DNA of 61,659 bases, counting the filler. It is 3 parts of 3 records of this genome, joined end to end, with 100 filler letters (N's around TTAATTAATTAA, not from the genome) between each part and the next. Parts side by side here need not be neighbours in the genome. Positions count along the whole stretch, not along the records: positions 18,602 to 48,904 come from SRR31156797_2560; 2 more parts are not named here. The stretch is one strand, 5' to 3'. The position numbers and the translations under genes are program-made. The number at the start of each line of letters is the position of its first letter. The stretch's first letter is position 1. The notes beneath the pieces were generated by a model, which did not search any database, was not told the origin of the DNA, and worked only from the letters and a program-made list of their open reading frames with translations. Shown piece after piece: positions 1 to 61,659 of this stretch.

Positions 1-95
1 TTAAGTCTCGGGTGTCTACCAATTCCACCATCCCGGCACGGAAGTAATGCTTGATATACTTTGTCTTTTAAGTAGTCAAGCATGTTCTGAGCTTA

Positions 96-1793
96 TTACA
101 GAAGATTTTTTATGTCGAGATAGTTCCGGTAGAGTCTTTTGCTGATGCGTGAGAACTTGTCGAGGTCGGAAACTATTTCGAGTCCGGGGACGATTGCCCT
201 TGTTACCGGGATCTCCAGATCCTTGCGGGTCAGGTCTACGTAGTAGGGGGCAAATCCGTTCGCTGCCAGTGTGTTTTCAATTACCATAACATCGCCTTCT
301 GCACTTCCGGTGGTCAGGTCGGGCAGGTCTTCCAGCTTGCGTATCGGGAGACCTTCGGGCACATCGGAAGTGGGCGGTCCGGGGAAGGGGTAGGGGATTT
401 CAGTAAGTGCCGAGAGCAGGGCTCGTTTGCCGGAAAGGGAACAGCCGCCGCCATTGTTGATGTCACCGTGTTTGCCGACCGCAAAGGCAGTGTAGCAAGG
501 GACACCCAGTTCGGAGGTCATATCCTGAAACCATACTTTGATGCCGCTCTCTTCCAGCGCATCAAGGTGTTTCTGGACTTCCGCATCTTCAGTTTCAATG
601 GTGAAGCATCTTTCCTTGTCGAAGGGGATGGTGGAGTCGCTGTCCCGTTCCAGAACTTCAAGGAGTCCACTAAGGCGTGCTTCAGCCACGGTGTTACCAG
701 ATGCAAGTCCGGTGGAGCTTAAGCCGCTGAACAGGTTCTGCTCGTCAAGGTTACAGAACAGGAAGACGTGCTGCACCGGAACTTTCGCACGTACATGCTT
801 TTCCCCGTCAAATTTTTCTGCCGGCATCCACCAGAGTTCCTGATTCTCATAAGGGGTTTCAAGGCCGAGGTCGTTCGGATTGATTGCCGGACCTTCTTTT
901 GAAATTTCTTCGTATGATCCTTTGCTTACAGGCAGGGAGGCAGTGCGGTTGGCAATGCCGGATTTGCCGATGCTGGCGTAGGAGCTAACTCTTTCGGCAA
1001 CTTCCATGGCACAGGAGACACAGGCCTGCTCAAAGGTGAGTCCGCGTCCGTAGCTGGTTTGGATGGCGCGCAGTGAGTTGTTTAATGAGCCGTTGTCAGT
1101 GCGGTTCTCAACCATCCAATGATGGAGCACCGCAAAGGGGCTGAGGCACCCTTTCTGGCGCATCTGCGGCCCCATGAATACGCCGACTGCTTCAAGCTTT
1201 TTATTGGCGTTGGCGGTTACTTCCTCAATGGACGCGCGTTCCTTGGCCGGGGGGAGATTGGATTCGTTTTCTAGTTTTTCACGGATGGTGGAAGCGGTGG
1301 TGAAATCTTTGGAGGGCAGGTCTTCAGTTTTGTAGAGCTGCGGTAGTTCCGCTTCTTCAATTGTAGGCAAATCTTGGTGCATTTCCATGTTGTCGGAGAA
1401 AATTCCAGTCCACTTGTTGTGCAGCGGTTGGTCTTTCAGCAGATGGGAACGCAAGTGCAGGGTCGGGCTTAATTCTTTGAGTTCGTCAGCATCAAAGGTA
1501 GCTTCCACTTCAGCGCGCAGGGAAGCAAGGCGGGGGTGGGTGATAGCTGCTTCGTAAATGAGGGCGGCGAGAACTTTTTTCTTCGGATCGTCCTTGATTT
1601 CCTTGATCAGCTTCTGGATTTTGCGGGTGCGGTGTTTGCCCAGCATTTCCAGCATATGGCGGTGCATGAATTCATCGTAAGGATGTGTTTCCAGATGGGC
1701 CAGTACTTCGGAAAAGCTCAGGTTGGGACCGGGGAACGCGGCAAAGCATCCGGTTCCGGAAAGGGTGTCCATGAGTTTTAGTTCGTAGCGCAT
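96..1793 (-). CDS. YcaO-like family protein with N-terminal extension
   Basis: Motifs SYGRG...CAMEVAER and STGLASGN...GLLEVLERD, then D-LTRKDLEIPVTRAIVPGLE, are typical of the YcaO ATP-binding domain. Confidence 0.85.
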   Translation of the reverse strand: MRYELKLMDTLSGTGCFAAFPGPNLSFSEVLAHLETHPYDEFMHRHMLEMLGKHRTRKIQKLIKEIKDDPKKKVLAALIYEAAITHPRLASLRAEVEATFDADELKELSPTLHLRSHLLKDQPLHNKWTGIFSDNMEMHQDLPTIEEAELPQLYKTEDLPSKDFTTASTIREKLENESNLPPAKERASIEEVTANANKKLEAVGVFMGPQMRQKGCLSPFAVLHHWMVENRTDNGSLNNSLRAIQTSYGRGLTFEQACVSCAMEVAERVSSYASIGKSGIANRTASLPVSKGSYEEISKEGPAINPNDLGLETPYENQELWWMPAEKFDGEKHVRAKVPVQHVFLFCNLDEQNLFSGLSSTGLASGNTVAEARLSGLLEVLERDSDSTIPFDKERCFTIETEDAEVQKHLDALEESGIKVWFQDMTSELGVPCYTAFAVGKHGDINNGGGCSLSGKRALLSALTEIPYPFPGPPTSDVPEGLPIRKLEDLPDLTTGSAEGDVMVIENTLAANGFAPYYVDLTRKDLEIPVTRAIVPGLEIVSDLDKFSRISKRLYRNYLDIKNLL

Positions 1794-1945
1794 ATTTTCC
1801 CCTGATTATTGTTTTCTGAAATAATTTTTTTCAGTAATTAAACATTGAGTCGGTTAGCGTGTGTTATCCTTATCTTTGAAGGATGTCACGTTAACTTCCG
1901 ACCGTGAAGGTATGATATTTAAGACGTCAAGTGAAGAGGGAAAAT

Positions 1946-2638
1946 ATGCGTTCAAAAAAATCTCATTCAAGAAAAATGATTCTGCACGGGGTCATGATTA
2001 TGGCGTTGGTGGGTGTGCTTTCTTTTGTGGTCGAGTATTACGGTGAAGGGCATCTTTCCGCCCTTACGTCATGGATAGAGGCTAGCGGTAATTTTGCGCC
2101 GTTCCTGTTTATGGCCATAAATGTAGTCGGGATGGTGTTGGTAATCCCCCAGACCTTGTTTACGGTGGTGGCCGGAGTTCTGTTCGGTGCAATTAAAGGA
2201 ACGGCCATGTGTCTGGCCAGCATGGCTGTGGGTTCGTCTCTGTCCTTTTTTCTGGGACGTTTCGTGTTGCGGGGGCGGGTGTTCAAGAAATTTCGTAATG
2301 ATCCTAATTTTATGAAAATGGAGATGCTTAGCCGCAAGCATCCCATCAAGGTTCTGGCTTTGAGCAGAATTGTTCCAGTTGTTCCCTATTCTGTTGCCAA
2401 CTACCTCTGGGCAGCCACGGGGGTGCGCTTTCTGCCGTTCCTGATCATGAGCGTGGTTTGCTTGATCCCTGAAACTGTTTTTCTCACAGCCGGAGGGCAT
2501 CTTTTGTCTGCCGGGGTTCGAAAGGGCACCGTGAATTGGGAAATGCTGGTCGTGCTGGGGGGGGCTGCAGCGCTGATATATCTACTTGTTCGGGCTGTGC
2601 AGCATAGTATTAAGCAGGAGAGTGATGAAATAGAATAG
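1946..2638 (+). CDS. TVP38/TMEM64 (DedA/SNARE-associated) membrane protein
   Basis: Several TM helices, AGVLFG and SRIVPVVPYSVANY motifs; ATG 1946 follows GAAGAGGG (start uncertain). Confidence 0.85.
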   Translation: MRSKKSHSRKMILHGVMIMALVGVLSFVVEYYGEGHLSALTSWIEASGNFAPFLFMAINVVGMVLVIPQTLFTVVAGVLFGAIKGTAMCLASMAVGSSLSFFLGRFVLRGRVFKKFRNDPNFMKMEMLSRKHPIKVLALSRIVPVVPYSVANYLWAATGVRFLPFLIMSVVCLIPETVFLTAGGHLLSAGVRKGTVNWEMLVVLGGAAALIYLLVRAVQHSIKQESDEIE

Positions 2639-2727
2639 TTGGAAAATTGAAAATATATTTGAAAGCGGGAAGTAGGCTGTTACTATAAATAATATTTTAT
2701 TTTAGGTTTCAGTGGAGAAAACACAGG

Positions 2728-4824
2728 ATGACCAAAGTCAGTGCTTTTTGTCGGATATGGATTTTGACCCCGCTTTTGCCTGTTGCTGTTTTTCTTGGGC
2801 TGACAACTTTTGGAAGTGCCTACCATGAATCTGCAACACATATGGAATTGCTGTGCAATGTAGAGTCTTCTTTCGTCCGGTCCAGCGCGGCCAGTACCGA
2901 GCTGGAAATTAACAAGATGCTTTCTGCTTTACGTTTTTTGCTGGTGCATGATTCGCTTCATAAACTTGATAAAAGGCAAAGGACTGCTTCCCTTTCTATC
3001 CTTAAAAATGAATTTTTCAATTTTTCAAATGTATGCGGAATGTTTGACCAGATTAGAATCCTTGATATGGACGGAAAGGAGATACTAAGGGTAAATTATG
3101 GAGAGGATGGTGCATATCTTGTTACAGAGGAAAAGCTTCAGGATAAGTCTGACAGGTATTATTTCGTAGAGTCGATCAGGCTTGGCCCCGGAGAGCTTTA
3201 CTCTTCACCATTTGATTTAAATGTTGAAAACGGAAAGGTTGAGCAACCTATTAAGCCGATGATTCGTGCCGCAGCTCCTCTTTTTGACGAGAGAGGGAAA
3301 AAGTCCGGTCTGCTGGTTGTTAATTTTCTAGGTCAAACCGTGGTGGATAACTTGGATCATATCTCCGGGGGATCGCGCGGAAAACTTATGTTTGTGAATC
3401 AGGACGGGCAGTTTATTTTTGGTGGTGCCGCGGGGTGCAATTGGTCTTTTATGTTTCCGGACCGTAAACAATGTTCCTTTGAAAAGCTGTTTCCTGATGC
3501 GTGGAAACTTATCCATGATAATGATTCCGGTCAGTTTCAGACCGGGGATGGTCTTTTCACGTTCAGAACAGTAGTTCTTTCACTGGATAAAAAGAGCAAA
3601 GGAGTTGGTGGTGCCGAATTTCTAAGAGAACGGAAATGGAAACTTGTTACGCATGTCTCTGCCCTTGAGGTATGGAAGCAGTCCTCGTTGCCGTATGTTC
3701 TGGCGACTGTCATTTTAATTTTGGTGCTCTGTATAATGGTTGCGTTGACAGCCGCAAAGCGGCGCAAGGATATGGAGTTCCAGCACTCCCTTTCCGAATT
3801 TGAGGCTCTTTTTGAAAACAGTGCCATAGGCATAGCCTATATGAAATCATTAAGGATCATACACAGGGTCAACTCCCGTTTTTGTGAGATCGTAGGTTAT
3901 CAACCTGATGAGCTTTTGGGGCAAAGCACTCAGATACTTTACATCTCTGACAAGACTTTTGCTGAATTTTGGTATTCTGCGAAAGCACAGCTCGAAGTAG
4001 GTGAGATAGTTCAGCGTGAATTGCAGCTTCAGCATAAGGATGGAAGTGTTATCTGGGGTAGTGTTACCGGGCGTGCCGTAGCACCGCCTATACTTGAGAA
4101 GGGTATAATCTGGACATTGGAGGATATTTCGTCCCGCAAGGATCTGGAAAATCTCCGCGAAGATGTGGATAGGATCATGCGTCATGATCTTAAAGCTCCC
4201 TTGAATGGCATCATTAACCTTCCGGTTGTTATTAACGACGTGGGAGAGCTCAATGAGGAACAGAAGCAATGCCTCGACTTAATTGGAGATGCGGGTATAC
4301 GAATGCTTAACCAGATAAATTCCTCACTTAATTTGTATCAGATTGAGACTGGTTCTTATAATTATGTGCCTGAATTGGTGGATATCAAGTCTATTCTGGT
4401 GAAGCTTATCAAGGAGTTCGAACCTGTTGCCGGAGCAAGGGATATCGAAATAGTTTTGCTGTCAGGAGACGGACGATCAATGGATGAGATTACTTTGCGA
4501 GTCAAAGCCAGAGAAGAGTTCTGTCAGTCCATGTTTTCTAATATTTTGAAAAATGCTGTGGAGGCATCTTCAAATGGTAAACAGGTGACAGTCTCCGTTT
4601 TTACAGGTCTTGTCCCTGTTGTTAAAATTCATAATTTCAGTAGTATACCTGCTGAAATACGGGATATTTTTTTTGAAAAATATTCAACTTCAGGAAAGAA
4701 GCACGGCTTGGGCCTGGGAAGCTATAGTGCTCGTTTGCTTATGGAAGCCCAGCTTGGCAAAATCAAAATGGATACTTCTGAAGACAAGGGAACTACAATT
4801 TCTTTCATTTTTGAGAATGGGTAG
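2728..4824 (+). CDS. Sensor histidine kinase (periplasmic Cache-like domain, PAS, HisKA, HATPase)
   Basis: Two TM segments around LQDKSDRYYF/DLNVENG; PAS region; H-box RHDLKAPL, N-box NILKNAVEA, G-box GLGLG. Confidence 0.9.
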   Translation: MTKVSAFCRIWILTPLLPVAVFLGLTTFGSAYHESATHMELLCNVESSFVRSSAASTELEINKMLSALRFLLVHDSLHKLDKRQRTASLSILKNEFFNFSNVCGMFDQIRILDMDGKEILRVNYGEDGAYLVTEEKLQDKSDRYYFVESIRLGPGELYSSPFDLNVENGKVEQPIKPMIRAAAPLFDERGKKSGLLVVNFLGQTVVDNLDHISGGSRGKLMFVNQDGQFIFGGAAGCNWSFMFPDRKQCSFEKLFPDAWKLIHDNDSGQFQTGDGLFTFRTVVLSLDKKSKGVGGAEFLRERKWKLVTHVSALEVWKQSSLPYVLATVILILVLCIMVALTAAKRRKDMEFQHSLSEFEALFENSAIGIAYMKSLRIIHRVNSRFCEIVGYQPDELLGQSTQILYISDKTFAEFWYSAKAQLEVGEIVQRELQLQHKDGSVIWGSVTGRAVAPPILEKGIIWTLEDISSRKDLENLREDVDRIMRHDLKAPLNGIINLPVVINDVGELNEEQKQCLDLIGDAGIRMLNQINSSLNLYQIETGSYNYVPELVDIKSILVKLIKEFEPVAGARDIEIVLLSGDGRSMDEITLRVKAREEFCQSMFSNILKNAVEASSNGKQVTVSVFTGLVPVVKIHNFSSIPAEIRDIFFEKYSTSGKKHGLGLGSYSARLLMEAQLGKIKMDTSEDKGTTISFIFENG

Positions 4825-4864
4825 AGGGTTGGAGAACACTGAGAATGGAAAGTGAAATCTGATT

Positions 4865-6085
4865 TTATTTAAGTGGTGTTGCCATTGATTTTTGGCCAAA
4901 TTCTATCTGCATCACGTAAAGCGGCTTTTCAGCTCCATTCCCTTGAAAGGTTATTCTTCCGCAGACTCCGTCGAAATTTTTGATTTGCCCCAGCCCATTC
5001 CGTATTGCTGCGGAAGTTGTTCCATGTTTTTGAGCGGTTGCAGCGAGGAGCATGATGGAATCAAAGCCGAGGGCTGCGTATCCGGTTTGTGGTGTGCTGC
5101 CGAACAGATTTTTGTAGGATTCAACAAAAGAGCGCACTAACGCTGTTTCACGGTCCATAGCCGCCTGCGATGCAAAGTAGACGGTTGATGGATATTCTCT
5201 CATGGGTTGCTGCATGGGCACGGTATCAAACGAAGTCCCGCCGATAATGGAGTATGTTTGCTGGCCCTCTTTAAGTTGTTCCAGCAGTTTTGCGGCTATG
5301 CGGGCGGGAGCGAATATTATTACTGCTTCCACCTGCGGTTTAGCTGGCTCGGTATTCCGTTTCTGGATGGTAATGCCTGCCGCACTGTCTACAAAGTCAC
5401 TGACTCCTACTGTGTCATTTACCACAGTGCTGTTGGTGGGCTGCCGGGGAGTAAGTTCTTGCAGTTTTTTGCTGATGAACGATAAGTCCGGGGCTGCTTC
5501 GGGAATGCGCATTTCAGCCATAATTTTGCCACCGTTGCGCTTGAAGCGGCGGGCGTAGCTGTCTGCCTGTCGTGCGGTGCTGTCAGCAAGGTCAGAGCGG
5601 ATCAGCATAATGTTATTGATTTGCATTGTGTTTGTGGTGAATTCGGCCAATAGTTGCCCGGTTCTGATATCCGGCACGGCAAGGGTAAAAACGTTTGATC
5701 CGATATGGGAGAGCGCGTCAGCCTGAGCTCCGATACATAAAAAGGGAAGCTGCACGGCCTGAAATGCCGGACCTGCTGTGAGTGCTGCGTTATCGTCAAT
5801 TAGTCCGGTGGCGGCGAGAATCCCTTTGGATTGGGATAGTTTATTCACTTTCTTGAGAATTTCTGTGGTTTCCCCGGTAGTGGCTTCCACTTCGAGCCTG
5901 ATATTAATTTCGCTCTTGGATTTATTGATTTTTTGCACCGCGAGCAGTGCTCCGTTCAGGGCTTCCTGTGCTGTGGGGGCCTGACCGGATTTGAGACCGA
6001 AAATTGTACCCAGCACGATTTCCCCGGCATGTAGCGGGGTGGGCATGCAGCAGATCATAGCCAGCAGTAATGTAAAAATTTTCAT
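4865..6085 (-). CDS. LivJ-like ABC substrate-binding protein
   Basis: Signal peptide; AALGFDSIMLLA and NFDGVCGRITF motifs of type I periplasmic binding proteins. Confidence 0.8.
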   Translation of the reverse strand: MKIFTLLLAMICCMPTPLHAGEIVLGTIFGLKSGQAPTAQEALNGALLAVQKINKSKSEINIRLEVEATTGETTEILKKVNKLSQSKGILAATGLIDDNAALTAGPAFQAVQLPFLCIGAQADALSHIGSNVFTLAVPDIRTGQLLAEFTTNTMQINNIMLIRSDLADSTARQADSYARRFKRNGGKIMAEMRIPEAAPDLSFISKKLQELTPRQPTNSTVVNDTVGVSDFVDSAAGITIQKRNTEPAKPQVEAVIIFAPARIAAKLLEQLKEGQQTYSIIGGTSFDTVPMQQPMREYPSTVYFASQAAMDRETALVRSFVESYKNLFGSTPQTGYAALGFDSIMLLAATAQKHGTTSAAIRNGLGQIKNFDGVCGRITFQGNGAEKPLYVMQIEFGQKSMATPLK

Positions 6086-7242
6086 GTGCCGCTTCCCTTA
6101 CGATCTTTGCGTGTCTTGACGATTTTGAAGGTACGTTTCTTTGGCTGTTCTTCTGTCTTCGGCTGTTCCGGGTGTTTCTGTGCAGAAGCTCCTTGTCTCA
6201 TTCTTTCTACCGCTTCTTCATGGCTTTTTTCTTCGGCAACAGCCTTTGCCTGTTCGAGTTTCCGTTCGGCCTCTTTTTTTTGTTGTTCTGCTTCACGCAG
6301 CTTCCGTTTGGTCTTGAATTCAGAGACAGCTTCTTTGAAATCTGATTTTTTGTTGGTAAAGGCTACTTTTCCTGCATGGACGATTTCAGTTAGTTTTTTT
6401 ACTTCCCAGAGTTCAATGGGCCGGGGATGTTTGATGTAGACCGGAATGATTTCATGGTGGTGCATGTCGATGGAAAGGGGAAGCTGGCTGGTGAGAATGG
6501 AACGTTTAAAAATGCGTGAGGTATTGAAATAGCTGGATACAAAGCTGTCAGGTTCCGGATTGCATGCATCGTCAAAATAAATGGCGATGATGATGTCGAT
6601 TTGTCGTTTCACGCATTCCATGATCGGCATCGGGGATGAAAACGCGCCGTCAATGAGTCGCCTGCCGTCAACATTCCCCGGAGGCATGAGCGGATAGATG
6701 GCGCTGCTGGCGTAAATGGCTTGCGCAAGGTTTCCTTCTTCAAGGATAACCGGTTTTCCGGTTTCAAGATCGGTGGTGGAAATGAGGGTTTTGGGAGAGA
6801 GGTCCGATATATCGGTTTTTTTGAACAGGGTTTCGTAAGTACGGCGCAAACAGTCTGTTTTAAGGATACCGGATTCGGCAGTGAATTTACCCATGCCGGT
6901 ACTGGCGATTTCAAGCACGGAATTGTAGTCTACGTCCGTATAAAAACGCGGGTCAACGGTTTTGGCAAAGACCTCCTGAATCTGCTTGAGGTCATATCCG
7001 GCGCCCATGAATCCGGCCAGCAGCGCGCCACCGCTGACTCCAATGACAAGATCAAGATTTATCTTTTCTGCCTGCAGGTATTCTATAAAAGGCAGAGCGC
7101 AGAATGACTTTATCCCTTCCGAACCGATGATCAAAGCAACAGAAGGACGCTCAGGGGCTTTGGGGACCTTTTCCTGTTCTTCTGTTGTCTTCTTGTTTTC
7201 GGTCGATTCGGGTTTACTGTTCTTTTCCATCTTCTCTCCCAT
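6082..7242 (-). CDS. Patatin-like phospholipase
   Basis: GVSGG nucleophile elbow and IDGAF catalytic Asp motif; charged C-terminal tail. Confidence 0.85.
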   Translation of the reverse strand: MGEKMEKNSKPESTENKKTTEEQEKVPKAPERPSVALIIGSEGIKSFCALPFIEYLQAEKINLDLVIGVSGGALLAGFMGAGYDLKQIQEVFAKTVDPRFYTDVDYNSVLEIASTGMGKFTAESGILKTDCLRRTYETLFKKTDISDLSPKTLISTTDLETGKPVILEEGNLAQAIYASSAIYPLMPPGNVDGRRLIDGAFSSPMPIMECVKRQIDIIIAIYFDDACNPEPDSFVSSYFNTSRIFKRSILTSQLPLSIDMHHHEIIPVYIKHPRPIELWEVKKLTEIVHAGKVAFTNKKSDFKEAVSEFKTKRKLREAEQQKKEAERKLEQAKAVAEEKSHEEAVERMRQGASAQKHPEQPKTEEQPKKRTFKIVKTRKDRKGSGT

Positions 7243-7289
7243 GCTTTAAAGCAAAAGATACATGGGCTAAGTGGAAAAAACAATATTAA

Positions 7290-7853
7290 TTACCCGGAGA
7301 TGGACTCCAGAAAGGATCTGAATGCCGGGAACATGTTGTTGACCATTACGGCTACACCCTCGTTGTTGGGATGAACCCCGTCGGGCTGGTAATATTCAGG
7401 CATTTCGCCGATCCCTTCGGTCAGGGATGGATAGAGTGGGATGCTGAATTTATCGGCAACTTCCTTGAAGATGCGGTTAAATTCAGATGAATAGGATTGC
7501 GGGGTGAAGTTCATGGGTTTAAAGCCAAGCAGCAGAACCGGGATTTTTGCTTCCTGAAAAGCCTCCACCATGCGGGAGATGTTTATTTTGGTCTGTTCCG
7601 GGTCCATGAGCTGGAAACAGTCATTTGCACCGAATTCAATGTAGGCTGCATCCGGTTCGCTTTCAATAACATTGGCGAGGCGAAATAGCCCGTCCGCGGA
7701 AGTATCCCCGGACAGGCCGAAATTATTAATTGCCACATGGAAGCCTTCTTCCAGCAGCCTGCGTTCAAGCTGTGCCGGAAGGGAGCTGTACGCAGGAAGT
7801 CCATATCCCTCGGTTAAGCTGTCCCCGAATGCCGCCAATGTGATTTTTGCCAT
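7290..7853 (-). CDS. SGNH/GDSL arylesterase (TesA-like)
   Basis: FGDSLT, GLSGDT, FGAND and DGVHPN blocks; start corrected to ATG 7853. Confidence 0.9.
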   Translation of the reverse strand: MAKITLAAFGDSLTEGYGLPAYSSLPAQLERRLLEEGFHVAINNFGLSGDTSADGLFRLANVIESEPDAAYIEFGANDCFQLMDPEQTKINISRMVEAFQEAKIPVLLLGFKPMNFTPQSYSSEFNRIFKEVADKFSIPLYPSLTEGIGEMPEYYQPDGVHPNNEGVAVMVNNMFPAFRSFLESISG

Positions 7854-7855
7854 GC

Positions 7856-8389
7856 TTATTTTTCTCCCTCGCGCAGCCAGCTTTGGAAGCGGGCAACTTC
7901 TTCCTTCCACTGGTCTGAGATGCGGATGGTGATGAATTCTTTGAATACGTGGTCAAAGAGGGTGATACATTTTTCGATCAAATAGATCTTTTCCAGAAAT
8001 TTTGCGTCCGGGTCGTCGCCTTCTTCGTCTTTCATTTCCACCTTGGGGGTTTTCAGCCCGCTCATGGTGAAATCTTCGGCCTTGAGCTGAACCTGCCAGA
8101 GGTTTTCGTCGATTTCCATCTTCAGTTGGCAGCGGGTTACTTTTTTCCCGGTACGCAAACCGTAGAGAACTTCGGTCATGTCTCCGCTGGCGGAGTTTAC
8201 TGTGGCGGTATCCACATTTTCACCGTCGCCGCCCTGAACGGACATGCGTTGTTCCATGTAGAGCATGAAGCGTTCGCCGTTTTCCAGCTCGAACATGCCG
8301 TCCTGAATTTCACTTTTATACCAGAGCCAGGTCAGGAAGTCCTGGCCCAGAAGTGTGTTTTCCCTTTCGGCAAGCATCATGAGGTCCAT
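7856..8389 (-). CDS. RdgC-associated protein (resembles C-terminal half of RdgC)
   Basis: LGQDFLTWLW and GKKVT motifs; lies directly downstream of the RdgC-like gene. Confidence 0.6.
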   Translation of the reverse strand: MDLMMLAERENTLLGQDFLTWLWYKSEIQDGMFELENGERFMLYMEQRMSVQGGDGENVDTATVNSASGDMTEVLYGLRTGKKVTRCQLKMEIDENLWQVQLKAEDFTMSGLKTPKVEMKDEEGDDPDAKFLEKIYLIEKCITLFDHVFKEFITIRISDQWKEEVARFQSWLREGEK

Positions 8390-8423
8390 AACTGTTGCTC
8401 CTTTGAGTAGATTCTTTGATTCC

Positions 8424-9041
8424 CTAACCTACGAAATAGGTGGGGTCGAGCGATTCGAGTTTCTGTACAGCCTCTTCGCCGAGCATTTCCATGGCCAGAA
8501 AGAAGGGAGTCAGTGGTTCAAGGGTCAGTTCGAAGGTGTCGGAAAAATGATCGGTGAACAGGTCCATTACTTTGGTGTTGGTGGCAGCTAGGTAGACCCT
8601 GTTTTCCGGTACGTTCCAAACCACGTCAAACACCGCCGGGATGGGCAGGGAACGTGCGCGCAGTTTAAGGGAAACTTGTTCCTTTATTTCCCTTTTGCGG
8701 TCGCGGGAGATGAAATTTTTTCCTTCTTTCTTGGCTTCTGCAAGCTCGTGGTTCAACGCGATCTGAAAATGTTTTTTCAGTACTGCGGGTTGGATTCGGC
8801 GGGTATCAAGGCGCAGGGAAAAGGTGAAGTATTGGGCTTTTTCCGGCGGTGAGACAGCCCATTTGTCGTCAAGCATATCGTCCATGTTCACCCAGCCGAA
8901 GGAACGTTCCTCAGCGGTATGGTCAATGTCTTTGAATGCGAATTTTGCTAATTTTTCGGGTATTTCCCGGATCAATTCATCGCTGACTTCTTCCAGAATC
9001 CTGTATCTGGTGATTCCTGTGCTGGCTGAAAGTATTGGCAA
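8424..9041 (-). CDS. rdgC: Recombination-associated protein RdgC-like (N-terminal half)
   Basis: ERSFGWV, LRLDTRRIQPAVLK and KLRARSLP motifs; TTG start with AAGGAG RBS. Confidence 0.65.
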   Translation of the reverse strand: MPILSASTGITRYRILEEVSDELIREIPEKLAKFAFKDIDHTAEERSFGWVNMDDMLDDKWAVSPPEKAQYFTFSLRLDTRRIQPAVLKKHFQIALNHELAEAKKEGKNFISRDRKREIKEQVSLKLRARSLPIPAVFDVVWNVPENRVYLAATNTKVMDLFTDHFSDTFELTLEPLTPFFLAMEMLGEEAVQKLESLDPTYFVG

Positions 9042-9284
9042 AGCATGCTCCTTGAACCGACTGTCACCCTTTTGGCACTGCCGGATTTATTTCACTGTGG
9101 TGATAAACACAAACGATATCTGTTATGACCATTTTTTCAGGATGTAAAGGGAAAGAATTCCCGATCTGCTGGGTATGGCATATTAGGTGCATAATATATT
9201 TCAGTTGTAGAAGATTGTAAATCAGGTAACTGCCCAAAGGAGGATTCAGTCAGTATGAGCTGAAGCAAGCTGGTGGAGGTCATT

Positions 9285-9488
9285 ATGACTCTCATTGAAG
9301 TACGCACCGAAGGTAACTATATCGTGATTGGTAACCAGCGTAGAAAAAAGTTGACATCCGACGGGTGCAACGAGCCGTTTAAGGATCGTTTCTGGTGCCC
9401 GCGCAAGAAGTGGTTTATGAAAAGTCAATGTCCGTTTATAAACAAGATTGAGTGTGGAAACTATCGTCAGATTTGCGGCTCACTATAA
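9285..9488 (+). CDS. Small Cys-rich hypothetical protein (67 aa)
   Basis: GGAGGT RBS before ATG 9285; 5 Cys (C..WCP..CPF..EC..C); fills an intergenic gap. Confidence 0.65.
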   Translation: MTLIEVRTEGNYIVIGNQRRKKLTSDGCNEPFKDRFWCPRKKWFMKSQCPFINKIECGNYRQICGSL

Positions 9489-9580
9489 TTTGTTCAGCAC
9501 TGACAGAATATTTTTAACTCCTCTTGCTTTTGTTTTGTCCGGGTCCTAATATTCACGCAAAAACAAAAGCTGGAGGAGTT

Positions 9581-9952
9581 GTGATTTCCGGTAATCCATA
9601 CGAAATGCTGGCAGAGCGGCTTGAAAGTATTGCCATGCAGGTCCGTGAAATAGAAGAAAAGGCGTATAAAGTCCTCTATGAAGCTAAGGATGACAATGGC
9701 TACAGAGAGTTAATGCGTCAAAAGGCCATGATGCTGGCGGGGCTTGCTGATGAAGTTGAACCGCAGACCACGTCCGTTCAGAATGCGGTGAAAGAGCGCA
9801 TAGAACGTTTTTCGTTTTCTGCATCTCAGTCCCTTGAGGTTGGCAGTGTTTTTTTTATGTCCGCACTTCTCTACCCAGAGGACCATAAAGACGGGGAACT
9901 TAATGATCTGGAGGTTTTTGCGGCAGATGTTAGAGCAATGTCTGGAAGATAA
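9581..9952 (+). CDS. Hypothetical protein
   Basis: Helical, acidic ORF; GGAGGAG before GTG 9581 (start uncertain). Confidence 0.7.
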   Translation: MISGNPYEMLAERLESIAMQVREIEEKAYKVLYEAKDDNGYRELMRQKAMMLAGLADEVEPQTTSVQNAVKERIERFSFSASQSLEVGSVFFMSALLYPEDHKDGELNDLEVFAADVRAMSGR

Positions 9953-10104
9953 ATAAGTTAGCCCTTGCACCTTTGATCAGCTGTGTTATTTTATTTCTAT
10001 AGGCTGTTGCTTTTGCTAAAGTGTTCGTATATCAAATGGCGTCGGGTCAAAGGGGGAGCAGACAGCCTTCGGGAGTCTGTTTTTGACTTATTCAGGATAG
10101 ATAG

Positions 10105-10545
10105 ATGCTTAATGCAGAAAAAAGTGCTGTCGGTGTAAATGTTTTGGATGGAGCGGTCAGGCCTTTGAATATTTTACTTGTAGAAGATTGTGAGAACAAT
10201 GTGCTTCTGGTGCAATTGTACCTGAAGAAGTTTCCGTATTCCATTGATGTGGCTGAAAATGGCAGCGAAGCTTTTGAATTGTTTCAACGTAAAGAATATG
10301 ACGTCGTACTCATGGATATTGAGATGCCTGTAACTGATGGTTACGAGGCAACTACACTTATGCGCAGTTTTGAGGAAAAGAACAGCCGGGAAAAGACCCC
10401 TATAGTTGCTGTAACTGCCCATGCCCTGCCGGAGAATGAAGATAGAGCCTATGAAGTCGGCTGTGACTTTTTTTTGACTAAACCTGTCCGTAAGGCAGAC
10501 CTGATCTCTACTGTTCAGAAATACGGGGCCAGCGAAGCCTGCTGA
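10105..10545 (+). CDS. Single-domain response regulator (receiver)
   Basis: ILLVED, LMDIEMP, VTAHA and TKPV motifs. Confidence 0.9.
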   Translation: MLNAEKSAVGVNVLDGAVRPLNILLVEDCENNVLLVQLYLKKFPYSIDVAENGSEAFELFQRKEYDVVLMDIEMPVTDGYEATTLMRSFEEKNSREKTPIVAVTAHALPENEDRAYEVGCDFFLTKPVRKADLISTVQKYGASEAC

Positions 10546-10575
10546 TTATGCGCTTTTGAAATTAGTCGATACTAT

Positions 10576-10612
10576 AAGGGCTGGCATAGTTATCTATGTC
10601 AGCCCTTTTTTT
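10576..10612 (+). terminator. Intrinsic terminator
   Basis: AAGGGCTGGCATAG-ttat-CTATGTCAGCCCTT followed by a T-run, between convergent genes. Confidence 0.8.
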
Positions 10613-10631
10613 GAATTTTATGGATGCAGCA

Positions 10632-11594
10632 CTAAAGACCGTTAACTACATTTATTGCCTTTCCTTTCAGAAAAGAGCGCACATTCTCTACTGTTGTGCC
10701 GGTAAGTCTTGAGCGGGCTTCAAGGGTTGCCCACGCAATATGCGGGGTAATGGTCAGATTAGGTGCTCCGGAAAGAGGATTACCGGGCAACATAGGTTCA
10801 TTTTCTACCACATCTAGAGCAGCGCCTGCGATAATTCCTTTAGTTAGCGCTTCAGCAAGATCCGATTCATTAATGAGCGGACCACGTGCAGTGTTGATCA
10901 GGTAAGCATTTGCTTTCATGGTTGAAAGTAGTTTCTTGTTGATGAATTTATTGTTTTCATCAGTCAGCGGGCAATGCAGGGATACTACATCAGCTTCCAA
11001 AAAAAGTTTTTCAAGGGATACGAAGCTGAACGGGCTGTATCCCGGTTCAGGTTTCGGTCTTGGTGCATAGGCCAGAACTTCCATCCCGAACGAGTTGGCG
11101 ATTGTTCCCACCTTTTTGCCAATGTCCCCGAATCCAACAATTCCCATCTTTTTTCCGGCCAGCTCGACGAGCGGTGCATTCCAGAAACAAAAATCTTCCT
11201 GCTGCGCCCATTGTCCGTCTTTTACGGCCCGGTCATGCATGGCGATTCTGTTGGCATGGTTGAGAAGCAGGGCGAAGACATGCTGGGCAACGGAGGGAGG
11301 AGAATAGCCCGGGACATTTGATACCGGGATGTCTCTTGCTGCGGCTGCATCCAGGTCGACCACGTTATATCCGGTAGCTAGTACGGCAATAAATTTGAGT
11401 TTGGGGAGAGCTTTGATTATGTCCGCGTTCAGTACGGTTTTGTTGGTCAGGAGGATGTCTGCATCAGTAGCTCTTTCAAGGATTTGATCTGGTTTTGTTC
11501 GGTCGTGAACAACTAGTTCGCAGAGTTCATCAAGTCCGGTCCATGGATTGTCACCGGGATTTAATGTGTAACCGTCAAGGATAACTGTTTTCAT
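10632..11594 (-). CDS. D-2-hydroxyacid dehydrogenase (glycerate dehydrogenase/hydroxypyruvate reductase-like)
   Basis: GIVGFGDIG, INTARG, ALDV and TPHIAW motifs. Confidence 0.9.
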   Translation of the reverse strand: MKTVILDGYTLNPGDNPWTGLDELCELVVHDRTKPDQILERATDADILLTNKTVLNADIIKALPKLKFIAVLATGYNVVDLDAAAARDIPVSNVPGYSPPSVAQHVFALLLNHANRIAMHDRAVKDGQWAQQEDFCFWNAPLVELAGKKMGIVGFGDIGKKVGTIANSFGMEVLAYAPRPKPEPGYSPFSFVSLEKLFLEADVVSLHCPLTDENNKFINKKLLSTMKANAYLINTARGPLINESDLAEALTKGIIAGAALDVVENEPMLPGNPLSGAPNLTITPHIAWATLEARSRLTGTTVENVRSFLKGKAINVVNGL

Positions 11595-11630
11595 GGACTG
11601 CTTCCCGTAATTTACGCCTTAAATTGGGGG

Positions 11631-12188
11631 TTAGAGCTTGAATTTTTTGTCGGATGCCGGAGCGACCCCGCGCTTTTTCTGGGCTTCGATTTCTTTTGCC
11701 ATTTCTTCTTCGGTTCTATCAGGGTGTTTGCCGGAGTGTTTTTTCTGGATCAAACGTTTTTGGGCGGCAAGGACTATCTTGCTGATAACCTTGTCCTGAG
11801 ATCTTTCGAGTTCAGTGAATTCACAGCCTACTAGTTTCGGGGTTCTTCTGGCAATTTTGAGTTTGATATTTTTCAGAACAGGTTTTCCGGACCAGATTAA
11901 TACTGCATCTATGACAGTCCCTACTGGAAATTCCTTGCTGCTGGCAAAGCCGATGCCGCTGGCGCTGATGTCCAGTATGCGGCATTTGACCCTTGGTACA
12001 CGACATATGACATGCATGTTGTCCACTTCAATTCTGAAAGCTCGACGTGCGGCCGGGACATCTTTTTGCGGTTTAAATTCAATGTCCAGCGATTCTTCTG
12101 CATTTCGACCAAGCATGCGGTCCAGTTTGGTCTTCAGTTTGCCAACTAGTCCGGGCTTGTTTTTTGTTTTATCCTTCCCCATTCTCAT
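11631..12188 (-). CDS. PilZ domain protein
   Basis: RxxxR (RRAFR) and DxSxxG (DISASG) c-di-GMP-binding motifs. Confidence 0.85.
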   Translation of the reverse strand: MRMGKDKTKNKPGLVGKLKTKLDRMLGRNAEESLDIEFKPQKDVPAARRAFRIEVDNMHVICRVPRVKCRILDISASGIGFASSKEFPVGTVIDAVLIWSGKPVLKNIKLKIARRTPKLVGCEFTELERSQDKVISKIVLAAQKRLIQKKHSGKHPDRTEEEMAKEIEAQKKRGVAPASDKKFKL

Positions 12189-12406
12189 CCCCTGATGAAA
12201 TTAAAAAAGTGATAACAATTAACTGTTGTATAATGCTCCAGTATTGTTACGCTTAATTCATTTCTGCACTTTACGTTATCATATATAGATGAAGTGGTTT
12301 GTCAATGTTTATACATAAACTAGAGCTTGACATTATTGAAAAATATAGCGAAGAATAATAAAAATTTTGGCAATGAATCGGGTTAAATACTTGGAGGTAT
12401 TTGGGA

Positions 12407-12550
12407 ATGATAGGCGAACTCATCAGTAACATGGGGCACAGCACTACTGCTGGCTTTGTAGGTGTATCTCTCATTTTTGGTTATCTTGCATGGATGCTGT
12501 TCATGATTTTTCGTAGGATTAATGAAACCAAAAACGAAAGTCATCATTAA
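12407..12550 (+). CDS. Small single-TM membrane protein, 47 aa (MIGELISNMGHSTTAGFVGVSLIFGYLAWMLFMIFRRINETKNESHH); not in ORF track
   Basis: GGAGGT at 12393-12398, 8 nt before ATG; one hydrophobic helix followed by RR; terminator downstream. Confidence 0.7.
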   Translation: MIGELISNMGHSTTAGFVGVSLIFGYLAWMLFMIFRRINETKNESHH

Positions 12551-12584
12551 GAAATTTTCGAAAAGACTATTTGTTCTTTTCAGT

Positions 12585-12614
12585 AAAAAAGGCCCGCATT
12601 TGCGGGCCTTTTTT
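12585..12614. terminator. Bidirectional intrinsic terminator
   Basis: AAAAAAGGCCCGCA-tt-TGCGGGCCTTTTTT. Confidence 0.85.
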
Positions 12615-13098
12615 ATTTGAGCTTGTTGTTTATCGCTGTCAGTTGTTCCAGTACTATTTCTAACTGGGCATCAAAGATGTGAGCCAGATCTTTCAGCTTC
12701 TGATCTTTAGCTTTGGCTAGAATGTCCCGGATAAAAAATTTGCGTCGATTGAAGTCGCTGTATGCATATTCGCATTTTCTTTTAAGTAGTTCAGCTTGTC
12801 TGCTATGAAATTTCTTTTCGCGTTTTACAAGGTTAACCACAGAAAAGAGTGAGGTCAGGCTATGCACCTGCATTTTGCTTGTTTTGCACATGTCGGACAT
12901 GTCCTGTAGTGCGTATACCCTGTCCGGTTGGGTGTCGGCCCCGGTGATCTTGTCGATTTTCATGCCCAGCGTTCTGAAGGATGCTTCAACTCCTGAAAGT
13001 TTATCAAACTGCGCAGAAATGTCCGGGGTGCCACAAAAGCCTGAGCAGGGTGTAAGCAGGGCCATGGTGATAATTAGCGTGATAATTGTTTTTTTCAT
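12613..13098 (-). CDS. Exported hypothetical protein
   Basis: MKK plus hydrophobic signal peptide; start overlaps the rmlA stop by 1 nt. Confidence 0.75.
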   Translation of the reverse strand: MKKTIITLIITMALLTPCSGFCGTPDISAQFDKLSGVEASFRTLGMKIDKITGADTQPDRVYALQDMSDMCKTSKMQVHSLTSLFSVVNLVKREKKFHSRQAELLKRKCEYAYSDFNRRKFFIRDILAKAKDQKLKDLAHIFDAQLEIVLEQLTAINNKLK

Positions 13099-13979
13099 TA
13101 ATTCTTCGCCTTTGCGTCGTTGTAAATTTCCATCAAATACTGGCCGTAGTCATTTTTGAGCATATCTGTAGCCATGGCTTTCAGTTCATCAAGAGATATA
13201 TAGCCCATGCGGAAGGCAATTTCTTCTAGGCAGGCCAGCATGAACCCCTGCCTTTCCTGAACTGCTTCCACATAAGAAGCGGCGCGGAGCAGTGACTGGT
13301 GGGTCCCCATGTCCAGCCATGCGTAACCCCGTCCGAGCAGTTCAACGTTGAGTTGTCCGCGCTTGAGGTATTCGTTGTTCACATCAGTTATTTCGAGTTC
13401 TCCGCGTTCTGAAGGCTTGATTCTTTTGGCGATTTCAATGACCGAGTTGTCGTAAAAATAGAGTCCGGTTACCGCAAATTTGGATTTGGGGATTTCAGGT
13501 TTTTCCTCAATGCTGATTACGGTTTGGTTTTTGTCGAATTCAACCACGCCGTACCGTCTGGGGTCCTTGACTGCGTAGGCGAAAACCGTTCCTCCTTCCT
13601 TTAGTGCGGCGGTTTTTTGCAGGATGTGCGGCAGGTCGTGCCCGTAAAAAATGTTATCACCAAGGATCAGGCTGACACTGTCATTCCCGATGAATTCCTC
13701 GCCGATGATGAAAGCCTGTGCCAGTCCTTCCGGTTTTGGCTGGACCTTGTATGAAATATTGATGCCTAAGCTTGATCCGTCACCGAGTAGGTCCTCGAAC
13801 CTGTGCAGGTCTTCGGGGGTGGAAATGATCAGGATATCACGGATGCCTGACATCATGTGAATGGAGAGTGGGTAGTAAATCATTGGTTTGTCATAAACAG
13901 GCAGAAGCTGTTTGCTGACCACTCTTGTCAGGGGATAAAGCCTGGTGCCGGACCCCCCGGCTAGAATAATTCCTTTCAT
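13098..13979 (-). CDS. rfbA: Glucose-1-phosphate thymidylyltransferase
   Basis: [35 protein letters not shown] and RGELEITD motifs. Confidence 0.97.
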
Positions 13980-14111
13980 ATTATACCTTCCTCACAGTGA
14001 TTATCTCTGGTAAGCCGTACTTAAATTAACAATAAATTCTTGAGGTGTCTGCTTTTATAGCATTAAATAGCCTGAATTTGTCCACATCCGCAAACAAGGA
14101 GTTTTCGTTCT

Positions 14112-14816
14112 ATGCGCGGCCCCATGTTTTCACTGCCCACCGTATTTTTTCTGGGCGTCATTTTTTTTGTCCTCATATTCTTTTTGTTTATATTTGTACA
14201 GGTTGGTCTAGTTACCGTAGCTTTCTCCAAGCTGGGACTGACTGCAGGGCAGGGTTTTCTGCTGCTTATTGCCACCTTATTCGGGAGCGGGGTTAATATT
14301 CCGGTCTTCCGCTCTGAAAGGTTGGTCCCTGATGTGCGCATTAGACGGGTGCGTATGTTCAATCCCTATTCCCCGCTTGAGCCCCAGCGCGATGCCGCAA
14401 CCCTGACCAATCAGGTAGTGGCGGTGAATTTTGGTGGTTGTGTGATTCCTGTGCTACTGTCCCTGTCTCTACTCAGCAGGTCCGGTTTTGATTTTTCTAT
14501 CCTGCTTTGTGTGCTTGTGGTCAGCGCTGCAACTTACGCTCTTGCTAGGCCAATCCCCGGAGTCGGAATTGGAATTCCGGTGCTTATTCCGCCGCTGATT
14601 ACCGCTCTTGCGGCCCTGATTTTCGTTCAGGGTGAAATGGCACCTATAGCGGCCTATGTTGCGGGAAGCCTCGGAACCTTGATAGGGGCGGATCTGTTGC
14701 ACCTTGCCACTCCGGCCACCCGGCGGGTGCTAGATGCTCCGGTGGTTTCCATCGGCGGGGCCGGGACTTTTGACGGGATTTTCATTACCGGGATTCTGGC
14801 CGTATTGCTGGCTTGA
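14112..14816 (+). CDS. DUF1614 family membrane protein
   Basis: AVNFGGCVIP, GTLIGADLLHL and SIGGAGTFDGIF motifs. Confidence 0.8.
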   Translation: MRGPMFSLPTVFFLGVIFFVLIFFLFIFVQVGLVTVAFSKLGLTAGQGFLLLIATLFGSGVNIPVFRSERLVPDVRIRRVRMFNPYSPLEPQRDAATLTNQVVAVNFGGCVIPVLLSLSLLSRSGFDFSILLCVLVVSAATYALARPIPGVGIGIPVLIPPLITALAALIFVQGEMAPIAAYVAGSLGTLIGADLLHLATPATRRVLDAPVVSIGGAGTFDGIFITGILAVLLA

Positions 14817-14835
14817 TTTTGATAAGGAGTTTTTT

Positions 14836-15612
14836 GTGATTGAATGTGATTTTTCTACGACAAATGGAGCAGGTCCCGGAAGCAGGATCGTGTTAGGTAA
14901 TTCACGTTTCCTGCCGCAAGGATGTTTCTGTGTGTCCGTTTCCGGCGGAACCAAAGCATTACGTGCCGGAATGGTCCTTGAGAAAGACGGAGTTGAGCTG
15001 TTACGTATAGTCTCCGGTTTTTGGACTTCCGGGATTCCCGGAGCGAAATCATGGACTGTTGAAGTTCTGGCTGAGTTGCCCGCATGTGCTGCTGAGCTGA
15101 CTATAAAAAAAGAAGGTTACTCCCTTGCTTACGTCACTTTGAGTGACAAGGGCGCAGCCGGGGAAAGAAGGGACGAAGCCGGTCCGCTTATTGCTGAAAT
15201 GATAAAAAATGCACTTCCGCTTTCCATAGTCCAAGGCTATTTGATACCAGACGAGTGCGCTGATTTGAAAGCTTTGCTCATGCAGTTGGCTCATGTGGAT
15301 GGATTTGATCTGATTATGACCACCGGAGGGACCGGGGTGGGGCCGCGTGATGTTTCTCCTGAAGCGACTCTTGCAGTGATTGAAAAGAGGTTGCCCGGAT
15401 TCGAGAGGGCGATCACTGCCACCGGATTGGAAAAAACTCCTCATGCCATGATTTCGCGTGCAGTGGCCGGCACTTTGGGTGAGAGTGTTGTGGTGAATTT
15501 CCCCGGTAGTCCCAAAGCTGTGCGGGAAAGTCTTGACGCAGTATTGCCGGCCTTGAAGCATTCAGTGGACAAGTTGCAGGGTGATAAAACCGATTGTGCG
15601 GTTGTTTCCTAG
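14836..15612 (+). CDS. MogA/MoaB-family molybdenum cofactor biosynthesis protein with extra N-terminal domain
   Basis: TLSDKG, TTGGTGVGPRDVSPEAT and NFPGSPKAV motifs; GTG 14836 follows AAGGAG. Confidence 0.85.
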   Translation: MIECDFSTTNGAGPGSRIVLGNSRFLPQGCFCVSVSGGTKALRAGMVLEKDGVELLRIVSGFWTSGIPGAKSWTVEVLAELPACAAELTIKKEGYSLAYVTLSDKGAAGERRDEAGPLIAEMIKNALPLSIVQGYLIPDECADLKALLMQLAHVDGFDLIMTTGGTGVGPRDVSPEATLAVIEKRLPGFERAITATGLEKTPHAMISRAVAGTLGESVVVNFPGSPKAVRESLDAVLPALKHSVDKLQGDKTDCAVVS

Positions 15613-15724
15613 TGTTTAAAACAAAAATGATACTTGATTCCTTGCGCGGGAACATCTATATAGGTTTTGATTTTTGTATATTAATTCTTCCAAAGATAAT
15701 AACCACACGTTCAGGATGTGTAGA

Positions 15725-17149
15725 ATGAAACGCAATGTTCCGTTTTTATTAGTTTTGATTTTCATGCTCTCGTCAGTATCTTTTGCCTATGCACAGGAAC
15801 AGGGAGAAAACACTCTCGGTGAAGCAAAAGCGCCAGTCTCCATGGAAGAGGCTACCACTCAGGTTCCGCAGGCTGTTACTGATGATGCTGTGGGGGCTGA
15901 TATGAAGCTTACCCTTGAAGAGTGCGTAAAGCTCGGGCTGAAACAGAATCCGTCCATTATTGCAGCCCGTAAAGATTTGCTGGCAGCAGAAAGCGATGTG
16001 AAAAGACAGCGCGGAGCTTTCGGTGGACCTGTTACTGCCAAGTACGGTTACACCCATAGCGGTGACCAGCCCCGCTCCGGTAGCACTCCTGCTGACTATC
16101 AGGACAAATGGGCTTTTTCTGTTAATGTAAGTCAGCCCGTATTTAAAGGTTTTGAGCTGCTTTCCAAGTACCAGAAAACCAAGTTGCAGCGTGCTTCAAC
16201 CGAGGCCAGCCTCTACAATGCAGAACTGACCTTGATCAGCAATATCCAGACTTCTTTTTTGACCCTGCTGCAGGGGCGTATGGAAGTTAAAAGTAAGCAG
16301 GACTCTGTTGCTCGTCTGCAGTCCCAGCTTGATGTTATTCAGGCTTTCTATCAGGTCGGTCTTCGTCCGAGAGTTGATGTACTGCAGGCTGAGGTTGAGC
16401 TTGCCAACGCAGAACAGGATCTGCTCATCGCTAAGAACACTGTGGATTCAAGGGCTGCAAGGCTGAATACTCTGCTTAACCTGCCTATTGAAAAAAAGGT
16501 GGATTACTCTGGTGAACTGACCTACATGCCTTTTTCCATGAATCTTGATCAGTGCATCGCCAAGGCCGATAAAGGTCGTCCTGATCTGAAGATTGCCCGT
16601 AAAGCAGTTGAAATTTCAGAAGAAGATGTGACCATCGCCGAGAGCGGTTTTTATCCCGATATTACTGCTGACTTTAACTACAGCAGTGAAGGTGGCGATC
16701 CTTCTGTCAGCAAGAATAAATACAACTACCAGAACCGCCCTGATTCCTGGAATGTGGGCGCGAACATGAATTGGGAAGTTTTTAGCTGGGGCCAGACTTA
16801 CTACGACACCAAGCGTGCTGAAGATAACGTAAAGAAGATTAAGGCTGAGTTTGACAACACCCGTCTTGAAGCTTCCTACGAAATTAAAGATCAGTTGCTC
16901 AGCCTTAAGGCTGCTGCTGACCGTATCGGTGTGGGCCGTAAGTCCGTTGAAGCAGGTCGTGAAGGTTACAGAATGGCTATGGCCCGCTATCAGGCTCAGG
17001 TCAGCACAAACAACGAAGTGCTTAACGCTCAGTCCCGTTTGAGTGACAGTGAAGCCCAGCTGATTCAGGCCCTGTCCGACTATCAGGTTGCTCTCGCCAA
17101 GCTTTACGTTGCCATGGGCGACATGAACCCATCTCTCAAGACTAACTAG
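15725..17149 (+). CDS. TolC family outer membrane efflux protein
   Basis: Signal peptide and two OEP repeats (DVLQAEVELA, EVLNAQSRL). Confidence 0.9.
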   Translation: MKRNVPFLLVLIFMLSSVSFAYAQEQGENTLGEAKAPVSMEEATTQVPQAVTDDAVGADMKLTLEECVKLGLKQNPSIIAARKDLLAAESDVKRQRGAFGGPVTAKYGYTHSGDQPRSGSTPADYQDKWAFSVNVSQPVFKGFELLSKYQKTKLQRASTEASLYNAELTLISNIQTSFLTLLQGRMEVKSKQDSVARLQSQLDVIQAFYQVGLRPRVDVLQAEVELANAEQDLLIAKNTVDSRAARLNTLLNLPIEKKVDYSGELTYMPFSMNLDQCIAKADKGRPDLKIARKAVEISEEDVTIAESGFYPDITADFNYSSEGGDPSVSKNKYNYQNRPDSWNVGANMNWEVFSWGQTYYDTKRAEDNVKKIKAEFDNTRLEASYEIKDQLLSLKAAADRIGVGRKSVEAGREGYRMAMARYQAQVSTNNEVLNAQSRLSDSEAQLIQALSDYQVALAKLYVAMGDMNPSLKTN

Positions 17150-17185
17150 GGAATAGGTTCAACTTTAATTTATATTGAATTCTTT

Positions 17186-17223
17186 TCCGGCAGATTGCTT
17201 ATTGGCAGTCTGCCGGATTTTTA
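17186..17223 (+). terminator. Intrinsic terminator
   Basis: TCCGGCAGATTGC...GCAGTCTGCCGGA followed by a T-run. Confidence 0.8.
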
Positions 17224-17519
17224 TTGTGGACATCAGGCTTTGATGGAATTTATATTGTTGAGAACCGGAGGGAGAAATGTTCAGAGGGCGAAGCCTTTTT
17301 AATAAGAGACAGGATAACGGGCAGGATCAGGAAGGCCGTTGCAGCAAGTGCGGCGGAGATTTGTATACACATCGCGAATGACGCGGGGTGTTTTTACGCT
17401 GCGGGTCCTGCGGCAGTAAATTTAATGTAGCTGATTATTCGGAATATATAGACGACGATTTTGAAGAAGAAATGGCTAACGTGCCCATGAACAGGCTTTA
17501 ATGGAGTTCGGACGGTAAA

Positions 17520-18431
17520 ATGTTCAGGAAACTGGCAGTACTTTTTCTTATTATTTTTCTGGGAAGTTGCGGCCTTGCATACGCCGGTGATTCGCACAGC
17601 TGGGACGAACTTAAAGACAGGCTCGTGGCTGACGGGTTCAACCTCGAATATGTGAATGCTGTTTTTTCAGCTAGCTCACTAGAATATGATTCGGCTATGA
17701 TGGCTCGCAAGATGCGGGTTTTGCTCAAGCGTAGATTTGAGCCTCCGGCAAAGAAAGTTGCTCGGGAAAAGGAATTTGATGAAAGGTATGTCGGTCCGAT
17801 CATGTTGGCCGGGGGATATTCCTATCTTCGTGAGCATTACGCATTGTTACTGGATATTGATAAAGAATATGGTGTGGCCCCGTCTGTGTTGGTTGCCCTC
17901 CTTTTAGTGGAGACCAAACTCGGATTTACTCTGGGGGATGCTCCTGCTTTCAATAATCTCGCCAATATGGCTGCAAGTCCAGATCCTTTGAAATTTTTTG
18001 ATAAACTCGGTCATGAGAAGCTGGAAGAAAAGGATATGATCTGGCTTAAAAAGCGAACCAAGAAAAAGGCTGACTGGGCTTACCGAGAACTTTCAGCTTT
18101 ACTGAAATTCTCTTCAGAAAATTCTATAGTGCCTACTGAAATTCCTGGTTCTCCCTACGGGGCTTTCGGGATCTGCCAGTTCATGCCCAGCACAGCTATT
18201 CATTACGCGGTAGATGGTGACAAAGATGGACGTATCGATCTTTTCAGTCGCGAAGATGCCCTGTTCAGTATGGCAAGTTTTCTAAAAAGGCATGGTTGGA
18301 AGAATTCCCTGAGCAAGAAAAAGAAGCTTAAGGTGATATATCGCTACAACCATTCCATGGTTTACGCCCGAACCATCTATGAAGTTTCTCGTCAGCTCGA
18401 AAAAATTCGTTCTACTTTCGGACCGGAGTAA
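17520..18431 (+). CDS. Lytic murein transglycosylase (MltB/SLT_2-like)
   Basis: LLVETKLG, GSPYGAFGICQFMPS, VDGDKDGRIDL and YRYNHS motifs. Confidence 0.88.
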   Translation: MFRKLAVLFLIIFLGSCGLAYAGDSHSWDELKDRLVADGFNLEYVNAVFSASSLEYDSAMMARKMRVLLKRRFEPPAKKVAREKEFDERYVGPIMLAGGYSYLREHYALLLDIDKEYGVAPSVLVALLLVETKLGFTLGDAPAFNNLANMAASPDPLKFFDKLGHEKLEEKDMIWLKKRTKKKADWAYRELSALLKFSSENSIVPTEIPGSPYGAFGICQFMPSTAIHYAVDGDKDGRIDLFSREDALFSMASFLKRHGWKNSLSKKKKLKVIYRYNHSMVYARTIYEVSRQLEKIRSTFGPE

Positions 18432-18437
18432 TATTTT

Positions 18438-18501
18438 GCTTCCGGCGGCCCTTCGGGGACCCTGCCGGGGCCTTAAACCCTTTGGAAAGGGTTTAAGAAT
18501 C
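18438..18501. repeat. REP-like palindromic extragenic element (truncated by contig end)
   Basis: CCGGC..CCTTCGGG..GCCGG hairpin plus perfect CTTAAACCCTTT-gg-AAAGGGTTTAAG palindrome (18472-18497). Confidence 0.55.
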
Positions 18502-18601
18502 NNNNNNNNNNNNNNNNNNNNNNNNNNNNNNNNNNNNNNNNNNNNTTAATTAATTAANNNNNNNNNNNNNNNNNNNNNNNNNNNNNNNNNNNNNNNNNNN
18601 N
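18502..18601. other. Artificial contig linker (44 N + TTAATTAATTAA + 44 N)
   Basis: All-frame stop spacer; identical to the one at 48905-49004. Confidence 0.98.
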
Positions 18602-19727
18602 CTTCGATTTTGGAAAAATCAAGGATGTCGTTGATAATCGAGAGGAGTGAGTTGCCCGCTTCCATGACCCGTTTGAGGTACGCGTCCTTTCGTTCCGGGT
18701 CACTCATTGTCAGGGCCAGTTCTGACATGCCGAGCACTGCGTTGAGTGGGGTGCGTATTTCGTGACTCATATTAGCCAGAAAGGATGATTTTGCCCGTGT
18801 GGCGGCATCTGCCTTTTTCATGGCGGAGATTAGTCTTGTCGATTTGTTGGTCAATTTGATGTTGGCTTCTTCGAGTTCTTTTGTACGTTTTTTTACTCGA
18901 TCTTCCAGTTTGTCATGTGCTCGTTTCAAGGCATCTTCAGCCTGCTGTCTGGCTGTGATATCTATGCCGAGGACCATGATCATTCGTTCTCCAGCGGAAT
19001 CCGTCATAGGACTGCATTGAAGGTGGAATGTCCGCCCCTGTGAATCGGTCCAGTCCCATTCCACGGCCCGGTCTGTATTCATGGCTTCCATGGGGGGGCA
19101 GGATGCGCAGGAGCCAGAGGAACAGTTCAGGGCTTCTTTGCATGTTTTATTTTTTGGGCTGCCAAAATATCTTCTGAAATAACGGTTTGCGTACCGGATG
19201 GTTTGGTCCGGGTAGAGGTGGTAGACGATACCGGGAAGTGATTCCATGAAGAAGATTTGTCGTTGTTGTTCGCGTCGAAGATCTTCGTCGGTTCTTCGTA
19301 ATTTTGTCAGATCAAGAGTGTGAACCGCCAGTCGGGCCACTTCTCCCCAAGGATTGGCTACCGGGACAATGGAATGAACCAGAGAACGACCGTCGATTTC
19401 TTCTTCAAACCGGACAGAGCGGACTTCACGGATCGCTTCTTCGATCTTGGCCTTGCGGGAATCTGCGGCCCCTCTGGGCAGAAGTTCGTAGACATTGGAT
19501 TGTTGGAGTGTCTGCCCAGGCTTTAGCTCAAAAAGTTTTTCCGCGGCTCCGTTGGCCGCCAAGACGTATCCGCTTACATCCATGACGAATGCGGATTCCA
19601 CAGAGGAGTCCATCAAGGCTCGCGATGTTTCGTCTAAAGCAACGTATGACGTTGGTCTCGCTGGTTTTTTTTTGATTGTCATGATATGCCTGAAGTCTTT
19701 TCTGAGTGTGGCGGTGAATTGAGACAT
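18602..19727 (-). CDS. PAS-domain sensor histidine kinase (partial, cut by contig end)
   Basis: Two PAS regions and [18 protein letters not shown]...[11 protein letters not shown]; runs into the linker. Confidence 0.9.
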
Positions 19728-19897
19728 CCGTTCCCATGCCTGTCGGTGTCCGAAAGATTTTCAATGCTAAAAAGCGTAAAAAAACATCGTAAATTGGTCA
19801 ATGATAAAACCTTGCCTCGTGATTTTGCACCATTTCACTTGGTCACAGTTGCCATTTTTTGGTGTTTCCGTATCGTGACTGTTGTCAGGAGGATTTT

Positions 19898-20767
19898 ATG
19901 GATTATCAGGGTATGATCATACGCCCTCCCAGCGAGGCGGGGAGCATCTTGCTGCAAGTCACCCTTGGGTGTTCGCACGGGAAGTGTGCATTTTGTGGCG
20001 CTTATCTGGATAAGCGGTTCGATATCAAGGATCGTGAAATTGTGCTTCGTGATATAAAATTCGCTGCTCGTGAGTGCAAACGACAGCGGCGGGTTTTCCT
20101 TTGTGATGGGGATGCCATGATTCTTCCGCATAAACGACTGGCAGAAATTTTATTACTTCTTCGCAAGCATCTTCCATGGGTTACACGAGTGGGGGTGTAT
20201 GCCAATGCGAAGAGTCTCAAGCGTAAGTCTGATGCCGAGCTTCAGGAACTTCGGGATTTGGGATTGGGCATCGTTTACATGGGATTGGAGTCTGGTGATG
20301 ATCAGATACTCAAAGCCATGAATAAGAATGGAGATTCCGCTTTTATAGTAGCCCAAGGGCGGCGTGTGAGAGAGGCCGGATTGAAACTTAATGTGACGGT
20401 TATCAATGGTTTGGGCGGAGTGGAGCGGTCTGCCGCGCATGCCCGTGAAACAGCTCGCGCCTTGAGCGAAATGGACCCGGATCAGGTGGGCGCTCTCAGT
20501 CTGATGCTTGTGCCGGGTACTCCTTTGCATGACCGATGGGAACGTGGAGAATTCGAGTTGCCGGACGGTGTTGGTATGTTAACCGAGATTCGGGAGATGT
20601 TGTCTGGTTTGACTCTGACACGTGGGCTGTTTCTTGCCAATCACGCTTCCAATTATCTTCCGCTCAAGGTGCGATTGCCCTCGGGCAAACAGGCAGCCTT
20701 GGATCGTATAGACCAAGCCTTGTCTGGAAAGGTCGTTTTGACTCCTGAATCCGCTCGTCGACTTTGA
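19898..20767 (+). CDS. Radical SAM protein
   Basis: RPPSEA..LQVTLGCSHGKCAFC (CxxxCxxC); ATG 19898 follows AGGAGG. Confidence 0.9.
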   Translation: MDYQGMIIRPPSEAGSILLQVTLGCSHGKCAFCGAYLDKRFDIKDREIVLRDIKFAARECKRQRRVFLCDGDAMILPHKRLAEILLLLRKHLPWVTRVGVYANAKSLKRKSDAELQELRDLGLGIVYMGLESGDDQILKAMNKNGDSAFIVAQGRRVREAGLKLNVTVINGLGGVERSAAHARETARALSEMDPDQVGALSLMLVPGTPLHDRWERGEFELPDGVGMLTEIREMLSGLTLTRGLFLANHASNYLPLKVRLPSGKQAALDRIDQALSGKVVLTPESARRL

Positions 20768-20773
20768 GTCTTT

Positions 20774-21976
20774 TTAGCGAACGAATTCACCATTTTTGAT
20801 GACGTGTGTGGGGGTGTCCATCTTTTCCAGTCCGAGGGCAGGATTGCCGCGTACCACAATCATGTCTGCGACCATACCTGGAAAGAGTGTTCCTCGATCT
20901 GTAAATCCGCAGGCTACGGCAGAAACATTGGTTGCCGCCTGAATGACGGCAAGCGGTGACATGCCTGTTTTGGAAAGCAGATTCATTTCGCGTAAAGGCA
21001 TACCTGCTTCTGTTCGTTTATAGGGATAATCGTTGCCGACAGCGATACGTCCTCCCATGGTATGGAAAATCCGGACTGGTTCGAAAAGTGAAGCCCCCTG
21101 CCACGGAGAACGGCACAACACATCCAATGTCGGCGTAAGGATGATATTCTCCTTCTTCATGCGCTCCAGCAAAGTTATATATTGGTCAATCAGTTTGTTG
21201 TCCGAAGTGAGAATCGGGCGAACATAGCCGCGTCTACGCCAGCGATGCGGGACATGTTCCACCGTATGTACACCAGCGTTTAAAGCCTTTTCCAAGCCTG
21301 AAAAATCTTCCACGTGACAGCGAATCGTCAGGCCTTGTTGACGGGCTGTGTTGCAAAGGACGCTGACAGTCTTGGCATCGAACTGGGGCCATGGTTTTGG
21401 AAGTACGCCAGGCTCAAAGGCAAATTTGATCATGGTTGCGCCGAGGTCGACCAGCATGGAAACAGCTTTCCGTGCGTCATCGGAAGACTTCACAATCAAG
21501 GCATATTTTGAGTCGTGAACAGGGAGTGGATACCCGCCGGGAGGGGTAAGCATGGGGCCGGAAAAACTGGCCGTAGCAGTGAAGCCCGACGGGGAGTTGG
21601 CTAATTGGGGCATGGCGTCCAATGGCGACCCGACGTCTCCGATGGCTGTGACGCCGTGCATCAGCCAACGCTTTCGACGTCCTGTTGAAGTATGGATCCG
21701 ATGGCAGTGGGCATTGATGATACCCGGAAGAATGGTTGAATATGGCAAGTTCAACACCGGGCGGTCAGTGATGTTTTTGGCCGGTACGATGGCTTCGATA
21801 AGGCCGTTGTCTATGAGGATGGCGTGGTCGTTGAGTGGGAGAGAGCCATCTCCGATGATGATTCGCCCGACAAGGGCAAACGTTTTTGTGGGCAGGGCTT
21901 TTGCGAAGCTCAGGGAGGCTGGTATTGCACCGAGGCCAATCAGCGAAGTGAGAAAATCGCGTCTGGTGAGGAGCAT
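20774..21976 (-). CDS. Tat-exported amidohydrolase family protein
   Basis: TRRDFL twin-arginine signal, PGIINAHCH, VEH and G..ADMIVV motifs. Confidence 0.85.
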   Translation of the reverse strand: MLLTRRDFLTSLIGLGAIPASLSFAKALPTKTFALVGRIIIGDGSLPLNDHAILIDNGLIEAIVPAKNITDRPVLNLPYSTILPGIINAHCHRIHTSTGRRKRWLMHGVTAIGDVGSPLDAMPQLANSPSGFTATASFSGPMLTPPGGYPLPVHDSKYALIVKSSDDARKAVSMLVDLGATMIKFAFEPGVLPKPWPQFDAKTVSVLCNTARQQGLTIRCHVEDFSGLEKALNAGVHTVEHVPHRWRRRGYVRPILTSDNKLIDQYITLLERMKKENIILTPTLDVLCRSPWQGASLFEPVRIFHTMGGRIAVGNDYPYKRTEAGMPLREMNLLSKTGMSPLAVIQAATNVSAVACGFTDRGTLFPGMVADMIVVRGNPALGLEKMDTPTHVIKNGEFVR

Positions 21977-21998
21977 GGAGTTGTGGGTGCTCCTGTTA

Positions 21999-23249
21999 CT
22001 ATTTCCCGCTGGTTGAGGATGCAAAAAAAGCGTCGGCCCAGGTGAAGGCATGCTGATAACTGACAGCTACAGTGCCGGGGAGCAGGTTGAGTGCCTTGGC
22101 ACGGTCTCCGACTTCTTCCCAGTTCGAGGCTTCGATGGCTTTGGCTAAGTCGAGCCATGGGGAGTATTTGGTCTTTTTGTTACACAAAGTCGCTTTAACT
22201 TCTTTATCCACCGGTAAGTGGGTGGTGATTTCTTTCATGGGCGTGTTGAGCATGGCGTCAAGCAGGGAGAATAGTCCGACCATGAAAAGTTTGTCCGAGT
22301 CGTTTTCGTAACCACTTCCCAGAGCGGCCGTTTCAAAAAGTTTGGCTCGATGTGCTGACAGATAAGCGAGTTCTTGTGTCTTTTCAGACGGGGCCAGATC
22401 CGTGAGGATGATAAGTCTGAGCCAATTGCGGATGGGTTTCCATCCTGTCAGGACAACAGCCTGTTTTATGGAGGTGACCGTGGTGGCAAAACTGAAGTTT
22501 GCCGAGTTGAGAAAGTTGAGCAACCGATAGCTGATCGCCACATCCGCTTCAATGGCGAGGGCCAGTGCGTCGAAATCCGGTTCGTCTTTTTCGATGATTT
22601 CGAAAAGTTTCAGGCGGGTTGTTTCGGATGAATTGATTTTTCGGCCAGTCTTGATCAGTGGTCTCTTGAAATAGAAACCGTGAAATAAAGTAAAACCGGC
22701 ATCTTTTGCTACTGCCAGGTCGTCATTTGTTTCCACTCGTTTAGCGATCATTCTACTCGGGCCGAATTTTTTCCCTTGTGAGACAATGGCTTTTATGTCG
22801 GCTTCGTCTTTACCCTCAAGATCAATAATCAGGGTGTCGGCCAGTTCTGCCAGTCGTTCGCAACCGGGCTTACCCTCAAAGTTGTTGATGGCAAACTCAT
22901 AGCCGTCAATAAGCAGGTCGCCGAGGGCCACGATAAGCGTGTCGTCAGGGTCGGCCATTTCTTCAAGGATGATAACGGTGTTGTCCCAAGGAACGGCATA
23001 GGGGACACCTCGAATGATAGCCTCGGGAGTGAAGTGAATCATGAGTCTGGCCTGATTGCCGCAGGCACCACCGCAGAGGGGAAGGTTGGCCACAAGGTTC
23101 ATGGTGGCTTCGGAATTGTCGGCAAAAATGGCTCGATCGGCGTCTTTGCTATCCCTGAAGAGCATCATGTAGCCCCAGGTCTCATTGTTCGCATCAAAGA
23201 CGGGCTGGCGGGCTACAAATACGGATTCGTAGGTCCTTTCGTCACTCAT
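21999..23249 (-). CDS. Degenerate EAL + HDOD domain protein (YuxH-like)
   Basis: FVARQPVFD, AKRVET, FHGFYF and FMVGLFSLLDAML motifs. Confidence 0.85.
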   Translation of the reverse strand: MSDERTYESVFVARQPVFDANNETWGYMMLFRDSKDADRAIFADNSEATMNLVANLPLCGGACGNQARLMIHFTPEAIIRGVPYAVPWDNTVIILEEMADPDDTLIVALGDLLIDGYEFAINNFEGKPGCERLAELADTLIIDLEGKDEADIKAIVSQGKKFGPSRMIAKRVETNDDLAVAKDAGFTLFHGFYFKRPLIKTGRKINSSETTRLKLFEIIEKDEPDFDALALAIEADVAISYRLLNFLNSANFSFATTVTSIKQAVVLTGWKPIRNWLRLIILTDLAPSEKTQELAYLSAHRAKLFETAALGSGYENDSDKLFMVGLFSLLDAMLNTPMKEITTHLPVDKEVKATLCNKKTKYSPWLDLAKAIEASNWEEVGDRAKALNLLPGTVAVSYQHAFTWADAFFASSTSGK

Positions 23250-23471
23250 TATAATCCCCTTTGGGCTGTCACTTTTGTACCAGTTTCCTCTGCATATACC
23301 GCCGCTCTATGAAAGAATAGTCGTGTATTGTGTGTTTCGTCAACAACTCCGGTTGGAAAGAAATGGGGTGTTGTTTGAAGCGGAGGGTTTGCCCTTCCAT
23401 CTTTGGGCCGAGTGTATTATGTGAACGTGGATTCTTTAACATGACAGAAACAGCCATGAGCGAGGTGCAGG

Positions 23472-24275
23472 ATGCATATCGGAAAAGCCATCCGTTTGGA
23501 ACGTATATTCAATCGCGACACCAAACGGACCATCATTGTCCCTATGGATCATGGGGTCACGGTTGGCCCTATTGTCGGACTTGAGAAAATGCGGGATACC
23601 GTGACGAACTTAGTGGCGGGTGGTGCCAATGCGGGGCTTGTGCACAAAGGGCAAGTCAAGCTTGGTCACCGTATGCAAGGTCGTGATTTTGGATGTATTG
23701 TTCACTTGTCTGCCGGGACCTGTCTGTCGCCGTTTCCCAACATGAAGCGGTTGGTGACGACCGTGGAAGAAGCAATTCGTCTCGGTGCGGATGGAGTCAG
23801 TGTCCATGTAAACCTGGGCGATGAAACAGAAGGGCAGATGCTGACTGACCTTGGCCGGGTTGCAGCTTCGGCCTCTGAATGGGGTATGCCTCTTCTTGCT
23901 ATGGTCTATGCTCGGGGGCCGAAGGTCGCTGACGAGTATGATCCTCAGGCCGTAGCGCATTGTGCTCGTGTGGGCGCGGAGTTGGGCGCGGATGTCGTCA
24001 AGGTCAACTATCCCGGAGATGCCGAGAGCTTTGCTCGTGTGGTGGAATGTGCTTGTGTGCCCGTGGTTATTGCTGGTGGCGCGAAAATGAAGTCCACCCG
24101 TGATTTTTTGGATATAGTCAGAACGTCAATTGACGCTGGTGGTGCCGGTTTGTCTGTTGGACGAAATGTTTTTCAGCATTCGAATCCTACACGGTTGGTG
24201 GAAGTCCTTAATCGTATTGTTCACGAAGGTGCTCCTGTGGATGAGGCTGTGAAAGGGTACGAAGATATTTTATAA
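23472..24275 (+). CDS. Class I aldolase DhnA family (2-amino-3,7-dideoxy-D-threo-hept-6-ulosonate synthase-like)
   Basis: [23 protein letters not shown] and GRNVFQH motifs. Confidence 0.88.
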
Positions 24276-24299
24276 TATTCATTGATGACGGATGGAATC

Positions 24300-24336
24300 A
24301 AAGGCCCTGATGCAGTTTTGTGTCAGGGCCTTTTTT
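24300..24336 (+). terminator. Intrinsic terminator
   Basis: AAAGGCCCTGATGC...GTGTCAGGGCCTTTTTT. Confidence 0.8.
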
Positions 24337-24354
24337 GTCCGGTTTGAAACAATA

Positions 24355-24564
24355 TCAAATTTTGGATTCGTCTGTTTTGTCTTTCTGCAAATAGTTTTTT
24401 GTACAACACGTTGTTGCCATGCCATCCGTGTGGTGGCTGGAGTCGATTTTTATAGGTCTTCCTCTAGCAACGGCAGAGGAAACCTGAATGCCTTTGGATT
24501 CAAGCTCCCTGACTGTGGGGAGTCGTCGTGTCCCCTTGAATATCATGAGTATGACTTGGCGCAT
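24355..24564 (-). CDS. Possible small hypothetical protein (69 aa)
   Basis: AAAGGA before ATG, AT-rich upstream region, ends near the terminator; no recognisable motif. Confidence 0.35.
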   Translation of the reverse strand: MRQVILMIFKGTRRLPTVRELESKGIQVSSAVARGRPIKIDSSHHTDGMATTCCTKNYLQKDKTDESKI

Positions 24565-24812
24565 CTGTAATCCTTTTCAACTTGAGTAGTACAGTAATAC
24601 TGCATATACGATGTGGTTATCTATAAATATCGAATCGATGATAGATGGCTATGTCAGGCGTGTTTGAATGTCCAGTTAAAACTAACTTTTTTTATACGTA
24701 ATAGCCTATTTTACTTTGAAAAATTAGTAAAATATTCTAAAAAATTTTGCTTAGTAAAGACACGTACTAGACAAAGTTTGTACTCTTTTCTTCTGTTACA
24801 TTTGACCCACCA

Positions 24813-24859
24813 AATAAAAGGCCATGTAATACATCAAAAAAAGATGCACTACATGGCCT
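24813..24859 (-). terminator. Intrinsic terminator for the cI-HEAT-DUF6941-like run
   Basis: On the minus strand AGGCCATGTAGTGCATC-T7-GATGTATTACATGGCCT, then TTTATT. Confidence 0.65.
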
Positions 24860-24893
24860 ATTGCTTTGCAAAGGATTAATTATTCAGAAAAAG

Positions 24894-25295
24894 CTATTCG
24901 TTGTCGCTTTTAAAAACAAATATCGGGAGCCGAGCCAATGTTTCCCAGTCGCCTTCTGTTTTTATTGCAACGGAAATAACATGCTTGCCTTCAGTTTCTA
25001 CACGTAAGCCAGGAAGTTGGAAATTCATTTTGTGGAGCATGGTGCCTCCGGGAGTGATTTCCTGCATTCCCAGCGTGATGGACTCTCCTGTGGGAGGAAT
25101 GAGGTTCAAGGACACCGTAAAAGGTTTCTCTCCACTGTTTTCGAGGTCCCACAGGCTGGCAAAATAGATTGACGGCAGGGTGGCCGGGAGTTCGGGAACA
25201 ACGGCATGTTCGATGGTGCGAATAAAAGATGTGGAACTCGAATCTTTATCGATGATGAGGTCCGAGCAGATCAGTGCGTAAATAAGTTCTGTCAT
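24894..25295 (-). CDS. Hypothetical protein (DUF6941-like beta-sandwich)
   Basis: ALICSDLIID...SFI pattern; 13 nt downstream of the HEAT gene. Confidence 0.65.
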   Translation of the reverse strand: MTELIYALICSDLIIDKDSSSTSFIRTIEHAVVPELPATLPSIYFASLWDLENSGEKPFTVSLNLIPPTGESITLGMQEITPGGTMLHKMNFQLPGLRVETEGKHVISVAIKTEGDWETLARLPIFVFKSDNE

Positions 25296-25308
25296 GGTGA
25301 CTCCAGTG

Positions 25309-26295
25309 TTATTGGGTATGCAGTGCTCCGGTCATGGACCGGCGTATTTTTTTTGGCAGCGTGTTTGCCAGTTCCGGGTCTATCCCGGTTAACAGCAGGG
25401 CAGCGGCGATTTTTTGACCATCGGTGCCGGTTGCAAGGATCGCTTTGAGGGCTGGCTCGGCAACCCTGCCCATGCGGGCGAGGGTATAGAGGGCTATATT
25501 CCCCATGGGAGTACCTGGTCTGGTCAGAATTCTGACCAAAGAGGGAGCCGCATTGGTTCCTATTTGTTTAACCGGACATTGGCTGTCGGAAATACCGATC
25601 AGTGTCATTTCGTGGTAGACGACTGCTGGATTCGGGCCGATCAGATCAAGGCTCTCACAGAGGACATGGATGATACGCATGTCACTGTCGTTGAGTGCGC
25701 GAATGAGAGCTGGAGCGGCGGATAAAGCCTCGTGGCCCATTCTGCCTAGTAGCCAGGCCGCTTTTGCTTTGGCAAAGGGATCATCCATTTTGAGCATGGT
25801 CGTCAAGGCGGGAATTGCGGATGTACCCATTTTGCTGAGAGCCAGCGCTGCGCCGTTTCGCACCTGTTCGTTGGGATGAAGCAGGAGACTGGTGGTTGGT
25901 GCGGCAGCAGCTTCTCCGATTTTTGCCAATGCGTGTGCAGCCAGACTGCGGACGGTGGCGTCTTTATCATTCAAAGCCTTGAGTAAACCGTTTGTTGCCA
26001 ACTCCGGTACAGGGAGGAGAGCCAGAGCGATAACAGCACCGCGTCGTTGATCCGTTGTCCCGTTGTCGGCGATTTTGAGGAAACACCCCATGCACCCCTG
26101 CCCATTTTCAGATAAGGCCTCAATTCCCGCGGCGCGTTCCGTTGGGTCCTGACTGAGCAGCATTGCGGCGATTTCAGAGGCAAGAGCCGCGTCAGTCGTT
26201 TCCGTAGCTTGGACAGGAACAGCCAGAAGGCCGATAAGGAGTAGGGAGAACGTCCCGTACAGGCTTTTTATCAAAATTTGTCGATAGTCTAACAT
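25309..26295 (-). CDS. HEAT-repeat protein with N-terminal signal/TM
   Basis: Repeated VR..AA.AL..IG units. Confidence 0.85.
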   Translation of the reverse strand: MLDYRQILIKSLYGTFSLLLIGLLAVPVQATETTDAALASEIAAMLLSQDPTERAAGIEALSENGQGCMGCFLKIADNGTTDQRRGAVIALALLPVPELATNGLLKALNDKDATVRSLAAHALAKIGEAAAAPTTSLLLHPNEQVRNGAALALSKMGTSAIPALTTMLKMDDPFAKAKAAWLLGRMGHEALSAAPALIRALNDSDMRIIHVLCESLDLIGPNPAVVYHEMTLIGISDSQCPVKQIGTNAAPSLVRILTRPGTPMGNIALYTLARMGRVAEPALKAILATGTDGQKIAAALLLTGIDPELANTLPKKIRRSMTGALHTQ

Positions 26296-26319
26296 GGTTT
26301 CCTTTGTGGTGTTGGATAA

Positions 26320-27066
26320 CTATTTTCTGGACATGTCGTTCCAGGCCCAAACCACATTGCCCCCGATGGCGTGAGCAATGTCCCCTTGGAAATCGTGTTT
26401 TAGTCGATACGTCATGGGAGGGTGTTCACGATTGTTTTCCGAATAGAAAATCAATTCCACATCATCATCAAGGCGTCTGGTGTTGACTCGTTTGATGTTG
26501 ATTGCGCCGGTTGCACCGGGTTCGCGGACGAGCATGATTTTTCCGGCGGGACTGGGGTCTCGATCATTGCGGTCAACAATGACGATGTCACCGGCATGAA
26601 GTATTGGTTCCATGGAGTGCTCTCCGACTCCGATTTTCATAGCCACCAGATTTGATCGGAAGCGGATGGATTCCTGATGTCGCCATACCAATATCCACCC
26701 TTCGACGTTGTCTTCAGGGATGAGGCCGGGGGAGACCGCAAGGGCTGGTGTGACGAGTGGAACAGCCATGTAATCGTCTGATTGCGGTTCAGGCATTGCC
26801 GCTTCGGATTCGCTTCCGCCCGGCAGGGTGAAGCAAACTTCCCTTGAGGCATCTGTCGGTTCGTCTCCGAAGATGACGGAGATACCCACCTTGTCCAGAA
26901 TGTGACCGAGAGATTCCGAATTCAGACCCCGTTCCTTTTTTAGAAAGCGATTAAGTTGGGATGGGTCGACTCCGAGTTCGTCTGCCATCCGTTTGTTGTT
27001 GGAGTATCGTTTACCAGGACCGATGCGGTCAATGAGTGCTTGTCGCACATCGTCGGTGAATCCCAT
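26320..27066 (-). CDS. Phage CI/LexA-type repressor (XRE HTH + S24 peptidase-like domain)
   Basis: HTH MADELGVDPSQLNRFL; SMEP (catalytic Ser), GDIVIVD and IKRV (catalytic Lys). Confidence 0.85.
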   Translation of the reverse strand: MGFTDDVRQALIDRIGPGKRYSNNKRMADELGVDPSQLNRFLKKERGLNSESLGHILDKVGISVIFGDEPTDASREVCFTLPGGSESEAAMPEPQSDDYMAVPLVTPALAVSPGLIPEDNVEGWILVWRHQESIRFRSNLVAMKIGVGEHSMEPILHAGDIVIVDRNDRDPSPAGKIMLVREPGATGAINIKRVNTRRLDDDVELIFYSENNREHPPMTYRLKHDFQGDIAHAIGGNVVWAWNDMSRK

Positions 27067-27221
27067 GAGATCCTCTTATTTGAGTTAATGGTTGGCCTGT
27101 TTATACATAAAAATTGGTAAATGTCTAAACGATTGTGACAAATTTTGTTGACTTTCAAATAGACAATTGACTATGTCACAAAAATACAAATTGAAATTTG
27201 TCAAAAAAGAGGTGGGGTTTT

Positions 27222-27617
27222 ATGGAAAAAGTAGACATTGTGCGTTTGGAAAAAGGAGTGGAAGGAACCTTCGGGGTTTTACGTTTGAATGGACAGGTTC
27301 TGTGCGTGACTTTGGAGCCACCGGATCGTGGTAACCAGCCAGAAAGGTCGTGTATTCCTGCGGGTGAATACTTATGCAGCCGGGTGGATTCGCATTCTTT
27401 CGGACGGACGTATGAAGTATCTGATGTGCCGGGGAGATCTCATATTTTGTTTCATCCCGGCAATGTAGTGGGTGATACCCATGGGTGTATTTTACTCGGC
27501 AGGAATTTTGGTTTTCTTGAAGGTTCTCGGGGGATCATGCAATCGCGATCCGCTTTTCGTGAATTTTTGGATCGGTTGGGTGGTCAACTGTCTTTTGTGG
27601 TGAGGGTTGAAGAATGA
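27222..27617 (+). CDS. DUF5675 family phage protein (putative L,D-transpeptidase-fold cell wall enzyme)
   Basis: TLEP..N...SCIPAGEY...VPGRSHILFHPGN..DTHGCILLG; ATG 27222 follows GAGGTGGGG. Confidence 0.75.
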   Translation: MEKVDIVRLEKGVEGTFGVLRLNGQVLCVTLEPPDRGNQPERSCIPAGEYLCSRVDSHSFGRTYEVSDVPGRSHILFHPGNVVGDTHGCILLGRNFGFLEGSRGIMQSRSAFREFLDRLGGQLSFVVRVEE

Positions 27618-27862
27618 TGCTAAAATCTCAGGACATATGTTTGAAAGGTGCGCGTGAGATTTGTGACGCGGTCGGGGAAAATTCGCGAAACATCATAGAA
27701 TTGGTTCGCGATAAGGGGTTGCCGGCATGGAAGCGGGAAGACAAGGGCGCGTGGCGGGCACTCCCAGAGGATTTACACCGTTGGATACGTGAACAACGAG
27801 ATCGGAATATAAGCAATTATGTCCGTCGAGAGCGGTGGGACGGCCTCGAAGGCGAAGAATGA
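27614..27862 (+). CDS. Small HTH DNA-binding protein (excisionase/AlpA-like)
   Basis: LKGAREICDAVG...GLPAWK...WRA...L..W pattern; ATGA overlap with the upstream gene. Confidence 0.7.
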   Translation: MMLKSQDICLKGAREICDAVGENSRNIIELVRDKGLPAWKREDKGAWRALPEDLHRWIREQRDRNISNYVRRERWDGLEGEE

Positions 27863-27877
27863 TGAGGGGATGCCGGT

Positions 27878-29191
27878 TTACGGCAAGGTCGAAATGCGGG
27901 ATACGGAATCGAGCAGGGTTGTGGCTAGATTGTCCAGTTCCAGCCCCGGTTCCAGTGTTGTGATGGCTGTGGTTCCGATAATCTTTCGGCCATAGCCGTC
28001 GCCGACTTTGGTTTTTACGCCCCATACCGAATGCAAGACGATGGGTTCGTCATCGCGACTGCCGATGTAGAGCATGATATGTCCGGGTTTACGGACCAAT
28101 GTCATGAATGGAACAGCTTTTTCCACGATCAGTTCCTTTTTTTCATCGGAGTCTAATTTTTCCAAGAGGGTCAATTTACCAAATTTGATTTGCTGGCTGG
28201 AATTGCGTGGCAAAAAGATACCGAACGCGGCCATCAGGTCCATGGTTGTGGCCGAACAATCTCGATTTTCATACAATCCGCCCCAGCCGTATTGCAGGCC
28301 GAGCATGGCATTTGCCAGCTTGGTGAAATTGGCGGGAGTGGCCGGGATCGGTGCTGTCTCCGTTGTCCTTTGTGGCAGTGTCGCGTGGACAGCGATAGCG
28401 TTTCCGTGGCGATCACGGATCGGGATTATGAAGGCTTCCGGTTGGTCTTGTGTGGCCGGAGTTACGGGGATTAATGTTCCGATATGTGCGATGAAGCAAT
28501 GGTTGCCATCTTCATCCGTTACGGGAGCATTGTCAGTGGAGAGAGTTTTGTATGCCCCGGTTTTGTATGCGGCGACAAAAGTGTCATCCACCCAAGCGAT
28601 TTCTCGGGCAGGTACCCATCCGAAGGCAAAGCGGGTTTCCACAAGAATCCATGCGCCATCTGCGCTGACATGAGCGGCGTACAACGGCGTTCCCGCAAGG
28701 ATCAGTGAGTTTTGCATGTAGTCGAAGGGGAATCCTTCTCCGGCCCGTTTGAAATCATAGAATACCGGTTGATTGGTGGGGAGTACCCGCATGTTTGTGT
28801 TGGTCACGGCAATGGCGCGTCGGCCCATGGAAGGATAAGTCCCAACCTGAGAGGCCTCGGTTAGATTGAGTATCCAGCGAGGATCGCGAAGTAGCGTATT
28901 CTCCCCGTACAGCTTTTTGTGACCGTACACCGCCAATCCCCAGAAAGCCTCATCCGCCGGGTGTTTGGGTTCGGTTTGTTCCCAAGGACCGAAGTGTTTC
29001 TTCAGAAAATTATCAAAGGCTTGTTGCTGGGCTTCGGCTGAAATGAGTGGGGAATTGACCGGCAGGCCATGATACGCACCCGCATTTTGTTCCAGTTCGA
29101 TCAGATCAAGAACGGGGGCGTTTGGGTCTTGTGCAGCGCAACCCGCGAGGAGAAGAAGCGTCAGAACAAGCGCAATGGCATGCCGGGTCAT
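27878..29191 (-). CDS. NlpC/P60 lipoprotein with SH3-like domains (cell wall peptidase)
   Basis: Lipobox LAGC; YGWGG..RDCS and PGHIMLYIG motifs. Confidence 0.9.
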   Translation of the reverse strand: MTRHAIALVLTLLLLAGCAAQDPNAPVLDLIELEQNAGAYHGLPVNSPLISAEAQQQAFDNFLKKHFGPWEQTEPKHPADEAFWGLAVYGHKKLYGENTLLRDPRWILNLTEASQVGTYPSMGRRAIAVTNTNMRVLPTNQPVFYDFKRAGEGFPFDYMQNSLILAGTPLYAAHVSADGAWILVETRFAFGWVPAREIAWVDDTFVAAYKTGAYKTLSTDNAPVTDEDGNHCFIAHIGTLIPVTPATQDQPEAFIIPIRDRHGNAIAVHATLPQRTTETAPIPATPANFTKLANAMLGLQYGWGGLYENRDCSATTMDLMAAFGIFLPRNSSQQIKFGKLTLLEKLDSDEKKELIVEKAVPFMTLVRKPGHIMLYIGSRDDEPIVLHSVWGVKTKVGDGYGRKIIGTTAITTLEPGLELDNLATTLLDSVSRISTLP

Positions 29192-29200
29192 ATTCACCGT

Positions 29201-29776
29201 CTATTTTTTTATGTATTTTTTACCGATACTGAAACCCTGCCCCACGAATTTTGAAACAGTGTGGTAGGCGCGAGTGCCGGGGCTGAAAACCAGAGGAAGG
29301 ATCTTTTCAGGATCAGGGTGTTTGCCGTCAACGAGTTTGTCTTCGTCGCACTTAACATCTTTTATTTCGCCGATGAGCAGAGTGTGGATGCCCTGTTCAT
29401 ACGTGCCGGTCAGTTCGCATTCGATGACCAGCGGAAATTCTTCGATGTAAGGAGCATTGACGCAGTCGCTTTTTGTCGGAGTCAGGCCGGTGGCAGCGAA
29501 TTTGTCGACTTTTTTGCCCGAGACCATGCCGAGGAAATCCGACTCTGCGGCCAGATATTCAGGGCAGACAGAGACGGTGAATGCTTTGTGTTTCATGATG
29601 CCCGCATACGTGTGGCGGGATGGACGCAAGGAGACGGTCAGGCTGGCAGGGTCAGAACTGCATATGCCGCCCCAAGCCGCGATCATGGCATTGGGTTTGT
29701 TGTCTTCGTCGTATGCGCCAACAGCCCATACCGGTGCGGGTTGGGCCAGTGTCTTGGGGCCAAGTGATTTTTTCAT
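29201..29776 (-). CDS. flr: Flavoredoxin (flavin reductase family)
   Basis: MKKSLG, N.M.AAWGGIC and APYIEEFPLVIEC motifs; start corrected to ATG 29776 with AAGGAG. Confidence 0.8.
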   Translation of the reverse strand: MKKSLGPKTLAQPAPVWAVGAYDEDNKPNAMIAAWGGICSSDPASLTVSLRPSRHTYAGIMKHKAFTVSVCPEYLAAESDFLGMVSGKKVDKFAATGLTPTKSDCVNAPYIEEFPLVIECELTGTYEQGIHTLLIGEIKDVKCDEDKLVDGKHPDPEKILPLVFSPGTRAYHTVSKFVGQGFSIGKKYIKK

Positions 29777-29841
29777 GAGTCTCTCCTTGTATGCAGACAA
29801 CTCTATGTCATTTTTAAAAAAGATGGAATGGAAACCGGCGA

Positions 29842-30897
29842 CTACAGTCTGGAAAGAGCCGGATCGGTCTGTGTGGAAATCGACTGCATGACGCCGTGGC
29901 ACCACCCGCAATCGGTGCAGTTCTTGTCACAGGTTGAGACCTGAGCGAATAGTTGGTCGGGTAGTTCCTTGTTGGGGATATCTATTCGGTCGGCGAGGTC
30001 TCCCATGGCGTCCATGAGATCAAGCAGATTGCCCGAGTAGGAACCGTCGATATACGCGGTTATGGCCCTTTTGAGGAAGATGACTCCCTTGGTGCGACCA
30101 CACAGTTTGATGCCGTCTATCAGTCCTTCATACCGATGAACGTCTTCAGGCCGAATGAATGGCGAGGCGAGCATGAGGCCGGGGTCCTGCAACAATCGTC
30201 GTACACAGCCGAGGTCTCGATTCATGGCAAAGGTTCGTTCGTGACACAGCCCTTCGTTGACCAGCGATATGTGGGCATCATGAGCCGGCTTATAGGGGCA
30301 TTGGTATAAGCACCCTTCGTTGGCCAGAAGATGTATTTTCATGGTCGGATAGAGACTACGTACCGCATTAATGAGTTCCTGTAATCGTGAAGGATTCCTG
30401 TTGAGTGCCCGGTCGGGGACGATGCGGGATGGCGGCTTGAACATGGTCCCGTCAATCATGGCAAGCATGGCGAAAAGTCGTTCAGGGGAATCCAGCATGC
30501 AGTTGACGCTCGGGATGGCTTCCAGCGATCCTGCCAAATCAGGATGGGCATCGGAAAGTGCCTGAAGAAAATATGGATCGGCAAAGATGACACCTGAGAT
30601 ATCTGTTTTTTCGAGAATGTGTTCAAGGCGTCGTGCGGTCTCGTCCAGTCCGGTTTTGCCGAAATATCGTCCCGGTGCATGGAGGCGTGCGTTCATGAGG
30701 ACATATTTATCCACGCCTTCAAGGGCAGAAAGGCCCGAGATTATTTTGTCCAGTCCCGGGCTTTCCATGCGGTGCCGACTATCTGCCAGTCGTTGATCAT
30801 ATAAAGAGAAATGGACCGAGGTCAGCGATGCCGCGTGTCGGGCCAGGAAATCGGTATAGTCCCCATCCGGGACAAAGGGTACGTCGAGGGAGAGCAT
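29842..30897 (-). CDS. Peptidase U32-like (TIM barrel, Fe-S) protein
   Basis: LLANEGCLYQCP..H, FIRPED, KLCGR and C-terminal CxxxCxxCxxC motifs. Confidence 0.65.
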   Translation of the reverse strand: MLSLDVPFVPDGDYTDFLARHAASLTSVHFSLYDQRLADSRHRMESPGLDKIISGLSALEGVDKYVLMNARLHAPGRYFGKTGLDETARRLEHILEKTDISGVIFADPYFLQALSDAHPDLAGSLEAIPSVNCMLDSPERLFAMLAMIDGTMFKPPSRIVPDRALNRNPSRLQELINAVRSLYPTMKIHLLANEGCLYQCPYKPAHDAHISLVNEGLCHERTFAMNRDLGCVRRLLQDPGLMLASPFIRPEDVHRYEGLIDGIKLCGRTKGVIFLKRAITAYIDGSYSGNLLDLMDAMGDLADRIDIPNKELPDQLFAQVSTCDKNCTDCGWCHGVMQSISTQTDPALSRL

Positions 30898-30945
30898 AGG
30901 TAGTTCTCGCCTCTGTGCTCCTTTACGTCAAGAGGGTTTGGGAAA

Positions 30946-31383
30946 TTAGCCGATGGAGCTGTTGACCCAGTTCTCAATATCCTGTGTATTCATGGCACCT
31001 TGCTGGCGTGCGATTTCTCGACCTTCCTTGAAAAGAATCAACGTGGGAACGGCCATGACATTGAACCGGGCGGCAATGGCCTGATCCGCTGTAGTATCCA
31101 GTTTAGCCAGACGCACTTTGGGATGAAGTTGTTTTGCCGCATCATCGAATTGTGGTCCCATCATCAGGCATGGCCCGCAGGTGGGAGAATAAAAATCCAC
31201 CAGTACAGGGACGTCGTTTTTGGCAATATGACGGTCAAACGTGGGGCCAACCAGTTCCAAGGGTGTTGCTTCGAAAACCTTGGCCTTGCATTTGCCGCAT
31301 ACAGCTTCGGCTTCACGTCCGGCATGAACACGGTTGAGAGCTCGGCAGGCGGGGCAGACAATGAGTTTTGTGTCAGTCGTCAT
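30946..31383 (-). CDS. trxC: Thioredoxin 2 (zinc-finger thioredoxin)
   Basis: CPAC...CGKC zinc finger and CGPC active site; GGAGG RBS. Confidence 0.85.
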   Translation of the reverse strand: MTTDTKLIVCPACRALNRVHAGREAEAVCGKCKAKVFEATPLELVGPTFDRHIAKNDVPVLVDFYSPTCGPCLMMGPQFDDAAKQLHPKVRLAKLDTTADQAIAARFNVMAVPTLILFKEGREIARQQGAMNTQDIENWVNSSIG

Positions 31384-31440
31384 GGGTATGTCCTCCAATT
31401 CAGGATGTAATCATGGGAAATTCAAGGGCAAGGGGATGTG

Positions 31441-31848
31441 TCATATGGGCAGGAAAGATGCGGTAGCTCGGGCAACGTCACGGCCATCAGCCTGAACGCT
31501 GGCTTCTGTGAAGAGTATGCGGCTGCCACGCTTGACCACTCGGGCTTTGCAAACGAGATCCGTATGAGGTTGCACCGGACGAAGGTAGCTGACATTCATG
31601 TCCACAGTCGCGGTCCGTTTGCCTTGCGGGTTTCCACCCAGCACTGCATGGGCCATGGTTTCATCCAACAGGGTCGCCAGTATGCCACCGGCGACAACCC
31701 CCGCGCCTTGAAGGAGTTCCGGTTTGGCTGGTAGTCTGAGAATTGCGTTATCCGGTTTGATTTCATCAACTTCAATGCCAAGGAAGGCAAGGAGCGGGTT
31801 GATTGTCTGGTTTTTTTTGCGAACTTGTTCAAGGTATGCGTGCGGCAT
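31441..31848 (-). CDS. PaaI family thioesterase
   Basis: GVVAGGILATLLDETM and TVDMNVSYLRP motifs. Confidence 0.9.
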   Translation of the reverse strand: MPHAYLEQVRKKNQTINPLLAFLGIEVDEIKPDNAILRLPAKPELLQGAGVVAGGILATLLDETMAHAVLGGNPQGKRTATVDMNVSYLRPVQPHTDLVCKARVVKRGSRILFTEASVQADGRDVARATASFLPI

Positions 31849-32668
31849 ATTCAGCGTCTCTCTTTCCTTGTTCCACTTGTGCCTTCATGGTTTCCCGTAA
31901 GTCGGAGAGGATTCTAATGGTCCCATCAACGTCATCTGGGAATGCAGCCGGTTCCAATTCAAGAGTTATGTAACGGTCATAGCCGCGTTTGCCAAGTCGG
32001 TTGAGAAAATCTTCCAGTGGCAGATTCCCTACGCCGGGTGTCAGGTGCTCGGTGTATCCAACTGCATCAGAGTAATGCACATTGTACAACAAATTGTCAG
32101 GCACCTTGTCTATGGCGTGAAGTACATCGCGTCCGGAAACACCCATGTGGCACACGTCAAAGGTGAGGCCGACGTTTTTGTCCCGACATTGATCCATGAG
32201 CCTTTCGAGTGGGTCTTTGGCAAAGGGCGAACCCTCGGCCCAAGGCATGTTTTCCAGTGAAAATTGTATACGCCCTTTGGCGTCGAGCAATAACGGCAAG
32301 TCATAGGCCTTTTCGAACCAGCGGTTCTGGATCATGTTGGCAAGCTTGGAGCCGGGAGGGTGCATGGTGATGTGGTCGGCTTGAGGAAGCGAGTTGGCCA
32401 AAGCTGTCGTCGCCTTCCATGAATTGAGATGTCCGCCCCAAGCGGCCCAGTCACGAAACGGTGCATGCAGGCTTCGTATGGGCAATATCTCATCAATCTT
32501 TTCCAGTCCTGCCTCGGGTGTGAGTTTGGGTGAATTCATGATTAATTCCATGCCCACAAAGCCAGCGTCCCGGCCAATGCGCGCGATGAGCTTCAGCGGG
32601 AGATGAAAGAGACACCCTGCCGACAGCAGGATCTGGGGGCCGGTGTGACCAGTGGATACTGCGTCCAT
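31829..32668 (-). CDS. Sugar phosphate isomerase/epimerase (xylose isomerase-like TIM barrel)
   Basis: LENMP, FDVCH, VHYSD, EHL.PG.G and ITLE motifs. Confidence 0.85.
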   Translation of the reverse strand: MDAVSTGHTGPQILLSAGCLFHLPLKLIARIGRDAGFVGMELIMNSPKLTPEAGLEKIDEILPIRSLHAPFRDWAAWGGHLNSWKATTALANSLPQADHITMHPPGSKLANMIQNRWFEKAYDLPLLLDAKGRIQFSLENMPWAEGSPFAKDPLERLMDQCRDKNVGLTFDVCHMGVSGRDVLHAIDKVPDNLLYNVHYSDAVGYTEHLTPGVGNLPLEDFLNRLGKRGYDRYITLELEPAAFPDDVDGTIRILSDLRETMKAQVEQGKRDAEYAARIP

Positions 32669-32823
32669 GTCGTAGATAATAGATGAATTGAGCACCCAGG
32701 CAATCAAATAATCGGGGAAGGGCAGAAACTATCGGGTAAACGGCAAACGGAAGAGGGATATTTCAAAGAAGAGGTAAGGCAGCAAATGTATTTTTCTCGC
32801 AGTGACTGAGTGCTACTGGTTGG

Positions 32824-32862
32824 AAAAAAGAACCCCGCCCAGACGATACTGTCTGGGCGGGA
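32824..32862 (-). terminator. Intrinsic terminator
   Basis: CCCGCCCAGAC...GTCTGGGCGGG with a T-rich tail on the minus strand. Confidence 0.75.
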
Positions 32863-32927
32863 TATTGATATCGATAATTTGTATAGTGAATTATTTTAGG
32901 TAAAAAGGAATCGTCACTTATCGGTAT

Positions 32928-33314
32928 CTACTTGGTCGGAGATTTTTCGATGAGGTCTGCCACCACAAGCGCCCACGACATATCCCGTTTGTTATCTTCG
33001 GTCATATCGTCGAGAACCCATTCCTTGATCGGTTTTATGGCTTCCTTGAGTCTTGCTGGTCCTAGGTCATTGACCTTGTATGCGGCTTCCAGCCCATTCA
33101 GGCAGAGGTGATCAAATTCGGGATTCAGGTCTCCTTGATGGTAGGCCACAATATCTCGAATGAGAAGCAATCCGAAAACAATGGCCTCGACTTCGGTATA
33201 GTCTCGACCCCATATGTCTCCGCCCCGAATTTCAGGGTGTTCTCTTACAGGAACACGCGACGCCCGTTTGCCGAGAGTCTGACGGAATTCTTCCAATGCA
33301 ACAACGCTACCCAT
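32928..33314 (-). CDS. Hypothetical protein
   Basis: AGGAG before ATG 33314; preceded by a sigma28-like promoter and followed by a terminator. Confidence 0.75.
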   Translation of the reverse strand: MGSVVALEEFRQTLGKRASRVPVREHPEIRGGDIWGRDYTEVEAIVFGLLLIRDIVAYHQGDLNPEFDHLCLNGLEAAYKVNDLGPARLKEAIKPIKEWVLDDMTEDNKRDMSWALVVADLIEKSPTK

Positions 33315-33458
33315 GACCGCTCCTTTCTCCTTCTTAGTCACTCTTCTTTTCGGTAGAGTTCACGTTTTGCTTTAGGGTTTATTTTGTTGAAGAAGCGCGC
33401 GCTGGGATGTTTTGTTGACGGCACTATGGGCCGTGGCAGTCTCTTTATTAATGTATAA

Positions 33459-33485
33459 TCGTCGGCGTAATTGAGTGTGTTTTTA
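33459..33485 (-). promoter_or_regulatory. Sigma28 (FliA)-type promoter
   Basis: Minus strand TAAA-N15-GCCGACGA (consensus TAAA-N15-GCCGATAA). Confidence 0.6.
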
Positions 33486-33623
33486 ATTAATTATAAAAAG
33501 TGAACTTATCGTATGGTTGCCGTAAAATAGTGAACCGGTCCCAGTGAAAGTTATGCTTTTTGAATATGGGAAAATACAGAAGTAAAGAGTTTGGTGCGCA
33601 ACTTTTCGTGGTGCGTTTGCCAT

Positions 33624-33649
33624 AAAAAAGGCCGGAACAAGTCCGGCCT
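33624..33649 (-). terminator. Intrinsic terminator
   Basis: AGGCCGGA..TCCGGCCT plus T-run on the minus strand after the CBS gene. Confidence 0.7.
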
Positions 33650-33671
33650 CGTGGTGATTGTGTGGAAGGGA

Positions 33672-34346
33672 TTACAGGACGGTATGAACCGGATCTTTAG
33701 CCCAGTATTGGACCTGAAATCTTTCCGCCATACCTTGTTGAAGCCGTTTGAATTCGGGCTTCTCCATTTCGCGAATGCGGATATAGACGTCCTTGATGCT
33801 TTCGGATTCCGAAACATTGCGTGTCATGATGTTCATGATTCGGGCGTTGTTTGCTTTGAGGTAATCAAGAACCGGAGCCAGACTTCCTGCTTCAGTGGAA
33901 ACCTGAAGGCAGACTTGTGAGCCGCCCTCATAGACGCCGGAGATTTCCACCAATACTTTGAAGATATCCGTATCGGTGATAATGCCCACGACTTTATCAT
34001 CCTCATCAATGACGGGAAGGCCGCCAAAGTTGCCTTCCAGCATGAGAACTGCTGCTTTTTCAACGGTTTCGTCGGACCTGATGGTCATCGGCTTTTTGGT
34101 CATGATGTCTTGAATCTTGATCTCGGAGAGCAAATAATACAGCTCATGCATATCCAGCGTCGTGGCCTTGGATGGTGAAGCGTCCTTGATATCACGGTCC
34201 GAAATTATGCCGACAATTTTGCCATCCCCATCGACCACAGGCACGCGACTGATGGATTTGTCCTTCATGACCTTGGAGGCCTTCATCATGGAACGGTCTG
34301 AAGAGATGGTTACGACATCCTTGGTCATCCAGTTGGCTACGAGCAT
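33672..34346 (-). CDS. CBS-pair + ACT domain protein (AcuB-like)
   Basis: MLVANWMTK, VPVVD..IVGIISDRD and ASPSKATTLDMHELYYLL motifs. Confidence 0.88.
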   Translation of the reverse strand: MLVANWMTKDVVTISSDRSMMKASKVMKDKSISRVPVVDGDGKIVGIISDRDIKDASPSKATTLDMHELYYLLSEIKIQDIMTKKPMTIRSDETVEKAAVLMLEGNFGGLPVIDEDDKVVGIITDTDIFKVLVEISGVYEGGSQVCLQVSTEAGSLAPVLDYLKANNARIMNIMTRNVSESESIKDVYIRIREMEKPEFKRLQQGMAERFQVQYWAKDPVHTVL

Positions 34347-34662
34347 ATAGGTTCCTCCTTGATTTCCGGTCAGTCTGGACCGGTTGCATTCGATATTCCT
34401 TAACTATTCCATACAGACAACGGCTGGTTTTGGCTAGCCCCATCGTGAAGCGGCAAGCAGCTCATTGTCGTATGTCTGTTTTTCGTTGTGAAGGGTTTTC
34501 GTCTGGCTGGAGAGCATCCTGTCAAGCTGATTTTTTATACTTATCAAGTGTTTTTAGTATGCAATCATTCACATTTTCATGGTTTTTCTAAAATGGGGGT
34601 ATGCTGTTTCATGAATCCGGGGGCGATGAGTTTTCACCCTCTAGAAACTGGAGAATTGCGAA

Positions 34663-35070
34663 ATGGCAATACCGCTCATTGGTGCGGTGGCAGGATTGTT
34701 GTCCATGGTTGTGGATGGCGTATCCGGTCACCTCAAACGAAAAGAGGATTTGAAGAAGGCGGTCATGGAAAACCGTATGCGGTTGGCCCGAAGTGATCGG
34801 GAATTCAATCATGAATGGGAAATGAAGCAGTTGGAGAACGCAGGCTGGAAGGATGATGTGCTTTTTTTTGCCTGGATAGGGTTTTTCATCTGGTCAGGGA
34901 TTGATCCTGAGGGAGCCGGAGAAGTTATACGATCTTGGGAGAATCTGCCTGATTGGTTTTTACAGGTTACGTTCTGGATTGTTGCTGCCGTACTCGGCGT
35001 CAAGAAAATCGGTGACTTTTTGCCCGGAGCTGTTCGTGGCATCAAGGATGCGTGGGGAGGCGTAAAATGA
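34663..35070 (+). CDS. Phage-type membrane protein, putative holin
   Basis: N-terminal amphipathic helix, charged coil, GWKDD, two TM helices (LPDWFLQ...AAVLGVK) and basic C-terminus; resembles 3-TM phage/GTA holin architecture. Confidence 0.55.
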   Translation: MAIPLIGAVAGLLSMVVDGVSGHLKRKEDLKKAVMENRMRLARSDREFNHEWEMKQLENAGWKDDVLFFAWIGFFIWSGIDPEGAGEVIRSWENLPDWFLQVTFWIVAAVLGVKKIGDFLPGAVRGIKDAWGGVK

Positions 35071-35279
35071 CCACGCTGGAACGGCAGGATTTGCAAAATA
35101 TGCTCATCCGCATTGACGAGCGGGTCAAGGCTATTCAGGAAGACATCCGGGAAATCAATGAATCCCGACGGTGTGCAGCTAATCAGGTGAAGATACGATC
35201 TTTGGAGCGTGTTGTCTGGGGCTGTATGGCGACGGTGGCAGTTTTGGGAGCCAGAGTGCTGCTTGAGGCCGTACGATGA
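35067..35279 (+). CDS. Small phage-type coiled-coil + C-terminal TM protein (XhlA/holin-like, 70 aa)
   Basis: GGAGG RBS; ATGA overlap with the previous gene; LIRIDERVKAI...IRSLERVVWG then a TM helix. Confidence 0.6.
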   Translation: MTTLERQDLQNMLIRIDERVKAIQEDIREINESRRCAANQVKIRSLERVVWGCMATVAVLGARVLLEAVR

Positions 35280-35284
35280 GATCG

Positions 35285-36205
35285 TCAGGGAGTGGCTTTT
35301 CCCAGATAGCTGTCGAGTTGTTGCCGGTACAGTCGAGCCATGGCTTTGTCACCAGTTGCGTCGGCAAGGCTGATGGCTCGGCGTACTGCCTTGATGGCTC
35401 CGGGAATGTCATCGGTTCCAGCCAGAGCCTCGGCCAACAGAGCTTGAAGTGTGCTTCGGCGAGGTTCAAGGGCTACAGCCCGTTTGAGAGCTGTGACTGC
35501 CGTATCAAATTGTCCGAGTTTCATGGCGGCTTGTGCGCGTGCCATGATAATCTGGCTATTCTCCGAATCCAGAATGAACGCCTGACTCAGGTCACGGAGG
35601 GCTGGCTCGTACTGTCCGAGCGCCATGTAGGCCATGCCCCGTCGGTAGTTGGCGTCCAGATGAGCGGGGTCGAGTGCGAGCGCGTGGGTGTAGTCGTCAA
35701 TGGCTTCGTCCGTTCGTCCCAGTCCATCATAGCAGAACCCCCGCCGGACATACGCTTCGGCTATGGTGGGATCTGTACTGATGACCTGTGTGAAGTCTCT
35801 GGCGGCACCGCTGAGATCTCCGAGTTGGAGGAGGATGAAGCCTCGGGTGTAATGCCCTTTTGTATGATTGGGCTTGGCCTCAAGCAGTATATTCGCATCT
35901 GCCAACGCTTCGTCGTACCGATGCATTTCAAAAAGCAATGACGATCTGTAATACCGCGCTCCTGCCAAAGAAGGATCAAGTCTTAAGGCTCGGTTCAGGG
36001 AATCGAGAGCCGCATTGGCATCCAGGAATTGACCGTCGTGCATGAGTTGCATGGCTTGACTCAAAGCGTCGGCGGCTTCTGCCTGATGTTGCTGAAGGTT
36101 TATTTCCTGAGGAGTCAAAGGGGGCGGAGTCGGTCGATTGTTTGCACAACCGGTCACCGTGGCGAACAGAAAAAAGAATATCAGGACGGGACAACGCATT
36201 ACCAT
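35285..36205 (-). CDS. TPR-repeat lipoprotein
   Basis: Lipobox VTGC and several 34-aa TPR units. Confidence 0.88.
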   Translation of the reverse strand: MVMRCPVLIFFFLFATVTGCANNRPTPPPLTPQEINLQQHQAEAADALSQAMQLMHDGQFLDANAALDSLNRALRLDPSLAGARYYRSSLLFEMHRYDEALADANILLEAKPNHTKGHYTRGFILLQLGDLSGAARDFTQVISTDPTIAEAYVRRGFCYDGLGRTDEAIDDYTHALALDPAHLDANYRRGMAYMALGQYEPALRDLSQAFILDSENSQIIMARAQAAMKLGQFDTAVTALKRAVALEPRRSTLQALLAEALAGTDDIPGAIKAVRRAISLADATGDKAMARLYRQQLDSYLGKATP

Positions 36206-36251
36206 GAGATACCTTTCGGAGAACCGTCCGTCAACATAAGGAAAATGAAGA

Positions 36252-37538
36252 ATGACACAAGATATGTATACACCACGAGAGCATCAGGCAAAGATCGAGG
36301 CCTCATTAGCTCGATTCTCGGTTCTGGTCTGTCATCGTCGGTTCGGTAAGACCGTGTTGTCGGTCAATCAGCTCATCCGTGCGGCCAGAAAAACGGACCG
36401 GTCCGATTGGCGTGGAGCCTATATTGCTCCGCTCTATCGGCAGGCAAAAACCGTGGTTTGGGATGAACTCAAACGATATTGCGGACTGGGACTGGATGAT
36501 TGCACCGTAAAGTTCAATGAAACTGAATTGCGAGCGGATTTTGAAAATGGCTCACGGATTAGACTCTTTGGGGCCAACAATCCCGATAGCTTGCGTGGCA
36601 TGTATTTGGATGGAGTGGTCTTTGATGAGGTGGCGCAGATGCCCCATCGGGTTTGGACTGAAGTTATCCGACCCGCTTTGTCTGATCGCAAGGGGTGGGC
36701 CTTGTTTATAGGTACACCGCGCGGGAAAAATGCCTTGTATGAGATATGGGAGAAAGCCAGGCTTGACCCTGATTGGTTCACGGCCATGTATCGTGCTTCC
36801 GAAACCGGAATTATTCACCCTGATGAGTTGTCCGCAAGCGCGCGTGAAATGTCGCCGGAAGAATATGAACAGGAATTTGAATGTTCATTTACAGCAGCTA
36901 TTCGCGGCGCATACTTTGGTCAGCTCATGAGCGATGCAGACAGGGATGGTCGCGTGACTTCTGTGCCGCATGATCCGTCCATGCCTGTTCATACGGCTTG
37001 GGATCTCGGTATGTCCGATTCCACGTCCATCTGGTTTATTCAGGCCAAGCCGGGTGGTACGTATGCCGTCATCGACTATTATGAGGCCAATGGCGAAGGA
37101 TTAGACCATTACGCCAAAGTGTTGGACCAGAAAGGATACAAATATGGCATGCACATTGCGCCACATGATATCCGGGTGCGTGAATTGGGGACGGGTAAGT
37201 CCCGGCTTGAAGTGTCTCGCTCTCTCGGTATCCGGTTTGATATCGCCCCGAATATCCCGGTACAGGACGGGATTAATGCCGTGCGGACCATTTTGTCGAG
37301 TTGTTGGTTCGACGAAAAAAAATGTGCGCTGGGCATCGAAGCCCTTCGGCATTACCGCAGATCCTTCAACGACAGAACCGCGAATTTTTCCACCCGGCCT
37401 GTGCACGACTGGACCAGCCACGCCGTGGATGGATTCCGTTATTTTGCCGTGGGATTTCGTCAACCTGAGTCGGGCCACAGAGCATCGAAAACATCCAACG
37501 ACTACAATCCATTCGGGAGGTCCCATGGCCGTTCGTAA
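36252..37538 (+). CDS. terL: Phage terminase large subunit (intact)
   Basis: YTPREHQ adenine motif, Walker A HRRFGKT, Walker B GVVFDE, FIGTP motif III, nuclease AWDLGMSD and HDWTSHAVDGFRY. Confidence 0.93.
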   Translation: MTQDMYTPREHQAKIEASLARFSVLVCHRRFGKTVLSVNQLIRAARKTDRSDWRGAYIAPLYRQAKTVVWDELKRYCGLGLDDCTVKFNETELRADFENGSRIRLFGANNPDSLRGMYLDGVVFDEVAQMPHRVWTEVIRPALSDRKGWALFIGTPRGKNALYEIWEKARLDPDWFTAMYRASETGIIHPDELSASAREMSPEEYEQEFECSFTAAIRGAYFGQLMSDADRDGRVTSVPHDPSMPVHTAWDLGMSDSTSIWFIQAKPGGTYAVIDYYEANGEGLDHYAKVLDQKGYKYGMHIAPHDIRVRELGTGKSRLEVSRSLGIRFDIAPNIPVQDGINAVRTILSSCWFDEKKCALGIEALRHYRRSFNDRTANFSTRPVHDWTSHAVDGFRYFAVGFRQPESGHRASKTSNDYNPFGRSHGRS

Positions 37539-37887
37539 CGTGGAACATCGGCCGGAGGAATTATCTAATTTCCCGGAAACGGGGAAGTATAGGTGGTTGG
37601 AATTGCATGACGCAGCAATTACCTATGGATACTCGGCAATCGCTGAACACGACGACATGCTTGAGTTGCATGTGACGCTTGTTCGGTGGGGAAGAAATGT
37701 CAGGAAGAATCTTGGAGAGGACGTAAAATGGTTGAAGGCAGAGGCCCAACGACTTGGAAAGAGTAGGATCATGGGCATTCGAGCTGATGACCGGGGGCAA
37801 TTTGATCCTCGGCTTTTCAAGTTTGCCGGGTTGTTTGGATTTACTGAAATGCACACGATTCAAACGGCAACGCTTTGTGTTGATTGA
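37525..37887 (+). CDS. Phage-associated hypothetical protein, possible GNAT fold (120 aa)
   Basis: GGAGG then ATG 37525; overlaps the terL stop by 14 nt; ELHV...LKAEAQRLG...KFAGLFGF pattern. Confidence 0.65.
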   Translation: MAVRNVEHRPEELSNFPETGKYRWLELHDAAITYGYSAIAEHDDMLELHVTLVRWGRNVRKNLGEDVKWLKAEAQRLGKSRIMGIRADDRGQFDPRLFKFAGLFGFTEMHTIQTATLCVD

Positions 37888-37966
37888 CCCTTTGGTTGCC
37901 AAAAAAATCGAAAGAAGGCGCACATTTATAGATGTTCGCCTTTTTTCGTCTATGGTTTGTTTGGAT

Positions 37967-40270
37967 CTATGCCGCACCGGCCACGATGTCTCCGCCGATC
38001 CGTTCAGGTGCTGCGAAGTTCATGCTGACTTGGGAGGAATTATCAAACACGTATGTGGGTGCTTCGTTTGTCGAAATGTGCATTTCTCGGGCATCCACAA
38101 TGTTAGTGACTGAATTGTCTTCCGAGATTTTGTTGAAATTATTGGTGACAGAGAGAGATGTGGAATTGTCATTTTCTACAACGCGAGTTTCCGGGAAGGC
38201 CATGGTTAGATTGTGGTTTTCCACCACGTTGGTGTCGCTATCGTCCACATACGTGGTCTTGGCGTTATTCTGATCAACGAATGTGTAAGTGGTGGACTGA
38301 TCGATAATCCGAGAGTTGTCGACATCGTTCTCCACCGAGTTGTTATACTGGAAGGACATGGTGTGGTTTTCCACCAGATTCGTATCATTATTGGTGATAA
38401 TGTTTTGAATGGAGTTGTCCTGATCCGTGAAATGGAAGCTTGTGGACTGATCGATGTTTCGTGATTGATCGAAATTGTTCTCTGAACTGAGGTTGTAGGC
38501 AAACGACATCTCGTTGTGCTCGTTGAGGATAGTGTCGTTGTTGTTGATGTGGTTTTCCACGGAATTGTCCTGCTCCGTGAAGTTGAACACCGTGGATTGC
38601 TCTACCTGACGGGAGTTGTCGGTCTCATTGACATGGGTGTCGTTGATGTTTTGTTCGAAATTTCGGTTCTCCGTAAAGCTGATGTCATTGTCGGAGCTGT
38701 AGTTCGTCTGGGAGTTGTCGACCTGTTGCTGGGTGTATTCCGCGCTATTCTGGACGGTGGTTGAATGGTCCTCATTTCGTGTGACTGAGTTGTCATTCTC
38801 CAGTGTCAGGTCCTGATCGTTGACGAAACTAACGGATGAATTATCCACTTCGGTACGGTCTGTTGATCTGTCTTCATTGGTGTTTTGACTGGCGTCCACA
38901 TTCCTGATGTTCACATTTTCTGATTCGTTGCTGATTTGTTGGTTCTCTGTGTTGTTGACCGTCTTGGAATTGTCCTGCTGACTGACAATGTTGGTCTCGT
39001 TGTCGGTGATATTTTCTTGATTGGTCACCTGACTGAGCTGCTGGGTCAATTGATGATTTTCCACGGTGCTCATATCTTGGTTGCGGGAGACGGAATTGTC
39101 CACGTTGTTTTCTGTGAGATACTGGTCGCTACGGTGGATGGATGAGTTCATGGACTGATCTAAAGATCGGTCTACGGACTCATTGTTCGTTGTCAGGTGT
39201 GACTGTTGAATATCCTGCGTTTGGTCGATGTTCAGAGAATATTCGGACCGCATGTCAATATTACTGCCGGGACCGTTGGTGTCAGCAAAGTTAACCTTGG
39301 GAGATTCGTATGGTTCGGCATAGCCGTCCGCTGTGGGAATCCATGGGGCCATGGGTGTTTTTGGCGGAGAGTACGGTGCGGAGTGCTTGGTATGATGAAT
39401 GACATCGCTGGGCCAGCTTTGGGTATGCCCGAAATACATCCCATGCGGTTGTGTCATCTTGGAAGCTGGGATGGTGCCAGCTGGTGAGATGGGTACAAAA
39501 CCGGACAGGGTGGGCATGGAAAATCCCACTTTGGGTGTCATGGGAACAGATCCCGCAGGGGAGATGGGCTGAATACCCATTTGTGGTGCGATGGCAACGT
39601 TGCCGGTTGCGCTGGTCGGGGGCGCTCCTGCTGGTTGGGCCGGTGCTCCTCCGCCTCCACCTGAAAGCCCGCCGCCGCCAGTAGATGGTGTGATCGCAGG
39701 CTTGCCCGACTCTGTGGAGATGGGGACATTGGCGCCGCCGGATACGCCGCCCGAGCCAGTATTATTCATGTTGATGGGGTTGGAACTGCCAGTCTGCCCC
39801 GAGCTTCCTGCGCCGGTAGATTGACCGACTGAATTGCCGCCGGTGTTGTTCTGGACTGTGCCAGGACCACCGCCTGCGCCAATATGTGCGGCACCAGTGT
39901 TGTTGACTGCACCGCCTCCGCCTCCGCCACCACCGCCGATGTGTGATGCGCTTGAACCGCCGCCGACAGCTCCGCCGCCAAACGAGCCGCCCGTACTGCT
40001 TGTCCCTGCGAGGGAGCCCCCGCCAAAGGATGCGCCTCCGGCACCTGCATAGGCACTGGCGTTGATGCCCCCGGTTGGGCTGGAATAGGGAATTCTGGCC
40101 ATGGATGTGTCGATCATCACGCGTGCAGGAGTGGTATCAATGGGCACGTGGCCCGGTTCTCCCGTAACGATTTGACCGGCTGGTCCGGCTTGAAATGAGC
40201 CTGCTGGCCCGGCTGTCACCTGACCGGCTGGTCCGGCTACGATGAAGTCGGTTACACTCGACATGGACAT
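37967..40270 (-). CDS. Low-complexity repeat protein (767 aa): AGPAG repeats, Gly-rich and Pro-rich segments, N/D/T/Q-rich repeats
   Basis: Long open frame; GGGGAGAG before ATG 40270; three 50-aa tandem repeats at 38171-38620. Confidence 0.8.
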   Translation of the reverse strand: MSMSSVTDFIVAGPAGQVTAGPAGSFQAGPAGQIVTGEPGHVPIDTTPARVMIDTSMARIPYSSPTGGINASAYAGAGGASFGGGSLAGTSSTGGSFGGGAVGGGSSASHIGGGGGGGGGAVNNTGAAHIGAGGGPGTVQNNTGGNSVGQSTGAGSSGQTGSSNPINMNNTGSGGVSGGANVPISTESGKPAITPSTGGGGLSGGGGGAPAQPAGAPPTSATGNVAIAPQMGIQPISPAGSVPMTPKVGFSMPTLSGFVPISPAGTIPASKMTQPHGMYFGHTQSWPSDVIHHTKHSAPYSPPKTPMAPWIPTADGYAEPYESPKVNFADTNGPGSNIDMRSEYSLNIDQTQDIQQSHLTTNNESVDRSLDQSMNSSIHRSDQYLTENNVDNSVSRNQDMSTVENHQLTQQLSQVTNQENITDNETNIVSQQDNSKTVNNTENQQISNESENVNIRNVDASQNTNEDRSTDRTEVDNSSVSFVNDQDLTLENDNSVTRNEDHSTTVQNSAEYTQQQVDNSQTNYSSDNDISFTENRNFEQNINDTHVNETDNSRQVEQSTVFNFTEQDNSVENHINNNDTILNEHNEMSFAYNLSSENNFDQSRNIDQSTSFHFTDQDNSIQNIITNNDTNLVENHTMSFQYNNSVENDVDNSRIIDQSTTYTFVDQNNAKTTYVDDSDTNVVENHNLTMAFPETRVVENDNSTSLSVTNNFNKISEDNSVTNIVDAREMHISTNEAPTYVFDNSSQVSMNFAAPERIGGDIVAGAA

Positions 40271-40425
40271 GGGTGTCTCTCCCCGCCGCGAGCAGACCTT
40301 CCATGGTCTGATTGATGCCCACACCGGGGCATTTCGGCATATATACAATATACGAACGCCAAAATGTCAGTCAAGGTCTATAATCGTTCCCGATGTGGAT
40401 GAGTGGGAAAGGTGGTGTTTTTTCC

Positions 40426-40460
40426 AAAAAAAGACGCGGCAGGTGATCCTGCCGCGTCTG
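40426..40460 (-). terminator. Intrinsic terminator
   Basis: GACGCGGCAGG-N4-CCTGCCGCGTC plus T-run on the minus strand. Confidence 0.8.
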
Positions 40461-40479
40461 ATAATTCATATGGCTTTGT

Positions 40480-40935
40480 CTAGAAATTGGAAGCGCTGTT
40501 GCCAAAGCCGTTGGCGCGTGTCCCGCCGCCTACGGCCACACCTGCGGCCTTCATTTTGCTTTCCATCGCCGTATTCAATTGGTCACGCAATTCCATGATT
40601 TGATTTTGTTTTTCTTGCACTTGTGTGCGCTTCATCTTCTCAGGCAGATCGCTGTCTTCAAGCTCTTCTACTTCTTGTTCAAGTTTTTCAATTTGCTGTT
40701 TGAGCATCTTGATTGTCTGGTCGACAGCGGAATCTTCACTTTGATCGGATTCGCCAGAGCTTTCCGGAGCAATCAGAGCGCGTGCTTCTTCGGAAATGGT
40801 CACGGTATCCCCTTGAACGGGAGTTTTGATCTCCATGCTGGTTTCATCCGCTGTCTTTTCGGCGGAAGGTGCGGGCTTGATGCTCAAGGAATCCACAAAT
40901 GTAGATGTTTGTTGGGCCAAAGATTCGATAGCCAT
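40480..40935 (-). CDS. FlxA-like coiled-coil protein
   Basis: DTVTISEEARAL motif and IKMLKQQIEKLEQE...QIMELRDQL coil; AAGGAG RBS; sigma28 promoter upstream. Confidence 0.65.
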   Translation of the reverse strand: MAIESLAQQTSTFVDSLSIKPAPSAEKTADETSMEIKTPVQGDTVTISEEARALIAPESSGESDQSEDSAVDQTIKMLKQQIEKLEQEVEELEDSDLPEKMKRTQVQEKQNQIMELRDQLNTAMESKMKAAGVAVGGGTRANGFGNSASNF

Positions 40936-40981
40936 GACAAAACGCTCCTTCTATAAAATTGGCTCGACCTTCTTATAAGAC

Positions 40982-41008
40982 CTATCGGCAAAGAGACCGT
41001 TATCTTTA
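40982..41008 (-). promoter_or_regulatory. Sigma28 (FliA)-type promoter
   Basis: Minus strand TAAA-N15-GCCGATAG, near-consensus. Confidence 0.8.
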
Positions 41009-41812
41009 GGGTGTGTGAACGTCTTTTTTTTGTTTGTGTTTTCGAGCCGGGTAATATGAGTTGAGAATGCGGTCATACGTTCCATCTTTTTTCATGAGTT
41101 TGAGCGCGTTGGAAAATTTTTCAGCGATGTTTTTTGTCATGCTTCTTTTGGAAAAGGCAAGATACGTCTTGGGTTCGTCCAGAGCTATAGGTGCACCCTC
41201 CGGTCCGGTAATTATTTCGAGTAAATATTGGAAGTCAGGTTCGCTGATGATTTGTCGGGCAGTATCTATATTTGTGATGAGCATATCTATGCGGCCTTGA
41301 GCAAGCTTGGTGAAATTAAATCGAGGGTTGGAAACCAGTTCTCTTTTTTTGAAACGAGTCTTTTTTAGAAACGATTCGAGGTGCGGGCCAAAATAATAAC
41401 CACGGACCATGCCGAGAGTATATTGTGAGTAGTCATATCGGTCTGGCGAAAAGAGGATGGATTCCCGGATTCGTTTTACTGCGATAATTTTCACCGTATA
41501 CAGTGGCTCTTCGGGATAATGAAACCATTGCTGTCTTTCGGTGTTTTTACTCGCTTGAAAAAGAGCATCTGCCTCGCCTTCCTGCGTCATATGTAAGGCT
41601 CGCTTCCAAGGCATGATGGTGATTTTTGCGTCGAGTTCCATACGTCGGAGGCCTTCGCGGACAACATCCGCCATTGCGCCCATCACTTTGCCGTTCTCCT
41701 CGTAGGCGAGCGGAGGTGCGAGCATGGTGACGATTGACAGATTTTGAGCCATGGCAAAGGAAGAAAAAAACAAACAGAAGAGCATTGCGTATAACGGTGA
41801 GGCTGTTTTCAT
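41006..41812 (-). CDS. Amino-acid ABC substrate-binding protein (family 3)
   Basis: Signal peptide; PPLAY, MPWKRAL, GRIDM and MKKDGTYDRIL motifs. Confidence 0.85.
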   Translation of the reverse strand: MKTASPLYAMLFCLFFSSFAMAQNLSIVTMLAPPLAYEENGKVMGAMADVVREGLRRMELDAKITIMPWKRALHMTQEGEADALFQASKNTERQQWFHYPEEPLYTVKIIAVKRIRESILFSPDRYDYSQYTLGMVRGYYFGPHLESFLKKTRFKKRELVSNPRFNFTKLAQGRIDMLITNIDTARQIISEPDFQYLLEIITGPEGAPIALDEPKTYLAFSKRSMTKNIAEKFSNALKLMKKDGTYDRILNSYYPARKHKQKKDVHTP

Positions 41813-41944
41813 AATGAGGACTATATTACATTGAGGCATGTGAAACAAGAATATGGGCAGTTTTCAATACTTGGTTGCCTGACCTATGGAAAACACGCTA
41901 CTCTGCATCCATATATTCTGCACACATGTCACGCGAGGCACCAT

Positions 41945-44650
41945 ATGAGCGTCATCAATCTCGAGTATCTCCTCAAGCCCAAATCAGTTGCGGTTATCGG
42001 GGCGACCAACGATCCACGTAATGCGGGTAATATTGTCATGCGCAATATCATGGCGGGTGGTTTTATGGGGCCGGTCATGCCTGTCTCTGACGAGGCGGAA
42101 GCCATCGCGGGTGTGTTGACCCATCCGTCGGTCAAACACCTGCCCAAGACCCCGGATTTAGCCGTGGTCTGTTCGCCCCTTGATCAGGTCCCCGAGATCA
42201 TTCATTCCCTCAAGGAACGGGGGACCAAGGGCGCCGTGCTCATGGGGTCTGGTTTCGCATCCATGACGCCTGAAGAGCGACTGGATGTTAAATCCACCAT
42301 TCTTGGTATTGCCAAGCCTCCTGAAATACGGATTATCGGTCCCAAGTCTCTCGGCTTCATGGTCCCGTCGCTTAATTTGAACGCCTCTTTGGCTTATGGG
42401 GCTGTAGGGCCGGGCAAGGTCGCTTTTATTTCCCAGTCAGATTCTCTGTTTGCTACGGTTCTGGATTGGGCCATCGACAAAGGCATTGGTTTTTCTCACA
42501 TGATCGCTCTGGGAAGTCGTATTGATGTGACCTTTGCGGATATTTTGGACTACCTCGGTTCTGATCCTTTGACCCGGTCCATCATGCTTTATGTGGAATC
42601 CATCAAGGATGCTCGCGAATTTATGTCAGCAGCCCGTGCCGCGTCTCGCAACAAGCCGGTGTTGGTTATCCGTCCCGGTCAGGCACTGGATACCGTCCTT
42701 GGAGATGTGAAACTGTTGGAGACCGGTGATCGTCGACTTATGGATGAGGTCTATGACGTGGCTTTTCGGCGTGCCGGTATGCTTCGGGTGGAAGATATTG
42801 ACGGACTTTTCGATGCGGCCCAGACGTTGGGAACGCCGAGACAGGTGTACGGCAAAAAACTCGCCATTCTTACTAACGGAACTTCGGCGGGAATTCTTGC
42901 TGCGGATCGACTTTTAGGTGGCGGCGGAGAACTGGCTCCGCTTTCCGATGAGACCATCAAAGCCATCGACGGTATATTGGGATCGGAAAACTGGTCCCGT
43001 GCCAATCCTGTGGATATTCCATTTAATGCAGACGGCAAGGCGTACTCCGCAGTGCTTAAGTTGCTTATCAAGGATAAGACTGCCAATGGTATATTGGTTA
43101 TGCATGTGCCATGGATGGCTCAGCCCGACAGGGAGGTGGCCGAGGCTCTGCGAGATTCGTTGAAGCGGGTCAAACGCATGGTGCTTACGGCGTGGCTTGG
43201 TTCGGGTGCGGCAGAAGAAGCCCGCGAGGTGTTCCGCAAAGCGGATATCCCGACGTATGAAACTCCGACTCAGGCGGTGCAGGCTTTTCTGTATATGGCT
43301 GAGTATTTGCGCAACCAGGAGATGCTCATTGAGACTCCCGACTCTTTGCCTACGGATTTCTTCCCGGACACATCCAGTGCACGAGCTATTGTTCAGAAAG
43401 CGCTTGATGATGAGCGTGATTCCCTGACTGAACCTGAGGCCAAGGACATTCTTGCGGCCTATGGTATCCCTGTGGTTGAAACACGTATTGCGGTTTCGGC
43501 CAAGGAAGCGGTTATTGCTGCAGATGCATTGGGATATCCCGTAGCGTTGAAACTTCGCAGTCCACAGATTCCACAACCATTCGATGTGGGTGGGGTCATG
43601 CTTGATTTGGAGACCCCGGAACGGGTTTGGGAAGGTGCTGCTTCCATTCTGGCCCGGTGCACTCGTGAACGTCCCGACGCCTATATTGAAGGCTTCACAG
43701 TACAGAAAATGGGACGCAGGCCCGGAGCGCATGAACTTTCCGTGTCTGCCACCGTGGATTCCGTGTTTGGGCCGGTTCTTCATTTTGGACATGGCGGTAT
43801 GGCTCGCGAGATGATTCAGGATCAGGCCCTCACTCTGCCTCCGCTTTCCATGTCCTTGGCCAAGGAATTGGTTAGCCGAACTCGGATAGCCGCCCTGCTT
43901 CGAGGGACTCCATCTCAGTTGCCGGTGGATATTGATGATATTTGTCTGACTCTGATTCAGATTTCACAGCTTATAGTGGACGTGCCGCAGATCATGTCTA
44001 TTGATATTAACCCATTGTATGCAGATTCCGAAGGTGTGCTCGCTTTGGGTGGCAAGGTGGAGATAGCACCGTTTGAGGGTGAGGGAGAAGCCCGACTTGC
44101 CATTCGGCCCTATCCTCGTGAGCTGGAAGAATGTGTGGTGCTCAAGACTGGCCGTCAGGTGACCTTGCGTCCTATTCGCCCTGAAGATGAAAAAACACAC
44201 CGAACATTTTTGTCCAGCCTGTCTGACGAGGATTTGCGGTTGCGGTTTTTTGGTGTGGTCCAGCGCGACTTCGATCACAAGGACATCGCCCGGTTTACCC
44301 AGATTGATTACGATCGAGAGATGGCGTTTATTGCCACGGCACCGGATGAAAGAGGAGAACCAGAAACTCTGGGGGTCATGCGAACCAATACAAGACCGGA
44401 TAATTCCGAAGCGGAGTTTGCCATTGTGGTTCGATCCGACCAGAAAGGCGAAGGTCTTGGGTCAATGCTGTTCCATAAGGGTATCCAGTATACCAAGGAA
44501 CGCGGAACCCATGTGCTGGAAGGTCAGACCATGCGCGAGAACAAAGCCATGCAGGGCTTGTCCAAGAAGTTTGGTTTTGTGATCACGCCTGATCAACACG
44601 ATGAGGAACTGGTGAATATGACGTTGGATATGGAGAAGGTGGATATTTAA
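41945..44650 (+). CDS. Protein lysine acetyltransferase Pat/Pka (acyl-CoA synthetase NDP-forming domains + C-terminal GNAT)
   Basis: PKSVAVIGA CoA-binding domain, ATP-grasp region, and LRPIRPED...FTQIDYDREMAF GNAT domain. Confidence 0.9.
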   Translation: MSVINLEYLLKPKSVAVIGATNDPRNAGNIVMRNIMAGGFMGPVMPVSDEAEAIAGVLTHPSVKHLPKTPDLAVVCSPLDQVPEIIHSLKERGTKGAVLMGSGFASMTPEERLDVKSTILGIAKPPEIRIIGPKSLGFMVPSLNLNASLAYGAVGPGKVAFISQSDSLFATVLDWAIDKGIGFSHMIALGSRIDVTFADILDYLGSDPLTRSIMLYVESIKDAREFMSAARAASRNKPVLVIRPGQALDTVLGDVKLLETGDRRLMDEVYDVAFRRAGMLRVEDIDGLFDAAQTLGTPRQVYGKKLAILTNGTSAGILAADRLLGGGGELAPLSDETIKAIDGILGSENWSRANPVDIPFNADGKAYSAVLKLLIKDKTANGILVMHVPWMAQPDREVAEALRDSLKRVKRMVLTAWLGSGAAEEAREVFRKADIPTYETPTQAVQAFLYMAEYLRNQEMLIETPDSLPTDFFPDTSSARAIVQKALDDERDSLTEPEAKDILAAYGIPVVETRIAVSAKEAVIAADALGYPVALKLRSPQIPQPFDVGGVMLDLETPERVWEGAASILARCTRERPDAYIEGFTVQKMGRRPGAHELSVSATVDSVFGPVLHFGHGGMAREMIQDQALTLPPLSMSLAKELVSRTRIAALLRGTPSQLPVDIDDICLTLIQISQLIVDVPQIMSIDINPLYADSEGVLALGGKVEIAPFEGEGEARLAIRPYPRELEECVVLKTGRQVTLRPIRPEDEKTHRTFLSSLSDEDLRLRFFGVVQRDFDHKDIARFTQIDYDREMAFIATAPDERGEPETLGVMRTNTRPDNSEAEFAIVVRSDQKGEGLGSMLFHKGIQYTKERGTHVLEGQTMRENKAMQGLSKKFGFVITPDQHDEELVNMTLDMEKVDI

Positions 44651-44653
44651 TAT

Positions 44654-45754
44654 ATGGACCTCCCTCCAATTTATCATCATACCGGGCTTGAAGCGAGCGG
44701 CGGGGCGACGCGGGTTGCTCGTCTTCTTATTTCCGGTTTGAAGAAGCAGAAAGTTGAAACGAATTTGAGCTTTGAGTTGGCTGAAAAGGCGGACGGTACA
44801 GCCATTTTGCCTGAGGATTTTGGTCGTTATCTACCTGATGTGGCTTTGGGGCATGTGCATTGTACGGGAAACTGGCCCGCTTTGCTGGGTTCCATTGCTC
44901 CGGGGCGGAAAACCATTATCACCATGCACGATTGTGATCTGTTTACCGGCGGTTGCCCGTATCCATTGGACTGCCCTTCTCTTGACGAAGAATGTACGGA
45001 GCCTTGTCCAAGAAAATTTCCAAATTCTTCTGTGATCCGAAAGGCGAAATGTAAACAGGTACGACGATTGGAACCGACATTGGTAGCTCCGTCGCGCTGG
45101 TTGGCTCGTTTGGCTCGGACACATCTTCATCGTACAGTGGTTGTGATTCCCAACGGTATCCCATGGCCCAATCGTCCGCTTCCCAAAGCTGCGGCGAGGC
45201 AGCAGCTCGGTATTAACCCCGCTGCCAAGGTAGTGGTGTTCGCGGCCCATGGGGGGATGACTGCTGCTTATAAGTCGGGTGATGCGTGGCGGGGTATATG
45301 GCAGCAACTCAAGGATCGACACCCGGAATTATTGTGTTTTGCTGTGGGTGGCGACAAAGAAGAGCGACAGGGTGATCTTGTTATTTGGCCTTATGTGGAA
45401 CGTCGGAAGCTTTCTTTGCTTATGACGGCTGCCGATGTGTTGCTGTACCCCACCAAGGCAGACAATCATTCACTGGTTATTCTGGAAGCCATGTCCCAAA
45501 ATCTACCTGTCGTGTCCTACGCTGTGGGCGGTGTACCTGAGCAAATCACTGATCGTGTTACTGGTATGCTTGTGCCGCCGGGGGATCAGGCCGCATTTCT
45601 GGATGCTGCCACCACGCTTCTGGCCAATCCAGTCATGATTCGTCAGATGGGTATGGAAGGCTACTCCACCGGGCAAAAACGATTTTCTTATCAACGCATG
45701 GTCTCTGGGTATATGCAGTTGTATTCTCGGACTCTCAATAGTCATAATCAGTAA
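44654..45754 (+). CDS. Glycosyltransferase family 4
   Basis: VIPNGI and DNHSLVILEAMS...VGGVPE motifs. Confidence 0.88.
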   Translation: MDLPPIYHHTGLEASGGATRVARLLISGLKKQKVETNLSFELAEKADGTAILPEDFGRYLPDVALGHVHCTGNWPALLGSIAPGRKTIITMHDCDLFTGGCPYPLDCPSLDEECTEPCPRKFPNSSVIRKAKCKQVRRLEPTLVAPSRWLARLARTHLHRTVVVIPNGIPWPNRPLPKAAARQQLGINPAAKVVVFAAHGGMTAAYKSGDAWRGIWQQLKDRHPELLCFAVGGDKEERQGDLVIWPYVERRKLSLLMTAADVLLYPTKADNHSLVILEAMSQNLPVVSYAVGGVPEQITDRVTGMLVPPGDQAAFLDAATTLLANPVMIRQMGMEGYSTGQKRFSYQRMVSGYMQLYSRTLNSHNQ

Positions 45755-45807
45755 GTAAAAGCCCACTGTACCACACGATACAGGGGGCTTTCCGCTGAGG
45801 TTTTGAC

Positions 45808-46740
45808 TTAGGTCAGCTTCTTTCTGAGGTGTGATCTTAGAAGTATGGCAATAAGGTTCATGCCGAGGACCAGAGCCACCAGTACAAGAGAGGTGCCGTA
45901 CTGGAGCGGAAGGGTTGCTTCGGGGTCGGTGGAGGAAACCGAAAGCGAGTATATCTGGTAAGGCAAGGCCATGACTTCGTCGAAGATGGATGACGGAAGC
46001 GTAGGATTGTAACTGGCCGCAGCGGTAAACATGATCGCCGCCGTTTCTCCGGCGGCGCGGGAAATGGACAAGATTGAACCGGTCAGGATGCCGGGCAAAG
46101 CTGAAGGGAGTACCACTTTGAAGATGGTCTGCCATTTGGTGGCGCCAAGTCCGAGTGAAGCTTCGCGGTAGGTGTCTGGAACGGATCGTAGTGCTTCTTC
46201 AGAAGTGCCGATGATGACCGGCAGGATAAGCACCGCCAGCGTCATGCAACCTGCGGCGATGGACACGCCCATACCGAGACCGCCGAGGTCCCGCGAGGCC
46301 ACAAAGAAGGCCATGCCGAACAGTCCGAAAACCACAGACGGTACGCCTGCAAGATTGTTGATGCACAATCGGATGATGCGCATGAATGGACCGGGCGTTG
46401 CATATTCATGGAGATAAATGGCGGCGGCGACACCCAGTGGCAGGGCCAGTCCCATGGAGCCGATGGAAAGATAGAAGGTCCCGACGATGCAGGGGAAGAT
46501 GCCACCTGCAAGACCTCCTTCTGTCGGCTGTCCGGTGAGGAAATCCCAGGAAATGGCGGGTAAACCATAATAGACCATATAGCCGACGATGATAAAGAGC
46601 GCGAGGCCGTTGATGGCGACCGCACCGCGAAACATGCCGAACCATACTTCTTGTGTGAATTTGCGTCGGAAGCGTGACCTGGCGGTGTCCGGGATATTGG
46701 AATCGTTGATGACCATGTCATTACTTATCATTTCAGACAT
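45808..46740 (-). CDS. pstA: Phosphate ABC transporter permease PstA
   Basis: NLAGVPSVVFGLFG and SRAAGETA motifs; true start ATG 46740 (AAGGA RBS). Confidence 0.93.
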   Translation of the reverse strand: MSEMISNDMVINDSNIPDTARSRFRRKFTQEVWFGMFRGAVAINGLALFIIVGYMVYYGLPAISWDFLTGQPTEGGLAGGIFPCIVGTFYLSIGSMGLALPLGVAAAIYLHEYATPGPFMRIIRLCINNLAGVPSVVFGLFGMAFFVASRDLGGLGMGVSIAAGCMTLAVLILPVIIGTSEEALRSVPDTYREASLGLGATKWQTIFKVVLPSALPGILTGSILSISRAAGETAAIMFTAAASYNPTLPSSIFDEVMALPYQIYSLSVSSTDPEATLPLQYGTSLVLVALVLGMNLIAILLRSHLRKKLT

Positions 46741-46750
46741 TTCCTTATAC

Positions 46751-47674
46751 CTAGAGGCTTGCAGAGCCGACTTGTTTATATTTGTGTGCGATGTGATCGG
46801 CCAGAAGGTTGAACAAGAATGTAATGAGGAACAGGACCATGGCGATGGCGAAGAGTGAGAAATAGTGCATTTCCAAACCGAAACTTGTTTCGCCCATTTC
46901 TGCCGCAATGGACGCGGGCATGGGCCTGACCGGGTCGAAAATCGAGTCAGGGATACGCGCTGCGCCACCAGCCACCATGAGTACGACCATGGTTTCACCG
47001 ATGGAGCGGGACATGCCGAGAATAACGGCGGTGGACAGACCGGACAGGGAAGCCGGAATGACGACACGCCAGATGGTTTCGAAGCGAGTGGCACCGAGAG
47101 CCAGTGATCCCTCACGAAGTTCGGCGGGGACAGAGTGAATGGCATCTTCGGCAATGGAAGTGATGGTTGGAACCGCCATGAAAGCGAGCATGATCGAGGC
47201 GTTAAGCATGTTGACGCCGAAACGGATGTCAAAAATATCAAGGAGAAGTGGTGCCACGACAGCCAGACCGAAAAAGCCGATGACCACGGACGGCAGTGAA
47301 GCCAGCAATTCAACCATGGGCTTGACGATTTCCCGGACTTTGTTCGGAGCTATTTCGGCCAGATAGACGGCTGTCATAATGCCGAGTGGAATGGCGATGA
47401 CCGAGGAGATGAGCGTCACCCAGACAGATCCCATGATGAGCGGCAGAATACCCCATTGAGGATTTTCGGAAACGGGTTTCCATTGTCCGCCGAAGATGAA
47501 ATCGAAAAAGTTGACGCCCTGAAATTTTTCGCCCATGGCGTCAAAGCCCATGAACGTGGGCAGGGCTTCTCCCACCAGAAAATACATGATCAGGCCCAGT
47601 GCGATGATGGATGCACTGGCGGCGATCAAAAATCCGGCCTTGATGGCCTTTTCCTTGCGTGTGCGCGAAAGCAT
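46751..47674 (-). CDS. pstC: Phosphate ABC transporter permease PstC
   Basis: ELLASLPSVVIGFFG and SRSIGETMVVLMVAG motifs. Confidence 0.93.
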   Translation of the reverse strand: MLSRTRKEKAIKAGFLIAASASIIALGLIMYFLVGEALPTFMGFDAMGEKFQGVNFFDFIFGGQWKPVSENPQWGILPLIMGSVWVTLISSVIAIPLGIMTAVYLAEIAPNKVREIVKPMVELLASLPSVVIGFFGLAVVAPLLLDIFDIRFGVNMLNASIMLAFMAVPTITSIAEDAIHSVPAELREGSLALGATRFETIWRVVIPASLSGLSTAVILGMSRSIGETMVVLMVAGGAARIPDSIFDPVRPMPASIAAEMGETSFGLEMHYFSLFAIAMVLFLITFLFNLLADHIAHKYKQVGSASL

Positions 47675-47756
47675 GTATGGAGCCTCTTTTCAAGCATGAT
47701 CCCGCCGGGGTGCGTGCGCACCTCGGCGGGAATTGATTTTATTGATTCAATTCGGC

Positions 47757-48569
47757 TTACTGCATGGGGACGAAGCCGACTTCGGCGATGATCTTCTGAC
47801 CGGCAGGAGACATGACGAAGTCGATGAAGTTTTTGGTCTCACCAGTGGGCTGGCCGCCGGTGTAGAGGTTCAGGCCACGGGACAGCGGGTATTCGCCGGA
47901 CTTGCCGGTTTCAACGGAAGCGACAACGCCGTTAACCGTGATGGCCTTGACCTTGGGGTTCAGGAAACCGAGACCGACGTAGCCAATGCCTTTTTTGTTG
48001 CCGGAGATCTTGGCGGCCATGGCTGCGTTGGAAGGCATACGGGAAACGAGATCAAATTCGTCTTCCTTTTTCATGACTTTCTTGTGCCATACTTCATACG
48101 TACCGGAGTTGGTCTCGCGGGAGAATAGAGCGATCATGCCCTTGGTGCCACCAACGTCTTTCCAGTTGCGGATCTTGTCCTGATAGATATCCTTGAGCTG
48201 AGCAGTGGTCAGTGCGGAAACTGGGTTGGAAGGGTGAACGATGGGAACCAGGCAATCCAGAGCGATCACGAACTGGACAGGGGTGATGCCGTTGGCCTTG
48301 CATTTTTCAGCTTCGGCGGACTTCATGTCGCGGGACATCATGCCGATGTCGGCAGTCTTGTTGATGATAGCCTTGGCTCCATCGCCGGAACCGGTAGCGG
48401 AAATGGAGAAATTCACACCGGGGTGTTTGATCTGGTAGGCAGCAACCAGTTTTTTCATGGCCGGGTCAACGGTTGTGGAACCTTTGACGCGGATTTCAGC
48501 GGCGTTAGCCAGAGCGGATACACTCAAAATTGCCAGTGCAACAAATGCAATCAGAAGTTTTTTCATCAT
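47757..48569 (-). CDS. pstS: Phosphate-binding protein PstS
   Basis: Signal peptide; KGSTTV, GSGDG, SRETNSGTYE and YPLSRGL motifs. Confidence 0.93.
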   Translation of the reverse strand: MMKKLLIAFVALAILSVSALANAAEIRVKGSTTVDPAMKKLVAAYQIKHPGVNFSISATGSGDGAKAIINKTADIGMMSRDMKSAEAEKCKANGITPVQFVIALDCLVPIVHPSNPVSALTTAQLKDIYQDKIRNWKDVGGTKGMIALFSRETNSGTYEVWHKKVMKKEDEFDLVSRMPSNAAMAAKISGNKKGIGYVGLGFLNPKVKAITVNGVVASVETGKSGEYPLSRGLNLYTGGQPTGETKNFIDFVMSPAGQKIIAEVGFVPMQ

Positions 48570-48641
48570 TTTTCCTTCCTTGAAATTATGTAAAAAAAGT
48601 ACAGTCCTCGATGACGTGTTGCGTATTGATAGACTCACCAT

Positions 48642-48681
48642 GTTACGGTTTCGTGACGGAGAATCGAAAGCTGAGTGACAG
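48642..48681 (-). promoter_or_regulatory. Pho box array (PhoB-type direct repeats)
   Basis: Minus strand CTGTCAC-N4-CTTTCGA-N4-CCGTCAC-N4-CCGTAAC at 11-bp period, 10 nt upstream of TATCAAT. Confidence 0.8.
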
Positions 48682-48845
48682 TTCTGGGTGCGGTTTGGCA
48701 GATGCGCCACTCTACCAAACCTTATGCGGCTGAAGAGAACCGTTGTTGGAGCGCGGTGCTCTCCCCCAAGGCATTTTAAGTCTATTGCTTCGTTGGTCTC
48801 AGGAAGAAAGAGAATTCAGATGTGTTGTTTATTTAAAACGTATGA

Positions 48846-48904
48846 ATTTCGCCGAAGGCGACACGAAAAGTTTGGGAAAAGGAGAGGATGGGGGTCTGGG
48901 GGAA
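48846..48904. repeat. Probable REP-like extragenic element (truncated by contig end)
   Basis: TCGCC-gaa-GGCGA hairpin, then AAAAGTTTGGGA and a G-rich arm running into the break. Confidence 0.4.
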
Positions 48905-49004
48905 NNNNNNNNNNNNNNNNNNNNNNNNNNNNNNNNNNNNNNNNNNNNTTAATTAATTAANNNNNNNNNNNNNNNNNNNNNNNNNNNNNNNNNNNNNNNN
49001 NNNN
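48905..49004. other. Artificial contig linker
   Basis: 44 N + TTAATTAATTAA + 44 N; sharp composition change after it. Confidence 0.98.
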
Positions 49005-49034
49005 GTTGCTCTAATCCAACTGAGCTACTAGACC
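49005..49034 (-). tRNA. tRNA 5' fragment (likely tRNA-Arg; anticodon not visible)
   Basis: Minus strand GGTCTAGTAGCTCAGTTGGATTAGAGCAAC = acceptor 5' strand plus D-arm. Confidence 0.75.
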
Positions 49035-49053
49035 ATTCCCTTAAAAGGCGATG

Positions 49054-49086
49054 CAAATATAGGGATTTATTACTTTCCGAAACAAA
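49054..49086 (-). promoter_or_regulatory. Bacteroidota housekeeping promoter for the tRNA
   Basis: TTTG-N21-TATATTTG (-33/-7 consensus TTTG/TAnnTTTG). Confidence 0.7.
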
Positions 49087-49135
49087 TATTTTTGTGTTTT
49101 TTTTCAGTAAAATTAGCACTTACATCAGTAAGAGT

Positions 49136-50923
49136 TTAGGATTCAGAGCGTATCCAATTCACCAAACCTTTACTTTTTATAATTTGTCTTAGTTTATCGG
49201 GCAAAACTGGTATCTCAAATTGCTTTTCATCTACCATTAGAGTGCCAGAATTGAAGTCAATTTCTATTTTATCTCCTTGTTGATAAGCTTCCACTATCTC
49301 TCGATTTACGATCAACAACAAGCCCTGATTTACAGCAGAACGATAAAAAATTCTATTTACCGATTTTACTATTACTGCTTGCACCCCGGCATGAGCCAAA
49401 CCAACTGCCGGATGTTCCCGAGAACTGCCACAACCAAAATTCTCACCTGCTACTATAATATCTCTTTCACACAATTTATCTGCAAAATTATCATCAAAAC
49501 CTTTAAACAAATGTGGACGAATGCCTTCAGCATCCGAGCTCAACACCTCATAAGTTAAGTTTCCTGCAAACATTTGGTCCGTGTTCAGGTGATTAATATC
49601 AGAATAGTCCCAAACACCAGCAGTTTTTCTATTTTCATCCCGCGCAATTAAATTTACATGAGTATGTAATTTTCGATACGGATAAGAGCCTCGCTGCTGC
49701 TTCTTATCTCTAGGATCAGTAATTGTACCATTTAATGCAGAATGAGCTACTGTTGCGGGTGACGCCAGGTAAATCATAACATTCTTGTTACCCATTCGAC
49801 CTAAAAAATTCCGATTGGCAGTGGAAATAACTGTCGTTCCATCTGCAGGAATTCCCTGACCCGTTCCCAAACATGGTCCACAGGATGTTCCGAGCAGAAT
49901 GGCTCCCGATTTCAACAAACTGGAAATAATCCCTTCATCAATCGCTTCCAAATAGATTTCTTTTGAAGCTGGTGCAATCATCAATTGGAATCCATCTGAA
50001 ACTTTCTTTCCTTTTAAAATATCAGCTGCAATTCGTAAATCTTCCAAGCGTCCATTGGTACATGTTCCAATCAAAGCTTGTTGCACTTGAATTTCGCTTA
50101 CATCACTCACTGCCTTTACATTATCGACATGATGTGGTGCAGCAACCAATGGCAATAAATCATCCAAATTAATTAAATATTCCTTGAAATATTCAGCTCC
50201 TGGATCAGCCCAAACACCTTTGATTTTTTCCCCGTAGTAATTTTCCAAAATCTCATCGGGAGGAAAAACAGCATTCTTAGCTCCCATTTCCGAAGCCAAA
50301 TTCGCAAGAGTCATTCGTTCTGCAACCGACAAATGCTTCACTGCTGAACCATGATATTCAATCGACATATAATTGGCTCCCGCAGAACCAATCATTCCAA
50401 TAATCCATAAGGAAAGATCTTTGGCATAAACTCCTTCAGGAAACTTTCCATTTAAGGTAATTTTAATGGATTCCGGTACACGAAACCAGGTCTCTCCCCT
50501 TTTCCATAATCCTGCCGCCTCAGTTCTATCAATTCCCACCGCCATTGCATTAAACGCTCCAGCCGTACAAGTATGGCTATCGCTACCAACTATCAACATG
50601 CCTGGCTTAGCATGATAAGACATTATTTGGTGACAAATACCTGAGCCTGAATCGTAAAATTTTTTCACATTCTGTTCCTTCACCAGTTCACGTACAGCCT
50701 GATAATCTGTAGCAAGTTTAGCATTTGTGGGTGGTGCGTTATGATCTAATACAACTAGCAACTGATTGGGATTACACACCTTTTCACCTCCCATTTTTTC
50801 AAATGTTTTGCGAATGCTAGCTGTATTGTCATGAGTTAAAACAATATCGGGCTTTTTAAACACAATACTTCCACATTTAGCCCAGAAAATTTTCTCAACA
50901 AAAGTTAGGTTTTGCATGAACAT
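49136..50923 (-). CDS. Fused large+small subunit aconitase-family hydratase (LeuC-LeuD/homoaconitase-like), copy 2
   Basis: LDH, GICHQ, GSDSHT, GTCTNGR, CGPC, NRNF.GR, and C-terminal swivel NFGCGSSREH. Confidence 0.9.
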   Translation of the reverse strand: MFMQNLTFVEKIFWAKCGSIVFKKPDIVLTHDNTASIRKTFEKMGGEKVCNPNQLLVVLDHNAPPTNAKLATDYQAVRELVKEQNVKKFYDSGSGICHQIMSYHAKPGMLIVGSDSHTCTAGAFNAMAVGIDRTEAAGLWKRGETWFRVPESIKITLNGKFPEGVYAKDLSLWIIGMIGSAGANYMSIEYHGSAVKHLSVAERMTLANLASEMGAKNAVFPPDEILENYYGEKIKGVWADPGAEYFKEYLINLDDLLPLVAAPHHVDNVKAVSDVSEIQVQQALIGTCTNGRLEDLRIAADILKGKKVSDGFQLMIAPASKEIYLEAIDEGIISSLLKSGAILLGTSCGPCLGTGQGIPADGTTVISTANRNFLGRMGNKNVMIYLASPATVAHSALNGTITDPRDKKQQRGSYPYRKLHTHVNLIARDENRKTAGVWDYSDINHLNTDQMFAGNLTYEVLSSDAEGIRPHLFKGFDDNFADKLCERDIIVAGENFGCGSSREHPAVGLAHAGVQAVIVKSVNRIFYRSAVNQGLLLIVNREIVEAYQQGDKIEIDFNSGTLMVDEKQFEIPVLPDKLRQIIKSKGLVNWIRSES

Positions 50924-50981
50924 CTACTTTTAAATCACATAGAAATTCTCAAAAAGATATAAGCTTTATTGCTATTCAATA

Positions 50982-52793
50982 TTAGAACAATCCACCATTC
51001 TGGTAGATCTCGAGTTGCACTTCGGAAAACTTATCGCCGAAAACACTTATTTTTTTACTTAGATTAATAATTTCTCCTGTTTCAAAATTTACATGAATTT
51101 GATCTCCATCAGATAAATTAAGTTTTGGAATATCAATACACGAAACAATTGGGAAAGCAGCATTAATGGCATTTCGCTCATAAATAGCACCATAAGACTC
51201 AGCAATGATAGCCTGTATTCCTAATGCCTTGAAACAATCCACAGCCTGTTGTCGCGAGCTACCACTTCCAAAATTTTTGTGAACCACAACAATATCTCCT
51301 GGCTTTGCTTTCCTTGCAAACTCTTCATATCCTTTAAGGTTATCAAAAGTATATTGTCCCATTGCAGTAGTATCAGTTATGGTAAGATAACGATTGTGGT
51401 AAATCATATCTGTATCAACATTGTCCATCGGAATGTACCAAACTCTCCCCTCAACTACTTTAGGTCTTTCCACCTTCTGAAAATCATTTTCCGATATATC
51501 CGTTAATACCTGTTTTCTTTCCACATAATTGTGCACAATTGGAGATTCTGGAATTTCATCGTGAGGAACAATACATCCTGCAATAGCCGAAGCTGCTACT
51601 GTAGCAGGAGATGCCAAATACACCTCTCCTTTTCCCTGTTTTCCAGGAAAATTTCTATTACCAGTACTTATGGTAACCTCTCCTTCACCATTTTGACCAA
51701 CCTGTCCAGCTGCACAACCAGCACAACCGGCATTGGATACCATGGCTCCAGCTTCTTTAAAAATATTAATCAGTCCTTCCTTTAAGCATTCATTCCAAAT
51801 TTCGTCGGTAGCAGGAACCAATTTAAAAACAACACCGGGAGCCACTTTTTTGCCTTTTAAAATTCTACCTGCAATGCGAAAATCTTCCATTCTACCATTC
51901 GTACAACTGCCTATTAAAGCTGAATCGATAGGAACACCTTTAGCTTTTATTACAGGAACTGTATTGTGTGGTTCACCAGGCAAGGCAATTCGTGGAACAA
52001 AATCATTCAAATTTAAATCGATTACCTTTTCATAAACTGCATCGGGATCGGCTTTTATTACCTCTAATTTTGCAGCTCGTCTAAATTGACTATACTCCAT
52101 TATGGCATCGTTAGGCGTAAATAAAATAATAATACAACCCATTTCTGTTGCCATCGAAGAGATGGTAATTCTTTCGTCCAAAGTTAAATTATCAACCTCT
52201 TCTCCATAAATTTCCAATGAATAGCCTAAAAGTGAATTTGCGCCAAATTCATTCAAAAGACCCAAGACAATATCCTTTGCAAATACTCCCTTGGCACGTT
52301 TCCCATTCAAGTTTAACTTAATTGACTTTGGCACTTTGAACCAAATTTTACCATTATGAATTGCTGCTGCAATATCTTTATCACCCATTCCCTGACCAAA
52401 AGCACCAACTGCCCCTAAAATATTAGCATGAGAATCGGTTGTAACAGCTGTAGATCCGGAATAAGCCAAACCTTGCTCGATTAATGTGTGGGTTCCAATC
52501 CCTGAATTTATATCGAACACCTTAAGATCATTATCGCGAGCAAACAATCTGCATATTTGTTGATTTATAGCATATTTTTGATCCGATCCGGTTGGATTGC
52601 AATCGAAAGTGAAAAAGGTTTTCTCAGGATCATCAATTTGAAGATTGTATTCATGAATATTTTTGACCACATTGGCACCCCCAAAATCTCGCGCTGCTCG
52701 AACATCAATTTCAATGTCTACAATTTCGCCAGGTTTTACCACATCCTCTTTGGAGTGATTTGCCAATATCTTTTCGATTAGTGTCATTCCCAT
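50982..52793 (-). CDS. Fused large+small subunit aconitase-family hydratase (LeuC-LeuD/homoaconitase-like), copy 1
   Basis: MGMTLIEKIL, TDSHA, GSCTNGR, CAGC, NRNFPGK, and swivel NVDTD...NFGSGSSRQQA. Confidence 0.9.
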   Translation of the reverse strand: MGMTLIEKILANHSKEDVVKPGEIVDIEIDVRAARDFGGANVVKNIHEYNLQIDDPEKTFFTFDCNPTGSDQKYAINQQICRLFARDNDLKVFDINSGIGTHTLIEQGLAYSGSTAVTTDSHANILGAVGAFGQGMGDKDIAAAIHNGKIWFKVPKSIKLNLNGKRAKGVFAKDIVLGLLNEFGANSLLGYSLEIYGEEVDNLTLDERITISSMATEMGCIIILFTPNDAIMEYSQFRRAAKLEVIKADPDAVYEKVIDLNLNDFVPRIALPGEPHNTVPVIKAKGVPIDSALIGSCTNGRMEDFRIAGRILKGKKVAPGVVFKLVPATDEIWNECLKEGLINIFKEAGAMVSNAGCAGCAAGQVGQNGEGEVTISTGNRNFPGKQGKGEVYLASPATVAASAIAGCIVPHDEIPESPIVHNYVERKQVLTDISENDFQKVERPKVVEGRVWYIPMDNVDTDMIYHNRYLTITDTTAMGQYTFDNLKGYEEFARKAKPGDIVVVHKNFGSGSSRQQAVDCFKALGIQAIIAESYGAIYERNAINAAFPIVSCIDIPKLNLSDGDQIHVNFETGEIINLSKKISVFGDKFSEVQLEIYQNGGLF

Positions 52794-53020
52794 GGTTCAA
52801 ATTATTTTTGAGTTAGAAGAATTCGGTCGCTTCTCTGCGATAAAATAGTAATACCACAATCAAAACTCTACACAAAATCAAGCCCTTATCTCTTAAATTT
52901 ACGGAAAAAATATTCCTCAGCATCAAAAACAGGTAGGAATATTCCCCATTTTTTAAAGCTTTTTATCAGAAATTTTTCGGTTTCATTAGAGAAGTTATCT
53001 TTGCAGTTCAATAGAAAAAA

Positions 53021-54193
53021 ATGAACAGAACTTACGCTGGAAATATCCCAAAACTTTATGCAATTAAAATTGCGAAATGGTTCATGCTAACCATGCCTAT
53101 AATTGTTCTGTTCTATCAAGAAAATGGGCTTAGCATGCAGGACGTTCTTACCCTAAAAGGGATTTACTCCGTAGCAGTAGTAATTCTAGAGATTCCTTCA
53201 GGATATCTTGCTGATGTTTGGGGAAGAAAAAAATCATTGATTTTAGGAGCCATATTGGGCTGTTTAGGCTTTATTATTTACGCGTTTAGTGATGGATTTA
53301 CCGGATTTCTTTTTGCAGAGTTAATACTTGGAATTGGGAGTAGTTTCATATCTGGATCCGACTCGGCAATGCTTTATGATAGCCTGTTAAAAATGAACAG
53401 GGAGAAAGAATATCTAAAACAAGAAAGCAGGGTAATGTCGGTTGGAAATTTTGCTGAAGCATTAGCTGGAATTGCAGGAGGAAGCTTGGCACTTATTAGC
53501 CTGAGAACTCCTTTCATTTTTCAGTCTTTCATCGCATTCATTGCAGTTCCTGCAGCTTTTCTACTGCTCGACCCCAACCAAAATATGCCAAAATCAAAGG
53601 CTGGTTTCAAACACATTTTATCCATTGTAAAATTCTCACTTTGGGATAGTGCCAAACTAAGGTGGAATATTGTTTTATCATCGGTTATTGGATGCGCTAC
53701 TTTAACCTTGGCCTGGTTCATTCAGCCTTACCTTAGAGATTTAGATATGGAGGTGAGTACCATTGGCATAATCTGGACAATGCTTAATTTAACTGTAGGT
53801 GCAGTGGCATTATTAGCTCATAGAGTTGAAGGCTATTTAGGTAAAATAGGAACCTCCATTTTTATTGTAGTCGGCATTTCAAGCAGTTTTATTCTGAGCG
53901 GATGGTTTCATTCTCTGATAGGTGTGGGAGTTCTCTTTTTCTTCTATTTTGTTAGAGGAATTGCAACCCCCGTTTTGAAAGATTATATCAATAGAATTAC
54001 TGAATCGGATATGAGAGCAACTGTACTTTCTGTTCGTAATTTTATAATCCGAATTTGCTTTGCTATTATCGGTCCATTTTTAGGTTGGTACACCGATCAT
54101 TTTAGGATTTCATCTGCTCTAATTCTTGCCGGTAGTATTTTCTTTGTTTTAGGCGGAATAAGTGTTTTATTTCTAAAAAAAGTAGAGTCTTAA
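53021..54193 (+). CDS. MFS transporter
   Basis: EIPSGYLADVWGRKKS motif A and about 12 TM; TATCTTTG -7 box at 52996-53003. Confidence 0.9.
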   Translation: MNRTYAGNIPKLYAIKIAKWFMLTMPIIVLFYQENGLSMQDVLTLKGIYSVAVVILEIPSGYLADVWGRKKSLILGAILGCLGFIIYAFSDGFTGFLFAELILGIGSSFISGSDSAMLYDSLLKMNREKEYLKQESRVMSVGNFAEALAGIAGGSLALISLRTPFIFQSFIAFIAVPAAFLLLDPNQNMPKSKAGFKHILSIVKFSLWDSAKLRWNIVLSSVIGCATLTLAWFIQPYLRDLDMEVSTIGIIWTMLNLTVGAVALLAHRVEGYLGKIGTSIFIVVGISSSFILSGWFHSLIGVGVLFFFYFVRGIATPVLKDYINRITESDMRATVLSVRNFIIRICFAIIGPFLGWYTDHFRISSALILAGSIFFVLGGISVLFLKKVES

Positions 54194-54203
54194 TCACCAA
54201 CTA

Positions 54204-54968
54204 TTAAATCACAATTTCCAATTTATCGTAAGCTAAAAATACATTCTCAGGCAATTCTGATTGAACTTCATCATGAAATCCCATTTGGTGACTGATATGA
54301 GTAAAATAGGCTTTTTCCGGATTTAATTCCTTTACCAATTCCAATGCTTCGGGTAAATTAAAATGAGAAATGTGTTTTTCTTTACGAAGTGCATTTACGA
54401 CTAATATCTTAGCCCCTTTCATTTTCTCTTTCTCTTCAGGTGTAATATAGTTTGCATCGGTAAGGTAAACCAAATCTCCAATTCGATAACCGTAAACAGG
54501 CAATCTTAAATGCATTGCTCTGATAGGTAGTATCTCTGTTCCATTAATATGAATTGGAGAGCCGTCAACATCTATCAAATTCATTTGTGGTATACCCGGA
54601 TATTTAAACTCGGCAAAAACATATGAAAACTCTTTCATTAAAGATTCCTGCACTCGTTTTTCAGCATAAATGTTAACTGCTTCTTTATTTACCCAGTTAA
54701 AAGCCCGAATATCATCCAATCCTGCAGTATGGTCTTTGTGTTCATGAGTAAATAGGATTGCCGATATGTTCTCAACTCCTGCTCTCAGCATTTGATAGCG
54801 AAAATCAGGACCACTATCAATTACCAAATTTTGTCCATCAACATGAATTAATACAGATGAACGCAGTCGTTTATCTTTTGAGTTTTCGGATAAACATACC
54901 GGGCATTTACAAGCAATAATAGGAACACCTTGAGAAGTTCCCGTTCCAAGAAAAGTTAGTTTCACCAT
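54204..54968 (-). CDS. MBL-fold metallo-hydrolase (PhnP-like)
   Basis: LGTGTSQGVP and THEHKDH motifs. Confidence 0.9.
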   Translation of the reverse strand: MVKLTFLGTGTSQGVPIIACKCPVCLSENSKDKRLRSSVLIHVDGQNLVIDSGPDFRYQMLRAGVENISAILFTHEHKDHTAGLDDIRAFNWVNKEAVNIYAEKRVQESLMKEFSYVFAEFKYPGIPQMNLIDVDGSPIHINGTEILPIRAMHLRLPVYGYRIGDLVYLTDANYITPEEKEKMKGAKILVVNALRKEKHISHFNLPEALELVKELNPEKAYFTHISHQMGFHDEVQSELPENVFLAYDKLEIVI

Positions 54969-54992
54969 AGAAATTCTATTTCATCTGGCTGA

Positions 54993-55925
54993 TTAATATT
55001 CCTTTTTTGAATCTTTAAATTCTTTTCGGATAGATAAGAAAAGCAAATACGCGAGAACCACAACCGCCAATACCGCTGAAGGAATTGCAGCTTCTTCTCC
55101 AAACAATGTAAGTGCAGTTACTACTGCAAATCCTGAACTTTTTATAGTTACCAAAAGGTTCTGTGTTATTGCGACCGGTGCTTTCACTCCTATCTTTCTA
55201 CATAACTGTTCAAATATCAATCCTAATCCAAAAGTCCCTAGAATCAAAACCAGGGAAACCAGCAAGAGTACTTCAAAATTAGAAAAAAATACTTGCCTAT
55301 TTAAACCTACAGCCGTAAAAATTATCAAGGCAAAACCCCAATCTACAATTCTACCTCTTACCTTTTCAACTGTTGGCTTTATCGGCTTCCACAAAAGTAA
55401 TCTGGAAATTAATAGGGGAACTAAAACCAATTGCACCATTGCTATAAAAAGTTGCATAGGATCAATGCCTCCATCGATATTCGAAAACAAACCAACAATT
55501 AAGGGAGCAAAAAATATGGATGAAAGAAATGCGCCCAAGGTACCTACAATGGCATATTTTAAATCTCCTTCCAGTATGTGAGAAAAAGGAATTACTGCTA
55601 CACCTGGCGGAGTTGATGCGATAACTACAAAACCAAGAAACAATTCCGGTGTTGGCATCAACCAATAGGATAAGCCAATAATTACCGCTCCAAAAACCAC
55701 GTAATTCAAAAGTGAACCAATAATCATTGGTTTTATCATCTCTTTTAAAGGAAACATTGCCTTGGTTGAAATACCAGTTGTTGAAAAGGTCATTACCACA
55801 GCTAACACATAAAAAGTATAAGCCTTAAAAAGTGAGGCATGCTGACCAATTAGTAAGCCAAGAATCACTGCAAGTACAAGAATAAAGTTTCGATTTAGAA
55901 TGATTTTAACTGCTAATTGTTTCAT
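54993..55925 (-). CDS. Bile acid:sodium symporter (BASS) family transporter
   Basis: Multi-TM with GFVVIASTPPG motif. Confidence 0.75.
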   Translation of the reverse strand: MKQLAVKIILNRNFILVLAVILGLLIGQHASLFKAYTFYVLAVVMTFSTTGISTKAMFPLKEMIKPMIIGSLLNYVVFGAVIIGLSYWLMPTPELFLGFVVIASTPPGVAVIPFSHILEGDLKYAIVGTLGAFLSSIFFAPLIVGLFSNIDGGIDPMQLFIAMVQLVLVPLLISRLLLWKPIKPTVEKVRGRIVDWGFALIIFTAVGLNRQVFFSNFEVLLLVSLVLILGTFGLGLIFEQLCRKIGVKAPVAITQNLLVTIKSSGFAVVTALTLFGEEAAIPSAVLAVVVLAYLLFLSIRKEFKDSKKEY

Positions 55926-56108
55926 TTTGTAATATAATTCGGTGGATTACATGCAAAGATGAAACATTTTTATAGTTATTCAAAATTATTCAGAATCATT
56001 ACAAATAAAAATCAACAGCTATTACTATCCATTTAAGAAATTCTAGTCGGAGAACAAAAAGAACATGCAATCAACTTATTTTGTACATTTGCCGAAAATT
56101 AAAGCACA

Positions 56109-56816
56109 ATGAAAGGCAAACTATATCTTATCCCAACAACTTTAGGTGATACATCAATTAATCAGGTAATCCCGCAAGATATTCAAGAATTAATTCCAAC
56201 GATAAAACATTTTATTGTTGAAAATATACGAACTGCACGCAGATATCTTAAAAAGGTAAACTCGGAGATTGTTATTGATGATCTAAACTTTTACGAGTTA
56301 AATAAGCACAGTTCGCCAAATGCTATATCAGGATACCTTAATGCTATTAAAGATTTTGATATTGGAATTATTTCTGAAGCTGGTTGTCCTGGAGTTGCTG
56401 ATCCTGGAGCTGATGTGGTAAAATTGGCTCACGAAAAAAATATAGAGGTAGTTCCTTTGGTTGGTCCTTCATCCATTCTAATGTCATTAATGGCTTCTGG
56501 ATTTAACGGTCAGAATTTTGCCTTTAATGGTTACTTGCCAATAAAATCGGACGAAAGAGCAAAAAAAATAAGACAGTTAGATACAAGATCCTTAAGCGAA
56601 AATCAAACTCAAATCTTTATCGAAGCTCCTTACCGAAACAATAAATTAGTTGAAGATTTAATTGCGAATTGTAGCAGCGGAACCAAACTTTGCATTGCGG
56701 TAGACATTACTATGGAAAGTGAGTTTATAAAAACCTTGCCAATAAAAGCATGGAAAAACAAAGATATTGATCTGCACAAGAAACCTGCAATCTTCCTACT
56801 TCACAGAGAAAAATAA
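56109..56816 (+). CDS. SAM-dependent methyltransferase, RsmI/tetrapyrrole-methylase family
   Basis: GKLYLIP, ISEAGCPGVADPG and VPLVGPSS motifs; TACATTTG -7 box at 56084-56091. Confidence 0.88.
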   Translation: MKGKLYLIPTTLGDTSINQVIPQDIQELIPTIKHFIVENIRTARRYLKKVNSEIVIDDLNFYELNKHSSPNAISGYLNAIKDFDIGIISEAGCPGVADPGADVVKLAHEKNIEVVPLVGPSSILMSLMASGFNGQNFAFNGYLPIKSDERAKKIRQLDTRSLSENQTQIFIEAPYRNNKLVEDLIANCSSGTKLCIAVDITMESEFIKTLPIKAWKNKDIDLHKKPAIFLLHREK

Positions 56817-56829
56817 TACTTTCATATAC

Positions 56830-56860
56830 AAAAGCAGCGCAGACTGAGAATCTGCGCTGC
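56830..56860 (-). terminator. Intrinsic terminator
   Basis: GCAGCGCAGA-N7-TCTGCGCTGC followed by TTTT on the minus strand. Confidence 0.7.
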
Positions 56861-57036
56861 GGGTATCATAGTTAAAAATTTAGGTATAATTCTGACCGCC
56901 TAAAATCAGAACTATCTCTTGACTCAGTCTTCTTTTATCTACCCCTTAACTTTCATATTCGACAAGACTTTCATCGGATAGAAAAGAGCAAATATCATAC
57001 CAAGAGGTCCGAATTACACTCTAAATTAAATTTCTT

Positions 57037-58071
57037 TTATTTCTCTAAGCTTTCGATAAAAGCAGGAAGTACATTTTTAAACATTAAAATTGCATCATTT
57101 AATTTCTCAGTTGTTCTGCCACCAGCGGCGTTCATGTGTCCTCCTCCATTAAAATACTCTGCGGCTACAGCATTAATTGGCACATTACCCTTAGAGCGAA
57201 AAGAGATCTTTACCATATCTTCTTTTTCTATAAAAATTACCGAGACCTGCATTCCTTGAATTGATAAAGGATAATTCACAAAACCTTCAGTGTCTCCATC
57301 TTTATAATTAAATTTCACTAAATCTTCTTTTGTTAAAGTAATGATAGCAGTGTTGTATTCACTCAATACCTCCAATCCCTGATCCAAACAATGTCCTAAT
57401 AATTTCATTCTATCCGTAGAAAAATTATCATACACATTGGAGTGAATTTTACTCTTATCGATACCTCGACGCAACAATTCGCCAACAATTTGATAAGTTC
57501 TAGGATTTGAAGAATTGTAACTCAATCCTCCAGTATCCGTCACAATACCAGTATAAAGACACTCTGCCATGTGTTCATCAATCAAATTTTCACCACCAAG
57601 TGCTTCGATAAACTCATACATAAACTCACAAGTTGAACACATACTTGTATCTGAAAACATAACATCAACAATATTCTCCGGCTCAGGATGATGATCAATC
57701 ATAATCTTTTTAGCAGACAAATCCTTTAGAGTTTTCTCTAAATCTCCGGATCTTTTAAACGAATTGTGATCCACTATAAATACCAAATCAGATGATTTTA
57801 GATAATCCTTAGCTTTTTTCTTATTGGAAGGATAAAGCAAAACCTCTGAATTAAGGGGCAGCCAATTCAAAAAAATCGGATAATCACTCGGGCTAACGAT
57901 TTGAGATTTTATTCCCTTTTTCTTTAAATATTGATATAAAGCTAAGGACGATCCTATAGCATCACCATCAGGTCCTGAGTGAGGTATAATTGAAATTTGC
58001 TTCGATTCATTAATTAAAATCTCAGCTTCTTTTATCAATTTATCATCAATTCTATTCTGCAAACTATTCAT
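57037..58071 (-). CDS. nrnA: DHH family phosphoesterase (NrnA-like oligoribonuclease/pAp phosphatase)
   Basis: PDGDAIGS, IDHH, TDTG, SFRS and GGGH motifs. Confidence 0.85.
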   Translation of the reverse strand: MNSLQNRIDDKLIKEAEILINESKQISIIPHSGPDGDAIGSSLALYQYLKKKGIKSQIVSPSDYPIFLNWLPLNSEVLLYPSNKKKAKDYLKSSDLVFIVDHNSFKRSGDLEKTLKDLSAKKIMIDHHPEPENIVDVMFSDTSMCSTCEFMYEFIEALGGENLIDEHMAECLYTGIVTDTGGLSYNSSNPRTYQIVGELLRRGIDKSKIHSNVYDNFSTDRMKLLGHCLDQGLEVLSEYNTAIITLTKEDLVKFNYKDGDTEGFVNYPLSIQGMQVSVIFIEKEDMVKISFRSKGNVPINAVAAEYFNGGGHMNAAGGRTTEKLNDAILMFKNVLPAFIESLEK

Positions 58072-58330
58072 TATATATTGAGTGTAGTGATTCAAAAATT
58101 AAGGCGTAAAGATAAAGAGAGATCCTTATACTTTTATCATACTTGTGAAAATTGCTTTTAAAAATAACAAAAACGAAAAAAAAATAATCCGTCCAAACTA
58201 CACACTTTTAGTGATGTTTATTTTAAATTAGTCCAAATAAAACACAAGCAAATCTCCTATTCGTCTTGCATGACTGAACGGAAATATTATTTTTGTATAC
58301 CAAACGTTAAACTTACATACTTATTAAAGA

Positions 58331-58750
58331 ATGAGAAGCGATAGAACATTTACAATGATTAAGCCAGATGCAGTTGCAGCTGGAAATATCGGAGCAATTT
58401 TAGCAAAAATCAACGAAGGTGGATTTCGAATTGCCGCAATGAAGTACACTCAAATTACAAAAGAACAAGCAAAGAAATTTTATGAGGTTCATAAAGATCG
58501 TCCATTTTATGGTGAATTAACTGATTTTATGAGCTCGGGACCAATAGTTGCTGCTATTTTAGAAAAAGAAGATGCTGTTGCTTCATTCAGAAAACTGATT
58601 GGTGCAACCAATCCTGCCGAAGCGGCTGAAGGAACCATTCGCAAAGAATTCGCAGAATCGATGTCGAAAAATGCTGTTCACGGTTCGGATAGCGATGAAA
58701 ATGCTTGTATTGAAGGTGCATTCTATTTTTCGCAGACCGATATAATTTAA
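58331..58750 (+). CDS. ndk: Nucleoside diphosphate kinase
   Basis: [10 protein letters not shown] and NAVHGSDS motifs. Confidence 0.97.
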
Positions 58751-58766
58751 AAAAGTACAATAGAAT

Positions 58767-58803
58767 AAGAGCGCATCAATAGAAATATTGGTGCGTTTTT
58801 TTT
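58767..58803 (+). terminator. Intrinsic terminator
   Basis: GAGCGCATCAATA-gaaa-TATTGGTGCGTTT plus T-run. Confidence 0.75.
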
Positions 58804-59092
58804 ATCTCACAACAATATCATCAATAATATTAGCCTGAACTTCTCGGTTTAAAGCCTTAATCAAACCCTCACGAATCATCATCAGCTCATTTCGAATAAC
58901 CGAAGAGCGCACCTGCACAAATAATTTCCTATTTCTAATGTAGATATCAGTAGTTGCATTCGCTACAGTTTTACCAATCACTTTCTCCCAGGAATTTACC
59001 AATTCGTACTCCTTTAACTTACCATCTAATTTTGTTTCTTTTAAAACTTGACGGATCAGTTCATCTATTTTTTGAGTATTACTTCTTCTCAT
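58802..59092 (-). CDS. DUF721/DciA family protein
   Basis: W..VIG..VA...L.V.VRSSVIRNEL pattern, immediately downstream of recF. Confidence 0.85.
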   Translation of the reverse strand: MRRSNTQKIDELIRQVLKETKLDGKLKEYELVNSWEKVIGKTVANATTDIYIRNRKLFVQVRSSVIRNELMMIREGLIKALNREVQANIIDDIVVR

Positions 59093-59094
59093 AA

Positions 59095-60198
59095 CTACGA
59101 ATTTACAATTCCTCCATTATCAATTACAAACAATTGATACTCTAAAGCCGAACCAGAAAGTATCTCATCTAAATGATCACGATTGGTATCGGATATAAAT
59201 ATTTGTCCGAATCTTTCTTCAGAAACCAAACGAACAATTTGCTCTACTCTGTTGGAATCCAACTTGTCAAAAATATCATCGAGCAATAATATTGGATTAA
59301 AACCAGCTATTTGCTTAATAAATTCAAACTGAGCCAATTTTAAAGCTATTAGATATGATTTTTTTTGTCCCTGTGAACCCATTTTTTTGATAGGGTAATT
59401 TCCTAAGTTCAATACCAAATCATCTTTATGAATCCCAACTGTTGTGTATTGCACAACCTGATCTTTCCATCGAGCATTCCCCAATAAATCACGCATCGAA
59501 TGATCGTGAAGTTGCGATTTGTATTCTAAACTCACAATTTCATTTCCTTGAGATATTGTATTGTAATATTCCTGAAAAACAGGCATTAATTTGTGAAGAA
59601 AATTCTTCCTCTTCTCATATATTTCTGCTCCCAATATCACCAACTGATCATCCCAAATGCTTAAAGTATCTTCGTCGTACTTCAGACCAGAAGCAAAATC
59701 TTTAAGTAATTTATTTCTTTGCTGGATAACTCGATTGTAACGAATCAAATCATCCAAATACTTCCTATCATACTGAGAAATAACACTATCCATATATTTC
59801 CTTCTCTCCTCGCTGCCATCAGTAATCAATCTATCATCAGCTGGAGAAACCATTACAATGGGTAACAAACCTATATGTTCAGATAATTTCTTGTATTCCT
59901 TTTTATTGCGTTTAAAATTTTTCTTTTGTCCTCGTTTTACGCCACAATATATTACTTCATCCAAATCAGCTCTTTGATATTTTCCTTCCAAAACCATGAA
60001 CTGCTCGTCATGATTTATATTCATTTGATCGGTAGATGAAAAATAGCTTTTACAAAAGCTCAAATAGTAAACTGCATCAAGTAAATTTGTTTTCCCAACT
60101 CCATTATTCCCAATAAAACAGTTTATTCTATGTGAAAAACTGACTTCCAGTTCGTGAATATTTTTATAATTTATGAGAGATAATTTTTCCAAATGCAT
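59095..60198 (-). CDS. recF: DNA replication and repair protein RecF
   Basis: GNNGVGKTN Walker A, GSQGQKK signature and LLLDD Walker B. Confidence 0.96.
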   Translation of the reverse strand: MHLEKLSLINYKNIHELEVSFSHRINCFIGNNGVGKTNLLDAVYYLSFCKSYFSSTDQMNINHDEQFMVLEGKYQRADLDEVIYCGVKRGQKKNFKRNKKEYKKLSEHIGLLPIVMVSPADDRLITDGSEERRKYMDSVISQYDRKYLDDLIRYNRVIQQRNKLLKDFASGLKYDEDTLSIWDDQLVILGAEIYEKRKNFLHKLMPVFQEYYNTISQGNEIVSLEYKSQLHDHSMRDLLGNARWKDQVVQYTTVGIHKDDLVLNLGNYPIKKMGSQGQKKSYLIALKLAQFEFIKQIAGFNPILLLDDIFDKLDSNRVEQIVRLVSEERFGQIFISDTNRDHLDEILSGSALEYQLFVIDNGGIVNS

Positions 60199-60374
60199 GC
60201 ACAAAGTATTAGATAACGTCACAAAATTACGAATTTAAATCAATTAAAAACCTGCTTTCAATGGTGATAATTTAAGTTCACACTCATTATCATTTTTTAA
60301 AGAAAACATGCCTTATATTTGGTAAAAAAAATTACATTTGCGTTAGAAAAAATGAAACTAATAATTATTTGAGT

Positions 60375-61067
60375 ATGTCGAAGAATAAAAACAATCAGGT
60401 ATCTGAAGATAATTTTGAAAATTTAGAAGAGGCGTTAAGTAAGACTGAACAATATATAGAGAAGAATCAAAAGAAATTAACCAGCATTGCATTTGCTGTT
60501 ATTTTGGTTGCTGTAGCTATTTTTGCTTACCAAAAGTATTACAAAACTCCACTTGAGGAGAAAGCTCAAAATCAAATGTTCCAGGCTCAAAGATACTTTG
60601 AACAAGATTCGTTCAAATTAGCTTTAAACGGAGATGAAAATTATCCTGGATTCCTTCAAATTGTTGATGAATTTGGTTCAACTACTGCTGGTAACTTATC
60701 TGAATACTACGCAGGTATTTCTTATTTAAGAATTGGTGAATTTCAAAATGCTATTGATCATCTTAACTCTTTTAGCTCAAATGATTTTATTCTTAGCTCG
60801 TTAGCTAAAGCTGCAACTGGTGATGCGTACATGGAATTAGGCGACAACAAAAAGGCTGCTTCAAATTATATGGATGCAAGTTCTATTAACACCAACGATT
60901 TTACAACACCTATCTATCTTCAAAAAGCTGGTTTAGCTTACGAAATGACTGGTGATTATAAAAAAGCATTAGCTGCTTACGAAAAAATTGAAAAGGATTT
61001 TGGAAAATCTGCCGAGGCTCGTGACGTTGAAAAATACATCACTCGCGCGAAGTCGATGATCAAATAA
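60375..61067 (+). CDS. TPR protein with N-terminal TM (YfgM-like)
   Basis: Single TM then TPR helices; divergent from recF; TACATTTG -7 box at 60333-60340. Confidence 0.85.
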   Translation: MSKNKNNQVSEDNFENLEEALSKTEQYIEKNQKKLTSIAFAVILVAVAIFAYQKYYKTPLEEKAQNQMFQAQRYFEQDSFKLALNGDENYPGFLQIVDEFGSTTAGNLSEYYAGISYLRIGEFQNAIDHLNSFSSNDFILSSLAKAATGDAYMELGDNKKAASNYMDASSINTNDFTTPIYLQKAGLAYEMTGDYKKALAAYEKIEKDFGKSAEARDVEKYITRAKSMIK

Positions 61068-61086
61068 GATATTAAGTATCTAAAGT

Positions 61087-61118
61087 AAAAGACGAGCCAT
61101 TTGGTTCGTCTTTTTTTT
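61087..61118 (+). terminator. Intrinsic terminator
   Basis: AAAAGACGAGCCA-tt-TGGTTCGTCTTTTTTTT. Confidence 0.85.
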
Positions 61119-61562
61119 GCTCTTAGTTCAACACTCCATTCTAGTAAAGTTTGATCTTCTAATGCTTTCTATACATCACTAGAATTGTATAGGAATCCTC
61201 ATTCTAAAATATTAAAATGCCAACCTCTACTTGACCCTTAAAGTTTAACTTTAGCAAATAAAAAGAATTATTTCCATCACCTGTTTTATTCAAACCTACA
61301 CAAATCAATTTCATTTCAAGAGTAAGATTTTCGTTTGCATCTATTTTTAAAAAAGCTACAAATACTATTCTTCAACAACTTACAGAATACACAATTGATT
61401 AAATTCAAACAAATCACAACATAAACTCCTAGTTTTCTTATAGATATCGTCTTTAGGTTCTCAAGAAAAAGATCAAATAAAAAAAATAACAAAAATATTC
61501 ACTAGTAAATCAAACACTTACATAAAAAACTTCATTTTTTTCAAAAAAAACATTCCAGACCC

Positions 61563-61593
61563 CTTGTATATTCTGACAAAGCCCCTATATTTG
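61563..61593 (+). promoter_or_regulatory. Bacteroidota promoter for the tRNA
   Basis: CTTG-N19-TATATTTG. Confidence 0.65.
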
Positions 61594-61635
61594 CAACCGC
61601 AATACAGAAACAAAGTTCTTTAAATAATTGCATTT

Positions 61636-61659
61636 GGGGAGATACCAAAGTGGCCAACT
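61636..61659 (+). tRNA. tRNA 5' fragment (likely tRNA-Tyr; cut by window end)
   Basis: GGGGAGATACCAAAGTGGCCAACT resembles the 5' end and D-arm of tRNA-Tyr. Confidence 0.7.

Follow-up and report, generated by a model that had tools for sequence, protein, structure and literature searches.

The phage-type genes in the window, a stretch of 61,659 nucleotides (filler included) joined from three parts of one genome, are probably parts of a single particle system of the gene transfer agent (GTA) type, domesticated long ago from a T7-like podovirus and vertically inherited in Pseudodesulfovibrio; we put the probability of this reading at about 60%. Because these tamed short-tailed-phage genes stay intact in scattered pieces, the system is, on sequence grounds, a strong candidate for a particle that carries host DNA between cells. 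The first-pass annotation had read region 26320-37887 as the regulatory, lysis and packaging part of a vertically inherited GTA-like system. Comparison with related genomes supports this, each of its computationally checked predictions having been borne out, with 'GTA' understood as a presumed function.

Results

Seven phage-type open reading frames, all intact where they had been annotated, were recovered by ORF and profile checks. They form islands separated by ordinary opposite-strand genes, as described earlier: an S24 repressor facing DUF5675 and HTH_17 genes, a holin-like and coiled-coil pair, and the large terminase gene (TerL) with a small overlapping gene. Both ATGA overlaps and the 14-nt overlap are present. 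The intervening genes are host-like and on the minus strand, as claimed, and include NlpC/P60+SH3, Flavin_Reduct, thioredoxin, 4HBT thioesterase, AP_endonuc_2 TIM barrel, CBS and TPR lipoprotein genes. The label 'U32' is not confirmed, because the 351-aa gene concerned (29842-30897) gave no Pfam match in two scans. A 137-aa gene (32928-33341) also had no match. The GC content of the region (0.47-0.55) is similar to that of its flanks, in agreement with the reported lack of a composition shift.

TerL (36252-37538, plus strand), an ATPase and nuclease, matches Terminase_6N (E = 4.5e-11) and phrog_2 (E = 2e-42), and its PDB relatives include P74-26 TerL (E = 1.6e-15) and T4 gp17. What we take to be its ATPase and nuclease motifs are kept, as had been claimed, and are invariant in 13/13 sequences (the window and 12 orthologues). 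TerL is near full length in 24 of 25 Pseudodesulfovibrio genomes, the match in G010 contains one stop, and none was found in 16 genomes of the order's other families. Orthologues of the TerL block in conserved context had been predicted, and the order holin, coiled-coil, TPR (minus strand), TerL and small gene is syntenic in 12/12 genomes, even where the flanks differ. Outside Pseudodesulfovibrio, the window-type TerL extends only to a few sister genera. Elsewhere in the Desulfovibrionaceae, genera that have orthologous portal and capsid genes combine them with another TerL; a packaging motor of some kind is therefore always kept.

Podovirus-type structural genes had been expected elsewhere in the chromosome. 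Portal, scaffold, capsid, tail-tube and fibre genes were found in G001, the nearest genome, and genus-wide in 30-31 of 31 genomes, these locations referring to G001 and other relatives rather than to the window's own genome. Capsid, portal and tail tube B are each present in 30/31 genomes and tail tube A in 31/31; the T7-type genes are single-copy in most genomes, and extra copies lie within recognisable prophages. The portal gene is followed by a scaffold/protease-like gene, and tail tube B by a fibre gene whose N-terminus is of the T7 gp17 type. In the deepest species (G016, G020) the genes fit into 7 kb; G022 and G014 have them spread across ~60 kb, and G001 across 440 kb. TerL, capsid, portal and tail tube B are all missing from G025, and the capsid gene of G005 is split into two pieces 42 kb apart. 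With prophage TerS as query, no small terminase was found in five genomes. The three large internal-core-type proteins of a related prophage were not found in four genomes (G012 as positive control), so that an apparatus for DNA ejection of the T7 type may be absent or beyond recognition.

The TerL tree and a concatenated capsid, portal and tail-tube tree share a single topology that agrees with that of the host marker wherever nodes are supported, and pairwise distances correlate with those of the host marker (r 0.75-0.90), whose identity across the sample goes down to 70%. Congruence of TerL with the host had been predicted. Low dN/dS, also predicted, was found at medians of 0.13-0.23 for core phage-type genes, with synonymous sites near saturation in these comparisons: TerL 0.14, holin-like 0.13, capsid 0.18, tail tube A 0.17, portal 0.19 and tail tube B 0.23, comparable to host genes (CBS 0.18, TIM barrel 0.13, thioredoxin 0.12). 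Patchy or neutrally evolving genes and a lack of structural genes had been named as grounds against the GTA-like reading; the genes are neither patchy nor neutrally evolving, and structural genes do exist. Of the remaining ground, a TerL phylogeny incongruent with the host and nested in active prophages, the tree addresses the host half, and there TerL is congruent.

An 87-nt promoter-like element (34518-34604, plus strand) heads the lysis-packaging operon, ends 59 nt 5' of the holin-like ATG and is the sole copy in the window. An nhmmer profile seeded there gave 31 copies, located in front of genes for holin, capsid, portal and tail tubes A and B. The element precedes all five operon heads in six genomes (G001, G005, G007, G002, G011, G024): holin-like with coiled-coil, TerL and the GNAT-like small gene; capsid with an 82-aa gene; portal with a 76-aa gene and scaffold; tail tube A; and tail tube B with a 155-aa gene and tail fibre. 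None was found before TerL, DUF5675, small gene, fibre or scaffold in 12, 3, 12, 11 and 12 genomes, respectively, and in more distant genomes the element is detectable only in part. TerL, which has no such element of its own and sits behind a 0.9-kb antisense gene, would be co-transcribed from the holin promoter.

The holin-like membrane protein gene (34663-35070, plus strand) matches phrog_2524 (E = 8e-8), a PHROG without assigned function; its product has three hydrophobic stretches by inspection and is 72-100% identical in 12/12 genomes. A 76%-identical copy in prophage L025 stands between DUF5675, which lies immediately 5' of it, and TerS/TerL. The gene shares an ATGA overlap with one for a 70-aa coiled-coil protein whose C-terminus carries a hydrophobic helix (35067-35279, plus strand; weak DUF7201 coiled-coil match, under cut-off), which is kept in 12/12 genomes at 50-100% identity (dN/dS 0.28) and might conceivably be a lysis accessory. 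Its earlier label, 'XhlA-like', came from inspection alone, as no XhlA family match was obtained. Nested antisense is the TPR lipoprotein gene (35285-36205, minus strand; TPR_2, E = 1.6e-36), which occupies the usual small terminase position of phages; prophages L025 and L028 have TerS there. It is at the same place in 12/12 Pseudodesulfovibrio genomes, was not found at the corresponding place in G083 and G137, and evolves fast (31-100% identity, dN/dS 0.45).

The 120-aa gene (37525-37887, plus strand) shares 14 nt with the 3' end of TerL and follows it in 12/12 genomes as well as in G083, G137 and G073. It gave no family match, and it has close homologues only (10 matches among 5.8 billion proteins). 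Its AF2 model (pLDDT 89.3, pTM 0.79) is a truncated GNAT-like fold with GNAT acetyltransferases as best Foldseek matches (1ufh, E = 7e-5, TM 0.55). Like the coiled-coil gene, it evolves fast (dN/dS 0.41). A hairpin with one mismatch, GGCGCACAT / ATGTTCGCC, followed by TTTTTT, lies after it (37917-37946); a consensus scan did not flag it, and we tentatively regard it as a possible two-way terminator, with low confidence.

The repressor (26320-27066, minus strand) is of the CI/LexA type with an S24 self-cleaving peptidase domain, and matches Peptidase_S24 (E = 4.8e-6, 26.7 bits against a cut-off of 23.3), phrog_4 transcriptional repressor (E = 4e-12) and phrog_6201. Its presumed catalytic dyad, Ser in HSMEP and Lys in IKR, is visible. 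It faces DUF5675 in 9/9 further genomes at 56-72% identity, and the repressor, DUF5675 and HTH_17 island as a whole is kept in all nine. A repeat scan of the divergent control region (27067-27221) gave six inverted-repeat pairs with TGTCA/TGACA half-sites, for example TTGTGACAAATTT / AAATTTGTCAAAA with 92% complementarity, which are putative operators.

The DUF5675 gene (27198-27617, plus strand; E = 1.4e-33) is present in 30/31 genus genomes, and its true start is likely ATG 27222 because homologues measure 131-133 aa. The top Foldseek matches of its AF2 model (pLDDT 91.7) are all YkuD-type L,D-transpeptidase/carboxypeptidase folds, weak at E = 0.013 and TM 0.49, and His86 and Cys97 are invariant; we regard it as a candidate cell-wall (endolysin-type) enzyme. 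The HTH_17 (excisionase-type) DNA-binding gene (27614-27862, plus strand; E = 4e-5, 24.2 bits, under the cut-off of 27) is 61-95% identical and always 3' of DUF5675 (9/9 further genomes, plus G001, G005 and G011). No integrase lies beside it, and we propose it as a regulator.

Two genes not in the first-pass annotation are additional members of the conserved repressor island. The final gene of the repressor-side operon (24894-25295, minus strand) matches Pfam DUF6941 just under cut-off (E = 8.6e-6), has DUF6941 as its nearest Atlas clusters, and adjoins the repressor side in 8/9 further genomes. Between it and the repressor is a HEAT-repeat gene (25309-26295, minus strand; HEAT_2, E = 6e-20), found at the same place in 6/9 further genomes and absent from the three deepest (G020, G016, G193); it is therefore probably a later insertion.

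Discussion

We propose that the switch would consist of the repressor opposite the DUF5675 and HTH_17 operon, with the operator-rich region between them. Relief of repression, probably via self-cleavage upon DNA damage, would turn on DUF5675 and HTH_17, and a regulator, possibly HTH_17 itself, would cause joint firing of the five operons. Capsids would assemble, and TerL, acting without a sequence-specific small terminase, would load host DNA into them. A fraction of cells would then be lysed by the holin together with the wall enzyme, releasing gene-transfer-agent-like particles.

A domesticated particle system could also have been selected for something other than gene transfer. It might serve to kill or lyse cells with a particle, to bring about programmed lysis in which DNA is set free (for biofilms or the sharing of nutrients), or to make capsids that absorb incoming relatives or compete with them. 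Conservation, selection and co-regulation show a function and not which one; delivery might be impaired, given that neither TerS nor internal core (ejection) proteins turned up in the five and four genomes searched for them; and interference is conceivable, as the genus has active related prophages whose capsid, TerL and holin-like genes are 65-76% identical. We nevertheless consider such a role a clear second choice, since a TerL with intact motifs together with portal, tail tube and fibre is best explained by DNA packaging and cell attachment, two different TerL lineages are retained alongside orthologous portal and capsid genes, and PADLOC defence families gave no matches. The lack of a defence-family match also speaks against an anti-phage or phage-parasitic element. 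On that view, infection by related T7-like phages would be hijacked or aborted by the TerL, holin and switch in the chromosome, and the connection with the scattered structural genes would be secondary. The genus commonly carries related prophages and an S24 switch with lysis genes recalls abortive or satellite logic, but the holin-TerL operon and four structural operons are headed by the same promoter-like element and the locus is not mobile but vertically inherited, which makes this explanation improbable.

Decaying fragments of an old prophage, without present function and kept by chance or host-gene linkage, would account for the missing TerS, integrase and replication genes, the host genes inserted between the pieces, the split capsid gene in one genome and the four core genes absent from another. 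However, 23-31 of 25-31 genomes have intact open reading frames, catalytic motifs are invariant and promoters are conserved, and the selection analysis (dN/dS 0.13-0.23, synonymous sites near saturation) contradicts decay. With host marker divergence reaching 70% identity, neutral decay would have erased the genes, and we regard this explanation as very unlikely.

Our literature search found no paper on the scattered Pseudodesulfovibrio set. In RcGTA/CcGTA-type agents of Alphaproteobacteria, a dedicated activator acts on GTA promoters. They resemble the present set in vertical inheritance, purifying selection, and ectopic fibre and lysis loci, but have an HK97-type siphovirus origin and one main cluster of ~15 kb, whereas the present set has a T7-like origin, at least six loci and a CI/LexA-type switch. 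The Dd1 GTA of Desulfovibrio desulfuricans (Rapp and Wall 1987) is reportedly a short-tailed particle with host DNA (13.6 kb). Dd1 belongs to the same bacterial family, and a short-tailed particle is what a T7-like gene set would produce; Dd1 is defined experimentally and in another genus, whereas the present set is known from genes alone, scattered and without a recognisable TerS. The earlier remark that Dd1 genes had not been identified needs amending: a contiguous cluster around Ddes_0720/TerS has been proposed in D. desulfuricans (PMC6854486 Table 1; review PMC11841831), so the remark holds only in the sense of not verified.

For FpGTA of Faecalibacterium prausnitzii (Firmicutes), the available account describes particles, ~9-kb packaged DNA and proteomics (PMC12946183). 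Like the present set, it has host-owned podovirus-like head, tail and packaging genes and lysis genes, conserved across the genus, and its genes are split over two loci ~125 kb apart (PMC12946183). Unlike the present set, known from genes only, it has a TerS-like gene and, as far as that account goes, only two operons (PMC12946183).

Among phages, prophage G012:C137 (L028/L144) and Pelagibacter podophages HTVC203P/Skadi have contiguous 34-35 kb genomes with TerS and internal core proteins, whereas the chromosomal set is dispersed and lacks these; the prophage also has an integrase fragment, which the chromosomal set does not. T7-like temperate podoviruses and the chromosomal set match the same PHROGs (portal phrog_332, capsid phrog_3437, tail tube A phrog_394) and also share the fibre N-terminus. 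The window TerL is 71% identical to that of the prophage and 47.5% to that of HTVC203P/Skadi, and the chromosomal capsid is 62-67% identical to its T7-like temperate phage relatives.

Results

All seven phage-type genes that the first-pass annotation had read as the regulatory, lysis and packaging part of a gene transfer agent (GTA) are present in the window by ORF listing and family scans, and they lie in three islands. The first begins with a repressor gene (26320–27066, minus strand) whose product joins an N-terminal DNA-binding part to an S24 domain (Peptidase_S24, E = 4.8e-6, above the cut-off; phrog_4, E = 4e-12; also phrog_725), with the catalytic Ser and Lys visible in the translation. 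This LexA/CI-type make-up bears out the earlier description of the repressor as cI-like; no clear self-cleavage site of the Ala-Gly type was seen before the catalytic domain in its translation. Divergent from it is a DUF5675 gene (27198–27617, plus strand; family match E = 1.4e-33), for which ATG 27222 is likely the real start given that the homologues are 131–133 aa long, and after that comes an HTH_17 gene (27614–27862, plus; E = 4e-5, below the cut-off). The second island pairs a gene for a holin-like membrane protein (34663–35070, plus; phrog_2524) with one for a 70-aa coiled-coil protein (35067–35279, plus) through an ATGA overlap; the latter had been labeled XhlA-like, a name for which no XhlA family match was found. 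A TPR lipoprotein gene (35285–36205, minus) lies between this lysis pair and the gene for the large terminase, TerL (36252–37538, plus; Terminase_6N, E = 4.5e-11; phrog_2, E = 2e-42), whose product is a relative of the structurally solved TerL from phage P74-26 (E = 1.6e-15). The residues that we take to be the Walker A, Walker B and coupling motifs and the three RNase-H-type acidic nuclease motifs are invariant in 13/13 orthologues, in agreement with the earlier statement that TerL keeps all its ATPase and nuclease motifs. The end of TerL is overlapped by 14 nt by a small gene of 120 aa (37525–37887, plus) with no Pfam match.

The surroundings are also largely as first described, with genes of host-like appearance on the opposite strand between the islands and an unremarkable GC content in the phage-type region. 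A 351-aa gene has no Pfam match, which leaves its earlier assignment as U32 unconfirmed. Among the window's genes, ORF and family scans gave no replication or integration module, and portal, capsid and tail-tube genes are absent from the window itself. A PADLOC defence search returned no matches for nine of ten proteins, the TPR gene alone giving weak matches to generic TPR families. Among sequencing runs covering 34400–37950 there was no RNA run, and the four that were aligned proved to be DNA contigs from a relative of 98.4% identity.

Over 26947–48904 the window is 98.4–98.9% identical to the nearest genome (G001). A search with TerL gave a match in 25/25 genomes of the genus (Pseudodesulfovibrio). 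The match is near full length in 24, at 71–99% identity (one of these, in G010, carries a stop), and is no more than a 34-residue scrap in G025. Other families of the order, sampled by 16 genomes, gave no match. The order holin-like, coiled-coil, TPR (minus), TerL, small gene is kept in 12/12 genomes, even amid wholly different surroundings. Orthologues across the genus, as had been predicted, are what is found, and the block around TerL is both ancient and stably kept.

A further set of TerL copies, less similar to the window's (45–71% identity), occurs in ordinary prophages, two of which were annotated: a P22-like prophage in G017 (locus L025) and a T7-like prophage in G012 (L028/L144). The T7-like prophage encodes a small terminase (TerS), TerL, portal, protease/scaffold, capsid, tail tubes A and B and a fibre, as well as three large internal-core-type proteins. 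In both prophages DUF5675 and holin genes stand upstream of TerS-TerL, and the three islands of the window therefore retain phage gene order. That order has taken in host genes, and the TPR gene occupies the place expected of terS. The prophage TerS query was unmatched at E ≤ 0.1 in five genomes, in a search run without a positive control; in the P22-like prophage a small 80-aa gene separates the holin-like gene from TerS. The internal core (ejection) proteins of the T7-like prophage (G012:C137; 654, 886 and 896 aa) were unmatched in G001, G007, G022 and G020 and matched themselves in G012; such proteins diverge fast, and copies may have gone undetected. We also observed that the holin-like gene of the P22-like prophage (L025 7937–8347) is 76% identical to the chromosomal one, yet its TerL is just 51% identical. 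Between the domesticated set and active phages, the lysis gene appears to be either exchanged or unusually conserved.

Podovirus-type portal, capsid and tail genes had been predicted to lie dispersed in the chromosome, and searches with proteins of the T7-like prophage recovered them in 30–31 of the 31 genus genomes, all relatives of the window's genome and G001 among them. Capsid (62–67% identity to the prophage; phrog_3437, E = 7e-65), portal (24–29%; phrog_332, E = 7e-130) and tail tube B (33–38%; homologous to a phrog_376 protein) were each detected in 30/31 genomes and tail tube A (27–32%; phrog_394, E = 8e-52) in 31/31. DUF5675, for which the window protein served as the query, was detected in 30/31, the sole genome without it being an 87%-complete assembly. 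Most genomes carry one copy per gene, and additional copies are in prophage-like contexts. The neighbours are conserved as well. The capsid gene is followed by a gene of 82 aa, the portal gene by one of 76 aa and a scaffold/protease-like gene (phrog_3742/458), and tail tube B by genes of 155 and 328 aa. The N-terminus of the 328-aa product is that of a T7-type (gp17-type) tail fibre (phrog_1640, E = 4e-24), and with it the portal, scaffold, capsid, both tail tubes and fibre of a T7-like module are all present. Two further ORFs in G020 were discarded, one of 504 aa after the scaffold gene, whose matches contain many stops and which probably runs antisense to a host gene, and one of 271 aa between the capsid and portal genes, which is the antisense of the real 82-aa gene and the portal start.

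In G001 the genes lie at 3.050 Mb (tail tube B), 3.072 (tail tube A), 3.092 (TerL), 3.102 (DUF5675), 3.315 (portal) and 3.491 (capsid). All are within about 60 kb in G022 and G014, and TerL, capsid and portal are within 7 kb in G016 and G020, the deepest species. The gene set spans 60–440 kb in most genomes, compared with 34–35 kb for the genomes of the closest phages, so a particle of the capsid capacity implied by the latter could not carry its own gene set. In a separate observation, the capsid gene of the close relative G005 is in two pieces approximately 42 kb apart (G005:C1 2473489–2474133, residues 1–216; 2431303–2431506, residues 210–277), a sign that the gene was inactivated in one lineage by insertion or rearrangement.

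The phage-derived particle genes are chromosome-resident and vertically inherited. Trees of TerL and of concatenated capsid, portal and tail-tube proteins share all supported clades with a host marker collected from the genus (a 939-aa Pat-like gene, window 41831–44650), disagreeing only where node support is below 85, and pairwise distances for the marker correlate with those for each phage-derived gene at r = 0.75–0.90; the proposed comparison of TerL with the host thus came out congruent at all supported nodes. For G025, which is without four core genes, loss is the simplest reading, since its sister G193 retains capsid, portal, DUF5675 and both tail-tube genes. The low dN/dS that had been predicted was also observed. 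In pairwise Nei-Gojobori comparisons of 12 genomes (pairs with dS 0.05–2, synonymous sites being saturated in many), medians were 0.13 for the holin-like gene, 0.14 for TerL, 0.17 for tail tube A, 0.18 for capsid, 0.19 for portal and 0.23 for tail tube B, indicating purifying selection. Host genes gave 0.05 (Pat-like), 0.12 (thioredoxin), 0.13 (TIM barrel) and 0.18 (CBS), and the coiled-coil, small and TPR genes gave 0.28, 0.41 and 0.45.

An 87-nt element links several of the dispersed loci. An nhmmer profile seeded from window 34518–34604 was run on the loci collected for this analysis, where it found 31 copies, and then on upstream regions only, where the element precedes the holin-like, capsid, portal, tail tube A and tail tube B genes. 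Detection was five of five in G001, G005, G007, G002, G011 and G024; in more distant genomes the profile picked up a subset of the five. Among genomes having the respective gene, no element was found upstream of TerL (0/12), DUF5675 (0/3), the small gene (0/12), the fibre gene (0/11) or the scaffold gene (0/12). The consensus, CCTGTCAAG..TTTTTTATACC...CATTC.TTC.CA...CCGG.TTTG..AAAACGGGG.TA.G, in our reading holds a near-palindrome beside a -10-like TAnnnT. The window has one copy, and 59 nt separate its end from the holin-like start. The terminase gene is thus without an element of its own, and its transcript would most likely start at the holin promoter and read through the antisense TPR gene. 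The repressor island is kept as a block in 9/9 further genomes, in the order DUF6941 (minus), optional HEAT (minus), S24 repressor (minus), DUF5675 (plus), HTH_17 (plus) and usually then NlpC/P60 (minus), and its 155-nt divergent region is crowded with TGTCA/TGACA inverted repeats.

Across 151 genomes of the family (Desulfovibrionaceae), TerL of the window type at ≥63% identity was found outside the genus only in genera g56 (3/3 genomes), g46 and g85, accompanied in g56 and g46 by the small gene and the holin-like gene. The capsid gene reaches further, at ≥60% identity in ten genera, and the portal is present at 58–69% identity in 5/5 genomes tested from g31, g48, g49 and g59, the same five in which window-type TerL was not found. 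Three of these five have instead a distant TerL-like ORF of approximately 480–510 aa near the portal (L162 in G075, L161 in G076 and G123:C14), which in G075 and G076 is 19–23% identical to the window TerL over the nuclease part by BLASTP. A motor swap took place on one side of the family. The particle genes therefore predate the genus, with two TerL lineages serving them, which argues that a packaging motor is needed.

Discussion

As far as sequence analysis reaches, the GTA interpretation is supported. Features of the GTA or viriform class (PMC9662315) found here are chromosome-resident vertical inheritance, purifying selection and a gene set too spread out for its own particle. As a candidate GTA, the set would be new, independently domesticated and unusually scattered. 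We give slightly less than even odds (about 0.45) to the fuller reading that this is the gene set of a GTA of the Dd1 type, the agent reported from Desulfovibrio desulfuricans. It would then be an ancient domesticated T7-like viriform common to at least ten Desulfovibrionaceae genera, which in Pseudodesulfovibrio occupies at least six loci forming one regulon via the 87-nt promoter under an SOS-type repressor switch, and whose TerS-less TerL packages host DNA.

Our literature search on Dd1 found only reviews (PMC11841831 among them) and a table in PMC6854486 that proposes Ddes_0720 as the Dd1 TerS; supplements or further reviews may list candidate Dd1 genes. Searches for Pseudodesulfovibrio with gene transfer agent or terminase, and for a size figure for Dd1, found nothing. 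The best-documented podovirus-like agent is FpGTA (PMC12946183).

The gene list is defined and testable: it sets out a switch and five putatively co-regulated operons, offers specific knockout targets in sulfate reducers that can be cultured, and would let the old Dd1 question be taken up directly. To our knowledge, GTAs outside the Alphaproteobacteria are barely characterised, and we know of no verified genes for Dd1 since 1987. The system would be an extreme case of a virus-derived machine scattered over the chromosome yet tied by a common promoter. It would also matter for gene flow among bacteria that play an important part in corrosion, in sediments and in mercury methylation.

Other observations

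The 120-aa small gene, for which a search of 5.8 billion proteins gave close homologues and no others and a sequence search of the PDB nothing meaningful, has a confidently predicted fold (pLDDT 89). It resembles GNAT acetyltransferases at the fold level alone (TM 0.55–0.59), being approximately 30 residues shorter than the matched enzymes, and no acetyl-CoA binding motif was recognised in it. For DUF5675 the predicted fold is good (pLDDT 91.7) and the top Foldseek hits, though weak (best E = 0.013, TM 0.49), go without exception to YkuD-type L,D-peptidases; the PDB gave no match by sequence, and His86 and Cys97 are invariant. A cell-wall enzyme, and hence an endolysin role, is plausible.

An NlpC/P60 gene with SH3b domains (27878–29197, minus) lies right after the HTH_17 gene, as it does in 8/9 further genomes; it may be merely an ancestral neighbour or a second wall-degrading enzyme of the system. 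A 793-aa low-complexity protein, Gly/Ser-rich in its first half and with Asn/Asp/Ser-rich repeats in the second, is encoded at 37967–40348 (minus), adjoining the small gene in many genomes; in G020 it has TerL on one side and the capsid gene on the other. The protein matches no family, and Atlas look-ups gave no function for it or for DUF6941. Upstream of the portal gene in G001 (L042 11529–14369), an extra 87-nt element heads four genes of 437, 178, 136 and 100 aa. The 437-aa protein has three paralogues in that genome with differing C-terminal parts, and its residues 262–320 recur as short fragments in downstream ORFs, a cassette-like pattern that could mean that fibre or spike ends are exchanged, or that the protein is polymorphic.

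Collinearity with G001 stops at 48904. Over 48900–61659 GC falls abruptly from approximately 0.52 to 0.30–0.38, the sign of the GC skew flips and the genes are housekeeping-like (two aconitase-family, MFS, metallo-beta-lactamase fold, SBF, DHH and a RecF-like ATPase); either a foreign island or a chimeric assembly join could account for this end of the window.
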